DNA of 64,000 nucleotides, from contig CM075991.1 of assembly GCA_038087875.1 (NCBI GenBank), positions 2,914,001 to 2,978,000 on the forward strand. The letters run 5' to 3'. Position 1 is the stretch's first letter. The number at the start of each line of letters is the position of its first letter. Shown here one piece after another: positions 1 to 64,000 of the stretch. Both the position numbers and the translations under genes were made by a program. This DNA comes from Malacoraja senta. Lineage: Eukaryota. The notes beneath the pieces were generated by a model. It ran no database searches, had not been told where the DNA came from, and saw nothing but the letters and a program-made list of their open reading frames with translations.

Positions 1-1638
1 GTACATGGATAGGACAAGTTTAGAGGGATATGGGCCAAATGCAGGCAGGTATGACTAGTGTAGATGGGACATATTGGCCAGTGTGGGCAAGTTGGGCTGA
101 ACAGCCTGTTTCCATGCTGTAAGATTCTATAACTCTTTGAAAGTTGACTGTTCCTGAAGTTCTTTGGGCTCCATGAATAACGATTGTTCAACATCAACGC
201 AGGTACCTCAAATCTGAAACACCTTCACATTATCCTGAACTACAGATATCCCTGTGGGGTACACACTGGGGGGAAATAGATGGAATAGATGGTTGGGCTT
301 CCGAAGACAAGACAAGAGACAAGCAAGAGACATTTATTGTTACATGCACCAATTGGTACAGTGAAATTTGTGGTCACCATACAGCCATACGAATAAAATA
401 TGTATTCGCACTTTATTTTAACACACACGATAGTCTTTAACACAAACATCCCCACACAGCGGAATCAAGTTTCCCACTGTGAGGGAAGGCACCAAAGTTC
501 AGTCATCCTCCACTGTTGTTCTGTTGTTCACCCATTGTCGGGGCCTCCCCCCGCTATCGCCGCTACGGGCAGCCCGATGCTCAGGCCCTCTCGCCGGGAT
601 GATGGAACTCAGACGTCGGAACGGGAGAACATTCTCAGCGGCCACTTCCACAGTCCGAGCTGGGCGGAGATTCACGCTGGTGGCCCTCGGCAAAGGGTCC
701 CAGGACTCCACGATGTTGAAGTCAGCGCCGCCTGCGGCTGGGAGCTCTGCAAACCCCAGCTCCGTGATGTTGAAGCAGCAGGCCCAACACTCCGGAGCTT
801 CAAACGACGATACGGGTAAAGCATCGTCCCGCTCCGCGATGTATCCAGCGCTGTGCCGCCGCCGAAGCTTTGGCCGGTCTCCGGCAGGAAAAGCCGCGCC
901 AATCCAGTTGGTAGGCCACGAGAGGGGGGCGAGGACGCGACTCGGAGAATAGTCGCATCCTCGCCAGGAGGTGACTGGGAAATGGTCTCCCCCTTACCCT
1001 ACCCCCCTCCCCCACATAGAAAAGCTAAAGAAATCCTCCAAAACATACCTTTAAACAAATGCAGGTGGATAACGTTTTGGGAAAGAAGTCTGAAGAAAGG
1101 TCTGGTCCAAAAACGTTATCTACCTATATTCTCCAGAGATGCTGCCTGACCCACTGAATTACTCCAACACATTGAGTCTGAAATATTTTGTTTCTTAAAT
1201 GTTCCATATTTATTCAGGCTTTCAGCACGGATTAGCCTAGTGCACATTCAAATTAGTTTACTGTAGTTTAGAGATACAGCCTGCAAACAGGCCATTCGGC
1301 CCACTGAGTCTGCGATGACCTGCAATTCCCGCACACTAACACTGCCCTACACACACGAGGGACAATTTATAATTGTAGCAAGCCAATTAACCTGCAAACC
1401 TGTACGTCTTTGGAGTGTGGGAGGAAACCGGAGATCTGGGAGAAAACCCACAGTCATGGGGAGAAGGTACAAACTCCATACAGGCAGCACCCATGGTCAG
1501 GATGGAATGTGGGTCTCTGGCGCTGTAAGGCAGCAACTCTACCTCTGCGCCACCATGCCGCTCTAATGAACGTATGAGCACGCGGGTGAGATTAGTATGA
1601 GCACGCGTGTGAGATTGTGTGTTTTATTTTCTCTGAAG

Positions 1639-1734
1639 GAAGTTTGATTTTCGCAAACATGGCAGTGGCAATACTGGAGCAGGGCCTGCCCCTATGGATG
1701 ATGAAGACCATGTGTTCCCCAAAACTACAGCTAG
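1639..1734 (+). CDS. SLC18A1: Vesicular monoamine transporter (VMAT1-like), internal coding exon (TM7 region); upstream exons lie outside the window
   Basis: ag|GA...CTAG|gtatga. Translates (G)[31 protein letters not shown](G), matching VMAT GSICFANMGxAxLEPxLPIWMMxTMCSxKWQLG. Confidence 0.93.
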
Positions 1735-1854
1735 GTATGAGATCAACAAAACCATTTGTTTACAAAGCCGACTCGGTAACGGGCAAGATGGGGGCGCGAT
1801 CAGCTCCCTGCCACCTCCACATCTTCATTAATCCCAGTCTGTTTCTCCGGATAG

Positions 1855-1933
1855 GTCTGGCTTTCTTGCCCTCCACCATTGCCTACCTGCTGGGCACAAG
1901 TCTCTTCGGAGTCGTTGCCAACAAAATAGGCAG
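1855..1933 (+). CDS. SLC18A1: VMAT1-like coding exon (TM8)
   Basis: atag|GT...GGCAG|gtagga. Translates (G)[25 protein letters not shown](R). Phase is compatible with both neighbours. Confidence 0.93.
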
Positions 1934-2432
1934 GTAGGAACAACGTGAGATGTGAACACAAACTGGATCAGACCTTGCTTACAAATAACTCATTCCATGT
2001 AGACACAAAATTCTTGAGTAACTCAGTGGGACAGGTAGTATCTCTGGAGAAAAGGAATGGGTGACGTTTCAGGTTGAGACACTTCAATGTTCTTTATTAG
2101 TGTCAGATTCATCACGTGAATGGGCTTCAAAAGTATCTAAACCTCACTTTGGGACATCGTTATATTGGAAAGGTATTATATAGAAACATATAAAATATAA
2201 AATTATTAAGGGATTAGACAGGCTAGATGCAGGAAAAATGTTGCCGATGTTGGGGGAGTCCAGAACCATGGGTCACAGTTTAAGAATAGGCCATTGAGGA
2301 CTGAGATGAGGAAAAACTTTTACACACAGAGAGTTGTGAATCTGTCGAATTCTTTGCCACAGAAGGCAGTGGAGGCCAATTCACTGGATGTTTTCAAGAG
2401 AGAGTTAGATATAGCTCTGAGAGCTAAAGGAA

Positions 2433-2572
2433 AGGGGTGGGAGATTGCAACCTTCATGTGGTCCGCCCTGTTTCGACGAATGCAATCAACCTGGCGTGCA
2501 CAATCAAATAAGATCAAATAGAACAAGTTGTCCTCCAAGTTTAGGCTGTGCACGCCGTTCGCAAGAAGGAGA
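2433..2572 (+). mobile_element. Short retroposon with an (AAG)n-like tail (second, shorter copy at about 39590-39665)
   Basis: TSD agctaaaggaa at 2422-2432 and 2573-2583 inside CR1. About 70 bp is shared with the 39.6 kb copy. Confidence 0.7.
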
Positions 2573-3371
2573 AGCTAAAGGAATCAAGGGATTATGGGGA
2601 GAAAGCAGGAACGGGGTACTGATTTTGGATGTTCAGCCATGATCATATTGAATGGCGGTGCTGGTTCGAAGGCCCGAATGGCGTACTCCTGCACCTATTT
2701 TCTATGTTTCTATAAATGGATTACTTTAGTTTATTGTCACGTGTATATATATATACACGTCATTGTGGTGTGCTAACCAGTCAGCAGAAAGCTAACCAGT
2801 TAGCGGAAAACCTCATCATTGAAAGTCTATGTGTCTTAGTGTCGACCAAGTTTGTGGTGACCTCTGGAGCAGAGTAGTCCTGTTGAAACCCAAACTATTA
2901 TTGGTAAATATGGAAGGAATTATAAGTAATTCCAATTCATTTAGAGATACAGCATGGAAACAGGTCCTTTGGCCCACTGAGTCCACACTTAACATTGATC
3001 ACCCATTCTATGTTATCCCACTTTCTCATCCACTCCCTACACACATGGGGCAATTTATAGAAGCCAATGAGGTGATGTGAAGATGATTGAAAATGGACAG
3101 GAATGGGGCGCTCCCTTGTATGGATCAGCCGTATCAGACCCTTCCTGTAGGGGCCATGGGCTGCACATCACAGTGTCTTACACTGAAGGGGAGTGACGCT
3201 GAAATCTTTACAATAGACAATAGGTGTAGGTGTAGGTCATTCTCTCGAAAGTATCCAGAGAACCGGCCTCCATCTGAGGCCTGCAAAAAATGCAAAACAT
3301 TGAATTAATACGCATGTCAGTGATGATAAAATCAATGTTCCTCCAAGCACTTTCAGTGACATTGGGTTGTT

Positions 3372-4875
3372 ATAAGATCATAAGTGATAGGAGCAGAATT
3401 AGGCATTCGGCCCATCAGGTCTACTCCACCATTCGATCATGGCTGATATATCTCTCCCTCCTAACCCCATTCTCCTGCCTTCTCCCCATAACCTCTGATA
3501 CCTGTACTAATCAGAGGTGAGTATAGAAGTTGGGATGTAATGTTAAAATTGTACAAGGCATTGGTGAGGCCAATTCTGGAGTATGGTGTACAATTTTGGT
3601 CGCCTAATTATAGGAAGGATGTCAACAAAATAGAGAGAGTACAGAGGAGATTTACTAGAATGTTGCCTGGGTTTCAGCAACTAAGTTACAGAGAAAGGTT
3701 GAACAAGTTAGGGCTTTATTCTTTGGAGCGCAGAAGGTTAAGGGGGGACTTGATAGAGGTCTTTAAAATGATGAGAGGGATAGACAGAGTTGACGTGGAT
3801 ACGTTTTTCCCACTGAGAGTAGGGAAGATTCAAACAAGGGGACATGACTTGAGAATTAAGGGACAGAAGTTTAGGGGTAACATGAGGGGGAACTTCTTTA
3901 CTCAGAGAGTGGTGGCTGTGTGGAATGAGCTTCCAGTGAAGGTGGTGGAGGCAGGTTCGTTTTTATCATTTAAAATAAATTGGATAGTTATATGGACGGG
4001 AAAGGAATGGAGGGTTATGGTCTGAGCGCAGGTATATGGGACTAGGGGAGAATACGTGTTCGGCACGGACTAGAAGGGTCGAGATGGCCTGTTTCCGTGC
4101 TGTAATTGTTATATGGTTATGGTTATAATCAAGCATCTATCTATCTCTGCCTTAAAAATATCCACTGACTTGGCCTCCACAACCTTCTGTGGCAAAGCAT
4201 TCCACAGATTCACCACCCTCTGCCTAAAGAAATTTCTCCTCATCTCCTTCCTAAAAGAACGTCCTTTAATTTTGAGGCCATGACCTCTAGTCCCAGACTC
4301 TCCCAATAGTCGAAACATCCTCTGCACATCCACTGTATCCTTGTATACTCTGGAGTTTAGATGGATGAGAGGGGATCTTATTGAAACATACAGGATTATT
4401 GAGGGTTTGGACACGCTAAAGGCAGGAAACATGTTCCCGATGTTGGGGGGAGTCCAGAACCAGGGGCCACAGTTTAAGAATAAGATGTAAGCCATTTAGA
4501 ACGGAGAAGAGGAAACACTTCTTCACACAGAGAGTTGTGAGTCTGTGGAATTCTCTGCCTCAGAAGGCGGTGGATTCTTTCAAGAGAGAGCTAGATAGGG
4601 CTCATAAAGATAGCAGAGTCATGGGATATGGGGAGAAGGCAGGAATGGGGTACTGAATAGGGATGATCAGCCATGATCACATTGAATGGCGGTGCTGGCT
4701 CAAAGGGCTGAATGGCCTATTCCTGCACCTATTGTCTATCCAAGCCTTTCATTGTTCTGTATGTTTCAATGAGGTCCCCCTCATTCTGCTAAACTCCAGT
4801 GAGTACAGGCCCAGTGTCGACAAACGCTCATCATATGTTAACTTACTCAATCCTGGGATCATTCTTGTAAATACT
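3372..4875. mobile_element. Nested CR1 3' fragments: a minus-strand copy interrupted by two plus-strand copies (about 3517-4125 and 4340-4740)
   Basis: ORF 3540-4025 LYKALVRPILEYGVQFWSP...RGNFFTQRVV. taatca is duplicated around the first insert. Confidence 0.85.
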
Positions 4876-5162
4876 TCACCGTCAACACTTCTTGTTTGCA
4901 GTGGGCGCCAAACCTTTTGTGCGTTAGTCAGAAACATCTGCCGTGCACTTTGTGTGTACGAGATATGACAGGGGAATAATATCCATGCTGGGAAGGAATT
5001 TAGACAGTATGGGGTCTACGTGTAATTTCCTGGGAAGCAGGATGTCGAGTCACAGAATCATACAGAATGGAAACTGGTCTTTGGACCTAACTTGTCCATG
5101 GTGACCAAAATGCCCCATCTAAGTGAGTCCCATTTACCATCATTTGGCCCACATCTCTCTTA

Positions 5163-5356
5163 AGGGCCTGTCCTACTTGGGCGTCATTTGCGTGTCATGC
5201 GGATGGCGCGCGAAGATTTTGTACATCCCAAAGTCCTGGGGCACTGCGCGTGACCACGCGTCACTGCCTACGTCACCACGCACCATGCGTGCGTCGTAAC
5301 GCGTAAATGATGTCACGTAAATTACGCGCAAATTACGCCCAAGTGGGACAGGCCCT
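5163..5356. mobile_element. PIF/Harbinger-type MITE
   Basis: TIRs AGGGCCTGTCC(T)ACTTGGGCGT...ACGCCCAAGTGGGACAGGCCCT, TTA target duplication, CpG-rich interior. Confidence 0.88.
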
Positions 5357-5425
5357 TTATACTTTCCAGTCCAAGTGTCCTCTGAATTTGGCTACTGTAT
5401 CTGCCTCAATTACTTCTTCTGGCAG

Positions 5426-5610
5426 GTAGATAAAATTGCTGGAGGAACTCAGCGGGTGAGGCAGCATCAATGGAGCGAAGGAATAGGTGACGTTTCGGGT
5501 CTCGAAAGGTCACCTATTCCTTCGCTCCATAGATGCTGCCTCATCCGCTGAGTTCCTCCAGCATTTTTATCTACCTTCGATTTTTCCAGCATCTGCAGTT
5601 CCTTCTTAAA
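5426..5610. mobile_element. Fold-back Penelope pseudo-LTR palindrome
   Basis: About 75-bp inverted arms. TSD tacttcttctggcag at 5411-5425 and 5611-5625. Confidence 0.85.
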
Positions 5611-6457
5611 TACTTCTTCTGGCAGCTTATTTATATATCCATTGTCCACTGTGTGAAAAAGGTTCCTATTAAATCTTTTCCCTCTCACCTTAAACCTATG
5701 TCCTCTAGTTCTTGATTCATCTACCCTGGCAAAAAAAGACTCTCTGTATTCACCCTATCTATTCCCTTCATGATTTTATACACCTCTATAAGATCACCCC
5801 TCTGCCTCCTGCATTCCAAGGAATAAGGTTCAGAAATTGATGCAAACACATAAAACCTTCCAAAACTGCTTTTCTTGTTCTCTTTTTTTCTATTTCAATA
5901 GACAATAGACAATAGGTTCAGGAGTAGGCCATTTGGCCCTTAGAGCCAGCACTGCCATTCACTGTGATCATGGCTGATCATCCCTAATCAGTATCCCGTT
6001 CCTGCCTTCTCCCCATATTCCCTGACTCCGCAATCTTTAAGAGCCCTATCTAGCTCTCTCTTGAAAGTATCCAGAGAACCGGCCTCCACCGCCCTCTGAG
6101 GCAGAGAATTCCTCAGACTCACAGCTCTCTGTGTGAAAAAGTGTTTCCTTATCTCCGTTCTAAATAGCTTACCCCTTATTCAGTTTCCAAATCTTATATT
6201 TCCACAGTGCCATTAATAATAATTTGTAACTACATGTGAGGTTAAACAGTAGCATTTATGATGAATTAAAGATTTCAGACAAATTAATGGTCAGGCCTTG
6301 GGGAGTGTTGCTGAACAGAGAGCTGGTATATTATTCCATGAAGATGGTGACACAGGTGGGCAGGGTGGTGAAGAAGGTGTTACACTTGCCTTTATCAATC
6401 AACATACTGAGTACAGGAGTTGGAACATCATGTTATAGCTGTACAAGGCATTGGTAA

Positions 6458-7108
6458 AGGGCCTGTCCCACTTGGCCGTCATTTACGCGACAGGCCGGTA
6501 GTGACTGATGCGCGACGGTCCCGCGCGTCATCATGCGCCCGCTCAGCCGTCTGGAGCGCGTGATGTCATTTGAAGATGGACACAAAATGCAGGAGTAACT
6601 CAGCGGGACCGGCAGCATCTCTGGAGAGAAGGAATGGATGATGTTTCGGGTCGAGACTCTTCTTCAGTCTGAAGAAGGGTCTCGACCCGAAACATCATCC
6701 ATTGCTTCTCTCCAGAGATGCTGCCGGTCCCGCTGAGTTACTCCTGCATTTTTTGTCTATCTCCAATCATCTTGACCCCGCTCTGGGAGTAGGAGTGGGG
6801 GCGGATCCAGATCCGCAACGGCCGTGAGCCCCAGGCCGAGCTTGGCGAGCGTTTGCCTCGTTCTGCTGCTGTTGGAGGTGAGACATTGCGCTGCGCCAGG
6901 GTCTTGGGCCTGTCTCACTTTGACCGTCAGTTACACGACAGGCCGGTGGCGCGCGAAGATTTAGTACGGGACAAAGTCCACATTCCTCCACGCCACTCCA
7001 TGTGCCCGTCCCGTGCTACCTACACGCTACCCACACGCTACCCACACGCAACCCCACATGCTAGCAGGTCGCGTAAATGGCTTGCGAAAAAGGCCAAGTG
7101 GGGCAGGC
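6458..7108. mobile_element. Harbinger-type MITE composite containing a Penelope palindrome (about 6578-6765), inserted in CR1
   Basis: taa|AGGGCCTGTCCCACTTGGCC at left, eroded right TIR ggccaagtggggcaggcc, and an extra TIR-like copy at about 6906. Confidence 0.7.
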
Positions 7109-7890
7109 CACATTTGGAGTATTGTGTACAGTTCTGGTTTCCCCAGCCATGGAACCGATATAATTAAACTGAAAAGGGTGGAAAACAGGTTTTATCTCAC
7201 CAGGTCTGGAGGGTTTGGCTTATTTTTATTGGCTGGGAAACATTTAAACGGGAACCAGGAGGCAACTTTTACAGACGGAGGGTGGTGCATACATAGAACT
7301 AACTGCCAGAGAGTGATAGAGGCAAGTACAACTATAACATGTTAAAGACACTTAGGAGAGGAAAAGTTTGGAGAGGTGTGGACCAGGCACAGGCAAGTGG
7401 GACCTCCTCGGTTAAGCAACTTGGTCAGCATGGATGGGTTGGGCAGAAGGGCCTACTCCGTCCTGTATAACCCTGTGACTTGAATTACAATAGCTTAAGG
7501 AGAATTTAAGACCAGAGAGACAGAAAAAAAAATATGTTTATGGAAGAGTTTCTAAAGTTTAGAAGCAAGAAGGCTGGAGATGCAGCTTCTAATGCTGGGT
7601 CGATAATGAACCAGAGACTTGGGAATGTAGATGATGTCTAAATTCTAGGAATGCAGAGAGCTCAGAGGACGGACGAGCTGGAGGGGAAAGCAAAGGAAGA
7701 GTGGGAGTAGGAATGAGAATTGAATAGAACGGTTGGCATTGGATCAGAAATGGACACAAAATGCTGGAGTAACTCAGCAGGACAGGCAGCATCTCTGGAG
7801 AGAAGGAATGGGTGCCATTTTGTGTCAAGTCTCTTCTTCAGAAATGAACAGCTGCCAAATATTCATCATCACTCAGACAGAAATATACTG

Positions 7891-7909
7891 TAGCGACACC
7901 TAGTGGTGG
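7891..7909 (-). promoter_or_regulatory. Candidate CTCF site
   Basis: Minus strand reads CCACCACTAGGTGTCGCTA, one mismatch to the CCACYAGRKGGCGCTA core. Confidence 0.4.
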
Positions 7910-7965
7910 TTTGGGGAAGTTCGAACGCTCGTCATTGGTTGGCTCGATCACGTCGGGGTCACCAC

Positions 7966-8181
7966 TTTAGCAAGACAGGCAGGTTGAGTTAAAGGATTTT
8001 TTATTAACAAACAAAAATGATAATTGAACTCAGTAAAGGCGTGCCCAGTCAGTCGTCAGCGCTCCTCCCAGCAGCAGGAGCTATTTTAGAGTTAGCTGAC
8101 CAGGCATGCGTGTACAGAGTTCAATTTTCGTTTTTGTTTGTTAATAAAAACCCTTTAACTCAACCTGCCCATCTTGCTAAA
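7966..8181. mobile_element. Unclassified MITE-like inverted repeat
   Basis: About 65-bp imperfect inverted arms (tttagcaagacaggcaggttgagttaaagg...cctttaactcaacctgcccatcttgctaaa) around a spacer of about 85 bp. Confidence 0.65.
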
Positions 8182-8385
8182 ATACAATAAATTCAATTCA
8201 ACATCAATGCAGTGATTTAAAAACACTGAGGTACAAAATAGCTGCTAGTTTTATGGAACTCCTTGAGGTATTAAGGTTGTAACCAAACATAGCTATTCCA
8301 CTCTTTAATGATGATAATACTCTCTCATATTAATAAACACCTGTGTATAAATGTATTTACACCCATATTCTCTGTCTATCCATAG

Positions 8386-8437
8386 GTGGCTGTGTTCCCT
8401 GATTGGAATGGTGATCTTAGGGATCAGCATGATCTTA
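8386..8437 (+). CDS. SLC18A1: VMAT1-like coding exon (TM9), 52 bp
   Basis: catag|G TGG CTG TGT...ATC TTA|gtaaga. Translates (R)WLCSLIGMVILGISMIL. Not in the ORF track. Confidence 0.92.
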
Positions 8438-8540
8438 GTAAGATACTCATTTTGTTTTTTTTTAAATGCTTCATTCAAACTTAAGCTCTTTTGACTGCTT
8501 TCTCTCCTTGATTCTAATATAAATATCTTTTGTATCCTAG

Positions 8541-8604
8541 GTTCCTTTTGCACCGAGCATCTTTGTGCTGATAGCACCTGGTTTTGGAGTAGGCTTAGCT
8601 ATAG
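8541..8604 (+). CDS. SLC18A1: VMAT1-like coding exon (TM10 start), 64 bp
   Basis: tcctag|GTT CCT...ATA G|gtcagt. Translates VPFAPSIFVLIAPGFGVGLAI(G). Confidence 0.92.
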
Positions 8605-8627
8605 GTCAGTAGGACAAAGGATATGAA

Positions 8628-8719
8628 GGTACACAAAAATGCAGGAGAAACTCAGCGGGTGCAGCAGCATCTATGGAGCGAAGGAAATAGGCAACGTTTC
8701 GGGCCGAAACCCTTCTTCA
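8628..8719 (-). mobile_element. Penelope pseudo-LTR unit with an intact minimal hammerhead motif
   Basis: Minus strand reads CUGAAGA-A-GGGU-UUCG-GCCC-GAAA-CG-UU (8720-8693). TSD gacaaaggatatgaa at 8613-8627 and 8720-8734. Confidence 0.8.
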
Positions 8720-8737
8720 GACAAAGGATATGAATGC

Positions 8738-9320
8738 CTTGGTTCATTTGCACCTACTCTGACCTCATCTACTGCATTCAGAGCTCCCGATGTGGCCTTC
8801 TTTACATCGGCGAGACAAAATGTAGACTACGTACGCACAGTCTGCCACCTTACCCCTACCCCCATCACCTTCCACCTATATTCCTTCTTCTGGCTTCACA
8901 ATTTGCACTTCTTCTAACCTTATCTCACACTTTTTCTCTTTTCATCCCTGGCCTTTGTCCAACCATCTTCCCATCCACCCCACCCCCCCCTCCCCCACAT
9001 GTATCCACCTATCACTTGTCAAACTTTGTCCCACCCTCGCCTTCCCCCCCCCGCCCCCGGCACTCCCACCACCCTCACCCCCACCACAATCAGTCTGAAG
9101 AATCTGTAAGGTACACAGAAATGCTGGAGAAACTCAGCGGGTGCAGCAGCATCTATGGAGCGAAGGAAATAGGCAACGTTTCAGGCCGAAACCCTTCTTC
9201 AGACTCTGATGAATCTGTAATGTCACTTATCCATGTTCTCCAGAGTTGCTGTGTTACTCAAGCACTTTGTGTCTATTTTTGTAAACTACCATCTGCAGTT
9301 CCTGGTATCTACATTTGAAT
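8738..9320 (+). mobile_element. Decayed Penelope-like fragment with a nested inverted pseudo-LTR (9110-9204)
   Basis: FICTYSDLIYCIQSSRCGLLYIGETK motif. The nested unit is flanked by tctga(a/t)gaatctgtaa at 9094-9109 and 9205-9220. Confidence 0.75.
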
Positions 9321-11643
9321 GTATTTGCAACCAGGATTGGGTGACAGGCAGGGTCGGTTATTGTACAGCCATTTGTGAGTGGTCTACCCAACTAAACAGC
9401 TACTCATTGAGTGTCTCTCAAACTGCAGAATAGACTACATCTAAAACATATGTCATCGTTTCTGGTTTCAGTTCATTGGGAATTCAGTATCCTCGAGCTT
9501 TAGGTAGGGTGGAAGATTCTGACCAGCTTACTGATAATTATCACGTGAGCTTTTTGATTTAACCAAACATGGTTCAACATGTCCTTTTGCTAACGTATGA
9601 AGTGGGAGACAATCACATTTCAACTGGAATTCCTTTTATTGTTACACAATGAGAAGAATTAAAAAATTGGGCACTTCAAGTTCAAAAGCCAAAGCAATGA
9701 CAAACATCCTTGTTTGTCATCACAAGCTTAATGCTTTCATTCATAGAACATAACATATACACCACAAGAACAGGGTTAGCGGCCCACGACGTCTCTGCCA
9801 AATATGATGCCTGTTAGCCTGATCTCTCCTGCCTGCATGCAATCCATATCCATTCCTTGCATATCCATGTGCCTATCTAAAAGCCTTTTTTAAATGCTAC
9901 CTTTGTAGCTACTTCTGCAACACCAGACATTCATTCTAGGCATCCACCACTCTCCCTGTAATAATTTGCCCCATACATCTCCTTTCAATTTTCCCCATCT
10001 GACCTTAAAGCTGTGCCCGCTAGTCTCTGACATTTACATCCTGGAGAATAAGGTTACTGTCTATGCCTTTCATAATTTTATATACTTCTAGCAGGTCTCC
10101 CATCCAACTCCGACGCTCCAGAGAAAATTATGCACATTTTATGGTTTCATTTTGGAGATACAGCATGAATACAGGCCCTTCAGCCCACTGAGTCCATGCT
10201 GACCAACCATCACCTGTACACTAGTCCTATCCTACTTGCTGGGGACAATTTACAGAAGTCAATTAACCTACAAAAACCTGCAGGTCTTTGGAATGTGAGA
10301 GGAAACATTGATTTAAGAGAGAGTTAGATAGAGCTCTAGGGGCTAGTGGAGTCAAGGGATATGGGGAGAAGGCAGGCACGGGTTATTGATAGGGGACGAT
10401 CAGCCATGATCACAATGAATGGCGGTGCTGGCTCGAAGGGCTGGATGGCCTCCTCCTGCACCTATTTTCTATGTTTCTATGTTTCTATGAAACCGGGGCA
10501 CGCGGAAAAAAACCCACGCAGTCAGAGAGAGAATATGCAAACTCCGTATAGACAGCACCCGTAGTCAGGATCGAACCCTTGGCCTCTGGCGCTGTGAAGC
10601 AGCAACACCACCACTGTGCCTCCTGTCTTTCAAACTCTTCTGAACTTTATGCTAATACATTCTAAAGCAGGCTGCATTCTGGTAATCCTCTTTGGCACCT
10701 CTCCAGAGCCTTGACATTCTTCCTATAACGGGGTGACCAGAATGCTCCAAATGCGGCCTAACTAAATTTCATAAAGCTGCAACATGACTTCCCGACTCTT
10801 ACACTCAATGCCCCCACCGATGAAGGCAGGCAAGCGCACCGTATGCAACCTTCACTGTGGGAATCCTCACACAGCCTATTTCAAACTATCACCAAAGTTA
10901 CATATGAGGCACAGAGCTAAAGCAAGCCCCCGCCCCTCCTGGTCAATAACTACACGCAGCGGGGCATGGACTGACCACGTCCCACACATGAAGATTCCTT
11001 CAAGCGATTTGGTTTTCACGCTCCATTCTCCATTCCCAGTATATTATTGTGGGGGCTCTCTGGGATGGAACAGTAGAGTTGCTGCCTCACAGCGCCAGAG
11101 ACCTGCGTTTGATCCTGACTACAGTTGCCGTCTGTGCGGAGGTTGTACATTTACCCTGCGGCCACTTGGGTTTCCCCAGGGATGCTCCAGTTTCCTCCCC
11201 TATCTCAAAGACGTTTGAGGTTTGTAGGATAATTGGCTTCTGCACATTGCCCCCCCAGTGTGTGCAATGCAAAAGTTGGATAATGTAGAAGGCATGTATA
11301 GGTGATCGACGATCGGCATGGACTTGGTGGGCCGAAGGGCCCTCTTTCTACGCTGTACCTCAAAACTCAAAACTAAACATGGTGTTGAGACTACATAGGG
11401 GGTTGTTCCCAAATCAGATGCACGATTTGTAAAGTATGACTGATACTTAAATTTTGAGAGAGTTAGATTTAGCTCTTAGGGCGAAGGGAATCAAGGGATA
11501 TGGGGAAAAAGCCAGAATGGGGTACTGATTTTGGATGAGCAGCCATGATCATATTGAATGGCGTTGCTGGCTCAAAGAGCATAATGGCCAACTCATGCAC
11601 CTATTTTCTGTGTTTCTATGTTTATACCTTTTGATGTGAGCAG

Positions 11644-11763
11644 GGATGATCGATGCTTCGATGGTCCCCACGATGGGGCACCTGGTGGATATTCGTCACG
11701 TGTCCGTGTATGGAAGTGTTTTTGCCATCGCTGATGTGGCACTTTGTATGGGGTTCGCTATTG
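11644..11763 (+). CDS. SLC18A1: VMAT1-like coding exon (TM10-TM11), 120 bp
   Basis: gcag|GG ATG ATC GAT...ATT G|gtgagt. Translates [39 protein letters not shown](G), containing the SLC18 signature [14 protein letters not shown]. Confidence 0.96.
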
Positions 11764-12029
11764 GTGAGTCAATATTTCTTGGTGGGAGTGAGGCTACTCG
11801 GCCCACCGGGTCCAGGCTTGCAACAAACGCAGCTCTTTAGGTATCCTTCCCCCCAAACTTTATATTTGACTTCTTCCTGCCTGGTCTCACACGGTGTCTC
11901 CTTTTCTCCTAACCTTTGCCACTTCCACTTCCACTAATCAAAACCCCCTCACCTGCATGTGTAGGAAAGAACTGCAGATGCTTGTTTAAATCGGCGGTAG
12001 ACCTTTTGGGACCTAAGTGACCACAGTTC

Positions 12030-13550
12030 GATTATGTTTAAGATAGTCATGGATCGGGACGGAGACGGGCACGTGTTAAAATGCTCAAGTTTGCTGACGA
12101 AAGCTCAGGATATGTACGTCCCCGTTAGAGTGAAGGACAAAGCAGGCAAACGTAAGGAAGCTTGGCTGACGAGGAAAATTGGTGGGAACTATAGGCCGGT
12201 GAGCTTAACATCTGTAGTTGGAAAGTTACCAGAGAGTATTCTGAGGGATAGGTTATACAGGCATTTGGACGGGCAAGGGCTGATTAGGGATAGTCAGCAT
12301 GGTTTTGTCCGTGGACGGTCGTGTCTCACAAATCTGATTGATTTTTTTGAAGACGTGAGCAAAATGGTTGATGAAGGCAGAGCTGTAGATGTTGTGTACA
12401 TGGACTTTAGTAAGGCATTCGACAAGGTTCCGCATGGTAGGCTGCTCTGGAAGGTTAGATCGCATGGGATCCAAGGAGAGATAGCTGAATGTTTAGCAAA
12501 TTGGCTCCATGGAAGGAAGCAGAGGGTGATGGTGGAAGGTTGCTCTCGGACTGGAGGCCTGTGACTCGTCGTGTGCCACAGGGTTCGGTGCTGGGCCCGT
12601 TACTGTTTGTCATCTACATCAATGATTTGGATGAGAACATACAGGGCAAGATTTGCAAGTTTGCTGATGATACAAAAGTTAGTGGGTTTGCAGATAGTGA
12701 AGATGGTTGTGAAAGATTGCAGCAGGATCTGGATCGATTGGCCAGGTGGGCGGAAGAATGGTTGATGGAATTTAATACAGAGAAATGTGAGGTGTTGCAT
12801 TTTGGGACGTCGAACAAGGGCAGGACCAATACAGTGAATGGTAGTCCTCTGGGTAGTGTTGAAGAACAGAGGGATCTAGGAGTACAGGTGCATGGTACCT
12901 TGAAGGTTGAGTCACAGATAGATAAGGTGGTCAAAAAGGCTTTTGGCACTTTGTCCTTCATCAGTCAGAGTATAGAAGTTGTGAGGTCATGTTGCAGTTC
13001 GATAAGACGTTGGTGAGACTGCATCTAGAATATTGTGTTCAGTTCTGAGCACCATGTTATAGGAAAGATATTGTCAAGCTTGAAAGGGTTCAGAAAAGAT
13101 TTACGAGGATGTTGCCAGGACTAGAGGGTGTGAGCTATAGGGAGAGGTTGAGTAGGCTGGAGCGCAGGAGGATGAGAATTGATCTTATAGACATGTACAA
13201 AATGATGAGATGAATCGATCGGGTAGATGCACTGAGTCTCTTGCCCAGAGTAGGGGAATCGAGGACCAGAGGACATAGGGTGAAGGGGAAAAGATTTAAT
13301 AGGAATCTGAGGGGTAACTTTTTCACACAAAGGGTGGTGGGTGTGTGGAACAAGCTGCCAGAGGAGGTAGTTGAGGCTGGGATTATCCCATCGTTTAAGA
13401 AACCGTTAGACAGGTACATAGAGAGGACAGGTTTGGAGGGATATGGACCAAGTGCAGGCAAGTGGGACTAGTGTAGCTGGGACATTGTTGGTTGGTATGG
13501 GCAAGTTGGCCGGAGGGCCTGTTTCCACACTGTATCACTCTATGACTCTA
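12030..13550 (+). mobile_element. CR1 LINE RT fragment with 3' end, frameshifted
   Basis: NYRPVSLTSVVGK, YMDFSKAFDKVPH, VPQGSVLGP, FADD and RGNFFTQRVV motifs. Tail gggcctgtttccacactgtatcactctatg. Confidence 0.93.
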
Positions 13551-13928
13551 GACACAAAATGCTGGAGTAACTCAGCGGGACCAGCAGCATCACTGGAGAG
13601 AAGGAATGGGTGATGACCCGAAACGTCATCCATTCCTTCTCTCCAGAGATGCTGCCTGTCCCGCTGAGTTACTCCAGCATTTTATGTCTACCTCACCTGT
13701 ATCCACCTATCACTTGCCAGGCTTTGTTCAGCCCGCACCTCTCTTTTCCAGCTTTTCCCATCTATTCCATCATTCTTAAGAAGGGTACTGACCCGAAACT
13801 TTGTCTGTACATTTCCCTTCCACAGATGCTGACTGACATGCTGAGTTGCTCCAGCGCTTTGTATTTTGCTTAGGATTCCGGTATCTGCAGTCTCTTATAT
13901 TTCTAATTCTATGGTGTTGTAAGCAAGA

Positions 13929-13949
13929 TCTCTCTCTCTCTCTCTCTCG

Positions 13950-13980
<31 letters not shown>

Positions 13981-13992
13981 TCTAGCTCTCTC
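13929..13992. repeat. (CT)n microsatellite
   Basis: Directly visible, imperfect. Confidence 0.95.
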
Positions 13993-14194
13993 CTAGCAGT
14001 CAATGGCGACATTATGTTAATATGTTAATCATTCTGAATGACATGCCTATCGTTAGCATCAACAGTATGAACATTGAATTCTCCAACTATAGATAACTTC
14101 TACAGACACTCCCTGAAGTAACAGTTTTTACAACGTCTCAAGGATTTAGTCCTCGCTAGTCACAATAATTGATTAAAAAAAAAAAAAAAAAAAT

Positions 14195-14765
14195 TTTAGT
14201 AGAAGCAATTGTACAGAGATAAAACATTCGGCATCTAGAATTATACAATTATTGTACAGCTTCATTTTTAACCTTATAACCTAAATTATGAAAATGAAAA
14301 AAGAAAGGTAAAAGAAAACAAGAAAGAAAAAAAGTAGAAAGGGAAAAGATAGATTAAAGAAGAACAAAAGAGAATCTCCTAAACTACCAAAGTAGTGTGG
14401 CAGAAAGATATAAAAATAAGAAAAAAGAAAAAGAAAAGTGGAGATATACCTTGCCCCTCGTGTCCCCCCCCCCCCCCCCCCCCCCCCGCCCGCCTCACCC
14501 AACCCAGCATCGGTTTTAAATTTAAATTTGTGTTGCACCATGCTATTGTAAGAATTCGGTAAAGGGTGTCCATGTCTTAAGTAATTGATCTGTTTTTTCT
14601 GCCAAGACAAGCCTAATATTTTCCAAATGTAGTGTCTCGGACATGTTTGTGATCCACATCGTCATTGTAGGGACTGTTGTCTGATTCCAAAATGTAAGTA
14701 TTAATTTTTTCGCCGTTATTAGGCCATAGTTAAGGAAACATCTTTGAAATATCGTTAGCTCAGAA
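14195..14765 (-). mobile_element. L1-clade LINE 3' fragment
   Basis: Translates FLNYGLITAKKLILTFWNQTTVPTMTMWITNMSETLHLENIR...KTWTPF (L1 ORF2 C-terminus), followed by a G/T-rich 3' UTR. Confidence 0.75.
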
Positions 14766-16855
14766 CAGGCCTTAGTCACTTCAATTGATGAGTGTGGATC
14801 AGAAGGTAATCTATACGCACCCACGAGCTCTCCATGAGACATTCAATGCCGTCGAAAGTTGAATATTCCAGAAACAGTCTCTTGATTAATAGTTTCTTTA
14901 TTGAAGTACAAAGCAGTAAGATAATTCATAAAAGCTTCTTCTTGTATAAGTACGTTTCAATCATACTCGTGGTCATGCTCGTGCATGGTCGAGAACTATG
15001 TCTCTCCCATGAACTTCATCAAACAAAACTAAATTCCTTATGAGTCTGCGCCAGAATCCCAGCCGCAAACATGCCTCAGACGACGTGTAAATCCCACCCA
15101 TATAATTACAGGCAGATAAAATTTAAAGGTAACTGCTTATACTTATATTATGCAGAGTTAAACCAAATGTCTGCGACACTCCCCTTCCACCCTCCCTTTA
15201 ACTTCAAAACCCCACTCCTTCATTTACCCCACCCCCACCCTCCCCTAAACCCTAGCTGACCTTGCACCGGTTTCTCCCTCCCTCCCAACCCCCTTCCCCC
15301 CCACCCCCTCCCCAAATTACATTCCCTCCTACAGCTTCACAAATTGTAACTTTTCAAGACTCGAGCTTCAACTATTGTCAACTTTATCCTTATGGCTCAA
15401 CCCTGATTTTTCTCATCTCTGGCCTTTGTACAACAATCTGCATATAACCCTCCCCCCCCCATATCAACCGCTCCCCCCCCCCCATATTAACCCGCCCCCC
15501 CCAACGCTGTCCATGTTCACCTATTACCGGCCATGTTTAACCTGCCCCTCCTCTCGTCCAGCTTTCTTTCCGCCCCTCCACCCCGCAAACAGTGAAGAAG
15601 GGTCCCGACCGGAATGCTCATCCATCCATGTCCTCCCGATATGCTGTCTGACCCGCTGAGATACTCCAGCATTTTGTGTCTTTCCCCCCAGCATCAAACT
15701 TCATTTCTGTAGTTTCCCTTTTCCAACTAATGGTGTTAATCTGCTCTTACATCTTTGTTCTCGTCCTTTGTTCTTTATGTTTGAACTTGCTGTCATCCAG
15801 AAAGGCCAAGAATATGTTCATAGGTTATAGGTGCAGAATTAGGCCATTTGGCCCATCAAGTCTACTCCGCCATTCAATCATGGCTGATCTATCTTTCAAT
15901 AGACAATAGGCACTAGGTGCAGGAGTACGCCATTTGGCCCTTTGAGCCAGCACCGCCATTCAATGTGATCATGGCTGATCATCCCCAATCAGTACCCCGT
16001 TCCTGCCTTCTCCCCATATCCCCTGACTCTGCTATCTTTAAGAGCCCTATCTAGATCTCCCTTGAAAGCACCCAGAGAACAGACCTCCACCGCCCTCTGA
16101 GGCAGAGAATTCCACAGACTCACAACTCTCTGTGAGGAAAAAGTGTTTCCTCGTCTCTGTTCTAAATGGGTTACTCCTTATTCTTAAACTGTGGCCTCTG
16201 GTTCTGGACTCCCCAACATCGGGAACATGTTTCCCTCTCATCCCTTCTCCTGCCTTCTCCCCATAACCCCTGACAATAATATAGAGACATTTCCTTGAAT
16301 GTCAATTGAAACTGTACCCTCACCCAGAGGCATGTTTGCTAACTGAACTCTATAAGAGGCCAATGGGCTGCTTAAGAGTACACCTCATATAAGAGGAGTA
16401 GGCAGATTTACAGTTTTGTTTACAATTTTAACAGGTTTTCAATTAAAAACTGTATTCCTCAGCCACTGGTTTTACCTACTTCAATATATCCACAAGGTGC
16501 TACCATACTATTCATAAACCACACAATGATTTGCAAAGTTAATTTAGAGATACAGCGTGAAAACAGGCCCTTATACCCACCAAGTCCACGCCGACCGATC
16601 GAGCCCCGCACACTAGCACTATCCTACACACACTAGGGACAAAATGTTCAATTTTACGAAGCCAATTAACCTACATACCTGTACATCTTTGGAGTGTGGG
16701 AGGAAACCGGAGCTCCCAGAGAAAACCCAAGCAGGTCACAGGGAGAACGTACAAACTCCGTTCTGACAGCACCATTAGTCTGGTGGTATAAGGCAGTAAC
16801 CATGCCGCCACGAGGAAGAACAAGGGAAGGTCCAAGCTAATTATATCACCTGTAG

Positions 16856-17653
16856 TGTTTAAGAAGGAACTGCAGATGCTGGAAAATCGAAGGTACACAA
16901 AATGCTGGAGGAACTCAGCGGGTGCAGCAGCATCTATGGAGCGAAGGAAATAGGCAACGTTTCGGGCCGAAACCCTTCTTCAGACTGATAGGGGGTGGGG
17001 GGGCGGGTGGGCGGGGAGAAGAAAGGAAAAAGGAGGAGAAGCCCGAGGGCTGAGGGAGAGATAGGAAGGGAGGAGACAGCAGGGGCTAGCAAAATAGGAA
17101 GAATTCAATGTTCATGCCCCCAGGATGCAGACTCCCCAAGCGGAATATGAGGTGCTGTTCCTCCAATATCCGGTGTTGCTCGCTCTGGCCATGGAGACCC
17201 AGGACAGAGAGGTCGGATACGGAATGGGAGGGGGAGTTGAAGTGCTGAGCCACCGGGAGGTCAGGTTGGTTTTTGCGGACCGAGCGGGGGTGTTCGGCGA
17301 AACGGTCGCCAATCCTTCTCTTGGTCTCACCGATGTAGATCTGCGACAGAGGTTCACCTGCATCTCCTCCAACCTCATCTATTGCATCCGCTGCTCTAGA
17401 TGTCAGCTGATCTACATCGTTGAGACCAAGCGAAGGCTTGCCGATCGTTTCGCATTGAATTCTCCCTATTTTGCTAGCCCCTGCTGTCTCCTCCCCTTCC
17501 TTTCTCTCCCTCAGCCCTCTGGCTCCTCCTCCTCCTTTTACCTTTCTTCTCCCCATCAGTCAGAAGAAGGGTTTCGGCCCGAAACGTTGCCTATTTCCTT
17601 CGCTCCATAGATGCTGCTGCACCCGCTGAGTTTCTCCAGCATTTTTGTGTACC
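16856..17653. mobile_element. Penelope-like element: inverted (fold-back) insertion of the GIY-YIG 3' end plus pseudo-LTRs
   Basis: Minus arm encodes IYIGETKRRIGDRFAEH...VAQHFN...EEQHLIFRLGSLHPGGMNIEF. Plus arm encodes NLIYCIRCSRCQLIYIVETKRRL. TSD ttatatcacctgtag at 16841-16855 and 17654-17668. Confidence 0.9.
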
Positions 17654-18553
17654 TTATATCACCTGTAGGTTCCCTTCCAAGCTGCAATCAATCCTGACTT
17701 GGAAATCAATAGACGTTCCTTTGTCTTTGGGTGTCTTTGCAGACTCCCCATCCAATGGTATTAACCAAATCTTAACCAAGAGTCTTCACTGCAGGATTTT
17801 GTGGTCTTCTGGAAATCAAAATAGAACAGGATGGCATAGGGGCGCAGAGGTAGAGATACTGCCTTACAGCGCATGAGACCCAGGTTCGATTCTGACTACA
17901 GGTATTGTCTGTATGGAGTTAATACATTTTCCCCGTGACCACGTGGGTTTTCTCCGGATGCTCCAATTTCCTCCCACATTCCAAAGACGTGCAGGTTTGT
18001 ACGTTAATTAGTTTCTGTAAATTGTCCCTATTGTGTAGGGGAGAACTAGTGTATGAATGATCATTGGTTGGCACAGACTCGCTGGGCCGAAAGGCTTGTT
18101 TCCACACTGGATCTCTAAACCAAACTAAACATAGAACATAGAATACAGCACAGGAACAGGTCTGCAGCCCACAATGTCTGTGCCAAGTTCAACTAACCTC
18201 CTCTGCCTACATGTGATCCACATCTCTCCTTTGCTTGCTTATCTTAAAGCCTACTAAATGGCATTTTCCTATCTGACTCCACCTCCAGGCATTCACCATT
18301 CTCTGTGTAAAAAACATGTACAGCAAGTTTTAAAATTTGCCTCTCTCATTTTAAAGTTATGCCCTCTAGTCTTCGACATCTCTGCCCTGGGGAAAGGATT
18401 CTGACTGTTTCCACTATAGTGACGGAATTCCAAGAGTTAATCTCAGAAAAGATCCTGGAATTTATGCCTTGGTAGGCAGGCGGTTTGATTAATTGAATTT
18501 GAAGACAGCACCTGCCACATCTCGAGGATTAATAATTTTGTGTTTACCGACAG

Positions 18554-18687
18554 GGCCTTTTCTTGGAGGTGCTGTTGTCAAAACGATTGGGTTCCAATGG
18601 CTGATGTCCATCATCGGAGCCATCAACATTTGCTATTCTCCACTCTGTTTCATCCTAAGGAACCCACCCGTCAATGAAGAGAAAATG
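18554..18687 (+). CDS. SLC18A1: VMAT1-like coding exon (TM12), 134 bp
   Basis: acag|GG CCT...AAA ATG|gtaatc. Translates [44 protein letters not shown]. Confidence 0.94.
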
Positions 18688-18734
18688 GTAATCAATGTTA
18701 AAAGGTCTTTGGCTTTCGGTGATGGATGGAGTCA

Positions 18735-19345
18735 GGGGTGGAGACTGGGGTCAGTCTGGAGTGGGGTGGGAGGAGTGGGGTGGGGAGAGTGACGGGTGAG
18801 GGATGGGGTGATGAAGAGTGAAGAAAAGTGGGGTGGGGTGCTGAGCATTGGGAGGGGAGAGCATCCGGGTGGTGAGAGGCGAGATGGTGAGGGATAAGAT
18901 GATGAGGAGTGGTGGGGTGGGGAGGAGTGGGCTGGTGAGTGATGAGGTGGGGAGGGGGTGAGGTGGTGAAGAGAGGGAGGGTAGAGGTGTGGGGTAGTGA
19001 CGAATCAAGTGGTGAGGAGTACGGTGCTGGGGAATGGGAGGGGAGGGGAGGGGAGTGAGGGGATGATGAGTGGTGGTGAGGAGTGAGGGGGTGAGGAGTA
19101 AGGGTTGTGAGGAGGAAGGGCTGGTGAGGAGGGGGTGGTGAGGAGTGAGAACAAGGGGTGAGGAATAGGGTGACAAGTGGGGGGGTGGGGAGTGGAAGGG
19201 GAGAGGAGTGAGGTGATGAGGAGTGAGCTGGTGAAGAGTAATGTGGTGAAGTGGAAGTTGAGAGTAGAACAGTGAGGAGAGGAGTATTGGGGAGTGGGCT
19301 GTGAGGAGTGGGAGGGGAGAGGGTAATTAGAAAAGGAAGCAGGTA
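18735..19345 (+). repeat. G/purine-rich low-complexity tract
   Basis: About 600 bp of GGTGAGGAG/GGGGTG-like units with very few C on the + strand. Confidence 0.9.
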
Positions 19346-22188
19346 AGGATCATGAACTGGTATATTCAAGATTTAGTGAAAGGATAAGACAACTTTGGGA
19401 GATGGTGTGTATGGTAGGAAGCACTGAACCTTGAGCACGATCAGAACAGAACAGTACAGCACAGGAACAGGCCACTCGGCCCACTATTTCTGTACCAATC
19501 ATGATGCCGCGGTAAAGTAATCTCCTCTGCCAGCACATGATCCATTTCCCTCCATTCGCTGCATATCCATGTGCCTATGTAAAAGCCTATTAAATACTAC
19601 AATAGTATCTGCCTCCACCACCACCCCAGGCACCCACCACTCTCTGTGTAAAAACCTTGACCCACACGCCTTCTTTAAACTTTGCCCCTCTCAGTTAAAT
19701 GCCTCTAGTCTTTGACATTTCCAGCTTGGGAAAAGGGGTCTACCCAATCTATGCCTCTCATAATTTTACATCCGGCGGTACGGTGGCGCAGCGGTTGAGT
19801 TACTGCTGGTTCGATGACCCAGGTTCGATCCCGACTACGGGCGCTGTCTGTACGAAGTTTGTCCGTTCTCCCTGTGACCGCGTGGGATTTCTCCGTGAGC
19901 TTCGGTTTTCTCCCACACTCCAATCGGCTTGGTATAGATGTAAAATTGCCCTTAGTGTGAATGATAGCGTTAGTGTGCGGGGATCACTGGTTAGCACGGA
20001 CTCAGTGGGCCAAACGGTCTGTTTCCGCGCTGTATCTCTGAACTAAACTACCTGGATTAGAGTGCATTTGCTATAAGGAGAGGTGGATACATTTTTTTTA
20101 ATAGAATGCCAGAGGTAGAGGAGAGATCTGATAGATGTTTTAGTTTTAGTAACCAGAGCTCCCAGAGAAAACCCACACAGTCATGTGGAGAAAGTACAAA
20201 CTCTGTATAAACAGCACCCGTAGTCAGGATCAAACCCGGGTCTGTGGAGCTGTAAGGCAGCAACTCTACCACTGCGCCACTGCGCCACCCCTCTTCCAGT
20301 AAATTATGCACTGGGATTGAGCGAAGGGTTGTGAACATTAAGTAAAAGGAGACAATGAATTCATTGGATTCCTTGGCAATAGACTGGAAATGGATGGGCC
20401 TCTACAGTTTTGATACCTCAACAGTCCAATTCGCACAGTTAGAGTCATAGTCATCGAGCACGGTCACAGGCCCTTCTGCGTTTGGACCATATCCTTCTAG
20501 ATCTTTCCTATCCATGTACCTGCTCATGTGTCTTAAATGTTATTATAGTGCCTGCCTCAACTACTTCCTCTGGCAGCTCATTCCCTGTATCCAGCACCCT
20601 CTGAGTGAAAAACTTGCCTTCCCTTCTCACCTTAAACCGATGTCCTCTGTTTCTTGATTCCTCTACCGTGGGAAAATAAATTCTGTGCATTCACCCTACC
20701 TACAGTACTCCCCTCAATATTTTATACACATATATAAGATCTCGGCTTCCAGCGCTCCAAGGAAGAAATTCTCAGCCTTCCCAACCTCTCATTATAGCTC
20801 AGACCCTCAAGCCTTGGCACCATCCTCGTGAGGCTTTGCACAATAACTTTGTCCAAGTAATGTCAAAACATGCACTACATGCGACCAATGTCATCTGCAT
20901 GGTTCATGTGCATCCTACAGATGACCCAGAACAAATCCTTGAAACTAAGATAGACACAAAATGCTGGAGTTACTCAGCGGGACAGGCAGCATCTTTGGAG
21001 AGAAGGAATGGATGACGTTTCAGGTCAAGACCTTTCTTCAGACTGATGTCAGGGGATTGGGTGGTACATCGATAAGGAAGTGCAAGGTGTGAAAACAGGA
21101 CAAAGGGAATGGAGAAGTCTTTGAAGTCCTTAAGCTGTTGTGCCTCTGCAATAACGTTTTTTTGACTAAATTCAACCATATAACACAGTGCTGAGCTGAA
21201 AATTGAACTGTAGCCAATATTGAGTTATTCATTACTGTTTCTGAGACGCTTGTACATGGTGCACTTGTTAACTTGGATTCTAAAAGTATTGTCTGTAAAA
21301 CGCTCTAGGGTGGGGGGGGGGGCGGGGTGCTGGGATAGTAAACATGTTATAGAAATACTCAGTTGAGCACCTGCTTCATTGTACCAGAGACCAGGCTTCA
21401 ATCCTGACCTTGGGTGCTGGCTATGTGGAGTTCACACGCTCACCTTGAGAGTTCCCTCTGGTTTTCTCCCACATAACAAGGACATGCGGGTTTATAGATT
21501 AATCGGCCCTCTTTAAATTGCCTTTGGTGTGTATAGAGTGGATGGGAGAATGGGATAACATAGAGCTAGTAAGAACGTCCGGTCACTGATTGGTGTGAAC
21601 TCAGTGGGCCGAAGGGCCTGTTTCCATGCTGTATCTCTAAACTAAACCAAATGTCCTTATTTTCAAGAAGGAGCAAATCTAGACGATTACAGTGTCTGAA
21701 ACTCTGTGTGTGTAGTATTGATGTATGGCCACTTAAAAAATCCCTACTTTAGGAATTAACCAATTTGTTTAAAATGGATTAATAATGTCATCAAACTATG
21801 GGGTAAAGAGGTTTCAGGGATTGTCAAGTATTTGTGCGCTAATAATGGACAATATCATGAGTGGGGTAGAGAGGGTAAATGCAGAGTCTTTTACCCAGAG
21901 TGGAGGAATCAAGAACCAGAAGATAGAGGAAAGATTTAATAGGAATTGAGGTGCAACTTTTTCCACAGAGGTTGATGGGTGATCAGAATGACCTGCCAGG
22001 AGGTAGTTGAGGCAGATACTATAACAACATTTAAAAGACTTGGACAGGTACATAGATAGGAATATGGGCCATATGCGGGCAGATGGACTAGCTAAGATGA
22101 GGCATCTCAGTTAGCATGAGCAAGTTGGACTGAAGGCCTGTTTCCATGCTGTATGACTCTATGCCTAATATCTACTCTTTAAATACTA

Positions 22189-22410
22189 GGTAGGCAAAAA
22201 TGCTGGAGAAACTCAGCGGGTGAGGCAGCATCTATGGAGCGAAGGAAATAGGCAATGTTTCGGGTTGAGAGCCATCTTCGGACCTGAAGAAGAGTCTCGA
22301 CCCGAAATGTTGCATATTTCCTTCGCTCCATAGATGCTGCCTCACCCGCTGAGTTTCTCCAGCATTTTTGTCTACCTTCGATTTTCCAGCATCTGCAGTT
22401 CCTTCTTAAA
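22189..22410. mobile_element. Fold-back Penelope pseudo-LTR palindrome
   Basis: About 80-bp inverted arms. TSD ctctttaaatacta at 22175-22188 and 22411-22424. Confidence 0.85.
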
Positions 22411-22446
22411 CTCTTTAAATACTAATCATTTTGCTTTTATTTATAG

Positions 22447-22554
22447 ATGATTTTGAACCAGGACTATACAGCCAATTGTTACACTTCCGAGAGGTTCGGT
22501 CAAGAAATTCCGATGACAGGAGCCAATAATACAGAAGCAGGAGGCACTAAATAA
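22447..22554 (+). CDS. SLC18A1: VMAT1-like terminal coding exon (cytosolic tail)
   Basis: Pyrimidine tract then ttatag|ATG ATT TTG AAC CAG GAC...AAA TAA. Translates MILNQDYTANCYTSERFGQEIPMTGANNTEAGGTK*. It completes the EEKMxIL dileucine motif and resembles VMAT1 AILSQD. Confidence 0.85.
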   Translation: MILNQDYTANCYTSERFGQEIPMTGANNTEAGGTK

Positions 22555-23125
22555 AGTCAGTGCGATGGCTTGCACAATGGTGGTCAGAAAAAGTCTTGTA
22601 ACACTATTCTGCCAATAAATTGAAGCCACCATTTAGTTCGGTGTCAAATGACCAGTATGTGTGACCAAACACAGCGTGGAGACACATGGACTGCTGTATT
22701 TGAAACGACAGTGAAACATCAGAGTGCATAAGAACACCACAGGCCGTTTGGTACAACTCTTTCTTCCTTCCCCCTTCCTCCCCAATCCCCTGCATCCAAA
22801 TCTGTTAACATATTCTTCTATTCCTTTCTCTAGCATTTGTTTATCCAGCTTTCATTAAATAGTCTTCATATATTCACCAGATCCGCCCTTGTGATAGTGA
22901 ATTCCATATTTCTAAAACTCATGGTGCATGGCAGTTTTTCCTATATTTTCAATTTATATCATTTGTAACTATCATAATGATGGACTGTAGTTTCACAATC
23001 TACAAGGTGAAGACCCCTTCTCTTGTCTATCTTTTTAAATGTTCTAATTTCTTAAACGTCGTATTGCCTTCAAGAGACACAAGTGTTTATCATCATATGC
23101 ATCAGATATGAACTGGAACAATAAA
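22550..23125 (+). terminator. Candidate polyadenylation signals of the VMAT gene
   Basis: AATAAA at 22550-22555 (overlapping the stop codon), 22614-22619 and 23120-23125, in repeat-free sequence after the stop. Which one is used cannot be determined. Confidence 0.45.
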
Positions 23126-23297
23126 ATTCTTACTTTACGCTCCATGAATCACCATCCTTCTAATCAAGATTTGATATGTTTACATAATTGCTTTTTAAAT
23201 ATCTCTCCATAAATGAACTGCAGAGTTTTGTTTGCCTTTTATATCCTGATTAACTTGTCTCAATTACACTTCTGTTCCACAAGGTAATTAATTTTTT

Positions 23298-23605
23298 TGT
23301 TTAGTTTAGAGATACAGCGCAGAAACAGGCCCTTCGGCCCATCGAGTCTGCGCCGACCAGCGATCCCCACACACTAACACTATCCTACACGCACTAAGGA
23401 CAATTTACAATTTTACCGAAGCCAATTAACCTACAAACCTGTATATCTTTGAAGTGTGGGAGGAAACCGGAGCGCCCGAGAAAACCCATGCAGGTCACGG
23501 GGAGAGCGTACAAACTCCATACAGACAGCACCCGTGGTCAGGATCGAACCCGGGTCTCTGGCGCTGTCAGGCAGCAACTCTACCGTTGTGCCACTGTGCT
23601 GCCCA
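23298..23605 (-). mobile_element. tRNA-derived V-SINE (HE1-like). Other - copies at about 1266-1560, 10155-10620, 16543-16810, 20155-20288, 26550-26830, 38622-38905, 39475-39870 and 57310-57605
   Basis: Reverse complement of the same A/B box, core and CR1-tail structure. Confidence 0.9.
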
Positions 23606-26600
23606 GAATGTCTTCTCACTTTGTTGTGCTCTTCTTCAGTATTTACTACATACTCCAAGGTGCCATGTTCTGAGCCCACGTTTTGAACAATAACTTTATT
23701 GTTAATTTCTGTGCAACAACCTTTCCCACCGTTTCTTGTGAGCACCCGGCATTAACTCCTAATCTTTGTTTTGCAGCCAGCTGTCCAACTATTCTGCTAT
23801 TTGCTCCACATAATATTTTTTCAACAACCCTTTTGAAAATCATGTCTGTCTATCTTCTACTATGTCTGTCTATCTTTTCAAATAGGGCCTCCCTTCTTCA
23901 TGCCCATAAGACATATGAGCAGAATTAGGCCATTCAGCCAATCGAGTCTGCTCCACCATTTTGATCACGGATCATCTATTTTTCCCTCTCAACCCCATTC
24001 TACTGACTTCTCCCCATGACCTTTGATGCCGTTACTCAGCAAGAACCTATCAATCTCCACTTTAAAAACACCCAATGATTTGGCCGGCCATGGCAATGAA
24101 TTCCACGGATTCATCACCTTCTGGCTAAAGAAATTCCTCCTCATCTCCATTTTGAAATTTTGCAACCAACTTTTATTTGACTTTAGCTGGTGTTGTACTA
24201 CATAGAACATCGAACAGTACAGCAGAGAAACAGGCCCTTCAGCCCACAACGTCTGCGCTGAACATGATGCCAAGATGAACCAATTTCCTCAGCCTATACA
24301 TGAATGAATGAATACTTTATTGTCACGTGTAAAAAGTCACAGTGAAAATCTTTGCTTGCATACCCAAGTCGCCGCATACAGAGCGTTTACAAAGTTACAA
24401 AGTACCCCAGCGTTAAGTCCCCCTTTGTTCTCCCCCCTCCCCCTCCCACGCAACAGTCCCCCCTCGCCTGGTCCTCCATTGATCCACCACTCCATTTCCT
24501 CCATATCATTGTACAAATCTAAAAGCCTCTCAAACGTCACGATTCTATCTGCATCCACCACTATCCCTGGCAGCACGTTCCAGACACCCACTGCACTCTG
24601 TGTAAAACAACTTGCCCCACATTACTCCTTCAAACTTTACCCCTATCAAATTAAAGCTATGCCCTCTAGACTTTGGCATCCAGAGTCTGGGAGCAGGGTT
24701 CTCACCATCTACCTTGTCTATGCCTCTCACAATTTTGTAAACTTCTATCAGGTCTTCCCTCAGCTTCTGACACTCCAGAGAGAACAATCCAAGTTTGTCC
24801 AACCTTGTACTAATATCCTGTAATCCAGACAACATCCTGGTGAACCTGGTCTGCATCCTCTCCAAAGCCTCCACTACCTTCCTGTAATGGGATGACCAGA
24901 ACTGCACACAATACTCAAAACATGACTTCCTGACTCTCATATCATATACTCAATGCCCCAACCAATGAAGGCAACCGTACCATGATTCATTGGTTAGAGT
25001 TTTAGTCTTTGGTTAAAAGTTACAGTACCTGATCATGGTGAATCCACCCTGCCAAAGAGCACACGGGTTAATGGTTCAATCGTGGTTCAATGGTTTATTG
25101 TCACATCCACTGAGGTACAGTGAAATTCTTTATTGCATACAGTTCACCAAACGTATTACCATAATTAAGCAGAATCTTGGATTAAGAATGTTTATAGGAA
25201 TAGTACACTGAGTACAAGAGTCGCTAGGTTTTGCTGCCATTTTCAAGTCCAAGTTGTTGTAAGTGCAGAGTTTCTTAACCTGACTACAAAGGCCTGTTGT
25301 CTTGACAGCGTTGCAGTGTCGGCCTGGCCAAGTGAAGCTGTTGGTGTCCTTCACTGCAGCTCCACAGCTCCGTGCTACTGCAGGTCAATAGACAACAGAT
25401 AATAGACAATAGGTGCAGGAGTAGGCCATTCGGCCCTTCGAGCCAGCACCGCCATTCAATGTGATCATGGCTGATCATTTCCAATCAGTACCCCGTTCCT
25501 GCCTTCCCCCCATATCCCCTGACTTCGCTATTTTTAAGAGCCCTATCTAGCTCTCTCTTGAAAGCATCCAGAGAACCGGCCTCCACTGTCCTCTGAGCCA
25601 GAGAATTCCACAATTCCAGGTCGCATCTGGTCCGCACATTCACCAGTGAACCGTGGAAAACAAAGGAGAGAAGAACCATCTCGTGGTATTCTGTCTGCAC
25701 CAGTAATTACTGTGAAAAATAGATGCCAGATCCTAAACAACCAGGAAACAAAATACAGGAAATGTAAAATGTGTACGAAGGAACTGCAGCTGCAGGATTA
25801 AACCAAAGATAGACACAAAATGCTGGAGCGGGACAGGCAGCATCTCTGGAGAGAAGGAATGGGTGGTTTTGGGTCTCGTTTTGACCCGAAACGTCACCCA
25901 TTCCTTCTCTCCAGAGATGCTGCCTGTCCCGCTGAGTTGCTCCAGCATTTTGTATCTATCACAGGGAAGATAAACTTCCATCCCATCCATCGGAACCTCA
26001 GACAATATTTAAGAAGGTGCAAAATTGAAGGAAAAAAAGGCTGTTGCTAAAATAAGCAATGATAAAGTCACCTATTTTCAGGTGTATTTCTCCCAGGCTC
26101 CTGATTATTGAACGAAAATAATTCACGAAATTGCTCAAACTGATTAAAAATGAAGACAAATAAAGGGAGACTAATAAAGGTTCGAGTTTGCCAGGTAGAA
26201 ATTGATTGAAATTGTAAACCACTTCCTTTCGCAAATAGATACTTAGAGACATGTGCATCATGCCTGACACCTTTCATACTTAACTGATTTATTCACTTCA
26301 GCAGTGACTGTTTCAAACGACGTGGTTAAATCATGTAGAAATAAGGATCTACGGATGCTGGTTTACAAAAGATGACACAAGATGCTGGAATAACTCAGCG
26401 GATCAGTCAGCATGAATAGGTGACGTTTCAGGTTGGGATCAGTCTGAAGAAGGGTCATAACCCAAAACATCACAGATTCATGTTCTCCGGGGATGTTGCC
26501 TGACCCGCTGAGTTGCTCCAGCACTTCGTGCTTTGTTAGTTTAGTTTTTGTTTAGATTAGAGATACGGTGTGGAAACAGGCCCTTCGGTCCACCGAGTCT

Positions 26601-27692
26601 GCACCCAACAATGATCACCCTTGCACTAGATCTAACCTACACACCAGGGACAATTTATAATGGCAAATAACCAATAAACCTGCACTTCTTTGGAATGTGG
26701 GAGAAAACTGGTGCACCCAGAGAAAACCCACATGGTCACAGGAAGAATGTACGAACTCCATACAATTGTAGTCAGGATCGATCCCGGGTCTCTGATGCTG
26801 TGAGGCATCAACTCTACCGCTGCGCCACCCTAGTTATAGACTACCCAGGTGGAGTATGAGAAGTTACTTTTAACTTAAGTTGAACCTCACCCCAGGAAGT
26901 GGAGAAGGCCAAGGTGCAGCAGCACGGTGGCTCGGTGGTAGAGTCATTACCTTACAACGTCAGGGATCCGGGTTCAATCCTTACTAAGGGTGCAGTCTGT
27001 ACGGAGTTTGCACGTTCTCCCTGTGACCACGTGGGTTTTCTCCAGGTGCTCCGGTTTCCTCCCAAATCCCAATGACATGCAGGTTTATAGGTTAATTGGC
27101 TTTGTAAATTGTCCCTAATGTGGAGGATAGAACTAGTGTATGAGTGATCGATGGTCGGCGTGGACTCGTTGGGTGGAAGGTGTGTCTCTAATGCTAAAAC
27201 TAAACTAAAACTTAATTAAAATCAAAACCTTTACCAATCACTGGTTAGGCCTCAGCTGCAACACAATTCAGGGACTGCAAGTATTTGTCAACAGTGCTAT
27301 TTTATAAGAATACCGGCTTTGTTTCAGAAATGGGTTTGAAGTGGTATCCAGCAGGCTTTCAAGGCAGCTGATGTCTGTATGGTCATTGGCAAGGACTTTG
27401 GCAAGGTCTAACATGGTAGGTTAGTCAGAAGGTTAGATCCAGGGAGAATTAGCTAATTAGATAACAGTATGAAGGATCTTAGAGAAACATAAAATTCTTA
27501 AGGGATTGGATAGGCTCGATGCAGGAAAAATGTTCCTGATGTTGGGGGAGTCCAGAACCAGGGGTCACAGTGTAAGAATAAGGGGTAGGCCATTTAGGAC
27601 TGAGATGAGGGAAAATTTGCACCCAGGGAGTTGTGAATCTGTGGAATTCTCTGCCACAGAAGGCAGTGGAGGCCAATTCACTGGATGTTTTC

Positions 27693-28118
27693 TTTTTTTA
27701 AAAATATTTTTATTAGAAGCTTATACATATACCGATTACATACATACAAAGCTTCTATTTTTTATAAGATTTTTTTTTTGAAAGATAGAGCTGTAGAGAA
27801 AGAAAGCAGTAAGAGAAAAAAACCTATAAACTGATAGAGAGGGAAGGGTAAAAACAAAGGAAATTACCAATAACACGGTTTTGGACATAGGTCCGTAGAT
27901 TATAAGGTGTAATTATTCATCCAGTCCTGGATTCAAGTTTCAGTCCAGCTTCCGTGTTGAACCAATTTATCTTTTTTTTTAATCAATAAATGGAGACCAT
28001 ATTCTAGCAAATAGTTCTGATTTGTCAATTAAGACAAGTCTAATTTTTCCAAGTGACCTTCGTCTCAGATATCTCCGTAATCCACATTTTAATTGTGGGG
28101 GTTGTTGGGTTTTTCCAA
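27693..28118 (-). mobile_element. 5'-truncated L1-clade LINE with poly(A) and an 18-bp TSD, inserted in CR1
   Basis: Translates FWKNPTTPTIKMWITEISET. AATAAA and poly(A) on the minus strand. TSD aattcactggatgttttc at 27675-27692 and 28119-28136. Confidence 0.85.
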
Positions 28119-28728
28119 AATTCACTGGATGTTTTCAAGAGAGAGTTAGATTTAGCTCTTAGGGCTAAAGGAATCAAGGGATATGGGGAGAAAGCAGGAA
28201 TGGGATACTGATTTTGGATGATCAGCCATGATAATTTTGAATAGCTGGCTCGAAGGGCCGAATGTCCTGCTCCTGCACCTATTTTCGATGTTTCTATGTT
28301 TCTAAGCGAGGGTGGAGGTGGTAGCTTATGCTTTGGACTGGACCATCGGGGCCAAGTGTGTGCCAAAGGGGTCGGTATTGGGTGCTGGGCCCATTACTGT
28401 TTGTCACCTATAATCAACAATTTGGATGAGTATGTAAAAGGTAGGGTTAGTAAATTTGCAGGTAAGACTGAAATAGGTCTTATCGTTGACATTGAAGAAG
28501 GTTATCAATAGTTACAGCAGGATGTTGATCAGCTGGCGAAGTGGGCAGCGGAATGGCAAATTGATTTTAATTCAAATAAGTAGGAGGTTTTGCATTTTGG
28601 GAGTCAAACTAGGGCAGGACTTCCATAGCGAACAGCATGGGCTTGGGAAGTAGGTCAAACATAGACACCAGAATACCAGCACATAGTTGCCTGAAAGTGT
28701 TGGCACAAGTCATGCTGCGGTTGTATAA

Positions 28729-29285
28729 AGGGCCTGTCCCACTTGGGCGTCATTTGCGCGTCATTTAGGCTGGTAGTGACTAATGCGCGACAGTCGCCCG
28801 AAAATCGTCTAACAGTACGACAGTCGCGCGCCAAGTGCTCTTGAGGGCCCTGCTTCTTTTGGGAGCCATTTGCGATGTCGTTCGTACTTGGTCCGATCTC
28901 CGTGGCAAGGATTTTCCCAGCGAAATTTTTTCAAAACTACGTGCGCTTTATACCCGGGTGGTCACGTGGTGCAACGCTCAAATGACGCGCAAATGGTGCG
29001 CCGACGGCTTATGGTCGGCGCATGGTTACGGACGTTGATGCACGGTGACGCATAATAAATTAGCATAGGTAATGTTCGTGCGTCACCACGCGCTACACGT
29101 ACGCCATCAGAACGTCAGCGTGCGCAAGGTGGCGCACGAGGATTTTGAGCATTCCAAAATCCTGGGGCGCCGCGCCTTACCGCATGTCACTGCATACGCC
29201 ACCACGCCTCACCACGCGTGCGTCACGAAGCGCCAACCAATTTTTAGAATGTTGCGTAAATGACGCGCAAATGACGACAGGCCTT
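28729..29285. mobile_element. PIF/Harbinger-type MITE inserted in CR1
   Basis: Same TIR with TAA duplicated (28726-28728 and 29286-29288). Removal restores CR1 'ttgtataagacgttggtgag'. Confidence 0.85.
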
Positions 29286-29697
29286 TAAGACGTTGGTGAG
29301 ACGGCATTTAGAGTATTCTGTTCAGTTCTGGGCACAATGTTATAGGAAATATATTGTCAACCTTGAAAGGGTTCAGAGAAGATTTACGAGGATGTTGCCA
29401 GGACTAGAGGGTCTGAGCTACAGGGAGAGGTTGAGTAGGCTGGGTCTCTATTCCATGGAGCGCAGGAGGATGAGGGGTGATCTTATTGAGGTGTATAAAA
29501 TCATGAGAGGAATAGATCGGGTAGATGCATGGAGTCTCTTGCCCAGAGTAGGGGAATTGAGGACCAGAGGACATAGCTTCAAGGTGAAGGAGAAAGGCTT
29601 TAATAGGAATCTGAGGGGTACCTTTTTCACACAAAGGGTGGTGGGTGTATGGAACAAGCTGCTTGAGGAGGTAGTTGAGGCTGGGACTATCCCAACG

Positions 29698-30239
29698 TGT
29701 TTTTGAAAGTGGGGGGGCTGAGCGATCACTGATCACTGGCCTCGGGGGAACCCGGTCAGGGAGCGGAGCGACCGAGCGAGTGGGGAAAAGGGTGTGGGAG
29801 GGGGGCACAATTGTTATTTTTGTTGTTGCTCGACCTCCAAAAACTGGGGGATAATACAGGCCACCCCCAACTCTCAGGCCGACTCTCTCTCTCTCTCTCT
29901 TGCGACCGACTCTCTCTCTCTCGGGGGCCTTACTCCCTTCCGCTCGGCGGCTAATCACAGCGCTTCGTTCACTGCCCCATATCTCGACTGTGAACCGCGC
30001 TGTGTTTGGCCGTTGAGCGGAGGGGGGGTAGGGAGGGAGGGTTTTGGGGGGCAGTCGGTTTCCGCCACGGCTGGTCGTGGTTTTGCCGCGCTCACTGTCC
30101 GCTTGATCTGAGATTCTGGATGGCGGAGGTCCTCAGAAGAAGAGAAAAATACGACTGCGCGCCAGATAATTTTGGGTCATGAAGCATGCCTCGCCAAAAA
30201 AGTGGAGGGGCTGCAGCCCCCCCAGTTCCGCGGCCCATG
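29698..30239. mobile_element. Probable hAT-like non-autonomous DNA element inserted in CR1 (left end eroded)
   Basis: GC-rich insert splitting CR1 'cccaacgt|ttaagaaacag'. Ends with cagcccccccagttccgcggcccatg, with AAAGTGG(G/A)GGGGCTG subterminal motifs near both ends. Confidence 0.5.
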
Positions 30240-30863
30240 CGTTAAAGAAACAGTTGGACAGGTACATGGATAGGACAGGTTTGGAGGACCAAGTGCCGGC
30301 AGGTGGGACTAGTGTAGCTGGGACATGTTGGCTGGTGTGGGCAGGTTGGGCCAAAGGGCCTGTTTCCACACTGTATCACACTATGAATCTAAGGAGACAA
30401 GGTGGTGAAGGTTTTTGGCACACTGGCTTTGCTCAGTCAGGGGACTGCTAATAGACATTGGGATGATATGTTACACCTGTACAAGACGTTGACGAGGATT
30501 CACGCTGTATTACATACAATTTTGGTAACTCTGTTATAGGAACGACTAGAAAGAGTGCAAAGCAGATTTATGAGAATGTTGCAAGAACTCAAGGGCCTAA
30601 ACTGAAGTGAGAGGTTGGACTTTTTATTTTTTAGTGCAGGAGACTAAGGGTTGACCTTATAGAGGTGTATAAGAGCATGAGGGGCCTCAATGAGATGAAT
30701 TCACACCAAATCCTTTTCACAGGGTTGGGAAATCATGAACTAGAGAGCTAGAGTTTCAAGGTAAGAGGGGAAAGATTTAAAAGGGACCTGACAGGCAACT
30801 TTTTCACATAGTGGCTATCGCCAGAGGAAGTTGAGGCACATACAAAACAACATATAAAAGGCA

Positions 30864-31057
30864 CACAAAAATGCTGGAGAAACTCAGCAAGTGCAGCAGC
30901 TTCTATGGAGCGAAGGAAATAGGCAACGTTTCGGGCCGAAGGGTTTCAGCCCAAAACGTTGCCTATTTCCTTCGCTCCATAGATGCTGCTGCACCAGCTG
31001 AGTTTCTCCAGCATTTTTGTGTACCTTCGATTTTCCAGCATCTGCAGTTCCTTCTTT
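30864..31057. mobile_element. Fold-back Penelope pseudo-LTR palindrome
   Basis: Inverted arms. TSD aacaacatataaaa(a)ggca at 30846-30863 and 31058-31076. Confidence 0.8.
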
Positions 31058-32387
31058 AACAACATATAAAAAGGCATTTGGAAAGATACATGGATGGGAA
31101 AGGTTTTGAGGGATATGGGTCAAATGTGGCCAAACGGGACTAGTTTAAATGGCATCTTGGTCAGCATGGATTAGTTGGGCCGAATAGCCTGTTTCTGTGC
31201 TGTGTGACTCTTTGACTCGATGACAACAAAAAATACACGAGTGACGATGAACAATTTTAATGGTGGCATAAAACTGGATTGTCTCCATCGAACAGAGTAG
31301 ACTAATGAAGTGAAAGTTTAATAGTTTTTATTGCATTAAAAAAAATTGAGACCGCTGCAGGGAGAGTTGGTAAACAGATTGAAAATAATTGGAGAACAAT
31401 AAAAGATGATTGATTCAAACCACAGAGGGATAAGGGATCAGCTATTCATTTCCTTAAGTTTATTCTGTTCTCTACAGAAAGTTACAATTGAATTGAATTA
31501 CAATTGCTCTTTAATACAATATGTTCTATTAAACCAAACACTTGCGTTTACACCGCCAAGTCCCGGGTTCGATCCCGACTACGGGTGCCGTCTGTACAGA
31601 GTTTGTACGTTATCCCTGTGACCGCGTGGATTTTCTCCGAGATCTTCGGTTTCCTCCCACGCGGTCCCTCGTGTGTGTAGGATAGTGTTAATGTGCAGGG
31701 GATCACTGGTCAGTAGGGACTCGGTGGGCCGAAGGGCCTGTTTCCACGCTGTATCTCTAAACTAAACTAAACTAAACTTCTCAGTCTGGTCGCCCCATCA
31801 CAGGAAAGATGGGGAGTTTTTGGAAAGGGTGCAGAGGAGATTTACCAGAATGATGCCTGGATTATGGTGCTAGCTACAGGGAGAGATTGGACTGACGGAT
31901 TGTTTTCTCTAGAATGCAGGAGGTTTAGTGGAGACCTGATAGAACCATACAAACTTATGAAAGGCATAGATAGGGTAGACAGTCAAAACCCTTTCCCCAG
32001 AATGGAAATAGCAGCATTAACGAGAGAAGGGTAAAATTTAAAGGTGTGCGGGCCATGTTTTTTTATACACAGGGGTGCCTGGTGAGTGCCTGGAATGTGT
32101 TGCCATGGGTGGATATGGGGAGAAGGCAGGAGAATATGGTTGGGAGGGAGAGACAAATCAGCCATGATTGAATGGCAGAGTAGACTTGATGGGCCGAGTA
32201 GCCTAATTCTGCTCCTTTCACATAATCTTATGATCTTATGATATGCAGAGAATGGAAGAATTGGGTTATATGCAGGAAGATAAAGTGGGTCTTGGCATCT
32301 GGTTCAGCACACTTTGTGGGCCAAAGGGCCTATTCCTGCATGTTCTGTACTATGTTCTCATCTCTGGAGAGAATTTAAGATATTTAC

Positions 32388-32705
32388 GGGCGGCACAGTG
32401 GCGCAGCGGTCGAGTTGCTGCCTCACAGTGAATGCAGCGCCGGAGACCCGGGTTCGATCCCGACTACGGGTGTTTGTCTGTACGGAGTTTGTACGTTCTC
32501 CCCGTGACCTGCATGGATTTTCTCCGAGATCTTTGGTTCCCTCCCACACTCCAAGGACATACAGGTATGTAGGTTAATTGGCTTGGTAAATGTAAAAATT
32601 GTCCCTAGTGGGTGTAGGATAGCGTTAATGCGCGGAGAATCGCTGGTTGGCGCGGACCCAGTGGGCCGAAGGGCCTGTTTCCGCACTGTATCGCTAAACT
32701 AAACA
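32388..32705 (+). mobile_element. tRNA-derived V-SINE (HE1-like), full length. Other + copies at about 11060-11376, 17832-18130, 19773-20050, 21360-21648, 26918-27210, 31550-31777, 36845-37175, 47210-47500 and 59930-60225
   Basis: Pol III A box (TGGCGCAGCGG) and B box (GGTTCGATCCC), conserved core gtctgtacggagtttgtacgttctcccc, and a 3' end gggccgaagggcctgtttcc shared with CR1, ending in (CTAAA)n. Confidence 0.9.
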
Positions 32706-33425
32706 AAGATTTCTTGACAAAGAGACTGACTGAAGATTGCAGGGACAATTGGAAACAGCTGCAGGAAAACAGAGAAACATTGGAAAAACTGGGAACTGCA
32801 GATGCTGGAATCTGGAGTAACTCAGCGGGTCAGGCTGCATCTGTGGAGGGAATGGACACATGACATAGAAAATATGTGCAGGAGGAGACCATTCGGCCCT
32901 TCGAGCCAGCACTGCCATTCAATATGATCATGGCTGATCATCCAAAATCAGAGAGGCAAGAGTGGACATTCCTATCTTTTGCCTCACACTCTTCCTAAAC
33001 AGTGAAGTTACATTCACGATTCCCCAGTCCTCTGGAACCATTCCTGACTCTAGTGATTCTTGAAAGATCACTGCTCAAGCCTCCACAATGTCTACAGCTA
33101 CCTCTTTTAGAACCCAGGGGTGTAGTCCATCTGGCCCAGGTGACTTATCCACCTTCAGACCCTTCAGCTCCCAAGCACCTTCTCCTCAGTATTAGCGACT
33201 GCATTCACTTCTGCCCCCAAACTCTGACTTGAATTTCTGACACATTGTTAATATCTTCCACTGTGAAGACTGATACAAAAGACTTAAGTCCACCAATTCT
33301 TTGTTCCCCATTACTACTTCTTTTTGCAGCAGTCGAATGTCCACACTTGCCTCTCTTTCTATATCTGAAAAAACTTTTGGTATCCTCTTTTATATTATTG
33401 GCAAGCTTACCTTTATATTTCATCG

Positions 33426-34257
33426 TGTTAGTTTTTTCAACTTTTTTTAATTTTTTAGTATGTTTTAAAGTGTGTATTTAATGTTTCTTTGTGTGTCTTG
33501 TGTGGGGGTGGTGTGGGGGGGTAAGGGGGAAACCGCTTCGGTCGCCTCCTCCATGGAGAGGCGACTTTTTCCAGGTCGCCTCCCCCGTGGCCTAACATCA
33601 AGGATCGGCGCGGCCTTTCCCGGAGACGTGCCTGGGGCTTCAGCGGCGGGCGCAGCGTGGACTCTCGGCATGGAGCGGGTGAGCCCTCGTTGGGGCTCGC
33701 TGGAGGGGAGCGCTCCGTTTCGCTGGCCCGGGGCAGCCGGCAGCCTGAAGTCGCAGCCTGAAGTCGCGGTCTGCAGAGCTCCAGCTGGTGCGGCGTCTAC
33801 AGCCCGGGATCCCTCGTGGGGGACCCGGGGGAAGAAGAAGAAGCCATCACTGCCGGCCCGCGGCCAACTTCTACCGCGGGGCCGGCATGGACTTACCAAC
33901 ACCCCTGGAGGGGGGCTTCGACCACCGGCCCTGCAGTCTACGGTGCTTCTGGCTGCGGCGGAGACTTTAAATCTCGACAGCCGGCCTGCGGCCTACAACA
34001 ACTTAAAGCCGCGGTCTCTGGTGAGGAAGAGCCGATCCTGGACTGACTCTGGACTCTGGTCCTGTTCACGGAGGGGAAATGGAGGAGGATTGGCCACATT
34101 TTTGTGCCTTCCACCACAGTGATGAATGCTGTGGTGGATGTTTGTGTTACATTTTTTATTGTGGTTGTGTGTTCTTATTATTGTATCGCTGCTGACAACC
34201 CAAAATTCCACCAGCTTGGCTGTGTGGTCATTAAAATACTATACTATACTATACTAT
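33426..34257 (+). mobile_element. Uncharacterised CpG-rich non-autonomous retroposon (family members also at about 306-1055 on - and 35641-36187 on +)
   Basis: Shared 5' block (tgtggggg...gggaaac...gcgac...gtcgc...ggcctaacat), shared 3' block (gccttccaYcacag...ctgtggtggatgtttRtgtta), and an A(A/T)TAAA plus short tandem-repeat tail. Confidence 0.65.
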
Positions 34258-34569
34258 CTTTTCTCTCCTTATTGCTTTTCTAGTTGCCTTCTGTTGATTT
34301 TTAATACCTTCCAACCCTCTAGCTACCCACTAATCGTTGCAATGTTATATGCTTTGTCTTTTGCTTTTATGCTGTCTTTGACTTCCATCGACCATGGTCA
34401 CCTCATTCACCGCTTAGCATGTTTCTTCATCTTTGGCTCAAAAAGAACCTGCTTCTTCTGAATTACTCCCAGAAACTCCTGCCATTGCTGCCCCACTGTC
34501 ATTCCTGCTCGGGTCCCTTTCCAATCAACTTTAGCCAGCTCCTCCCTCATGCCTCTGTCGTCACCTTTA

Positions 34570-34814
34570 AGGGCCTGTCCCACTTGGCCGTCATTTGCGC
34601 GTCACGTAGATGGCGCGCGAAGATTTTGTACATCACAAAATCCTGCGACGCCGCGCGCGGCCGGGCGTCACTGCCTATGTCATCACGCACCATATACGCG
34701 TAATGCGCACCATGTGCACATCACGTCCGTGACACGACACGTGTGTCGTGCGCGTGATGCGTAAATGATGTCGCTTAAATTACGCTCAAATGACGGCCAA
34801 GTGGGACAGGCCCT
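34570..34814. mobile_element. PIF/Harbinger-type MITE
   Basis: TIR AGGGCCTGTCCCACTTGGCCGTCATTTG with a TTA TSD on both sides. Confidence 0.9.
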
Positions 34815-34839
34815 TTACTGAACAGTAGTCAAGAGAATC

Positions 34840-35295
34840 AAAAGTCAAGAGTGAGAGAGTCAAGAGTGTATATATTGTCATATGTCTCGGTTAGAACAAT
34901 GACATTCTTACTTGCAGCAGCACAACAGCATATGTAAATATAGTACTCTGTAAACAATATAATAAACAAGAGAAAATAAATACACATACTCACAAATACA
35001 CATATATATAGATCATATATATATATGTACACGCACACATACGTACACACACAAAAACAAATAATAGTGCAATAATTACAGTAATAGTCTATGTAGCTTG
35101 GAGCGTATTTGAGGTTGTAGTGTTTAATAGACGAATGTTTGTAGGGAAGAAGCTGTTTCTGAACCTGGACGTTACAATTTTCAGGCTCCTGAACCATCTT
35201 CCTGATGGCAGGGGTGAAATGAGTGTGTGGCCAGGATGGTGTGGGTCTCTGATTATGCTGGCTGCCTTTTTGAGACAGCGCCTCCGGTAAATACC
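34840..35295 (-). mobile_element. Rex1/Babar-like LINE 3' fragment
   Basis: Minus strand encodes RCLKKAASIIRDPHHPGHTLISPLPSGRWFRSL...SRFRNSFFP-type C-terminus, with a short-repeat tail. Confidence 0.7.
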
Positions 35296-37252
35296 GATAC
35301 ATCTAATTTTGGCTTCTCCCTCTCAAACTGCAGGTTGAATTCTATCTAGTTCTGATTACTGCCTCCAAGGGGTTCCTTCACCTTAGGCACCCTAATCAAA
35401 TCTGGTTCATTGCACAACACTAAGTCCAGAATTGCCTTTTCCCTAGTGGGCTCGACCACGAGCTGCTCTAAAAACCCATCTCGTCGGCTTCTTTAAAGGC
35501 TGCCCCTTGCACTGTAAAGCTAAGCGCTCCCATCTTTATAGCCTATCCACCCTGGGAAAACTGGTTCTGGCTGTCTACCCTATCTATGTGGCTCATGATT
35601 ATATACACTTCTATCCTTGTAATGATTAATCACATCTACCGGGGTGGCGCCGTACAATGACAGCTTCGCCAACAGTCTGTCTGGTCCTTTTCTTCTTTTG
35701 TTGTTTTTAGTCTTTTGTTAAATGTGTGTTTTAGTGTATCTTTAGTTTTGTATTATGTGGGGGGTGAGGGAAACGTTTTTAATCTATTTCCTCGACAGAG
35801 ATGCGTCTTTTTCCGTATCGTGTCTCCGTCCGCAATGCGGCCTAACATCGTGGAGCTGGCGGTCCATTTGTCAGGGATCGACTTCGGGAGCTCCAACCAC
35901 GGGAGCTCCAACCGCAGGAGTTTCGAGCGCCCCGACGCGGGAGCTTCGATCACCGGCTGCGGGAGCTTTGACCGCCCTGACTGCGGATGCTTCGACTGCC
36001 CGACCGCGGGAGAAAAGGAGGGAAGAAGATAATACGTTATCGCCTTCCATCACAGTGCGCTGTGGTGGATGTTTATGTTAATTTTTATGCCGTTGTGTGT
36101 CTTGTTGCTTTTTTGTTATGACTGTATGGCAAATCAAATCCTCTGTATGTTTTTACATACTTGGCGAATAAATTACTTACAATTACCGTTGACTGACACA
36201 TTTCTAAAAATATAAGAAAATAAAGAACCCTTTGTTGCCTTTCACTGAGTGCACAGATCTCTCTTCCTCGGCAGCAGCTGAACAAACATCGCTTTGGAGG
36301 AAGTTTGTCAGGAGCTCTTTGTGTGATTAATGCATGTGTACATCGACAATGACCTTTTCTCTGCCTGGATTTAATGCTCGTCTTTGTCACTAGTATCTGA
36401 CCGAAGCTGGGTGATAAGGAGCACTTCTTCGTTGCTGGTTACCATGTGTACAATGCAGGTTGCAAGAGCTTGTGTGCACACAGCGGTTATTACATTTCCA
36501 AGTATTTAATCAGACGGGGCTGTCACATCAGACGGGGCTGTCACACTGCCGCATGTGTTGTTCCACCTTTGGATAGATGTCAGCAGCTTCAGTCACCAAC
36601 AACATTATGATCGCTGAGTTCCTCCAGCCTTTTGCCTTTTCCTCAAGATTCCATCATCTGCAGTTTCTTGCGTCTCTCTATGTCATCTTTAATGACTTTA
36701 GGGTTCTCTGAACTGCTAAACAACCATTTAAATGCGCGCCCAGTTGGGATGCTCTGGTAATATGGGTCTCTCAACATCCAAATTGAGCACAGTAATATTT
36801 CACAAACAGAAAAAAGATAGTGACCAGGTAACTTCTCAAGTAAAGGTACAGTGGTGGTGCAGCGGTAGAGTTGCTGCCTTACAGTGCTTACAGCGCTGAG
36901 ACACAGGTTCGATCCCGACTACGGGTGCTGTCTGTAAGGAGTTTGTACGTTCTCCCAGTGACCGGATAGGCTTTCTCCAAGGTCTTCGGTTTCCTCCCAA
37001 ACTCAAAAGACGTATTGGTTTGTAGGTTAATTGGCTTGGTGTATGTGTATATTGTTCCTAGTGTGCGTAGGATAGTGTTAATCCTATCTAGTGTTATTCT
37101 GATGTTATCCTAATAACCAGTGTTATAGTAATCCTAATCTGGCGTTAAATCTGGCGCGGACTAAACTAAACTAAAGTTAGTTAAGGGATAATCTTTGTCA
37201 AGGCAGTCAAGAAAACAACTTTGTGCTACGTTAAAGCGCTCTGTGGACCTAA

Positions 37253-37743
37253 AGGGCCTGTCCCACCAGCTTGCGATTGCATGCGTCTAGCCCGACCAAA
37301 CAGAAGCGTTCACGCTAAGTTCGCGGTAAGTACGCGCAAAGTTCGCTCGTGATGTAATTTACGTCATACTCACCAATCAGCTGGGCAGGAGGTGGGCCGA
37401 CTGAATTTGGACGTCGCACAGCATCGGGCGGTGACGTCATCACGCAACGGCACGCGCTAGGTGTACGCCGTCAAGACGCTACGTACGACGTCAAGACGCT
37501 GCGTACAACGTCAAGGCGCTGCGTACGCCCTCAATGCGCCTGCGGGCCGACAGGCCATTGGCGCGCTGAATTTTCGGACAGTGCAGGATTTTCGGAACCC
37601 CGCGCGATGTCGGGACCAGCCCCGCACAACTCCATACGCCTCCGCGGTTCGAAGTGGGACCGACCCCGCGCGGCTGTACGCCTCAAGCGACCACGTTTGG
37701 TCGCGCTAGACGCATGCAATCGCATGCTGGTGGGACAGGCGCT
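37253..37743. mobile_element. PIF/Harbinger-type MITE, distinct subfamily
   Basis: About 50-bp TIRs AGGGCCTGTCCCACCAGC...GACCAAAC, TAA TSD, internal 20-bp tandem repeats. Confidence 0.88.
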
Positions 37744-37926
37744 TAAGTGACGAAATGGGGCCCCAGCCAAAAGAAGGCACCTTCCGAAATGCACTCGAGT
37801 GTCAGTCTAAACTGTTGTGCTCAACATTTGTGAGTAGGTGTAGGCCTCAACTCATCACTTTCTGGGTGGAAAAAAATTGCACCTCAGGTTCCAATTAAAT
37901 CTTTTCCCTCTCACCTTAAACCTATG

Positions 37927-38478
37927 CAGGACTGGCAGCTTTCTGTAGACCTGGTGAAACAGCTGAAGTTCCCACAGCACATTGCCACGACCACTCTGAG
38001 GCCAGACATCCTCCTGGTCTCAGAGGCGACCAAAAACATTGTCTTGTTGGAAGTGACAGTGCCGTGGGAGGACCGTCTGGAGTAGACGGAGAAAATCAAG
38101 TATGAAGAGCTGGTCATAGACTGGCGTAAGAAGGGCTGGAAGGCAAGGTGTATGCCCATCGAGGTTGGCTGCAGAGGTTTTGCAGGGCAATCGCTCTACA
38201 AAGCCTTGAGTGCACTGGGCATCAACGGAATGGAGAGGAGAAGAGCCATCAAGAACACCACAGAGGCAGCGGAGAAGGCCTCGAGATGGCTCTGGATCAG
38301 GAGAGGAGGTCCATGAGGAGGAGCGAATGCCACCTGAACACAAGTCGTGGTCTGATCAACCACGGCTGGGTCACCTGGGTGAGGGTGTCTGATGTTGAAA
38401 GACCCGAAACACCCAATAACCCCATGTTATATCACTGATGATGTGTTCAGGAGCATCAATAGATGTCTTTTTATAAAA
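37927..38478 (+). mobile_element. 5'-truncated Hero-like (restriction-like endonuclease) non-LTR retrotransposon, inserted in a CR1 fragment
   Basis: The frame from 37930 reads DWQLSVDLVKQLKFPQHIATTTLRPDILLVSEATKNIVLLEVTVPWEDRLE*TEKIKYEELV...GWKARCMPIEVGCRGF...AAEKASRWLWIRR, a PD-(D/E)xK RLE domain with one stop. The flanks rejoin as CR1 'cttaaacctatg|tcctct'. Confidence 0.85.
38383..38448 (+). ncRNA. Candidate rearranged (non-circularly permuted) hammerhead ribozyme
   Basis: GGGUGU-C / GAAA-CACCC (stem III, 6 bp), UGAUGU / AUAUCA-CUGAUGA (stem I, 6 bp), GACCC / GUGUU (stem II, 4 of 5). All core nucleotides are present. Confidence 0.6.
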
Positions 38479-40204
38479 ATGTCCTCTATTTCTTGATTCC
38501 CCTACTCTATAAGATCTATAAGATCACCACTCAGCCCCCTTGCTCGCCAATTAAACGCAGCACAAAATGAAACGCATCAGACAGTGACTTTGCCTGACAA
38601 CTATATTAATTATGATTGGTTTTAGAGATGAAGCATGGATACAGGCCCTTTGGTCCACTGAGGCCTCGCTGACAATAGATCGCCTCCTCACACTAGTTCT
38701 ACGTTACCAAGCACAAATTTACAGAAGCCAATTAGCCGACAAACCCGCACGTCTTTAGCACGTGGAGGAAACGGAAGCACCATGAGGTCACGAAAACCAT
38801 GAAACCATGAAGCAGAATTTTAAAAACTCCACACAGACAGCACCTGAGGTCAGGATCGAACTCGAGTCTCTGGTGCTGTGAGGCAGCAGCTCTACCAGCT
38901 GTGCTGTCCTAATTAGTTCAAACAACTCGAAGATTTATGACATTGTTTTGATCAATTACTTAGTCTTTGGTTACAGAACTCTATGATCTACTTTCGCAAC
39001 ATCCAAACCCCACCATTTGTACTCAGATATCACCCACGTCTGGTGAACCTGCCAGGGCTCCATCTTGGCTCGTTCTTCTCCGAGTCCTTGACTCTGGGTT
39101 TTCTTCCTGACTGGTTGGTCTCCACAGTCACTGTTACTAGTCATTTCATTAGGAAGAACGAGGATAGGCCTCCCAAGGATAGGTAAGAGGAGGTGTTCGA
39201 GAACTGGATTCCTAGGATGGGTAGAAGGGTCTCGACATGAAACGTCACCCGTTCCTTCTCTCCAGAGATGCTGCCTGTCCCGCTGAGTTACTCCAGCTTT
39301 TTGTGTCGATCTCATTAGGAACGTCTTCATACAGTTCATCGCACATCTTCCAAACATTGTCTTGCTCTTTATTGCCATTTATGCAGCTGTAACTTAAGGC
39401 TTTTTCCATATCAGTCAAGTTATTGTGCATAGAAGGTGGGACATTATGTTACAGTTGTACAACATGTTGGGTTTTAGTTTTAGTTATGGAGGTACAGCAT
39501 GGAGACAGGCCATTTGGCCCACTGAGTCCATGCCGACCACTGATCACCGTTCACACTAGTTCTGTTATCCCACTTTCGCATACATTACCCACAATCAAAT
39601 GAGATCAAATAGAACAAGTTGTCCTACAACTTTAGGCTGTGCACGCCATACGCAGTAGAAGAAGCATCCATTACCTAGGGACAACTTACAGAGACTAATT
39701 AACCTATAAATCCGCACATCTTTGGGATGCGAGAGGAAACCGGAGCACCTGGTGGAAACCCACGTGGCAACAGGAGAGTGTGCAAACTCCACACCAACAG
39801 CACCCGAGATCAGGATCGAACCTGGGTCTCTGGTGCTGTGAGGGAGCAGTTCAAGCAGCTCCGCCACTTTTGTACAGCTTTGAAGAGACCGCATTTGGAG
39901 TATTGTGTTCAATTCTGATTACCCCGCTATAGGAAGGATGCCATTAAGCAAGAAAGAGTGCAAAGAAGATTTATGAGGATGATGCCAGGACTTGAGCACC
40001 TGAGCTATAGGGAGAGGTTGGGCAGGCTAGGACTTTATTCCTTGGAGCGCAAAGGATGAGAGGAAATATTATACACGTGCATAAAATCATGAGGGGAATA
40101 GATTTCCCTCCTCCCCCCCGCCCCTCACTTCCAACCTATTTCCTCTGGTTCTTGATTCCCCTACTCTGGGTAAAGGACTCTGTGCATTTACCCTATCTAT
40201 TCCT

Positions 40205-43200
40205 GTCCAGTAGGAGAGCAGAGGGAACGGAGGTCTGGCCTACCCCGCCCTCATCGTTGGCTGCACCGAGCTTCAGTGCGTCCCTCAGCAGCACAGTCTG
40301 CAGCGGGCCAGTCGGCAACATTCCCCGACGGACATCTCGCTCCGCTGGGAGGTCAACAAGGCTCGGGCAGGCCAAAGAGCGTCTTTCACCGAGTTGATGA
40401 CCCTCCAGCAGCACTCGATGTCAGTCTCTGAATGTGTCCCTGTGAACAGTCCGTAAATCACAGAGTCCTCTGTGACGGAGCTGTTCAGAATAAACTGTGA
40501 CAGGGACCCTTGCAGACCTCTCCACTCTCTTTGCCAATCCACACTCTGCGAAGAGGTGGGCAACCGTCTCCTCTCCATAGCAGCCGTCCCGAGGGCAGCG
40601 TGCGCTGGTAGTAAGGTTCCGACGGTGCAGGAAGGATCAGACTGGGAGGGCTCCCCTCACCGCCAGCCAAGCCAGGTCTTGGTGCTTGTTGGTGAGTTCT
40701 GGCGATGAGGCATTTTGCCAGACAAGCTGGGCAGTCTGCTCTGGGAACCACGCCACCGGATCCATCGAGTCCTTTCCCTGCAGTGCCTGCAGGACATTCC
40801 GTGCTGACCACTGCCCAATGGACATGTGGTCAAAGGTGTTGGTCCGGAAGAACCTTTCCACAAACGACAGATGGGGCGGCAATGTCCAGCTGACTGGCAC
40901 ATTGCGTGGCATCTGCGCCAGGCCCATCCTTCGCAACACCGGGGACAGGTAGAACCTCAGCAGGTAGTGACACTTGGTGCCCACGTGCCTTGGCTCTACA
41001 CTCCGCCTGATGCAGCCACACACGAAGGTGGCCATCAGGGTGAGGGCGACGTTGGGCACGCTTTTACCCCCGTTGTCTACTGACGTACATTGTGGCCCGT
41101 CGCACCCGATCTATCCTCGACCCCCAGATGAACTGGAAGACGGCCCGGGTGATCCCTGTGGCGTAGGAGGGAGGGACAGGCCACACTTGCGCCAAGTACA
41201 GCAGCCCCGAGAGCACCTCACACCTGATGACCACATTTTCCCCCGTTATGGAGAGGGAGCGTTGCCTCCACAGCTCCAATTTCTTCCCCACCTTGGCTAT
41301 CCGCTCCAGCCAATTCTTGTCACACGCCTCAGCCCCCCCGAACCAGATCCCCAGCACCTTCAAGAAGTCAGGCTCGATGGTGAAGGGGACGGAAGATCGG
41401 TCGAGCCAGTTGCCAAAGAGCATGGCCCCGCTCTTCCTGCGGTTCACCCTGGCTCCCGTGGCCGACTCAAACTGGTCGCAGATACTAATCAGTCTGCGGA
41501 CCGACCCTGGATCCGAGCAGAAGATGGCGACATCGTCCATGTACAGGGAGGTTTTGACCTGAATGCCCCCACTGCCTGGCAATTTCACTCCTCTTATGCT
41601 CGCGTCCTTCCTGATGGACTCGGCAAAAGGTTCAATACAATAGATGAACAAGACAGGGGAGAGAGGGCAACCCTGCCTGACTCCAGACCTAATGGGGAAG
41701 CTGTCTGATTCCCACCCATTGATTTAGACTGCACTACAGATATCGGTATAGAGCAGTTGGATCCAACTTCTGATTCCTTTCCCAAATCCCATTTTGGAGA
41801 GCACGTCCCTCATGTATGTGTGCTATATCCTGTCGAAGGCCTTCTCCTGGTCCAAGTTGACTAGGCAGGCATCCACCCGTCTGTCCTGCATGTAGGCAAT
41901 GGTATCTCTCAGCAGCGCTAGGCTGTCTGAGATTTTCCTGCCAGGTACAGCACAAGTTTGGATCACCTGTCCCAGAGCAGACTTGACCCGGTTGGCGATG
42001 GCCTTAGACAGGATCTTGTAATCAACATTCAACAATGTGATGGGTCTCCAATTCCTTATGTCCTTCATCTCCCCCTTCTGCTTGTAGATTAGGGTGATGC
42101 TGCCCTTCCTCATGGACTCTGACATGCTGCCAGCTAGAAGCATGTCATTGTACACTTCCAGCAGGTCTGGGCCCACCCAGTCCCACAGAGCCAAATACAA
42201 CTCGGCCGGTAAGCCATCGCTTCCGGGAGCTTTACTCGAGTCAAAGGAACGGATGGAGCCAGTCAGCTCCTCTAGGGTCAGTGGTTGGTCCAGACTCTCC
42301 CGCTTGCTGTCCCCCAAGACCTCCGTGATAGAGGACAGGAAGTTCTGGGAGGCGGTGCTGTCTGTGGCCTTTCTGTCATACAAATCCATGTAAAAGGATT
42401 TGCAGATCCTCAGCATATCTGTCTGCGAGGATGCTACCGAGTCGTCCTCCTCCCTAAGGCTGTTCATCACAGAGCTCCCCCTGTGAACCTTATGGAAGAA
42501 GTAACGTGAGCACGTCTCATCCTGCTCCACATGGCGGACCCTGGATCGGAAGATGATCTTGGAGTATTCAGAGGTAAAGAGCTGAGCTTGCCGGCCCTTC
42601 AACTCTCTAAGTTCCTCCCTCATATCCACCCCCCTCGACTGCAGAAGGAGCAGTTGCTGCAAATCTGTCTGTGTTGACACAATTCCCTCTGACTCTGTCT
42701 TGCTCTCTGAACCCCTTTAAATATGACGAACGTCTTAATGTTCTCCTTGGTTGCTCCCACCAGAGTGTCGGGGAGTCAAAGAGGGGCTTCACCGTTCTCC
42801 AACATGCGTAGTCCCTCTTTAGCTGCTCAACGTTCTCTGGGGTCAACAGCTTCATATTTAACTTCCACGTCCCTCTCCCTGCTTTCTGGTCCTCCTGTAG
42901 GTGACAGGAAGCCTGAAGGAGGCAGTGGTCAGAAAAGAACGCATGAGGTCGGTGTGTCTGACCGTGATGGCTTTCGTCATGAAGAGGAAGTCTATCCGGG
43001 ATCGGGCTAAACCGTCCGATCTCGACCAGGTGAATCGCGACTGGGACCCGCCTGCAGGGTTGCTGAAGGCGTCGTGCAGCTTTGCGTCTTTTACTGTCTC
43101 CATCAGGAACTTGGACATGCTGTCCAGTCTGTTGTCGGCACTGCCGGATCGTCCAGCCGCATCAATGATGCAGTTGAAGTCACCGGCCAGAACGAGCTGC

Positions 43201-43205
43201 TGGGA
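40205..43205 (-). mobile_element. Tx1-like (L1 clade) LINE ORF2 fragment, frameshifted
   Basis: APE remnant FTWSRSDGLARSRIDFLF. RT motifs KAPGSDGLPAELY, NWRPITLLNVDYKILSKAIANR, LDQEKAFDR, SLYMDD. C-terminal LAWLAVRGALPV. Confidence 0.9.
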
Positions 43206-44600
43206 CTGTTGGTAAATTTCACTGTGTTAACAAGTAACATAGGTGGCAATAAAAAAAACACTATTAACTACTGGCTCCACCAGTTGTGCCTCAGTGTGCT
43301 CAGCTCCATCACTATTGTTTGCTCAGATGCAAGAGTGAGTAAGTATTTATGTTGTGGCGCCAGTTACAACTGGCTTTGCCACCATGCAAAAGGCTTTCTA
43401 GCTGGATGTAATTATACAGAAGCATGGTTAAGTATTTGATTAACACTACTGCCATCTAGAGATGAAAATATTGCATTGTTCGATGTATCAAGGCTGTGAT
43501 GCTATCCAAAGGAAAATCTTGCTAACATCAAATGAAGCACAATGATATGTCCCAAGGATCTATGCACCTAAATGAGGAAATATATATATATATATAGATA
43601 TACATATGCTGGAGCAACTCAGTGTGTCAGGTTGCATCTCTAGAGAATATGGATAGGTGATTTTTTGGGTGAGGACCTTTCTTTAGACTGATAGAGTCCC
43701 TCTCCATGTTCTCTGGGGATGCTGTCTGACCTGCTTAGTTCCTCCAGCAGTTTGTATTATTTGGTGTAAAGCAGTATCTGCAGTTCCTTTCTATATTTCT
43801 GAGAATGGTAGAAACGGTGTAACATTGGTAACAAAACTGAATGACCCCGACTCATCTTAAAGTCTGTTTTGTACAAAGAGAAGTCTTCAGCCGCTTCGCC
43901 ATTTAACTGGATCTTGGCGATTCCGTTTCTCATCTTTGTTCCTGCGTCTTTTGTTCTACTTGAGTCCTTCCTTAACATAAATCTATACAGAAACTTTTTA
44001 GGTTTAAACCTTATATTTACATTAGTGTTCAGAAGTGCTCCGTGATGGAACTACTAGTGGCCAAACTCAAGGTTTGTTAGAGTCATTGTCATACAGTGTG
44101 GAAACGGGCCCTTCGGCCCAACTTGCCCACACCGACCAACATGTTCTGTCTACACCGGCCTCTATTTGGCCCATATTCCTCTAAACCTATCCTATCCATA
44201 TACCTGTCTAAATGTTTTTACACATTGCAATAGTACCTGCCTCAACCACCTTCTCTGGAAGCTCGTTCCACACCCCCACCACCTTTTGTGTAAAAATGTT
44301 ACCCCTCAGGTTCCTATTAAATCTTTCCCTCCGCACCTTAAACCTATGTCATCTAGTTCTCGATTACACTGGACAAGAGGCTGTGTCATGATTTTGTACA
44401 CCTATATAAGATCACCCCTCATCCTCCTGAGCTCCAAGGAATAGAGTCCTAACCTGCTCAACTTCTCCCTATAGCTCAGACCCTCGAGTCCTGGCACCAT
44501 CCTCATAAATCTCTGCACCCTTTCCAGCTTGACAACATCTTTCCTACAACATGGTGCCCAAAACTGAACACGATAGTCTAAATGTGGCCTCACCTATGTC

Positions 44601-45405
44601 ACCTATTTCTCCACCGGGATCCCACCACTGGCCACATCTTCCCATCTCCTCCCCGTTCTGCTTTCCGCAGAAAAACCTCTCCCTCCATAACTCTCTGATC
44701 AATTTGTCCCTTCCCACCCAAACCACCCCCTCCCCTGGTACTTTCCCTTACAACCACAGGAAATGCTACACTTGTCGCTTTACCTCCCCTCTCAACTCCA
44801 TCCAAGGACCCAAGCAGTCTTTCCAGGTGAAGCAGAGGTTCACCTGCACCTCCTCCAACCTCATCTACTGCATCTGCTGTTCCAGGTGTCAACTTCTCTA
44901 CATCGGTGAGACCAAACGCAGGCTTGGTAATCGCTTCGCCCAACACCTCTGCTCAGTTCTCAATAACCAACCTGATCTCCCGGTGGCTCAGCACTTCAAC
45001 TCCCCCTCCCATTCCAAATCCGACCTTTCTGTCCTGGGCCTCCTCCATGGCCAGAGTGAGGCCCAGCGCAAATTGGAGGAACAGCAGCTCATATTTCGCT
45101 TGGGTATTTTACACCCCAGCGGTATGAACATTGACAATAGACAATAGACAATAGGTGCAGGAGTAGGCCATTTGGCCCTTCGAGCCAGCACTGCCATTCA
45201 ATGTGATCATGGCTGATCTTCTCCAATTCCAGCTAGTCCTTGCTTTCTCCCTCATTCCCCTCCACTTCCCAGCTCTCCCACAGCCTACTGTCTCCGCCTC
45301 TTCCTTTCTTCCCCCCCCCCCCCCAATCAGTCTGAAGAAGGGTCTCGACTGGAAACATTGCCTATTCCTTCTCTCCGCTGAGTTTCTCCAGCATTTTGTC
45401 TACCT
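44601..45405 (+). mobile_element. Penelope-like element (Neptune-type, Cys-rich linker) 3' fragment with GIY-YIG endonuclease and pseudo-LTR
   Basis: ORF 44551-45147 reads RKCYTC...FTCTSSNLIYCICCSRCQLLYIGETKRRLGNRFAQH...HFNS...GMNID. TSD tcacctatgtc at 44590-44600 and 45406-45416 within a CR1. A CR1 tail is inserted at about 45133-45218. Confidence 0.88.
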
Positions 45406-45480
45406 TCACCTATGTCTTATATAATTGCAACACACATAGTCATGTAATGTATAACATGATCTCCCAACTTCTATACTCAA

Positions 45481-45670
45481 TATGTGCTGGAAGGAACTGC
45501 AGATGCTGGTTTAAACCGAAGATAGACACATAAAGCTGGAGTAACTCAGCGGGTCATGCAGCAACTATTCGGTTGGGTCCGAAGAAGGGTCTCAACCCGA
45601 AACGTCACCTGTTCCTTCTTTCCAGAGATGCTGCCTGACCGGCTGAGTTACTCAAGCTTTTTGTGTCTAT
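45481..45670. mobile_element. Fold-back Penelope pseudo-LTR palindrome (second subfamily, GGGU-CUCR-ACCC)
   Basis: TSD cttctatactcaa at 45468-45480 and 45671-45683. Confidence 0.8.
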
Positions 45671-45798
45671 CTTCTATACTCAACGGAACTCTGACTGATG
45701 AAGGCCAATGTATGTGTTCTTTATATTCTTCTTAAGAGGAACGTTTCTCGACCTGCTAAACACCCAGATCAGATTCAACCTTATAGGTGACTTTGAAT

Positions 45799-45983
45799 GC
45801 AGACAAAAATGCTGGTGAAACTCAGCGGGTGCAGCAGCATCTATGGAGCGAAGGAAATAGGCAACGTTTCGGCCCGAAACGTTGCCTATTTCCTTCGCTC
45901 CATAGATGCTGCTGCACCCGCTGAGTTTCTCCAGCAATTTTGTCTACCTTCGATTTTCCATCATCTGCAGTTCCTTCTTAAAC
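45799..45983. mobile_element. Fold-back Penelope pseudo-LTR palindrome abutting the CpG island
   Basis: Near-perfect palindrome centred on aacgtttcggcccgaaacgtt. TSD aggtgactttgaat at 45785-45798 and 45984-45997. Confidence 0.85.
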
Positions 45984-46229
45984 AGGTGACTTTGAATACC
46001 GTGTCTCTCCGAGTTCGGTCCAACCTTGGAGGCAGCCGTCGCTAGGGCCGTTGCTAAGGCGCTGAGGGAGCTGCGCCTCCCAAGTTAAGCCCCGGAACTA
46101 AAGTGCGAGCCGAACGTGTCAGGGGGGTTCGGAGAGGCGGGGACACGGAGCGCGTTGGCGGGGTCCGCGGAATATCCGGTCCGCGCCGGGGCAAGGCTGG
46201 GCGGGGATTTCCGCTGGGTCTGTTTTTTC

Positions 46230-46272
46230 CTGACCGGAAGCTGACGCCGCGCCGTGGCCGAGGGGGAGGGAG
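46230..46272 (+). other. TTI2: Putative non-coding first exon of TTI2 (start approximate)
   Basis: Strong donor GAG|gtgagc at 46272/46273 inside the CpG island. The ATG-containing exon has its own acceptor at 53296, so an upstream exon is required. Confidence 0.5.
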
Positions 46273-46551
46273 GTGAGCGTTTGTTGACGTCCAGGGGCCG
46301 GCGGAGGGAGGGAGTGGCCGCAGTCCGCGGGCCGACGGAGGGAGGGAGTGGAGGATGGATGTGTCCGGGGCCTGGTTGAGGGAGCGGCCGGTGTCCTGCA
46401 GGCCGGGTGGGTGGGTGGGGGAGGGAGGGAGGGAGGGAGCCCGGGGCGCGGCCCACCCCTGATCCCGGGGCCTGGGGGTGAGGGTGAGGGACCCGCCCGG
46501 ACCCCGGCGCCGCCTCTTGCCCGCCTTGGGTGGGGGGATCTCCGGCACTTC

Positions 46552-46576
46552 CACACACACACACACACACACACAC
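46552..46576. repeat. (CA)n microsatellite within the CpG island
   Basis: Directly visible. Confidence 0.95.
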
Positions 46577-49156
46577 CCGGGGCAGGGGGAGGGAGAGCGG
46601 GACGATACTCTGGTAAAGGCGGCCCCGATGGTCGCCCTCACTCGGGGCCCAGGCTCCACGAAGCTCCTGTGCGGTCCCGACGTTTCCTGATCTTGTTGTA
46701 ACATAAGACAACTTTTGCATTGATTTAGCAAAACGAGCTCAGGCAGCATCTGTACAGGGTATGGGTCAGGCGGCGTTTCGGTTCCAGGCCCTTCTTCAGG
46801 CGGCGGTAGACCCCCCTCCGTAGATGCTGCCCGGTCCGCTGAGCTCCTCCAGCACTTTGTGTGTTGCACAAGATTCCAACATCTGCAATTCCTTGCATCT
46901 CCATTTTTTTTTTACCGTATATATTGTCTCGACTGGAGGTGAGAGACATGAACAAGGATGAATATCCGTTTTTTTCTGATACCACAGACAAAGCAAGAAA
47001 ATGGGATATTCTAAATCGACCAAGATTGTTGACACACAAGGAACCGCAGATGCTGGAATATTGAGTAAAACATAAAGTGGTGGAGGAACTCAGTGGGACA
47101 GTTAGATTATGGAGATCTCATTCAGAACGTGGGTGGAATCAAGGTGGATACAAGGAACTGCAGATGCTGGTCTATTTAAAAATAAACCCACTAATTGCTC
47201 GAACAATTTGGGGTAGCGCAGTGGCATAGTTGCTGCCTTACAGCGCCAGGGACCCGGGTTCGATCCTGACTACACCTGCTTTCTAGAGTGTGTACATTCT
47301 CCCTGTGACCACATTGGTTTTCTCCAGGTGCTTCGGTTTCCTCCCACATTCCAAAGACATGCAGGGTTGTAGGTTAATTTACTTCTGTAAAATTGTAAAT
47401 TGTTCCTAGTGTGTAGGATAGTGTTAGTGTGCGGGGAATGCTGGTCGGTACAGACTCGGTGGGCCGAAGGGCCTGTGTCTGCATTTTCTTGCTAAACTAT
47501 GCTCAATGGGTCAGGTAGTAAGTCTGGAGAGCATAGATGGGTGACATTTCAGGTCAAGATCCTTCCTCAGACTGAAGAAGGATCCTGACCCGAAATATCA
47601 CCCGTCCTTGCTCTCCAGAGATGCTGCCTGACCCGCTGAGCTGCTCCAGCACATTATTTTTTTATAGGTGTAATCGAACATGGTCCAAAGACCAGAATGA
47701 TGAAACAGCAAATTATTTTATTTGCTGAGAGATTTTCTTAATATCACATCTTGTTAATTTTCATCTGATGATACAATAATTATTTATTGTTTCATCAATT
47801 CCTCCCTTATCATGAGGCCATTTTAAATAAAAATGCTGGTACATGAAAATTCAACATTTTGCTTGTTCTAAAATTTGTGCTGATTTCAATAAATAAAGAT
47901 GATTACTGTTCAAATACTTAATAATATATTTTAAAATATTTAAAATGAGTCATAGAGCACAGAAAGTCTCTTTGGCCCAAATTCTTGCTGACCAAGATGC
48001 CCCATCTAATCTGGTCTAATTTGCCTGCATTTGGCCCATATCCCTCAAAACGTCTTATCCCATTATCTTCATCAGAAGATAGCGAATCTTTGACATTCAC
48101 TGCCAAAACAAGCAGTCAAGGCTCATTTGTTAAATCTATTCTAGCTGAAGTTTTCAGATATTAATGGTTTAAAATGGATTTGGGATGAGTGCAGGAAAGT
48201 AATGTTGAGGTAAAATATGTGCCGAAAGGCGTATTAGAGTTAGAGTCGTACAGCGCTAAAATGGACCCTTCAGCCCAATTTACCCATCTACGCTAGTCCC
48301 ACCTGCTCGTGTTAGGCCCATATCACTAAACCTTTCTTCTGCACTTATGTGATAAAATGCATTAAAATTTTACAGTAGCTGCCTCTGGCAGATAGACACA
48401 AGATGCTGGAGTAACTCACTGGTCACAGTTGTGAGTGTGGAATTCTCTTCCTCAGAGGATGGTGGAAGCTGGTTCTCTGAATACTTTCAAGAGGGAGCTA
48501 GATAAGGCTCTTAAAGATAGCGGAGTCAGAGGATGTGGGGAGAAGGCAGAAATGGGGTACTGATTGGGGATGATCACATTGAATGGCGATGCTGGCTCGA
48601 AGGGCCGAATGGCCTACTCCTGCACCTATTGTCTATTGCCTATTGGTCAGGCAGTATCTCTGGAGAAAATAATTGGGTGACCTTTTGGGTCAAGACCTTT
48701 CTTCAGACTTATGTAAACCATACCATATACCAGCATCTGCAGTTCCTTCCCACACTCTTTGTCTACTTCCTCTGGCAGCTTGTTCCATATACCCACCACC
48801 CTCTCTGAACATGTTGCTATTAAATCTTCTCCCACTGACATTAAACCTACGTCCCTTGGTTCTTGATTTCCACTACACTGAGTCAAAGATTCTGTGCATT
48901 TACCCTATCCCCATTATGATCTTATACACCGCTGTACGTTCCCCCTCCTTTGCTCCAAGGAATAAAGTCCTAGACTGCCCAGCTTCGCTCTATGGCTCAG
49001 ACCCTCAAGTCCTGGCAATTTTCTCATAAATCATTTCTGCACTCTTTGGTTTAATGGCACCCTTCATATGGCAGGATGACCAGAACTGAACACAATACTC
49101 TAAATGCAGCCTCACCAATGTTTTGTACAACTGCAACATAACACTTCTATATTCAA

Positions 49157-50190
49157 CAGAAGATAGACAAAAAATGCTGGAGTAACTCAGCGGGACATGC
49201 ATCATCTATGGAGAGAAGGAATGGGTGACATTTTGGGTCGAGACCCTTCTTCAGACTGATGTCGGGAGAGCGAGATGCATAGATAAGGAAGTGTAAGGTG
49301 TGAAATTATGACAATGGGAATAGAGATCAAGGAGAATGTAGAATAGATCATTGTTAGCTGGGAGGTACACAAAAATGCTGGAGAAACTCAGCGGGTGCAG
49401 CAGCATCTATGGAGCGAAGGAAATAGGCAACGATTCGGGCCGAAACCCTTCTTCAGACTGGGAGTTAACTGCTTTTTTTAATCTCTGTTCAAAGCATACT
49501 GAGATAAAATGTGGTCGGAGACATGAGACGAGTCAGAGAACTAGGAAGGAGGAGGGATGGAGAGAGGGAAAGCAAGATTTACTTGATGTTGGAGAAGTCA
49601 ATGTTCAGACCGCTGGGGCGCAAGCTGCCGGAACGAAATGTGAGGTGATGTTCCTCTAATTTGCGCTGGGCCGCACTCTTGACAATGGAGGAGGCCCAGG
49701 ACAGAAAGGTCAGTGTGGGAATGGGAGGGGGTTAAAGTATTTAGCAACCAGGAGATCAGGTAGGTTTAGCTGAGCGGAGGTGTTCAGCGAAAAGATCGCT
49801 GAGCCTGCGCTTGGTCTCGCTGATATATAGGAGTCCACACCTGGAACAGTAGATGAGGTTGGAGAAGGTATGTGAACTTCTGCCTCACCTGAAAAGACTT
49901 GGGGTCCTTGGACCGAGTTGAGGTGGGGGGGGGGGGGGGGTATAGGGAGGGACAGGTGTGGCATCTCTTTTGATTGCAGGGGAAAGTACTTGGGGAGGGG
50001 GTGGTTTGGGTGGGAAGGGACAAGTTGACCAGGGAGTTGTGGGGGGAACAGTCTCAGCCGAAAGGGGTGGAGATGGGAAGATGTTGCTAGTGGTGGGATC
50101 TCGTTGGAGGTGGCGAAAATGTTGGAGGATTATGTGCTGTCCCTGTTACGACTGGGGGGGAGGGGCAGCAAGAGCGGAGCTGCGGGATGA
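49157..50190 (-). mobile_element. Decayed Penelope-like element (GIY-YIG plus pseudo-LTR) with a second pseudo-LTR nested at about 49365-49457
   Basis: Reverse-strand similarity to 44601-45405 (TFPCNQKRCHTC, LPDLLVAKYFN), with frameshifts. Confidence 0.8.
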
Positions 50191-50760
50191 TGAAGCCCAG
50201 TGTGCCAATAGCCTTATTCACCGCCCTAATTACTGTGTTGATACTCAATACTCTGATGAAGGCCAATGTACTGAAAGTTGTCTTGACCACCCTATCTACA
50301 TGTAGCACCACTTTCAAGGAACTGTGTACCTGTCTACTCCTAGATTCTTCTGCATTACAACATTCCCCAGGGCCCTGCCATTTACTGGGATGTTCCTACC
50401 CTGGTTTGATGTCCCAAAATACAACACCTTGCACTTACCTATATTCAATTCCATTAACCATTCCTCAGCCTACTTGCCCAGCTGATCAAGATCCTGCTGT
50501 AATTTTTGGCAACCATCGTTGCCACCTACAACACCACCCACTTTAGAATAATCTGCAAACGTAATACTCGTGCCTTCTACATTCTTATCCAAATGGCTGA
50601 TAAAAATTACAAACAGCATTGGGCCTAGCACTGATCCCTGAGACACACCACCAGTCACATGCCTCCAGTCTGAAAACAACCACCTGTCTGAAGAAGGATC
50701 TCGACCCGAAACGTCGCCTATTTCCTTCGCTCCATAGATGCTGCCGCACCCGCTGAGTTT

Positions 50761-53020
50761 AGAACATAGAACATAGAAAATAGGTGCAGGAGGCCATTCA
50801 GCCCTTCGAGCCAGCACCGCCATTCATTGTGATCATGGCTGATCGTCCCCTATCAATAACCCGTGTCTGCCTTCTCCCCATATCCCTTGACTCCACTAGC
50901 CCCTAGAGCTCTATCTAACTCTCGCTTAAATCCATCCAGTGACTTGGCCTCCACTGCCCTCTGTGGCAGGGAATTCCATGAATTCACAACTCTCTGGGTG
51001 AAAACATTTTTTCTCACCTCAGTCTTAAATGACCTCTTTATTCTAAGACTGTGGCCTATGGTTCTGGACTCGCCCCACATTGGGAACATTTTTCCCGCAT
51101 CTAGCTTGTCTAGTCCTTTTATAATTTTATATGTTTCTATAAGATCCCCCCTCATCCTTCTAAACTCCAGTGAATACAAGCCTAGTCTTTTCAATCTTTC
51201 CTCATGACAGTCCCGCCATCCCATGGATCAATCTCGTGAACCTATGCTGCACTGCCTCAATCACAAGGATGTCCTTCCTCAAATTAGGAGACCAAAACTG
51301 TACACAATACTCCAGATGTCGTCTCACCAGAGCCCTATACAACTGCAGAAGAACCTCTTTACTTCTATACTGAAATCCTCTTGTTATGAAGGCCAACATT
51401 CCATTAGCTTTCTTCACTGCCTCCTGTACCTGAAAGCCAACTTTCAATGACGGGTGTACAAGGACGCCCAGGTCTCGCTGCACCTCCCCCTTACCTAACC
51501 TAACCCCATTGAGATAATAATCTGCCCCCTTGTTTTTGCCGCCAAAGTGGATAACCCCACATTTATCTATATTATACTGCATCTGCCACGCATCTGCCCA
51601 CTCACTCAACCTGTCCAGGTCACCCTGCAACCTCCTAACATCCTCTTCACAGTTCACACTGCCACCCAGCTTTGTGTCATCCGCAAACTTGCTAGTGTTG
51701 CTCCTAATTCCCTCTTCCAAATCATTAACATATATGGTAAACAATTGCGGCCCCAACACCGAGCCTTGCGGCACTCCACTCGCCACTGCCTGCCATTCTG
51801 AAAAGGACCCGTTCACTCCTACTCTTTGCTTCCGGTCTGCCAACCAATTTTCTATCCATGTCAACACCCTACCCTCAATACCATGTGCTCTAATTTTAGT
51901 CACCAGTCTCCCGTGCGGGACCTTATCAAAGGCTTTCTGAAAGTCTAGATACACTACATCCACTGGCACCCCTTCATCCATTTTACTCGTCACATCCTCA
52001 AAAAATTCCAGAAGATTAGTCAAGCATGATTTCCCTTTCATAAATCCACGTTGACTTGGACTAATCCTTTTACTGCTATCCAAATGCCCCATTATTACCT
52101 CTTTAATAATTGACTCCAGCATCTTTCCCACCACCGAAGTCAGGCTAACTGGTCTGTAATTCCCCGTTTTCTCTCTCGCTACTTTCTTGAAAAGTGGGAT
52201 AGCATTAGCTATCCTCCAATCCACAGGAACTGATCCTGAATCTATTGAACATTGGAAAATGATCACCAATGCGTCCACTATTTCTAGAGCCACCTCCCTG
52301 AGGATCCTGGGATGCAGACCATCAGGCCCAGGGGATTTATCATCCTTCAGTCCCATTAGCCTACCCAATACTATTTCTCGCCTAATGAAAATTTCTTTCA
52401 GTTCCTCAACCCCCTTAGATCCTCTGTCCTCCAGTACATCTGGGAGATTGTTTGTGTCTTCCTTAGTGAAGACAGATCCGAAGTACCTATTCAACTCTTC
52501 TGCCATTTCCTTGTTGCCCATAATAATTTCACCCGTGTCTGCCTTCAAGGGACCCACATTTGACTTTGCTACTCTTTTGCCCTTAGCATATCTAAAGAAG
52601 CTTTAACTGTCCTTTATATTCCAGGCCAGCTTCCCTTCGTACTTCATCTTTTCAGCCCGTATTGCCCGTTTTGTTTCCTTCTGTTGTCCTATGAAAGTTT
52701 CCCAATCCTCTGGCTTCCGGCTACTCTTTGCTGTGTTATACATCTTTTCTTTTAGTTTTATTCTATCCCGAACTTCTCTTGCCAGCCACGGTTGCCTCCT
52801 ACTCCCCTTAGAATCTTTCTTCCTTTTTGGAATGAAATGATTCTGCATCTTCCGGATTATGCCCAGAAATTCCTGCCATTGCTGTTCCACCGTCATTCCT
52901 GCTAGGATCCCTTTCCAGTCTACCTTGGCCAGCTCCCCTCTCATGCCTTCATAGTCCCCTTTGTTCAACTGCATCACTGACACTGCCGATTTAACCTTCT
53001 CCTTCTCAAATTGCAGATTT
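50761..53020 (-). mobile_element. Young 5'-truncated CR1 LINE (ORF2 RT, few disablements) in TTI2 intron 1
   Basis: 451-aa ORF with KSPGPDGLHPR, NYRPVSLTS, YLDFQKAFDKVPH, SGVPQGSVLGP, FADD. 3' tail of (TTCTATG)n type at about 50761-50780. Confidence 0.95.
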
Positions 53021-53338
53021 TCCAGCATTTTTGTCTACCCTCCCTCTACTTCCTTTCATGAAGCCAATTTTTCTATCCAGCTTTCTTCTGTTAGTAAAAT
53101 TTGAGAATTAGTAAAATATTCTATTCTACCCGTTGTATTTCTTCTTCCTCTAAAGTTGTCTCCAAAAATGTCCATTTTGTAGGGCCATTGATCTGATAAG
53201 TTGCGATATGCGTATGATAACCTTGTACACTTCTTCCCTCCTGCTTGTTACACTGCTTCGGGGCACAACAACAAAATAATGCTTTCTTTTTCCCAGGTTA
53301 AATATGAATTACTGATTGCAAGTTAAAGGAAAGACACC

Positions 53339-54030
53339 ATGGAAGATCCTTCAGAAATCATCCAGAAACTGCAACTTGCAGGCCAAGGCAGGGCGGAGCG
53401 AGAGGAACATTATCAGAGTATGAAAGTCCCCATAGTTGAGGAGGTTCTTAAAAATCTTCTGGAGGACTTGTCAACCGAAAACCTAAGGAGAGACAGAGGA
53501 TCAGTTGTGGGTGATGTAAAGGATTTGCTTTTACATGCTGACCCTCTCTGGCTTCTCAATCATTACCGTCAAGGTGAAACTCTGAACATTGTGCACTTGT
53601 ACATTGACCTGACCGTTTCTTTGACCCTGTACGCAGCACTGCCGCGGTGTGAGACTGACATTGGGGAGCTGCCCAACAGTGCTTATTCCACCATACCCGG
53701 CAGGGCGCAGAGTGTGGCCGAAACATTTCAGCTGCTCCTCAGTAAACTGTCGGTAAGGCCGCTGCAAGCCTCGTCCTCCAGCCCCGCCGAACTCTCGCCC
53801 GACTCGGTTTTGAATGCCATCTCGCCGCACCTGGTCATCTTCTGTGCCACGCACTGCCAGGAGAGGCCGTGGACCAACGCAGCGTCCCGGTTGGCTGCCG
53901 ACGAGCTGCTGGCTGCCACCGTGCAAGCATCCGGCTGCAAGACTGTGGTGGAACTCCTGTGTGGATCACAGGAGGAAGGACACGGGGCTCTGGCAATCGT
54001 GCTGCATCTGATGAAACCTCAGATGAACAA
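53339..54030 (+). CDS. TTI2: TELO2-interacting protein 2, first coding exon (exon begins 53297)
   Basis: Acceptor tttttcccag|53297, Kozak acaccATGG, 230-codon ORF MEDPSEIIQKL...HCQERPWT...LMKPQMN(K), donor AA|gtaagt. Splices in frame to clearly TTI2-like exons. Confidence 0.9.
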
Positions 54031-54059
54031 GTAAGTCAATGGTAGATATTCAGGGTTAG

Positions 54060-55052
54060 ATTTATTACTGTCACTCGCACCGAGGTACAGCGGGAAGCTT
54101 TGTTCTGCATGCTATCCAGTCGGATCAGATATACCAAACGTAAATACAATCAAGTCAAACTCAAGCACAGTGGGTAGGGCAAAGGGTGCAGAATATAGTT
54201 TGTTCAAGAAGGAACTGCAGATGCTGGAGAATCGAAGGTAGACAAGATTGCTGGAGAAACTCAGCGGGTGCGGCAGCATCTATGGAGCGAAGGAAATAGG
54301 CAACATTTCGGCCCGAAACGTTGCATATTTCCTTCGCTCCATAGATGCTGCCGCACCCACTGAGTTTCTCTAGCAATCATATCTACCTGCAGAATACAGT
54401 TGTCAGTTATAGTTCAGTATAGTTCTGTACTTATAGTTCACTATAGTTAGATATATTTCCCAGTGTTATAGCGCATCCAGAGACAAAGTCCAATTTGTGC
54501 AATGGGGTAGAGGTGAATCAAACAGTACCTTAGTTTATGAAGGACTATTTGGGGACCTGATAACAGAGGGGAAGAAGCTGTTCCTGAGTCTGGTAGTGCG
54601 CACTTTCAAGCTTCTGTATCTTCAGCAGACGAGAGAAGGAATGACCGGGTGGGACAAGTCTTTGATCATGTTGGCTGCTTTCCTGAGGCAGCGTGAAGTG
54701 TAGATGAAGTCAGGGGTAGGGAGGCAGGTCTGTTTGATGGACTGGGCTACATCCACAACTCTGTACAATTTCATGCGATGTGTTCCCAAACTAAGCTGTG
54801 ATGCAACCCAACAGTGGTGGGTGCAACTCATCTGCGGCACTAGCTGCGTTGCTGCCTTCTTGTCTGCCAATTCAATGCGGTTTATCCACGACAGACCGTT
54901 AGTTATATTGACGCCAAGGAACTTCAAGCTCTCAACCATTTCTACTTTGGCACCATTGATGCTGATTGAGGCGTGTACACCACCATCTTCCTAAAGTGAT
55001 ACTTAGCTCTTTCATCTTGCTGACATTGAGGCAGAGGTTATTGTCCTGACAC
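54060..55052 (-). mobile_element. Rex1/Babar-like LINE fragment (decayed)
   Basis: Translates VESLKFLGVNITNGLSW...TSRCLRKAANMIKDLSHP. Interrupted by a Penelope palindrome. Confidence 0.7.
54201..54387. mobile_element. Fold-back Penelope pseudo-LTR palindrome
   Basis: TSD tgcagaata(t/c)agtt at 54187-54200 and 54388-54401. Confidence 0.82.
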
Positions 55053-56504
55053 CATAGAAACATAGAAAATAGGTGCAGGAGGAGGCCATTCGGCCGTTCG
55101 AGCCAGCACCGCCATTCATTGTGATCATGGCTGATCGTCCCCTATCAATAACCCGTGCCTGCCTTCTCCCCATATCCCTTGACTCCACTAGCCCCTAGAG
55201 CTCTATCTAACTCTCTCTTAAATCCATCCAGCGCCTCTGTGGCAGGGAATTCCATAAATTCGCAACTCTCTGGGTGAAAACGTTTTTTCTCAACTGTCTT
55301 AAATGACCTCCCCTTTATTCCAAGACTGTGGCCCCTGGTTCTGGACTCGCCCAACATTGGGAACATTTTTCCTGCATCTAGCTTGTCCAGTCCTTTTATA
55401 ATTTTATATGTTTCTATAAGATACCCCCTCATCCTTCTAAACTCATGTTACTAAGTTCTCTGTCTCCTCCCTGTACTCCATCTCGTCATATTTCATGAGA
55501 CCCACATATGACAACTGTGTCTCCAAATGGTCACCTCCCTCTGATAGATCTTGTAGCTACTCCCACTTGAAGGAGAGGAGTAACTCACCAACTCACTGTA
55601 GATAACGCACCCGACTGCAAGTAGCATCAGTATGATGAGAGATTTGGTGTTGAATCTCCTTTGCTTTATAGCCAGAACATATAAGAGTACAGCACAGGTT
55701 ACAGACACTTTGGCCAACAATGTCTGTGCCAAACATGATGGCAAGCTAAATTAATCTCAACTGCCTGCACGTCATCCATATTCCTCCATACTCTGCATTT
55801 GCATATGCCTATCCAAAAGCCCCTTAAACATCACTTACTGTAAACACCAGTATTGTATCTGACTGCCCCAGGCACTCGCCAATTTTTGTGTTAAAAAAAA
55901 AAAATTGCCCCACATATAAATTTCCTCCTCTGACGTTAAAGTTATGCCCTCTAATCTTTGACATGTCCACCCTAGGAAAAAAAATCTAACCTTCTACCTA
56001 TCTATGGTCTCAATATTTTACGTACTAGGTTCTCCATCAACTTCCGAAGCTCCAGAGAAAACAATCCAAGTTTGTCCAAGCTCACCTGATAGTTAAAACC
56101 TTCCAATCTAGGCAAACTACTTGTGCACCCGTTCCAGAGCCCCCACATCCTTCCTGTAATGGAGTAACCAAAAGAGCACGCAATCCTCCAAATGTGGCCT
56201 AACCAAAGTCCTATAAAGCTGTAGCATGACTTCCTGACTCGTATGCCCAGTGCCACAACCGATGAGGGCAAGCATACCATTCTATCTACTTGTGTTGCCA
56301 CTTACAGGGTGTTTTGGAGCTAAGTCGCCTACAAATAATGAACCCGTGGGAATGTACGACGCTGCTGACAGGAAGCGCACACTCCCATCTTCCACAGCTC
56401 TTGGGTCTCACCCAAGGGCCTGCTACGTCTGCCACTCTTCCCTGCTTGTTTTCATTTACTGAACAGAGTGCTGGTAACTGCGTTGTGTGTGCAAACCTCC
56501 ACAG

Positions 56505-56691
56505 AAACACGTGGAAGTTGAACCCAGCCACGAAGCACGTGTTCCGGTGGCTGCTGCAGAGGGTGAGGAGACCCTGGCTGAGCGAGCACCTGGACACAGT
56601 GCTGCCACCATCCCTCCTCTTCTCCGACGACTACAGGACAGAGAATAAGATTCTGGGCGTGAGGTGTCTGCAGCACGTCATTGACAATGTG
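56505..56691 (+). CDS. TTI2: TTI2 coding exon 2
   Basis: acag|A AAC ACG TGG...AAT GTG|gtaggt. Translates NTWKLNPATKHVFRWLLQRVRRPWLSEHLDTVLPPSLLFSDDYRTENKILGVRCLQHVIDNV, matching TTI2 (WKxNPAxKHVFxW...SDDYxTENKILGVxCL). Confidence 0.95.
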
Positions 56692-58011
56692 GTAGGTGGA
56701 GGCCAGAGAGTGGCAATTACGCCAAGGGGGATGGGAGGGGTGGACATCACACCGGGACCAGTGCAGAGAGGTCTGATGTGGGTAAGGTGGCAGCATCGAG
56801 TGTGCTGCCCATGTCCTGTTGATATTCAACTGAAGCTCATGTCGGCCTGGTTTCTGGTGGATGAGAAAGAGGCCTGAAGTACAATTAATGTGAACGGGAG
56901 ATTGATGGTCAGTATGGACAGTGGGCTGAGGGCCTGTTTTAATGCTGTATCTCCAAACTAAGCTGAACTAATATGCAGGGATATGAATCACTTCCAGGCA
57001 GAAGAGATTAGTTTAACTTGGTTCTGGTACAGTATGAACAGCAGAGTTCCACTGAGGTTCACTCTCGCTGTTTGTGGGACCTCTGCAGATTTTCACCTGC
57101 TCTTGTCTGCAGAGCAGTAACTGTACTTGTAAACAAATTTGAAGCAGAGCAGCTTGTATTAAAATGCTGTATTCATGTTTTCTTTTAATATAAACTGAAG
57201 GGTAATCTACCTTCAATAATGTGGCACAAATAGTTCAGTACAGCCCAGGAACAGGCCTTCAGTCCACAATGTCCAGACATGATGTCTTTAAACTAATCAT
57301 ATTCCTGCATAGTTTAGAGATACAGCATGGAAACAGGCTCTTCGGCCCACCGAGTCCGCTCCCAACATCGATCGCCCATTCACGTCAATTCTATAGCATC
57401 CCACTTTCCCATACTCCCTACACACTAGGGACGATTTACAGAGGGCCAATTAGCCTACAAACACAAATGTCTTTGGTATGTGGGAGGAAACCAGAGCTCC
57501 CAGAGGAAACCCATTGGGGGGTCACAGGGAGAACGTGCAAACTCCACACAGACAGCACCCAAAGTCAGGATCAAACCCGGGTCTCTGATGCTGTGAGGCA
57601 GCGGCTCGCCATTTTCATGTGACTATCTGAAATCCTTTCAAATACCACTATCGTATCTGCCTCCTCCACCACCCCTAGCAGCCCATTCCAGGCTCTCACC
57701 ACTCTGTGTAAAACAAAAACGTCCCACACATCACCTTTCACCCCCTCTCACCGTAAAGCTGCCCCCTCTAGTCTTTTTGCCATCTATTTACTGTAGGAAA
57801 TGAGAAATATATTGTTTATACTTGGTTGGATGTTGGTGGCAATAGGCTGTAAAGATGACTACAGGGAACTGAACAGAGGGACTAAAATGTAAAGGTGGAT
57901 GAATTATAAGAGACCTTGTTGGGCCCAACAGTTTGGACTTTATTATATTTTGGTGTACAAGGCAGCGTGGATGTGTTTCTGTGCATCTAACAGCTCTGTG
58001 TTCTATTTCAG

Positions 58012-58104
58012 CCGGCTGCTGAACTCTTGCAGTATAACCGGGCACAGGTGGTCTACCACGCTCTCTTCAATCACCTGTACGTTCCTGAAGCCTCACTCGT
58101 TCAG
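58012..58104 (+). CDS. TTI2: TTI2 coding exon 3
   Basis: tttcag|CCG GCT GCT...GTT CAG|gtgaac. Translates PAAELLQYNRAQVVYHALFNHLYVPEASLVQ. Confidence 0.94.
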
Positions 58105-61084
58105 GTGAACAATATCCTTTTGCCTCCTCTTGCAGTCGCTCGAATGTTATCCACGTTGCACTACTCGTAATGGCATGAGTAGGTCTATTCGGTCCATCCC
58201 AAGTGGCAAGTTCCTTCTTCCATTCCTGCAGCTTAATTCTTACTTCCTTCTAACCACCCATTCGCTCTCATATGTCCATCAATTCCCCTTAAATTATTTT
58301 CCCACATTCCCGCACTAAGGGGTCATTTACAGTGGTCAACGATCCTACCAGTATGTCTTTGATGTGGGAGGAAATCGGAGCATCTATTGACAATAGACAA
58401 TAGGTGCAGGAGTAGGCCCTTTGGCCCTTCGAGCCAGCACCGCCATTCAATGTGATCATGGCTGATCATACCCAAACAGTACCCCGTTCCTGCCTTCTCC
58501 CCATATCCCCTGACTCCGCTATTTCTAAGAGCCCTATCTTACTCTCTCTTGAAAGCATCCAGAGAACCTGCCTCCACAGAATTCCACAGACTCGCCATTC
58601 TCTGTGAGAAAAAGTGTTTCCTCGTCTCCGTTCTAAATGGCTTACTCCTTATTCTTAAACTGTGGCCCCTGGTTCTGGACTCCCCCAACATCGGGAACAT
58701 GTTTCCTGCCTCTAGTGTGTCCAAGCCCTTAACAATCTTATATGTTTCAATGAGATTTCCTCTCATCCTTCTAAACTCCAGAGTGTACAAGCCCTTTGAC
58801 ACCCAGCAAGGTCACAGGAACTATGTGGAAACACCACCTAGATGGTGAACCCAGGCCCTGGAGCTGAGGCAGCACCAACGGTGGTATCGCCTTTACTTTT
58901 GCACACTTCATGATCTGCCAACTCTTCCAGCGTCCATTCATTTCTCTTTACAGACCAGAACCAAAAGTGATACATTTCTCACGACATATGAGGAGGCCCT
59001 TTGGCCCATCGAGTCTATGCCGGCTCTCAATCCCATCCACCACATTCTCTCATATTTTACAATCATCAACACTGCACCATCTACACCAGTGGTAATTTAT
59101 TGCAGGCACCAAGTCTTCGAGATGTGGGAGGAAATCCTGGGAAAACTGGAATGTGCCCGCGGATCGGGGTTGAATACGTCACTGAAGCTGTGAGGTGGCA
59201 GCACTACCAGTTGTGTCACTGCCTGCTTGTCATTGTTTCTCACTGCTTTCAGCAGAGAAACACATTACAGAGTCCTATATGCTTTCACACTCCATCACAT
59301 TAGTTTTCTCAATGCAAGGAGCTTGTTTAAAGTACTCGGTAAGCAAGCAGGTGAGGGTGATTCTGCCCCCGTTTTCTCCTGCCATTGATTGTCATCGTCG
59401 ACCTTGTTTTGAGCTTGGTGAAAATGCACGTGGAACAGTTTCTATGGTTTTGGCCTCCTTGCTTTCAAAGGGATCTACTTTCCATTGAGGAAATGCAACA
59501 AAAAAACAGCAGCTTGGCTCCTTTGAAGACAGGCTTGACTGACAGGACTGATTGACTAGATTAGGCCTGCTGAAAATAAGTGGGGAATCTCATTGAAACT
59601 TGGGAAACTCTTGCCTTGCAATCTGAGGAGTCTAGAACCAGGGGTCAGGTTCCCAGAATAAGAGGTTTTTCCTCAGAGCGTGGTGAAAAAAATGAAGTGG
59701 AGATGAACAGGCAGACCAGACACACAGGACCACTCTTTTTGAACGAACAACATGATCATTTATTGTGTAGGCTATGGGCTGTTAGACAACCGCTAAACTG
59801 AATCCAAATCAGATTAGTTCAGATCTACGTTTCAACAATTTATTCCTCGCCCCTTATCCAAGATGAGTCCTCGTGGATAAACGTGCAATAACTTGGAGCC
59901 CTCATTCTATTTCTCTCTCCACAGATAGGGGAGCACAGTAATGCAGCAGGTAGAGCTGCTGCCTCACAGCGCCAGAGATCCGGATTCAATCCAGGCCTCG
60001 GGTGCTCTCTGTGTGGAGTTTGCACGTTCTCCCTGTGACCGTGGGTTTCCTACGGGTGCTTCGGTTTACTCCCACATCCCAAAGATGTGCGGGTTTGTAG
60101 GTTAATTGGCCCTCTGTAAATTGCCCCCTGGTGTGTAGGGAACAGAAGAACAAGTGGGATAACGTAGAACTGGTGTGAACGGGTGGTTGATGATGGACGT
60201 GGACTCGGTGGGCCTGTGCTGTATTTGTAAAGTATAAGAAAAGGAATGGCCTGAGTTGCTGAGTATCAGAGGCTCAGGTTATTCTTAGAGACTATCTTTG
60301 CATCAGCTTCATAGAAACATAGAAAATAGGTGCAGGAGGAGGCTATGATCATGGCTGATAGTCCCCAATCAATAACCCGTGCCTGCCTTCTCCCCATATC
60401 CCTTGATCCCACTAGCCCCTAGAGCTCTATCTAACTCTCTCTTAAATCCATCCAGTGACTTGACCTCCACTCCCCTCTGTGGCAGGGAATTCCACAAATT
60501 CACAACTCTCTGGGTGAAAAGTTTTTTTCTCACCTCAGTCTTAAATGGCTTCCCCTTTATTCTAAGACTGTGGCCCTGGTTCTGGACTCGCCCAACATTG
60601 GGAACATTTTTCCTGCATCTAGCTTGTCCAGTCCTTTTATAATTTTATATGTTTCTATAAGATCCCCCCTCATCCTTCTAAACTCCAGTGAATACAAGCC
60701 TAGTCTTTTCAATCTTTCCTCATATGACAGTCCCGCCATCCCAGGGATCAATCTCGTGAACCTACGCTGCACTGCCCCAATGCCCCATTATTACTTCGAC
60801 AGCTCTTGATCTACAGTGAATGGGAAAGGAACAGGTACAACAGTGAGGTGAACCATAACTAATGCCTCTTAAAACCTTCCCCTCACCTGTATCTACCTAT
60901 CACTTGCCAGGCTTTGTCCCACCTCTAAATCTCTTCCAACTTCCTTCCCCCGACTCCTATCAGTCTGAAGTAGGGTCCCAACCCAAAACATCGTCTGTCC
61001 ATTTCATCCACAGATGCTGCCTACCCTGTTGAGTTCCTCCAGCACTATGTGCCTTGCTCATAACTAAAGCCTTCTTCGTTTCAG

Positions 61085-61266
61085 GTGGTGTTGTCCTGTT
61101 TGCTCGACCTTCTCCCACTCATCGAGAAGCCGCTCGTCACCCGAGGACAACAGAGAGCAAATCGCTACGACAAAGTATTCTGCCTAATACTTACCCACAT
61201 GGAGGTTGAAGATAAGATCCCCCTTCGAAGAGTGTATGCCAAGCACCTGCCTGTCTTCATCGAAAG
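61085..61266 (+). CDS. TTI2: TTI2 coding exon 4
   Basis: tttcag|GTG GTG...GAA AG|gtcaga. Translates VVLSCLLDLLPLIEKP...YDKVFCLILTHMEVEDKIPLRRVYAKHLPVFIE(R). Confidence 0.93.
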
Positions 61267-61281
61267 GTCAGACTGCGATAT

Positions 61282-61707
61282 TGTCAGGAGCGGCGTTTGG
61301 GTTGTGTCGACCCTGCTAACGGGAAGCAGTGCACTCCCGCCACATCTCGGTTCCATCCACATGGATCTGTAATTCCGGTCCTATTCTCACCCCGCTAGTC
61401 TGCTTCAGTAAAACACCGAGTCAAGCTCTGGATCAACTCACTTTATTTTCCGAACACAAACACACGATACCTAACCAACACCGCGGGTCCGATCCTTGTC
61501 TCTACTCGTCCAAGCCCTTGAGCCTCGTGCCAATAGACACCTCCAGATAGTCAGCACGGTCCCAAGTGCTAACCCAGAAGATCGACACAGACTCATGTGC
61601 TCTCCCCACTTTTATACTATATCGGACCCTTGGCGCGAAGTACATGGGGGGGGGGCAACCTCTACAAGCCAATCATAAATAAAGATCATGCAATACATTA
61701 TTTGACA
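61282..61707 (-). mobile_element. LTR of an LTR retroelement, antisense within a TTI2 intron; internal sequence probably continues to about 62170
   Basis: TGTCA...TGACA termini. On the minus strand TATAAAA (61616-61610) precedes AATAAA (61447-61442). A G-rich PPT-like tract lies just before the LTR. No TSD, so it is not a clean solo LTR. Confidence 0.65.
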
Positions 61708-62659
61708 GTTCCCTAACCCAATCACAGAATATCCCATTACATCTACAGAAAGTTCTTAATGGAAAACAGTTCCCTTGAGTAAAGAAACATTTTACCAGGT
61801 AATGTAAACAATTTGGGCAAGGCCCCTCTCCTTGACCAATCACAAATAGCAGTGCAAAGACCATGCAACATAGTTAACAATAGTATTATAACCCATCATT
61901 TCCAAACCAATCCTGATCATGCATTTGCAGCAGGACCCAGCTCCTTCTGCAAAACCCTCATACATAATATCAATTAAAGGACATCTGGACATCACCCTGT
62001 ACTCAACTTCTTCCCAGGACAGACATTCTGGAGCCATGATCCTCATGGTCTTTGATGTCAAGCAAGTTTTGCAAAGGCAGAAATCCTCCATTTTGTCAGG
62101 CACTTAAAATGCCCAATATTATCAGATCTACTCCCCAAATCCTGATTCCAAGAAGCTTTATGGATGTGGACGTCAAACAGAAGTTGAATATAAAAAAAAG
62201 ACACTAAGTGCTGGAGTAACTCAACGGGTCAGGCAGCATGTCTGGGGAACATGAATAGGTGACAGTTCGGGTTACCGATCCGAAATGTCACCTATCCATG
62301 CTCTCCAGAGATGCTGCCTGACCCACTGAGTTAGTTACTCCAGCAATTTCTGTCCTTTTGTGTTGAAGCTTACAAGCAGTGATCCTCTTTGAAATCAGCA
62401 GCTGTGTATAAACAGGATAGTGCACAGCAGGAAGCCACTTAGCACATGGTCTCGAAACTGATCATATTTGTGCGCTGATTATTTTTTTAATGTATAATTA
62501 TATGGAGGTATTTGTTGGAAAGATTTGGGGGCATCGTGGAGCCAAGCCTGTGAATACATGGATGGAGAGAGAAAATCAGTGGGCATTGAGTGTATACATG
62601 GAAGGTAGACACCTCTCACTAATGCCAGGACCCATCAGATTCTGCAACACTCTGACATA

Positions 62660-62865
62660 CAGTGCCCTCCATAATGTTTGGGACAAAGACCCATCATTTA
62701 TTTATTTGCCTCTGTACTCCACAATTTGAGATTTGTAATAGAAAAAAATCACATGTGGTTAAAGTGCACATTGTCAGATTTTATTAAAGGATATTTTTTT
62801 ATATTTTGGTTTCCCCATGTAGAATTTACAGCTGTGTTTATACATAGTCCCCCCTATTTCGAGGG
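62660..62865 (+). mobile_element. Tc1/mariner-like terminal fragment
   Basis: Starts TA|CAGTGCCCTCCATAATGTTTGGGACA, a typical Tc1 terminus. No partner TIR was seen. Confidence 0.55.
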
Positions 62866-62904
62866 ACTACACCGACAGCACCAGAGGTCAGGATAGAACT
62901 GGGT

Positions 62905-63830
62905 CATAGAGTCATCCAACATTCGGCCCACCTTGCTCATGCTGACCAGTGTCCCAACCACACTAGCCCCACCTAGCCGCGTTTGGTCCATAGCTCTAGA
63001 AACCTTTCCTATCCATGTCCAAATGTCTTTCAAATGTTGTTATAGTTTCTGCCTCGACTGCCTTTTCCAGCAGCTCGTTCCATAGACCCACCATCGTCTG
63101 TTTGAAAAAGTTGCCCCTCAGATTCCTATTAAATCTTTCCCCTCCCACCTTAAAACTATGTCCTCTGATTCTTAATTTCCCTACTCTGGGTAAAAGACTC
63201 TGTACATCTACCCTCAACACCCTTATGATCTTATACACCTCTATAAGATCACCTCTCATCCTTTTACACTCCATGTAATACACTCTGAGCCTGCCCAACA
63301 TCTCCCTATAGCTCAGGCCCTCAAGTCCTGGCAACATTCTTGAAAATCTTCCAGCTATTTCCAGCTTAAAAACATCTTTCCCATAACAGGGTGACCAAAA
63401 TGAACACGATACTCCAACTGTGGCCTCATCAGCACCTTGTGTAGCTGTAACATAGCATTCCAAATTCTATATCCTACCTTGAGTGATGAAGGCCAAAGTG
63501 TCAAAGGCCTTCTTGACCATCTTACCTACCTATGACGCCACTTTCAAGGAACAATGAACCTGCACCTCTAGATCTCTCTGCTCTACAACGCTACCGAGCC
63601 CTTTCATTTTTTCTACGAAGGAATTGCCCTGGTTAGACTTCACATTTATCTGCATTAAACGCCCTTAACTATTCTTCTGCCCACTTGCCCAACTGATCAA
63701 GATCCTTTGATAACCATCTTAGCCATCTACAATCCCACCCACTTTAGTGTCATTTGCAAACTTACTAATTATGCTTTGTACGTTCTCATCCAAATCGGTG
63801 ATATAAATTACAAACAGCAATGGGCCCAGG
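62905..63830 (-). mobile_element. CR1 3' fragment. Similar short CR1 3' ends at about 1-135, 2190-2712, 5050-6180, 9745-10130, 15820-16275, 20445-20830, 24200-24980, 25387-25612, 55055-55445, 58390-58795 and 60310-60778
   Basis: ORF 62996-63463 [13 protein letters not shown]...RGDLIEVYKI...RGNFFKQ, with the shared CR1 3' UTR. Confidence 0.85.
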
Positions 63831-63933
63831 TGTCTGACACCATGAGGCAATAGCTCTATCAAGCTCTGCCAATTCTTCCCCAAGGGATAAACAGCATTTG
63901 AATCACTGAACCTTCATTTGCTTCTGTTGCCAG

Positions 63934-64000
63934 GCTCGGTATTCTGGTTGTTCGACACTTGAAGCGGCTGCAGAGGGTGATTCTTGGATATCTGGAGGTG
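63934..64000 (+). CDS. TTI2: TTI2 coding exon 5 (truncated by window end)
   Basis: gccag|G CTC GGT ATT... Translates (R)LGILVVRHLKRLQRVILGYLEV. Confidence 0.93.

Follow-up and report, generated by a model that had tools for sequence, protein, structure and literature searches.

A 64,000-nt stretch of the skate Malacoraja senta genome (GenBank assembly GCA_038087875.1, contig CM075991.1, positions 2,914,001 to 2,978,000; hereafter the window) is strewn with short repeats that carry a minimal type I hammerhead motif, in most copies damaged. This raises the question of whether the motifs are working ribozymes and how the copies that carry them arose. The kind of hammerhead is already known, having first been described in 2014 (Cervera and De la Pena, PMC4209133); as a ribozyme discovery the locus carries little weight, and its useful part is a fossil record of insertions. 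Many dated insertions mark where reverse transcription ended, around the ribozyme and away from its cut site. We consider it probable that the units are the ends of a Neptune-type Penelope-like element (PLE) that amplified in waves, left behind as dead-on-arrival copies of uncleaved RNA. The results to retain are the map of junctions and the weakening of the ribozyme from older to younger groups, both obtained from one window and with one junction confirmed in public contigs.

The repeat family and its parent element

The repeat unit is a ~105-bp pseudo-LTR with an optional ~35-bp tail. A profile built from 15 window copies recovered 50 pseudo-LTR arms (E ≤0.01) between positions 1086 and 62359, and none in the reversed window. 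The arms form 35 loci covering 4,183 bases (6.5% of the window); two of these loci are both ends of one insertion, and one consists of two nested insertions. Further single arms lie at 1086, 1997, 7744, 13767, 15593, 32812, 36612, 39214, 47062, 48387, 48645 and 60955. The initial annotation placed the units directly after GIY-YIG open reading frames (ORFs), which does not hold as a general rule, because endonuclease remnants are present at only four loci: 8734–8830 (+), 17104–17454 (folded back), 44533–45144 (+) and 49597–50107 (−). At these loci the core lies ~100 to 350 nt downstream of the remnant; the hammerhead at 16983 follows the endonuclease end by ~100 nt, and those at 45332, 49254 and 9095 are placed similarly. 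The other loci (~30) are solo or palindromic ends.

The four endonuclease-bearing loci show the anatomy of the parent element (the sequence groups are described below; C3 is the first base of the core). At 16856–17655 (−), a whole 5′-truncated insertion contains, in order, an inverted pseudo-LTR (17551–17655, + strand, core U4>A), a fold-back within the GIY-YIG region, the endonuclease end, the 3′ UTR, a pseudo-LTR with an intact hammerhead (16983–16956) and the tail; its target duplication measures 15 bp. The truncated element at 44609–45407 (+) comprises a linker and GIY-YIG ORF remnant, a SINE-like insertion, a 3′ UTR and a damaged pseudo-LTR (C3 at 45332). A group B truncated element at 49157–50109 (−) retains a CX4CxxC linker, a frameshifted GIY-YIG domain and a pseudo-LTR with C3 at 49254, and carries a younger group A solo (49360–49460) in its 3′ UTR. 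The older truncated element at 8734–9279 (+) holds the GIY-YIG remnant 8734–8830, a pyrimidine-rich 3′ UTR and a pseudo-LTR from 9095, in whose hammerhead a younger unit has inserted.

The 44533 frame matches the Pfam GIY-YIG family (PF01541, E 5.9e-5), and the window endonuclease has a CxxC between both GIY-YIG motifs and an H..H downstream (CCHH). Its nearest named relatives are proteins of two skates (78% and 74%), followed by those of sharks and a ray. One relative, P0003, is 65% identical over the endonuclease and joins a reverse transcriptase (RT), with an RVT_1 match below the cut-off, to a C-terminal GIY-YIG endonuclease. The CX4CxxC linker is present in the 50107 frame and intact in P0001 and P0003; its first cysteine is mutated in the 44533 ORF. 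A CX2-5CxxC linker before the endonuclease is described for Neptune, Nematis and Naiad elements and as absent from Penelope/Poseidon (PMC8557442). The parent thus appears to be a Neptune-type, endonuclease-bearing PLE; the clade assignment draws on the linker motif and the C-terminal endonuclease of P0003, since the 64-kb window contains no RT of this element.

The preponderance of solo and palindromic ends over endonuclease-bearing loci, their sharp ends and their target duplications could also be read as those of a self-propagating non-autonomous element, SINE-like or retrozyme-like, moving through its own short or circular RNA. Non-LTR retrozymes are likewise short and protein-free, carry type I hammerheads and are derived from pseudo-LTRs (Cervera and De la Pena 2020, PMC7229834); a recent preprint also derives retrozymes from pseudo-LTRs and reports them in the one chondrichthyan sampled (Li et al. 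2026, 10.64898/2026.07.22.740005). Retrozymes, however, form head-to-tail arrays with a ribozyme in each unit (PMC7229834), whereas the skate units are solo or head-to-head and mostly broken: none of the 35 loci is a head-to-tail array, and no permuted monomers cut at +29 were seen among them. Moreover, every group has members with an upstream UTR or ORF (16983, 49254, 21041, 9095 and 60955), so the solos track autonomous lineages. We therefore regard independent propagation of the unit as improbable and favour ends of an autonomous PLE.

Beyond the window, a 261-base stretch of the youngest unit had at least half of its words in 14 of the 23 listed runs, labelled as seven organisms; four RNA runs with shares of 0.08–0.12 were left out of the contig comparison below. 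The suggestion of a very large number of relics in the genome is plausible, although most relics are broken. Minimal hammerheads are reported from fish Xena, Poseidon and Neptune elements, with counts of ~4,000 for coelacanth and ~9,000 for Xenopus (PMC4209133), more than 6,000 type I motifs are reported in a coral (PMC7229834), and PLEs are expanded in the whale shark (10.1101/443036). Skate or shark was not found in the available text and two supplements of PMC4209133. Our literature search, thin on subscription journals, found no paper on this skate family, which may already be catalogued in repeat databases.

Three annotated skate and ray proteins (P0001, P0002 and P0006) join a host-like N terminus to this endonuclease, as exonised fragments or gene-model artefacts. 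The window also holds several other features. A VMAT/SLC18A-like exon lies at 18493–18792 (+; E 3.6e-16 against solved VMAT1), and TTI2-like exons at 53327–54034, 56266–56877 and 61064–61372 (+), the third recognized by eye only. Large LINE remnants at 51202–53034 (−), 41064–43226 (−) and 12001–13016 (+), with family names assigned by eye, include a CR1/L2-like RT remnant (E 2.4e-32 for Pfam RVT_1) as well as an L1/Tx1-like RT preceded by an endonuclease (E 1.3e-9 for RVT_1). A ~90-bp high-copy repeat resembling a SINE or LINE end, with short tandem heads, occurs at 45140–45215 and in many other places (~15 further matches).

The hammerhead core and its relatives

We numbered positions from C3 of CUGAAGA (+1), which places stem II at +9..+20, GAAA at +21..+24, N17 at +28 and the predicted cut between +28 and +29. 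As originally described, 8720–8693 (−) and 16983–16956 (−) read directly as CUGAAGA-A-GGGU(UUCG)GCCC-GAAA-CG-UU; they are the only two exact matches to the core and stem pattern, which had none in 100 shuffles. A general descriptor (CUGANGA, stem ≥4 bp, GAAA) found five sites, 6669 (+), 8720 (−), 9202 (−), 16983 (−) and 21041 (−), against a shuffle mean of 0.12 (maximum 2), and its strict form four sites against 0.02. The earlier figure of about 25 copies stands for remnants, 24 of the 50 arms spanning +1..+28, but not for intact motifs: five of those 24 (8720−, 9202−, 16983−, 21041− and 50688+) keep all 13 core bases, four of them with all four stem II pairs. Core damage falls mostly at CpG sites. 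The extra base between A9 and G10.1 is A in 27 of 28 arms, position 10.1 is G in 24 of 28, and 11.1, a CpG site, is C in 31 of 41. Stem II is fully pairable (4/4) in half of the spanning arms (12/24); at N17, 44 of 44 arms carry C or U and none carries G. The ACGU palindrome (15.2–16.2, no loop 3) is present in the A, A2 and B consensus sequences and is often CpG-decayed in single copies.

Stem I has 2 bp, a 2×2 internal loop and 2–3 bp in copies that bear upstream UTR, and 2 bp only in solos. The group A core at 8693–8720 (−; 13/13 core bases, 4-bp stem II, GUU) belongs to a tailless solo pseudo-LTR at 8625–8722 (−), which lies at the start of the older endonuclease remnant with a 5′ end at −2 and a 15-bp target duplication; because this duplication overlaps −2..+1 and the sequence upstream of it is host DNA, its stem I is limited to 2 bp. 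A second group A solo at 9110–9206 (−; C3 at 9202, core 13/13) has a 5′ end at −3 and an exact 10-bp target duplication. These two units, 482 nt apart, are the only nearby same-strand pair of intact cores, and they are independent solos, each with a 2-bp stem I. Besides the core at 16983, the other fully preserved cores belong to a group B pseudo-LTR with upstream UTR at 20943–21050 (−; GUC, A-U at the base of stem II) and to a group A2 solo at 50686–50760 (+; stem II 3/4), the 3′ end of which is cut by a later insertion. Three copies had been cited as variants of a second subfamily; its CUCG/GUC consensus is real, but no copy in the window matches it exactly, and the three are each damaged: 6669 has G16.2>A, with loss of the ACGU palindrome, 45579 has U4>C, and 50688, which falls in the intermediate group A2, shows an A-C mismatch in stem II.

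A minimal type I hammerhead in a Penelope pseudo-LTR, with ACGU in place of stem III, is nonetheless supported by the sequence, the GIY-YIG/CCHH remnants, the tail, the inverted copy, the duplications and comparison with PMC4209133. The minimal hammerheads described there share the type I order, CUGANGA/GAAA, an extra base between 9 and 10.1, G10.1-C11.1 and a palindromic 15.2–16.2 with no loop 3, and they too sit in pseudo-LTRs, mostly as single truncated copies, some close together on opposite strands. Stem II has 4 bp in the skate family and 7–8 in Schistosoma; stem I, interrupted as above, compares with 4–5 bp in Schistosoma and 2 bp in D. virilis (PMC4209133).

A rival reading is a chance hammerhead resemblance, amplified by transposition; one ancestral sequence copied many times counts as one observation. 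Also in favour of chance, stem I is poor, and no Rfam hammerhead covariance model matched the window (E ≤10). This silence is uninformative, because the same models missed six of six relatives whose stems pair well (E ≤5). We searched metagenome contigs with the 21 core letters as a pattern, which gave at least 123 stretches in at least 121 loci, in AT-rich DNA. Matches to the window endonuclease were listed at 28 of 121 loci, in 26 cases upstream on the same strand at 87–159 nt; 15 of the 56 listed loci with at least 500 nt of upstream sequence had a same-strand upstream endonuclease, and reversed controls had none. Among the matches listed, N17, which lay outside the search pattern, is G in one of 61 distinct variants. 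Stem I pairs 1–5 are Watson–Crick in 50, 50, 47, 30 and 32 of these 61 variants, against shuffle means of 43, 27, 23, 22 and 18 (the shuffle ignores relatedness), with C-G/U-A/G-C swaps. The same core behind homologous endonucleases in distant hosts, covarying stem I pairs and adherence to the NUH rule at positions outside the selection make chance very improbable, and that reading is already largely refuted. By these sequence relationships, namely the core behind a homologous endonuclease, the stem I pairing and the rarity of G at N17, the window motif is a hammerhead by descent, with a stem I much weaker than in related elements.

Several look-alikes were set aside. CUGAUGA...GAAA motifs at 50253–50276 (+) and 45694 (+) are, by eye, antisense of a common LINE body and not of this family; their stem pairs over 2 bp only, and they were treated as chance. 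Rfam miRNA-like matches below the gathering score are the long palindromes. A search for endonuclease relatives in viral contigs gave 22 pattern matches, none confirmed. A hint, and no more, comes from the shark protein P0005: back-translated, its read-through end (...LMKGLRPKRQ...) would fit a CUGAUGA hammerhead that follows the ORF.

Insertion ends and head-to-head junctions

To locate the 5′ ends, we aligned each arm locally to seven window copies with upstream sequence, chosen by us as references. Arm starts cluster around the ribozyme, with 35 of 50 at −8..+27; these counts come from one window, and the two arms of a palindrome are non-independent. Six arms start upstream of −8, 16 at −8..−1, six at +1..+8, 12 at +9..+20, one at +21..+27, one at +28..+31 and eight beyond +31. 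A few arms among the −8..+8 starts (60955, 15593) carry diverged UTR when aligned to the second-best reference. The single arm near the cut site (32866) is old and starts at +24 by eye, and none of the nine group A arms starts at +29. Copies of cleaved RNA would measure ~70–105 nt and may be under-detected, yet starts as far in as +43 to +66 do occur among the arms.

Target duplications of 13–15 bp flank seven loci (5411/5611, 8613/8720, 22174/22410, 30846/31058, 45468/45671, 45785/45984 and 16841/17654) and duplications of 9–10 bp flank two (54187/54388 and 9100/9211); because such duplications flank the young solos and palindromes, we take these to be primary insertions. Fourteen loci are short head-to-head pairs; a long pair, at 16856–17655, turns back within the ORF. 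Ten of the short pairs (11 as judged by eye) have both arm starts inside −8..+27, and most of the 14 joints fall on the ribozyme's own inverted repeats. In young pairs the ~35-bp tail is present on one arm only.

Three joints have the form TCAG-N-CTGA (6668, 22283 and 47569). The first is the centre, at the ribozyme 5′ edge, of a group B palindrome (6570–6766); the second, also centred at the 5′ edge, belongs to a group A2 palindrome (22183–22410) with one tailed arm and a 15-bp duplication; and the third lies in a group C palindrome (47502–47659). Three further joints fall in stem II (5500, 25877 and 62273), in a group A2 palindrome with one tailed arm and a 15-bp duplication (5422–5610), a group B palindrome (25770–25961) and an older pair (62192–62359). 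The joint GTTTCGG-C-CCGAAAC occurs at 45871, in a group A palindrome with one tailed arm and a 14-bp duplication (45795–45984), and at 54313, in a palindrome with one tailed arm and a 9-bp duplication between the TTI2-like exons (54201–54388). The remaining pairs comprise a group A palindrome with arm starts at +13/+6, one tailed arm and a 14-bp duplication (30855–31058), a group B palindrome joined between stem II and GUC (13548–13695), two older group C pairs (26340–26538 and 43596–43789), a pair with a 13-bp duplication that includes the 45579 variant (45468–45677) and an old pair (46739–46894).

The ends were compared with assembled contigs from four public runs (X1, X8, X11 and X15, the last an RNA run by guess only), with 65,494–118,950 contigs compared in each of the three large runs. 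Loose 3′ ends were found at 16856 in 425, 467, 459 and 16 contigs of the four runs, and at 16899 in 517, 444, 590 and 25, so that both 3′ ends recur in all four runs, with AT-rich flanks. The GTTTCGG/CCGAAAC fold-back is also present in contigs, marked by a loose end at 16973 that leads into the sense arm; among the rows listed, it appears in 84 contigs of X1 and 89 of X11 and is absent for X8 and X15. The joint table also lists 16973–16977 joined to 16943–16946. Contig depth, which is not a copy number, is far higher in pseudo-LTR bins than in ORF bins.

Because arms start around the ribozyme, with about one in 50 near the cleavage site, and palindromes join at its inverted repeats, we infer that the copies were made from uncleaved RNA and that the ribozyme stems supplied the complementarity for head-to-head joining. 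In the proposed mechanism, a master element would carry the inherited minimal type I hammerhead in its pseudo-LTR, and the genomic copies would be its dead-on-arrival by-products. The element's protein would nick AT-rich DNA 13–15 bp apart, and reverse transcription would begin from either of two positions on the pseudo-LTR RNA, giving copies with or without the tail. Copying of ~100–140 nt of uncleaved RNA, ending in or just upstream of the ribozyme, would leave solo units. Two copies from the two nicks, or one copy folding back, would join head to head at the ribozyme's short inverted repeats and produce ~200-bp palindromes with one tail. The anatomy, duplications, two 3′ ends, 5′-end and junction positions and decay are observed directly; the priming steps and any catalytic activity are what this model would add.

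The anole Poseidon element PAc is among the nearest known counterparts: its hammerhead lies in the pseudo-LTR, its targets are AT-rich, and its tail is delimited by two RT start sites, to which we liken the two 3′ ends seen here (Frangieh et al. 2024, PMC11167929). In that system no RNA ends lie at the cleavage site, uncleaved RNA is the main substrate, and both strands are cut and extended. The activity of PAc was measured, whereas the skate family is known here from its sequence. The PAc ORF runs from stem II, unlike the skate family, in which no start frame common to A and B was found; a start codon in the pseudo-LTR, considered as a conserved ORF start, was rejected, the frame being open through the tail in A and meeting stops in B (by eye). 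In Adineta vaga PLEs, too, the 5′ pseudo-LTR is inverted, and the inverted junction carries palindromes (Arkhipova et al. 2013, PMC3846280). There, head-to-head palindromes were put down to self-priming on an antisense template, which is compatible with our data. An optional 30–40-bp tail at one end, solo pseudo-LTRs and 8–10-bp target duplications are described for these and related PLEs (PMC3846280; Craig et al. 2021, PMC8557442), but solo ends there often have no duplications and were explained by recombination or deletion, whereas the young skate solos and palindromes have duplications of 9–15 bp. A tie between junctions and the ribozyme was not found in the available text of these two sources, and our search, with the same thin coverage, returned no paper on junctions that map to the ribozyme.

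Related elements in other hosts (L028, L060 and L120) also contain head-to-head pairs, with the joint 10–25 nt upstream of the core. Within the window, young units are nested in older family copies, exactly inside a hammerhead (9095–9220), at the 5′ end of that same older element (8625–8722) and in the 3′ UTR of 49157–50109; a preference of insertion for the family's own copies is possible.

Sequence groups, folding and the role of the ribozyme

The initial annotation recognized two subfamilies. Consensus building from the 43 arms with enough downstream sequence (seven were left out) gave at least four groups: A (nine arms, 1.8% from consensus), A2 (seven arms, 4.5%), B (12 arms, 4.5% for 11 of them) and an older, heterogeneous C (15 arms, 15%). 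The tree of these arms is poorly resolved, with one starred branch of 39 and 92/92 for A plus A2, and the order of the groups therefore rests on divergence. Groups C and B have GUC and a U-A pair in both stem II and stem I, A2 is mixed, and A has GUU with U-G in both stems. All four footprint differences between groups (+13, +17, +28 and +29) fall in the loop, at N17 or in a pair kept as G-U. The covariation implied earlier for stems II and I survives in part: the changes fit the fold, but both U-A to U-G changes are one-sided. Since both stem II changes also perfect the competing hairpin GTTTCGG-C-CCGAAAC, as read from the sequence, a template-switch origin would explain them as well as selection. 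With GUU, two G-U pairs and this hairpin, the ribozyme is, on these sequence features, weakest in the youngest group.

Folding predictions give stem II a probability of 0.86–0.97 in two of the five copies examined when the RNA ends at +24. In group A, however, the competing hairpin prevails once +28 is made (0.77–0.99), and in all five copies pairing with the downstream pyrimidines abolishes stem II by +41. For RNA that extends to the triplet or further, the minimum-energy prediction is in no case the hammerhead. A double hammerhead is predicted at −4.1, −3.3, +4.7, +1.4 and +13.9 kcal/mol for five window copies whose two-strand minima lie at −17 to −31; for four hand-picked relatives with a 4–5-bp stem I it lies at −14 to −24, against minima of −24 to −37. 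The double hammerhead is thus 21–30 kcal/mol above the minimum in window copies and 7–13 in relatives, of which only the contrast counts, as the program ignores core tertiary contacts. On these models unaided cleavage looks unlikely, and the motif may be catalytically dead even in master elements.

The statement that a palindromic stem III lets such motifs cleave as dimers proved too strong. One Schistosoma motif showed no monomer cleavage and low dimer or trimer cleavage (PMC4209133), and in the anole the motif requires the element's protein for cleavage and is dispensable for in vitro insertion (PMC11167929). By analogy with these relatives, the skate master ribozyme would at best be a weak two-copy cutter, ACGU pairing with ACGU, and cleavage would probably occur only with the element's protein holding its shape. 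The role of the Penelope hammerhead is described as still open (PMC8557442), and four age-ordered variants are now available for a side-by-side comparison.

Two readings of that role compete, and we hold neither with confidence. The ribozyme may be active and needed in the masters, processing tandem precursor RNA as dimers, with subfamily changes filtered for function. The benign placement of the four footprint differences fits this, as does a core consensus that is identical from the oldest to the youngest group except for one CpG site, decayed in C. Non-CpG core columns have a majority identity of 0.96 against 0.86 downstream (Mann–Whitney p = 0.01), although this test leans toward the core, arm starts having been set by eye where matching began. 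With CpG columns included, the core falls to 0.91 (p = 0.09), and the distal block +61..+84 also reaches 0.91; the core is therefore among the best-kept parts of the unit, but not uniquely so. The energetic penalty of the double hammerhead and the near absence of copies starting at the cut site also speak against an active ribozyme, which we consider unlikely, though far from negligible.

Alternatively, the motif may be vestigial, kept as a promoter or protein-binding sequence, with the upstream TCAGT as a transcription start that sets the 5′ ends of solos. The stepwise weakening from C and B through A2 to A, the dominance of the competing hairpin in group A and the 16 arm starts at −8..−1 agree with this, and TCAGTCT ahead of the core matches what we take to be the initiator consensus. 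The Penelope promoter is reported to lie in the pseudo-LTR and to include an initiator (PMC2377424; Inr-like TCACT, PMC3846280), and Naiad elements thrive without a ribozyme (PMC8557442). Nevertheless, the youngest consensus still keeps all 13 core positions, the group order has the weakness noted above, and the TCAGT spot also reads as a splice acceptor (a pyrimidine tract, then CAG). In addition, U17 is common in listed relatives (35/61), including those with strong stems, so GUU by itself is not decay. A vestigial motif thus remains a tentative proposal, about as doubtful as an active one, and copying of uncleaved RNA from an autonomous PLE, our preferred account of the units, carries more weight than either.

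A joint reading, speculative and in our judgement rather unlikely as a whole, is that the hammerhead turned from an RNA cutter into a structural boundary of insertion. Transcription would start at TCAGT ahead of the core, giving a 5′ copy that lacks stem I; the ribozyme's inverted repeats would provide the joint for head-to-head cDNAs; and the hairpin gained by the youngest group would both block the active fold and have become a new joint. If so, skate genomes would be filled with ~80–100-bp perfect hairpins, many in introns, and C, B, A2 and A would form a natural series in which to study the purpose of the Penelope ribozyme.

Three smaller observations concern the same sequences. The near-perfect palindrome at 54201–54388, between TTI2-like exons, would fold, once transcribed into pre-mRNA, as a long double-stranded hairpin. 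A pyrimidine tract followed by ATCAG/T lies just ahead of the core at 16984–17020 (−) and 45300–45331 (+), and these sites presumably fit both splice-acceptor and initiator-like consensus motifs. In D. virilis, an intron is reported to end at helix I (PMC4209133). Finally, the solo at 9203–9206 (−) begins with GAGT where the consensus has CAGT, and in this one case an additional G before AGT would be consistent with copying of a cap.

Follow-up and report, generated by a model that had tools for sequence, protein, structure and literature searches.

A hammerhead-type RNA in the tails of HERO/Zebulon-like retrotransposons with a core opened between A9 and G10.1, and a possible route through circular RNA

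The 3' tail of a HERO/Zebulon-like retrotransposon in Malacoraja senta carries what appears, from a comparison of natural copies, to be a real, conserved hammerhead-type RNA with a topology outside the six described permutations, opened between A9 and G10.1. The evidence comes from comparing sequences: six helices covary, the letters of the core are kept, the pattern of a kink-turn is present, and insertions in partial tandem extend across the predicted cut. The invariance follows the rules of hammerhead catalysis letter by letter while the stems change freely, and the fold is probably an active, self-cleaving ribozyme. We propose that this opened fold likely cuts after C38389 and would re-join unit-length RNA into a circle, which the element's reverse transcriptase would then copy round; we put the probability of this reading at roughly 0.48.

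The host element and its copies

The window (the whole stretch of 64,000 nucleotides that was analysed, to which all coordinates refer) contains a 5'-truncated family A copy (Table 1) that matches the final 560 nt of a near-complete copy at 93.9% identity; 1219 candidates for the tail were found in the M. senta genome. A Pfam search of the window's endonuclease fragment gave no match. RVT_1 is present in close protein relatives. Related proteins belong to reverse transcriptase elements of fishes, lancelets, and bivalves, and the best solved relatives of a family member's protein are R2 proteins. These matches and the open reading frame of family B point to a single ORF with a reverse transcriptase and a C-terminal restriction-like endonuclease. 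The family A protein is 60% identical to Q7T1J8 (Tetraodon) and 56% identical to Q76IN2 (Takifugu), which we take to be Zebulon and HEROFr, respectively. The host element therefore appears to be a HERO/Zebulon-like LINE, a name that rests on identity to these two pufferfish proteins. HERO is described, in the accessible part of PMC9004415, as a LINE clade with a restriction-like endonuclease.

The unit length of the element is ~3.6-4 kb, and the M. senta genome holds at least five families of it, with differing tail sequences. Family B is young, with a period of 3958 nt and an ORF of 1181 aa; intact 1181-aa ORFs of a young family, in copies mostly 99-100% identical, were seen at L208-L212 and L225 (e.g. 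G000:C7:33097500-33106500). Many of the best tail matches in the genome have common flanks and represent one amplified insertion of family A, which together with its flanks forms a tandem unit of ~5.5-5.9 kb on many small contigs (L002-L011, L015-L021, L023-L025, L029, L030, L032-L036). Many of these amplified copies have lost the loop palindrome described below, and some have lost one stem I base.

The window copy keeps every core letter. It departs from the commonest family A letters at 38373, 38418, 38425, 38430, and 38467, of which 38418 is the kink-turn G (G in 54 of 71 family A copies, A in the window), 38425 the P0 mismatch, and 38430 the G-U in stem I (C in 68/71, T in the window). This copy is a truncated relic and a poor substrate for cleavage tests.

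The 5' untranslated region of the element contains a run of short hairpins with purine-rich loops, recognisably alike across families that are ~43-60% alike in protein. It was seen in L148 (minus strand, behind the junction), L043:3340-3480, L045:2490-2640, L046:1975-2120, L048:255-400, and behind the tail in L208, and may comprise protein-binding or translation-entry elements. Elsewhere in the window, open frames at 53327-54034 and 56266-56877 resemble host protein-coding exons, not repeats. Two bacterial genome records (L228, L229) hold contigs of 507 and 809 nt that encode pieces of the element without the tail, probably as contamination. A protein search of viral contigs returned no relative of the element; the motif pattern occurred in 116 stretches of viral contigs, and among the 80 listed one had weak stems I and III, which we took as chance.

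Structure of the tail RNA

The first-pass annotation of this DNA, correct in all its letters and coordinates, had proposed that the 3' tail of this HERO-like retrotransposon carries a hammerhead whose strand order is a non-circular permutation, and this is supported. Chance does not account for the motif: one instance of the order cut-site strand, GAAA strand, CUGANGA, required to have 5-bp stems I and III, is present in the window, against 0/200 dinucleotide shuffles. An Rfam search of the window reported no hammerhead at E<=10, its matches being chance-level or microsatellite. The hammerhead had been placed 65 nt after the ORF stop, a distance counted from a premature stop at 38314-16; in L185, a copy with an intact end, the stop corresponds to 38335-37, within the fold.

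Relatives were collected at 21 metagenome loci by protein alignment, not by motif. Ten of these loci have intact tails (with 11 motifs, as L048 has two), three have decayed tails with a damaged GAAA, one ends 7 nt past the cut, and seven are without a tail. We aligned 18 natural copies with MAFFT, covering both branches of the element's protein tree. L039, whose contig ends within the fold, was excluded, as were the three copies with decayed tails and any near-duplicate from the same family. The 18 invariant columns of this alignment comprise 14 hammerhead core letters, three kink-turn letters, and one in the first P0 pair. All 18 copies carry C3-U4-G5-A6-N7-G8-A9, G12-A13-A14, A15.1-U16.1, and H17, and the core letters are kept across branches of the protein tree down to 43% identity. 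The conservation expected earlier for CUGAUGA (38435-41), GAAA (38406-09), and the GUC triplet at the predicted cut (38387-89) is borne out for six of the seven CUGANGA letters, GAAA, G16.2, and U16.1, all invariant, with position 17 being C, A, or U. Every letter occurs at N7 (U 12, A 4, C 2, G 1; n = 19).

Six helices (Pc, Ph, II, P0, III, and I) coexist in the fold, and no base belongs to more than one of them. Over 18 related sequences, whose stretches were cut out with a parser favouring the proposed pairings so that the covariation test is not fully independent, 88.1% of 673 cells are paired and 33 of 38 pairs show two-sided changes; none of 500 shuffles equals this, and slid helices reach 37-42%. 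Since kin sequences can beat shuffles, we also counted coincident changes on the protein tree of 15 copies. This gave 8 coincident two-sided changes for stem III, 13 for stem I, and 9 for stem II, with 0/75, 2/75, and 1/75 leaves unpaired, respectively. RNAalifold recovers Pc, Ph, P0, and III unprompted.

Two of the three stems first drawn around the core stand and co-vary among relatives: stem III (38383-88 with 38409-14) has 6/6 pairs in the window and is 100% paired in relatives, and stem I (38390-95 with 38429-34) has 6/6 pairs including one G-U and is 97.6% paired. The stem II drawn between 38401-05 and 38443-47 is not kept. It can be drawn with 4/5 pairs but at +0.3 kcal/mol; 55.6% of its 90 cells are paired, its second pair holds in 1/18 copies, and 34/75 leaves of the protein tree are unpaired. 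In its place, 38401-05 pairs with the upstream strand 38368-72, at -7.1 kcal/mol and with 95.6% of cells paired, 26 double-change cells, and 0/500 shuffles equal to it; the first pair, G10.1-C11.1, is formed in 18/18 copies (G-C 15, G-U 3). A stem II starting directly after A9 was also tried and rejected, with 39/90 cells paired. The strand after A9, read earlier as one extra U followed by stem II, belongs to a 10-bp helix with 38333-42. The fold spans 38333-38451, so the transcript 38360-38460 suggested earlier for cleavage assays would leave out helix Pc and the greater part of hairpin Ph. The view that the UGAAA linker would tie stems I and II together is supported on paper (Table 1).

The chain of the junction has no spare bases: A9 leads into Pc, Pc into Ph, and Ph into G10.1, and C11.1 is followed by G12. 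The outer Ph pair is standard in 17/18 copies and the first Pc pair in 18/18. We infer that a four-helix junction bridges the break between A9 and G10.1, in which the core would stack upon stem II, and Pc upon Ph. Between stem III and its extension P0 lie a 3-nt bulge and tandem G-A and A-G pairs, the pattern of a kink-turn; the parser rewarded kink-turn letters, and A1n and A2b are nonetheless invariant in the MAFFT alignment. The pair adjoining the bulge is C-G in 19/19 copies, as in the kink-turn consensus. The 3b-3n rule for kink-turn folding in metal ions ('3b=C or 3n=G, not both'), as given in the accessible part of PMC4382518, is satisfied in 15/19 copies. On paper, linkers only a few bases long connect the far end of P0 to stems I and II, a reach that would require a sharp bend. 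The kink-turn would bend the extension of stem III back to the far ends of stems I and II.

Two further observations concern the upstream half of the fold. The Ph loop (38353-38358 in the window) is a 6-nt palindrome in 14/18 copies, with its two middle letters swapped together in 3, and resembles a dimerisation loop. In the 15 copies in which the stop codon could be placed, it lies 5-60 nt ahead of G10.1, within or just before Pc and Ph; terminating ribosomes might unfold the junction, sparing translated RNA from cutting.

Table 1. Features of the family A copy and its predicted tail fold (window coordinates)
Feature	Positions	Strand	Remarks
Family A copy, HERO/Zebulon-like non-LTR retrotransposon, 5'-truncated	37926 to ~38475	+	Endonuclease-domain end and 3' tail
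Restriction-like endonuclease remnant, reading frame broken	37924-38337	+	Two premature stops; family stop 38335-37 (translation)
Predicted closing helix Pc, 5' strand	38333-38342	+	Pairs with 38442-51; 10/10, -14.8 kcal/mol; double changes in 9/9 tested pairs
Hairpin Ph, fourth arm of predicted four-helix junction	38343-38367	+	Double changes in 7/8 pairs
Stem II 5' strand, G10.1 = 38368	38368-38372	+	Pairing and coincident changes
Helix P0 5' strand, stem III extension past the kink-turn	38374-38379	+	Pairs with 38421-26; 90.7% paired; double changes in 5/6 pairs
Kink-turn short strand (3n, G2n, A1n)	38380-38382	+	A1n invariant 18/18; G2n 18/19
Stem III strand with GUC triplet; cut predicted to follow C17 (38389)	38383-38389	+	G16.2, U16.1 invariant; position 17 C/A/U in 18 rows
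Stem I strand	38390-38395	+	Pairs with 38429-34; double changes in 5/5 pairs; 13 coincident changes
Linker between far ends of stems I and II	38396-38400	+	Unpaired, length varies in relatives
Stem II 3' strand (C11.1 = 38405), G12-A13-A14, stem III strand (A15.1 = 38409)	38401-38414	+	G12 to C15.2 invariant 18/18
Kink-turn long strand: 3-nt bulge, G1b (A in window), A2b, 3b	38415-38420	+	G1b-A1n 17/19; A2b-G2n 18/19
P0 3' strand, 2-nt linker, stem I 3' strand	38421-38434	+	Pairing; P0 mismatch at 38425 in window
CUGAUGA (C3 to A9)	38435-38441	+	Six letters invariant
Predicted closing helix Pc, 3' strand, directly after A9	38442-38451	+	First pair standard 18/18; helix predicted by RNAalifold

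Relation to known hammerhead permutations

According to the accessible part of Eckert, Friedrich, Weinberg and Weinberg (2023; PMC10085705), three blocks assumed to be uninterruptible give six hammerhead orders. The order drawn in the first-pass annotation is their type SGC (HRIMA-1 and variants), which cleaves in vitro and during transcription and whose descriptor permits a U between A9 and G10.1; the SGC RNAs reported there come from metatranscriptomes, with none in genomes of known organisms. The SGC order (cut-site block, GAAA block, CUGANGA) is present in the tail RNA, the window core matches CUGAUGAUG of the published descriptor, and the descriptor matches at 38389/38435 when its stem II test is switched off. 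Both published SGC descriptors, in our own coding and checked by an internal control, matched 0/18 copies. In Eckert's block C, A9 and G10.1 are joined directly or by 1-2 extra bases; here G10.1 sits 73 nt upstream of A9, and the 'uninterruptible' block is thus broken. Because the strand after A9 lies in the 10-bp closing helix, the fold appears to be not type SGC but a further permutation.

The resemblance to type SGC, as far as the accessible part of PMC10085705 goes, extends to the strand order, the mutually crossing stems I, II, and III, the short I-II linker, and an extra helix that ties the far ends (SGC helix 'I', here P0); the geometric puzzle of how the far ends reach each other is also raised there for some SGC RNAs. 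The differences are that the 5' strand of stem II comes first here, whereas SGC has at most a bulged U at A9/G10.1; that SGC's free ends are here joined via the kink-turn, with the extra helices Pc and Ph forming a junction; and that the RNA lies in an autonomous animal retrotransposon. With P0 in the place of SGC helix 'I', it can be read as an SGC ribozyme whose ends have been joined and whose chain has been opened anew at A9/G10.1.

The literature searched, with most subscription journals outside it, held no report of this strand order, of any ribozyme linked to HERO or Zebulon, or of an active hammerhead in which A9 and G10.1 are unlinked. The nearest cases to such unlinking are the bulged U of the SGC descriptor and minizymes without helix II, which are less active according to the accessible part of PMC544870.

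Insertion patterns

Beyond the cut, insertions of family A extend for ~83 nt and those of family B for ~210 nt, with the cut site intact, and C17 is retained in 70/71 family A copies; the copied RNA was therefore uncut or resealed there. Among 60 loci chosen by the start of the ORF, a set not selected for tail or 5' junction, 15 rows representing 11 places include the element's 5' start, and in 11/11 this start is fused to an upstream tail at one common junction. At 26 junction loci (including two duplicates, and collected with a query that required ~45 nt of tail), the upstream part starts downstream of the cut in 12 cases, by 17-47 nt, and ahead of it in 14, by 50-1071 nt; none begins at the cut. 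Among the junction loci (L149-L172), nine of 26 upstream stumps start 31-42 nt past the cut, a range that the query length favours; copying would first meet helices I and P0 there, and the fold may stall reverse transcriptase. In family B, 4/6 insertions have an upstream part, of up to ~2.4 kb, none of which begins at the cut, and the two halves of one insertion differ at 1/1760 columns. The link to tandem copies suggested by the first-pass annotation is thus supported, with partial tandem insertions running through the cut site; Zebulon, too, reportedly forms partial tandem arrays. Two ribozymes can lie in one transcription unit: 14/26 junction loci pass the upstream cut, and two ribozymes are present in 3/6 family B insertions.

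In 10 of 12 insertions with both tails, the paired tails have 39 minor letters in common vs 11.1 expected from other insertions, and an insertion's own downstream tail ranked first in only 3/10 cases and last in one. At solo 3' ends, the next letters agree with the junction sequence above background for ~3 bases (T 30/50, C 19/30, and A 10/19 vs background 0.30, 0.19, and 0.31); this covers 50 solo ends, 10 more lacking an anchor.

At the cut itself, 1 of 292 exact copies of the post-cut word begins there, a count that would miss starts after a chance C. Of 14 copies with a letter other than T after C17, 12 have substitutions, one a 1-nt deletion, and one a rearrangement, and none ended there. 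Two small deletions in 8 variant copies at the cut compare with 1/7 and 0/19 at two control bonds; as the control bonds look similar, we claim no enrichment of indels. No RNA dataset was listed as containing the family B stretch; one raw run and three contig sets gave 22 reads without a pile-up of molecule ends, which bears neither way on cleavage.

The metagenome locus L048 holds two different ribozyme variants (L048:73-215 and L048:3795-3937), one family's tail lying directly before the 5' end of another family's intact 1180-aa element. This arrangement fits jumps, recombination, or misassembly.

A circular template and its alternatives

These insertion patterns fit a template without fixed ends, of which a circle would be the simplest source. 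In the mechanism that we propose, the four-helix junction of the core, Pc, Ph, and stem II would hold A9 against G10.1, and the kink-turn would fold P0 back, bringing its far end together with those of stems I and II in a second junction, which would replace the usual loop I-loop II contact. The fold would then self-cleave after C38389. A transcript of a partial tandem would hold two ribozymes, and both cuts would free one unit, whose ends could re-pair through 27 bp (Pc 10, II 5, P0 6, III 6) and be ligated, either by the ribozyme or by a host ligase. The element protein is assumed to prime internally, within the circle, at a point beyond the sealed cut by ~83 nt in family A and by 210 nt in family B. 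Copying for less than one turn would leave 5'-truncated copies like that in the window, and copying for more than one turn would leave partial tandems; no other copies could give rise to a new circle. Given self-cleavage, we consider the release, re-pairing, and ligation of the unit and priming inside the circle somewhat better than an even bet; that the ribozyme makes a circular template is close to even. Against activity stands the absence, from the literature searched, of any active hammerhead with A9 and G10.1 unlinked. Against the circle, the shared letters of paired tails and the fixed junction also fit a linear tandem parent or a template jump on the same molecule, and an insertion's own tail came first in only 3/10 cases; against a single circle stands the foreign-family tail before the 5' end in L048; and the deletions at the cut, similar to those at control bonds, speak against a clear scar.

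A linear template copied from an active ribozyme is unlikely and would share the same evidence of fold and core. An upstream ribozyme would free the element RNA from the host transcript, as HDV-like ribozymes do for R2 (a precedent found in the accessible part of PMC6765202), and the downstream ribozyme would either be kept shut by the element protein or be nicked yet paired while reverse transcriptase jumps the nick, the cut products staying together through the 27 bp. The few small indels at the cut (L115, L243, L255, L256, L261) and the mixed tandem L048, which fits end-to-end jumps, agree with this. However, it predicts that 5' ends pile up at the cut, which is the case for 0/26 junction loci, 0/4 family B insertions, and 1/292 word copies, and the indels are not clearly above those at control bonds.

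R2 proteins bind structured 3' tails, and the fold might likewise be a non-catalytic docking structure for the element protein, hammerhead-shaped or hammerhead-derived, with tandems arising by template jumps or from tandem parents. The intact cut site of the insertions and the separation of A9 from G10.1 would both suit such a structure, which we rate a shade below the linear template; yet free variation at N7, C, A, or U at position 17, a paired G10.1 in 18/18 copies, and variable stems are what catalytic rules would demand.

The core might also form between two RNA molecules or tandem units, begun by loop-loop pairing of the Ph palindrome, in the manner of the small Penelope hammerheads, whose cleavage as dimers we take from a reference title. 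This is rather improbable: the palindrome and its co-swapped middle letters favour it, but the 4/18 copies without the palindrome keep the entire core, the kink-turn and short linkers would fit a one-molecule fold, and SGC ribozymes, whose stems I, II, and III cross in the same way, cleave while they are being transcribed (PMC10085705, accessible part). The first-drawn reading, a plain type-SGC hammerhead in which a bulged U and then stem II follow A9, matches the descriptor's core and has a first pair that can be drawn as G-C in 12/18 copies, but is very improbable given the poor pairing of that stem, the 10-bp covarying helix that occupies its strand, and the failure of the full descriptors.

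Significance and comparison with known systems

If the circular template holds, HERO/Zebulon elements would be autonomous LINEs that spread via circular RNA made by their own ribozyme, and that ribozyme would be a seventh hammerhead topology, a two-junction cage closed by a kink-turn and a would-be natural RNA ligase; we advance this wider proposal tentatively, at somewhat less than even odds. It would place a hammerhead in an autonomous LINE of the R2 group and offers a testable reason for partial tandems, namely rolling reverse transcription of a self-made circle. Pattern searches that assume CUGANGA and its stem II strand to be inseparable miss the whole class, and more such folds may hide in other RNAs. 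The proposal also bears on template choice and priming by R2-type proteins, which is relevant to gene-insertion tools, and a small module that cuts and pairs with itself would be a candidate tool for circularising RNA.

R2 elements also have a reverse transcriptase with a C-terminal restriction-like endonuclease and RNA processed by a ribozyme, processing being predicted here. The R2 ribozyme is HDV-like and lies at the 5' end, where it frees the element from rRNA, whereas the fold described here is hammerhead-type, belongs to the 3' tail, and has a cut site at which insertions do not begin. The accessible parts of PMC6765202 and PMC7650587 name no hammerhead in LINEs of the R2 group.

Penelope-like elements, as described in the accessible parts of PMC6765202 and PMC4209133, are likewise autonomous, form tandems or partial tandems, and carry a hammerhead in their repeated end. 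They encode a GIY-YIG endonuclease, and their hammerheads are small, classical, and reported to cleave as dimers, in contrast to the predicted multi-junction pseudoknot of ~120 nt found here.

Retrozymes provide a precedent for the circle. Plant retrozymes are modelled to make circles by double hammerhead cleavage (Cervera 2016, PMC4918200, accessible part), and retrozymes of both plants and metazoans (PMC7229834, accessible part) have two hammerheads per transcript; their circular RNA is modelled, as ours is inferred, and in their model, too, copies longer or shorter than one unit arise from the circle. Retrozymes are non-coding and non-autonomous, with classical type I or III hammerheads, whereas the elements described here encode a reverse transcriptase and endonuclease of their own.
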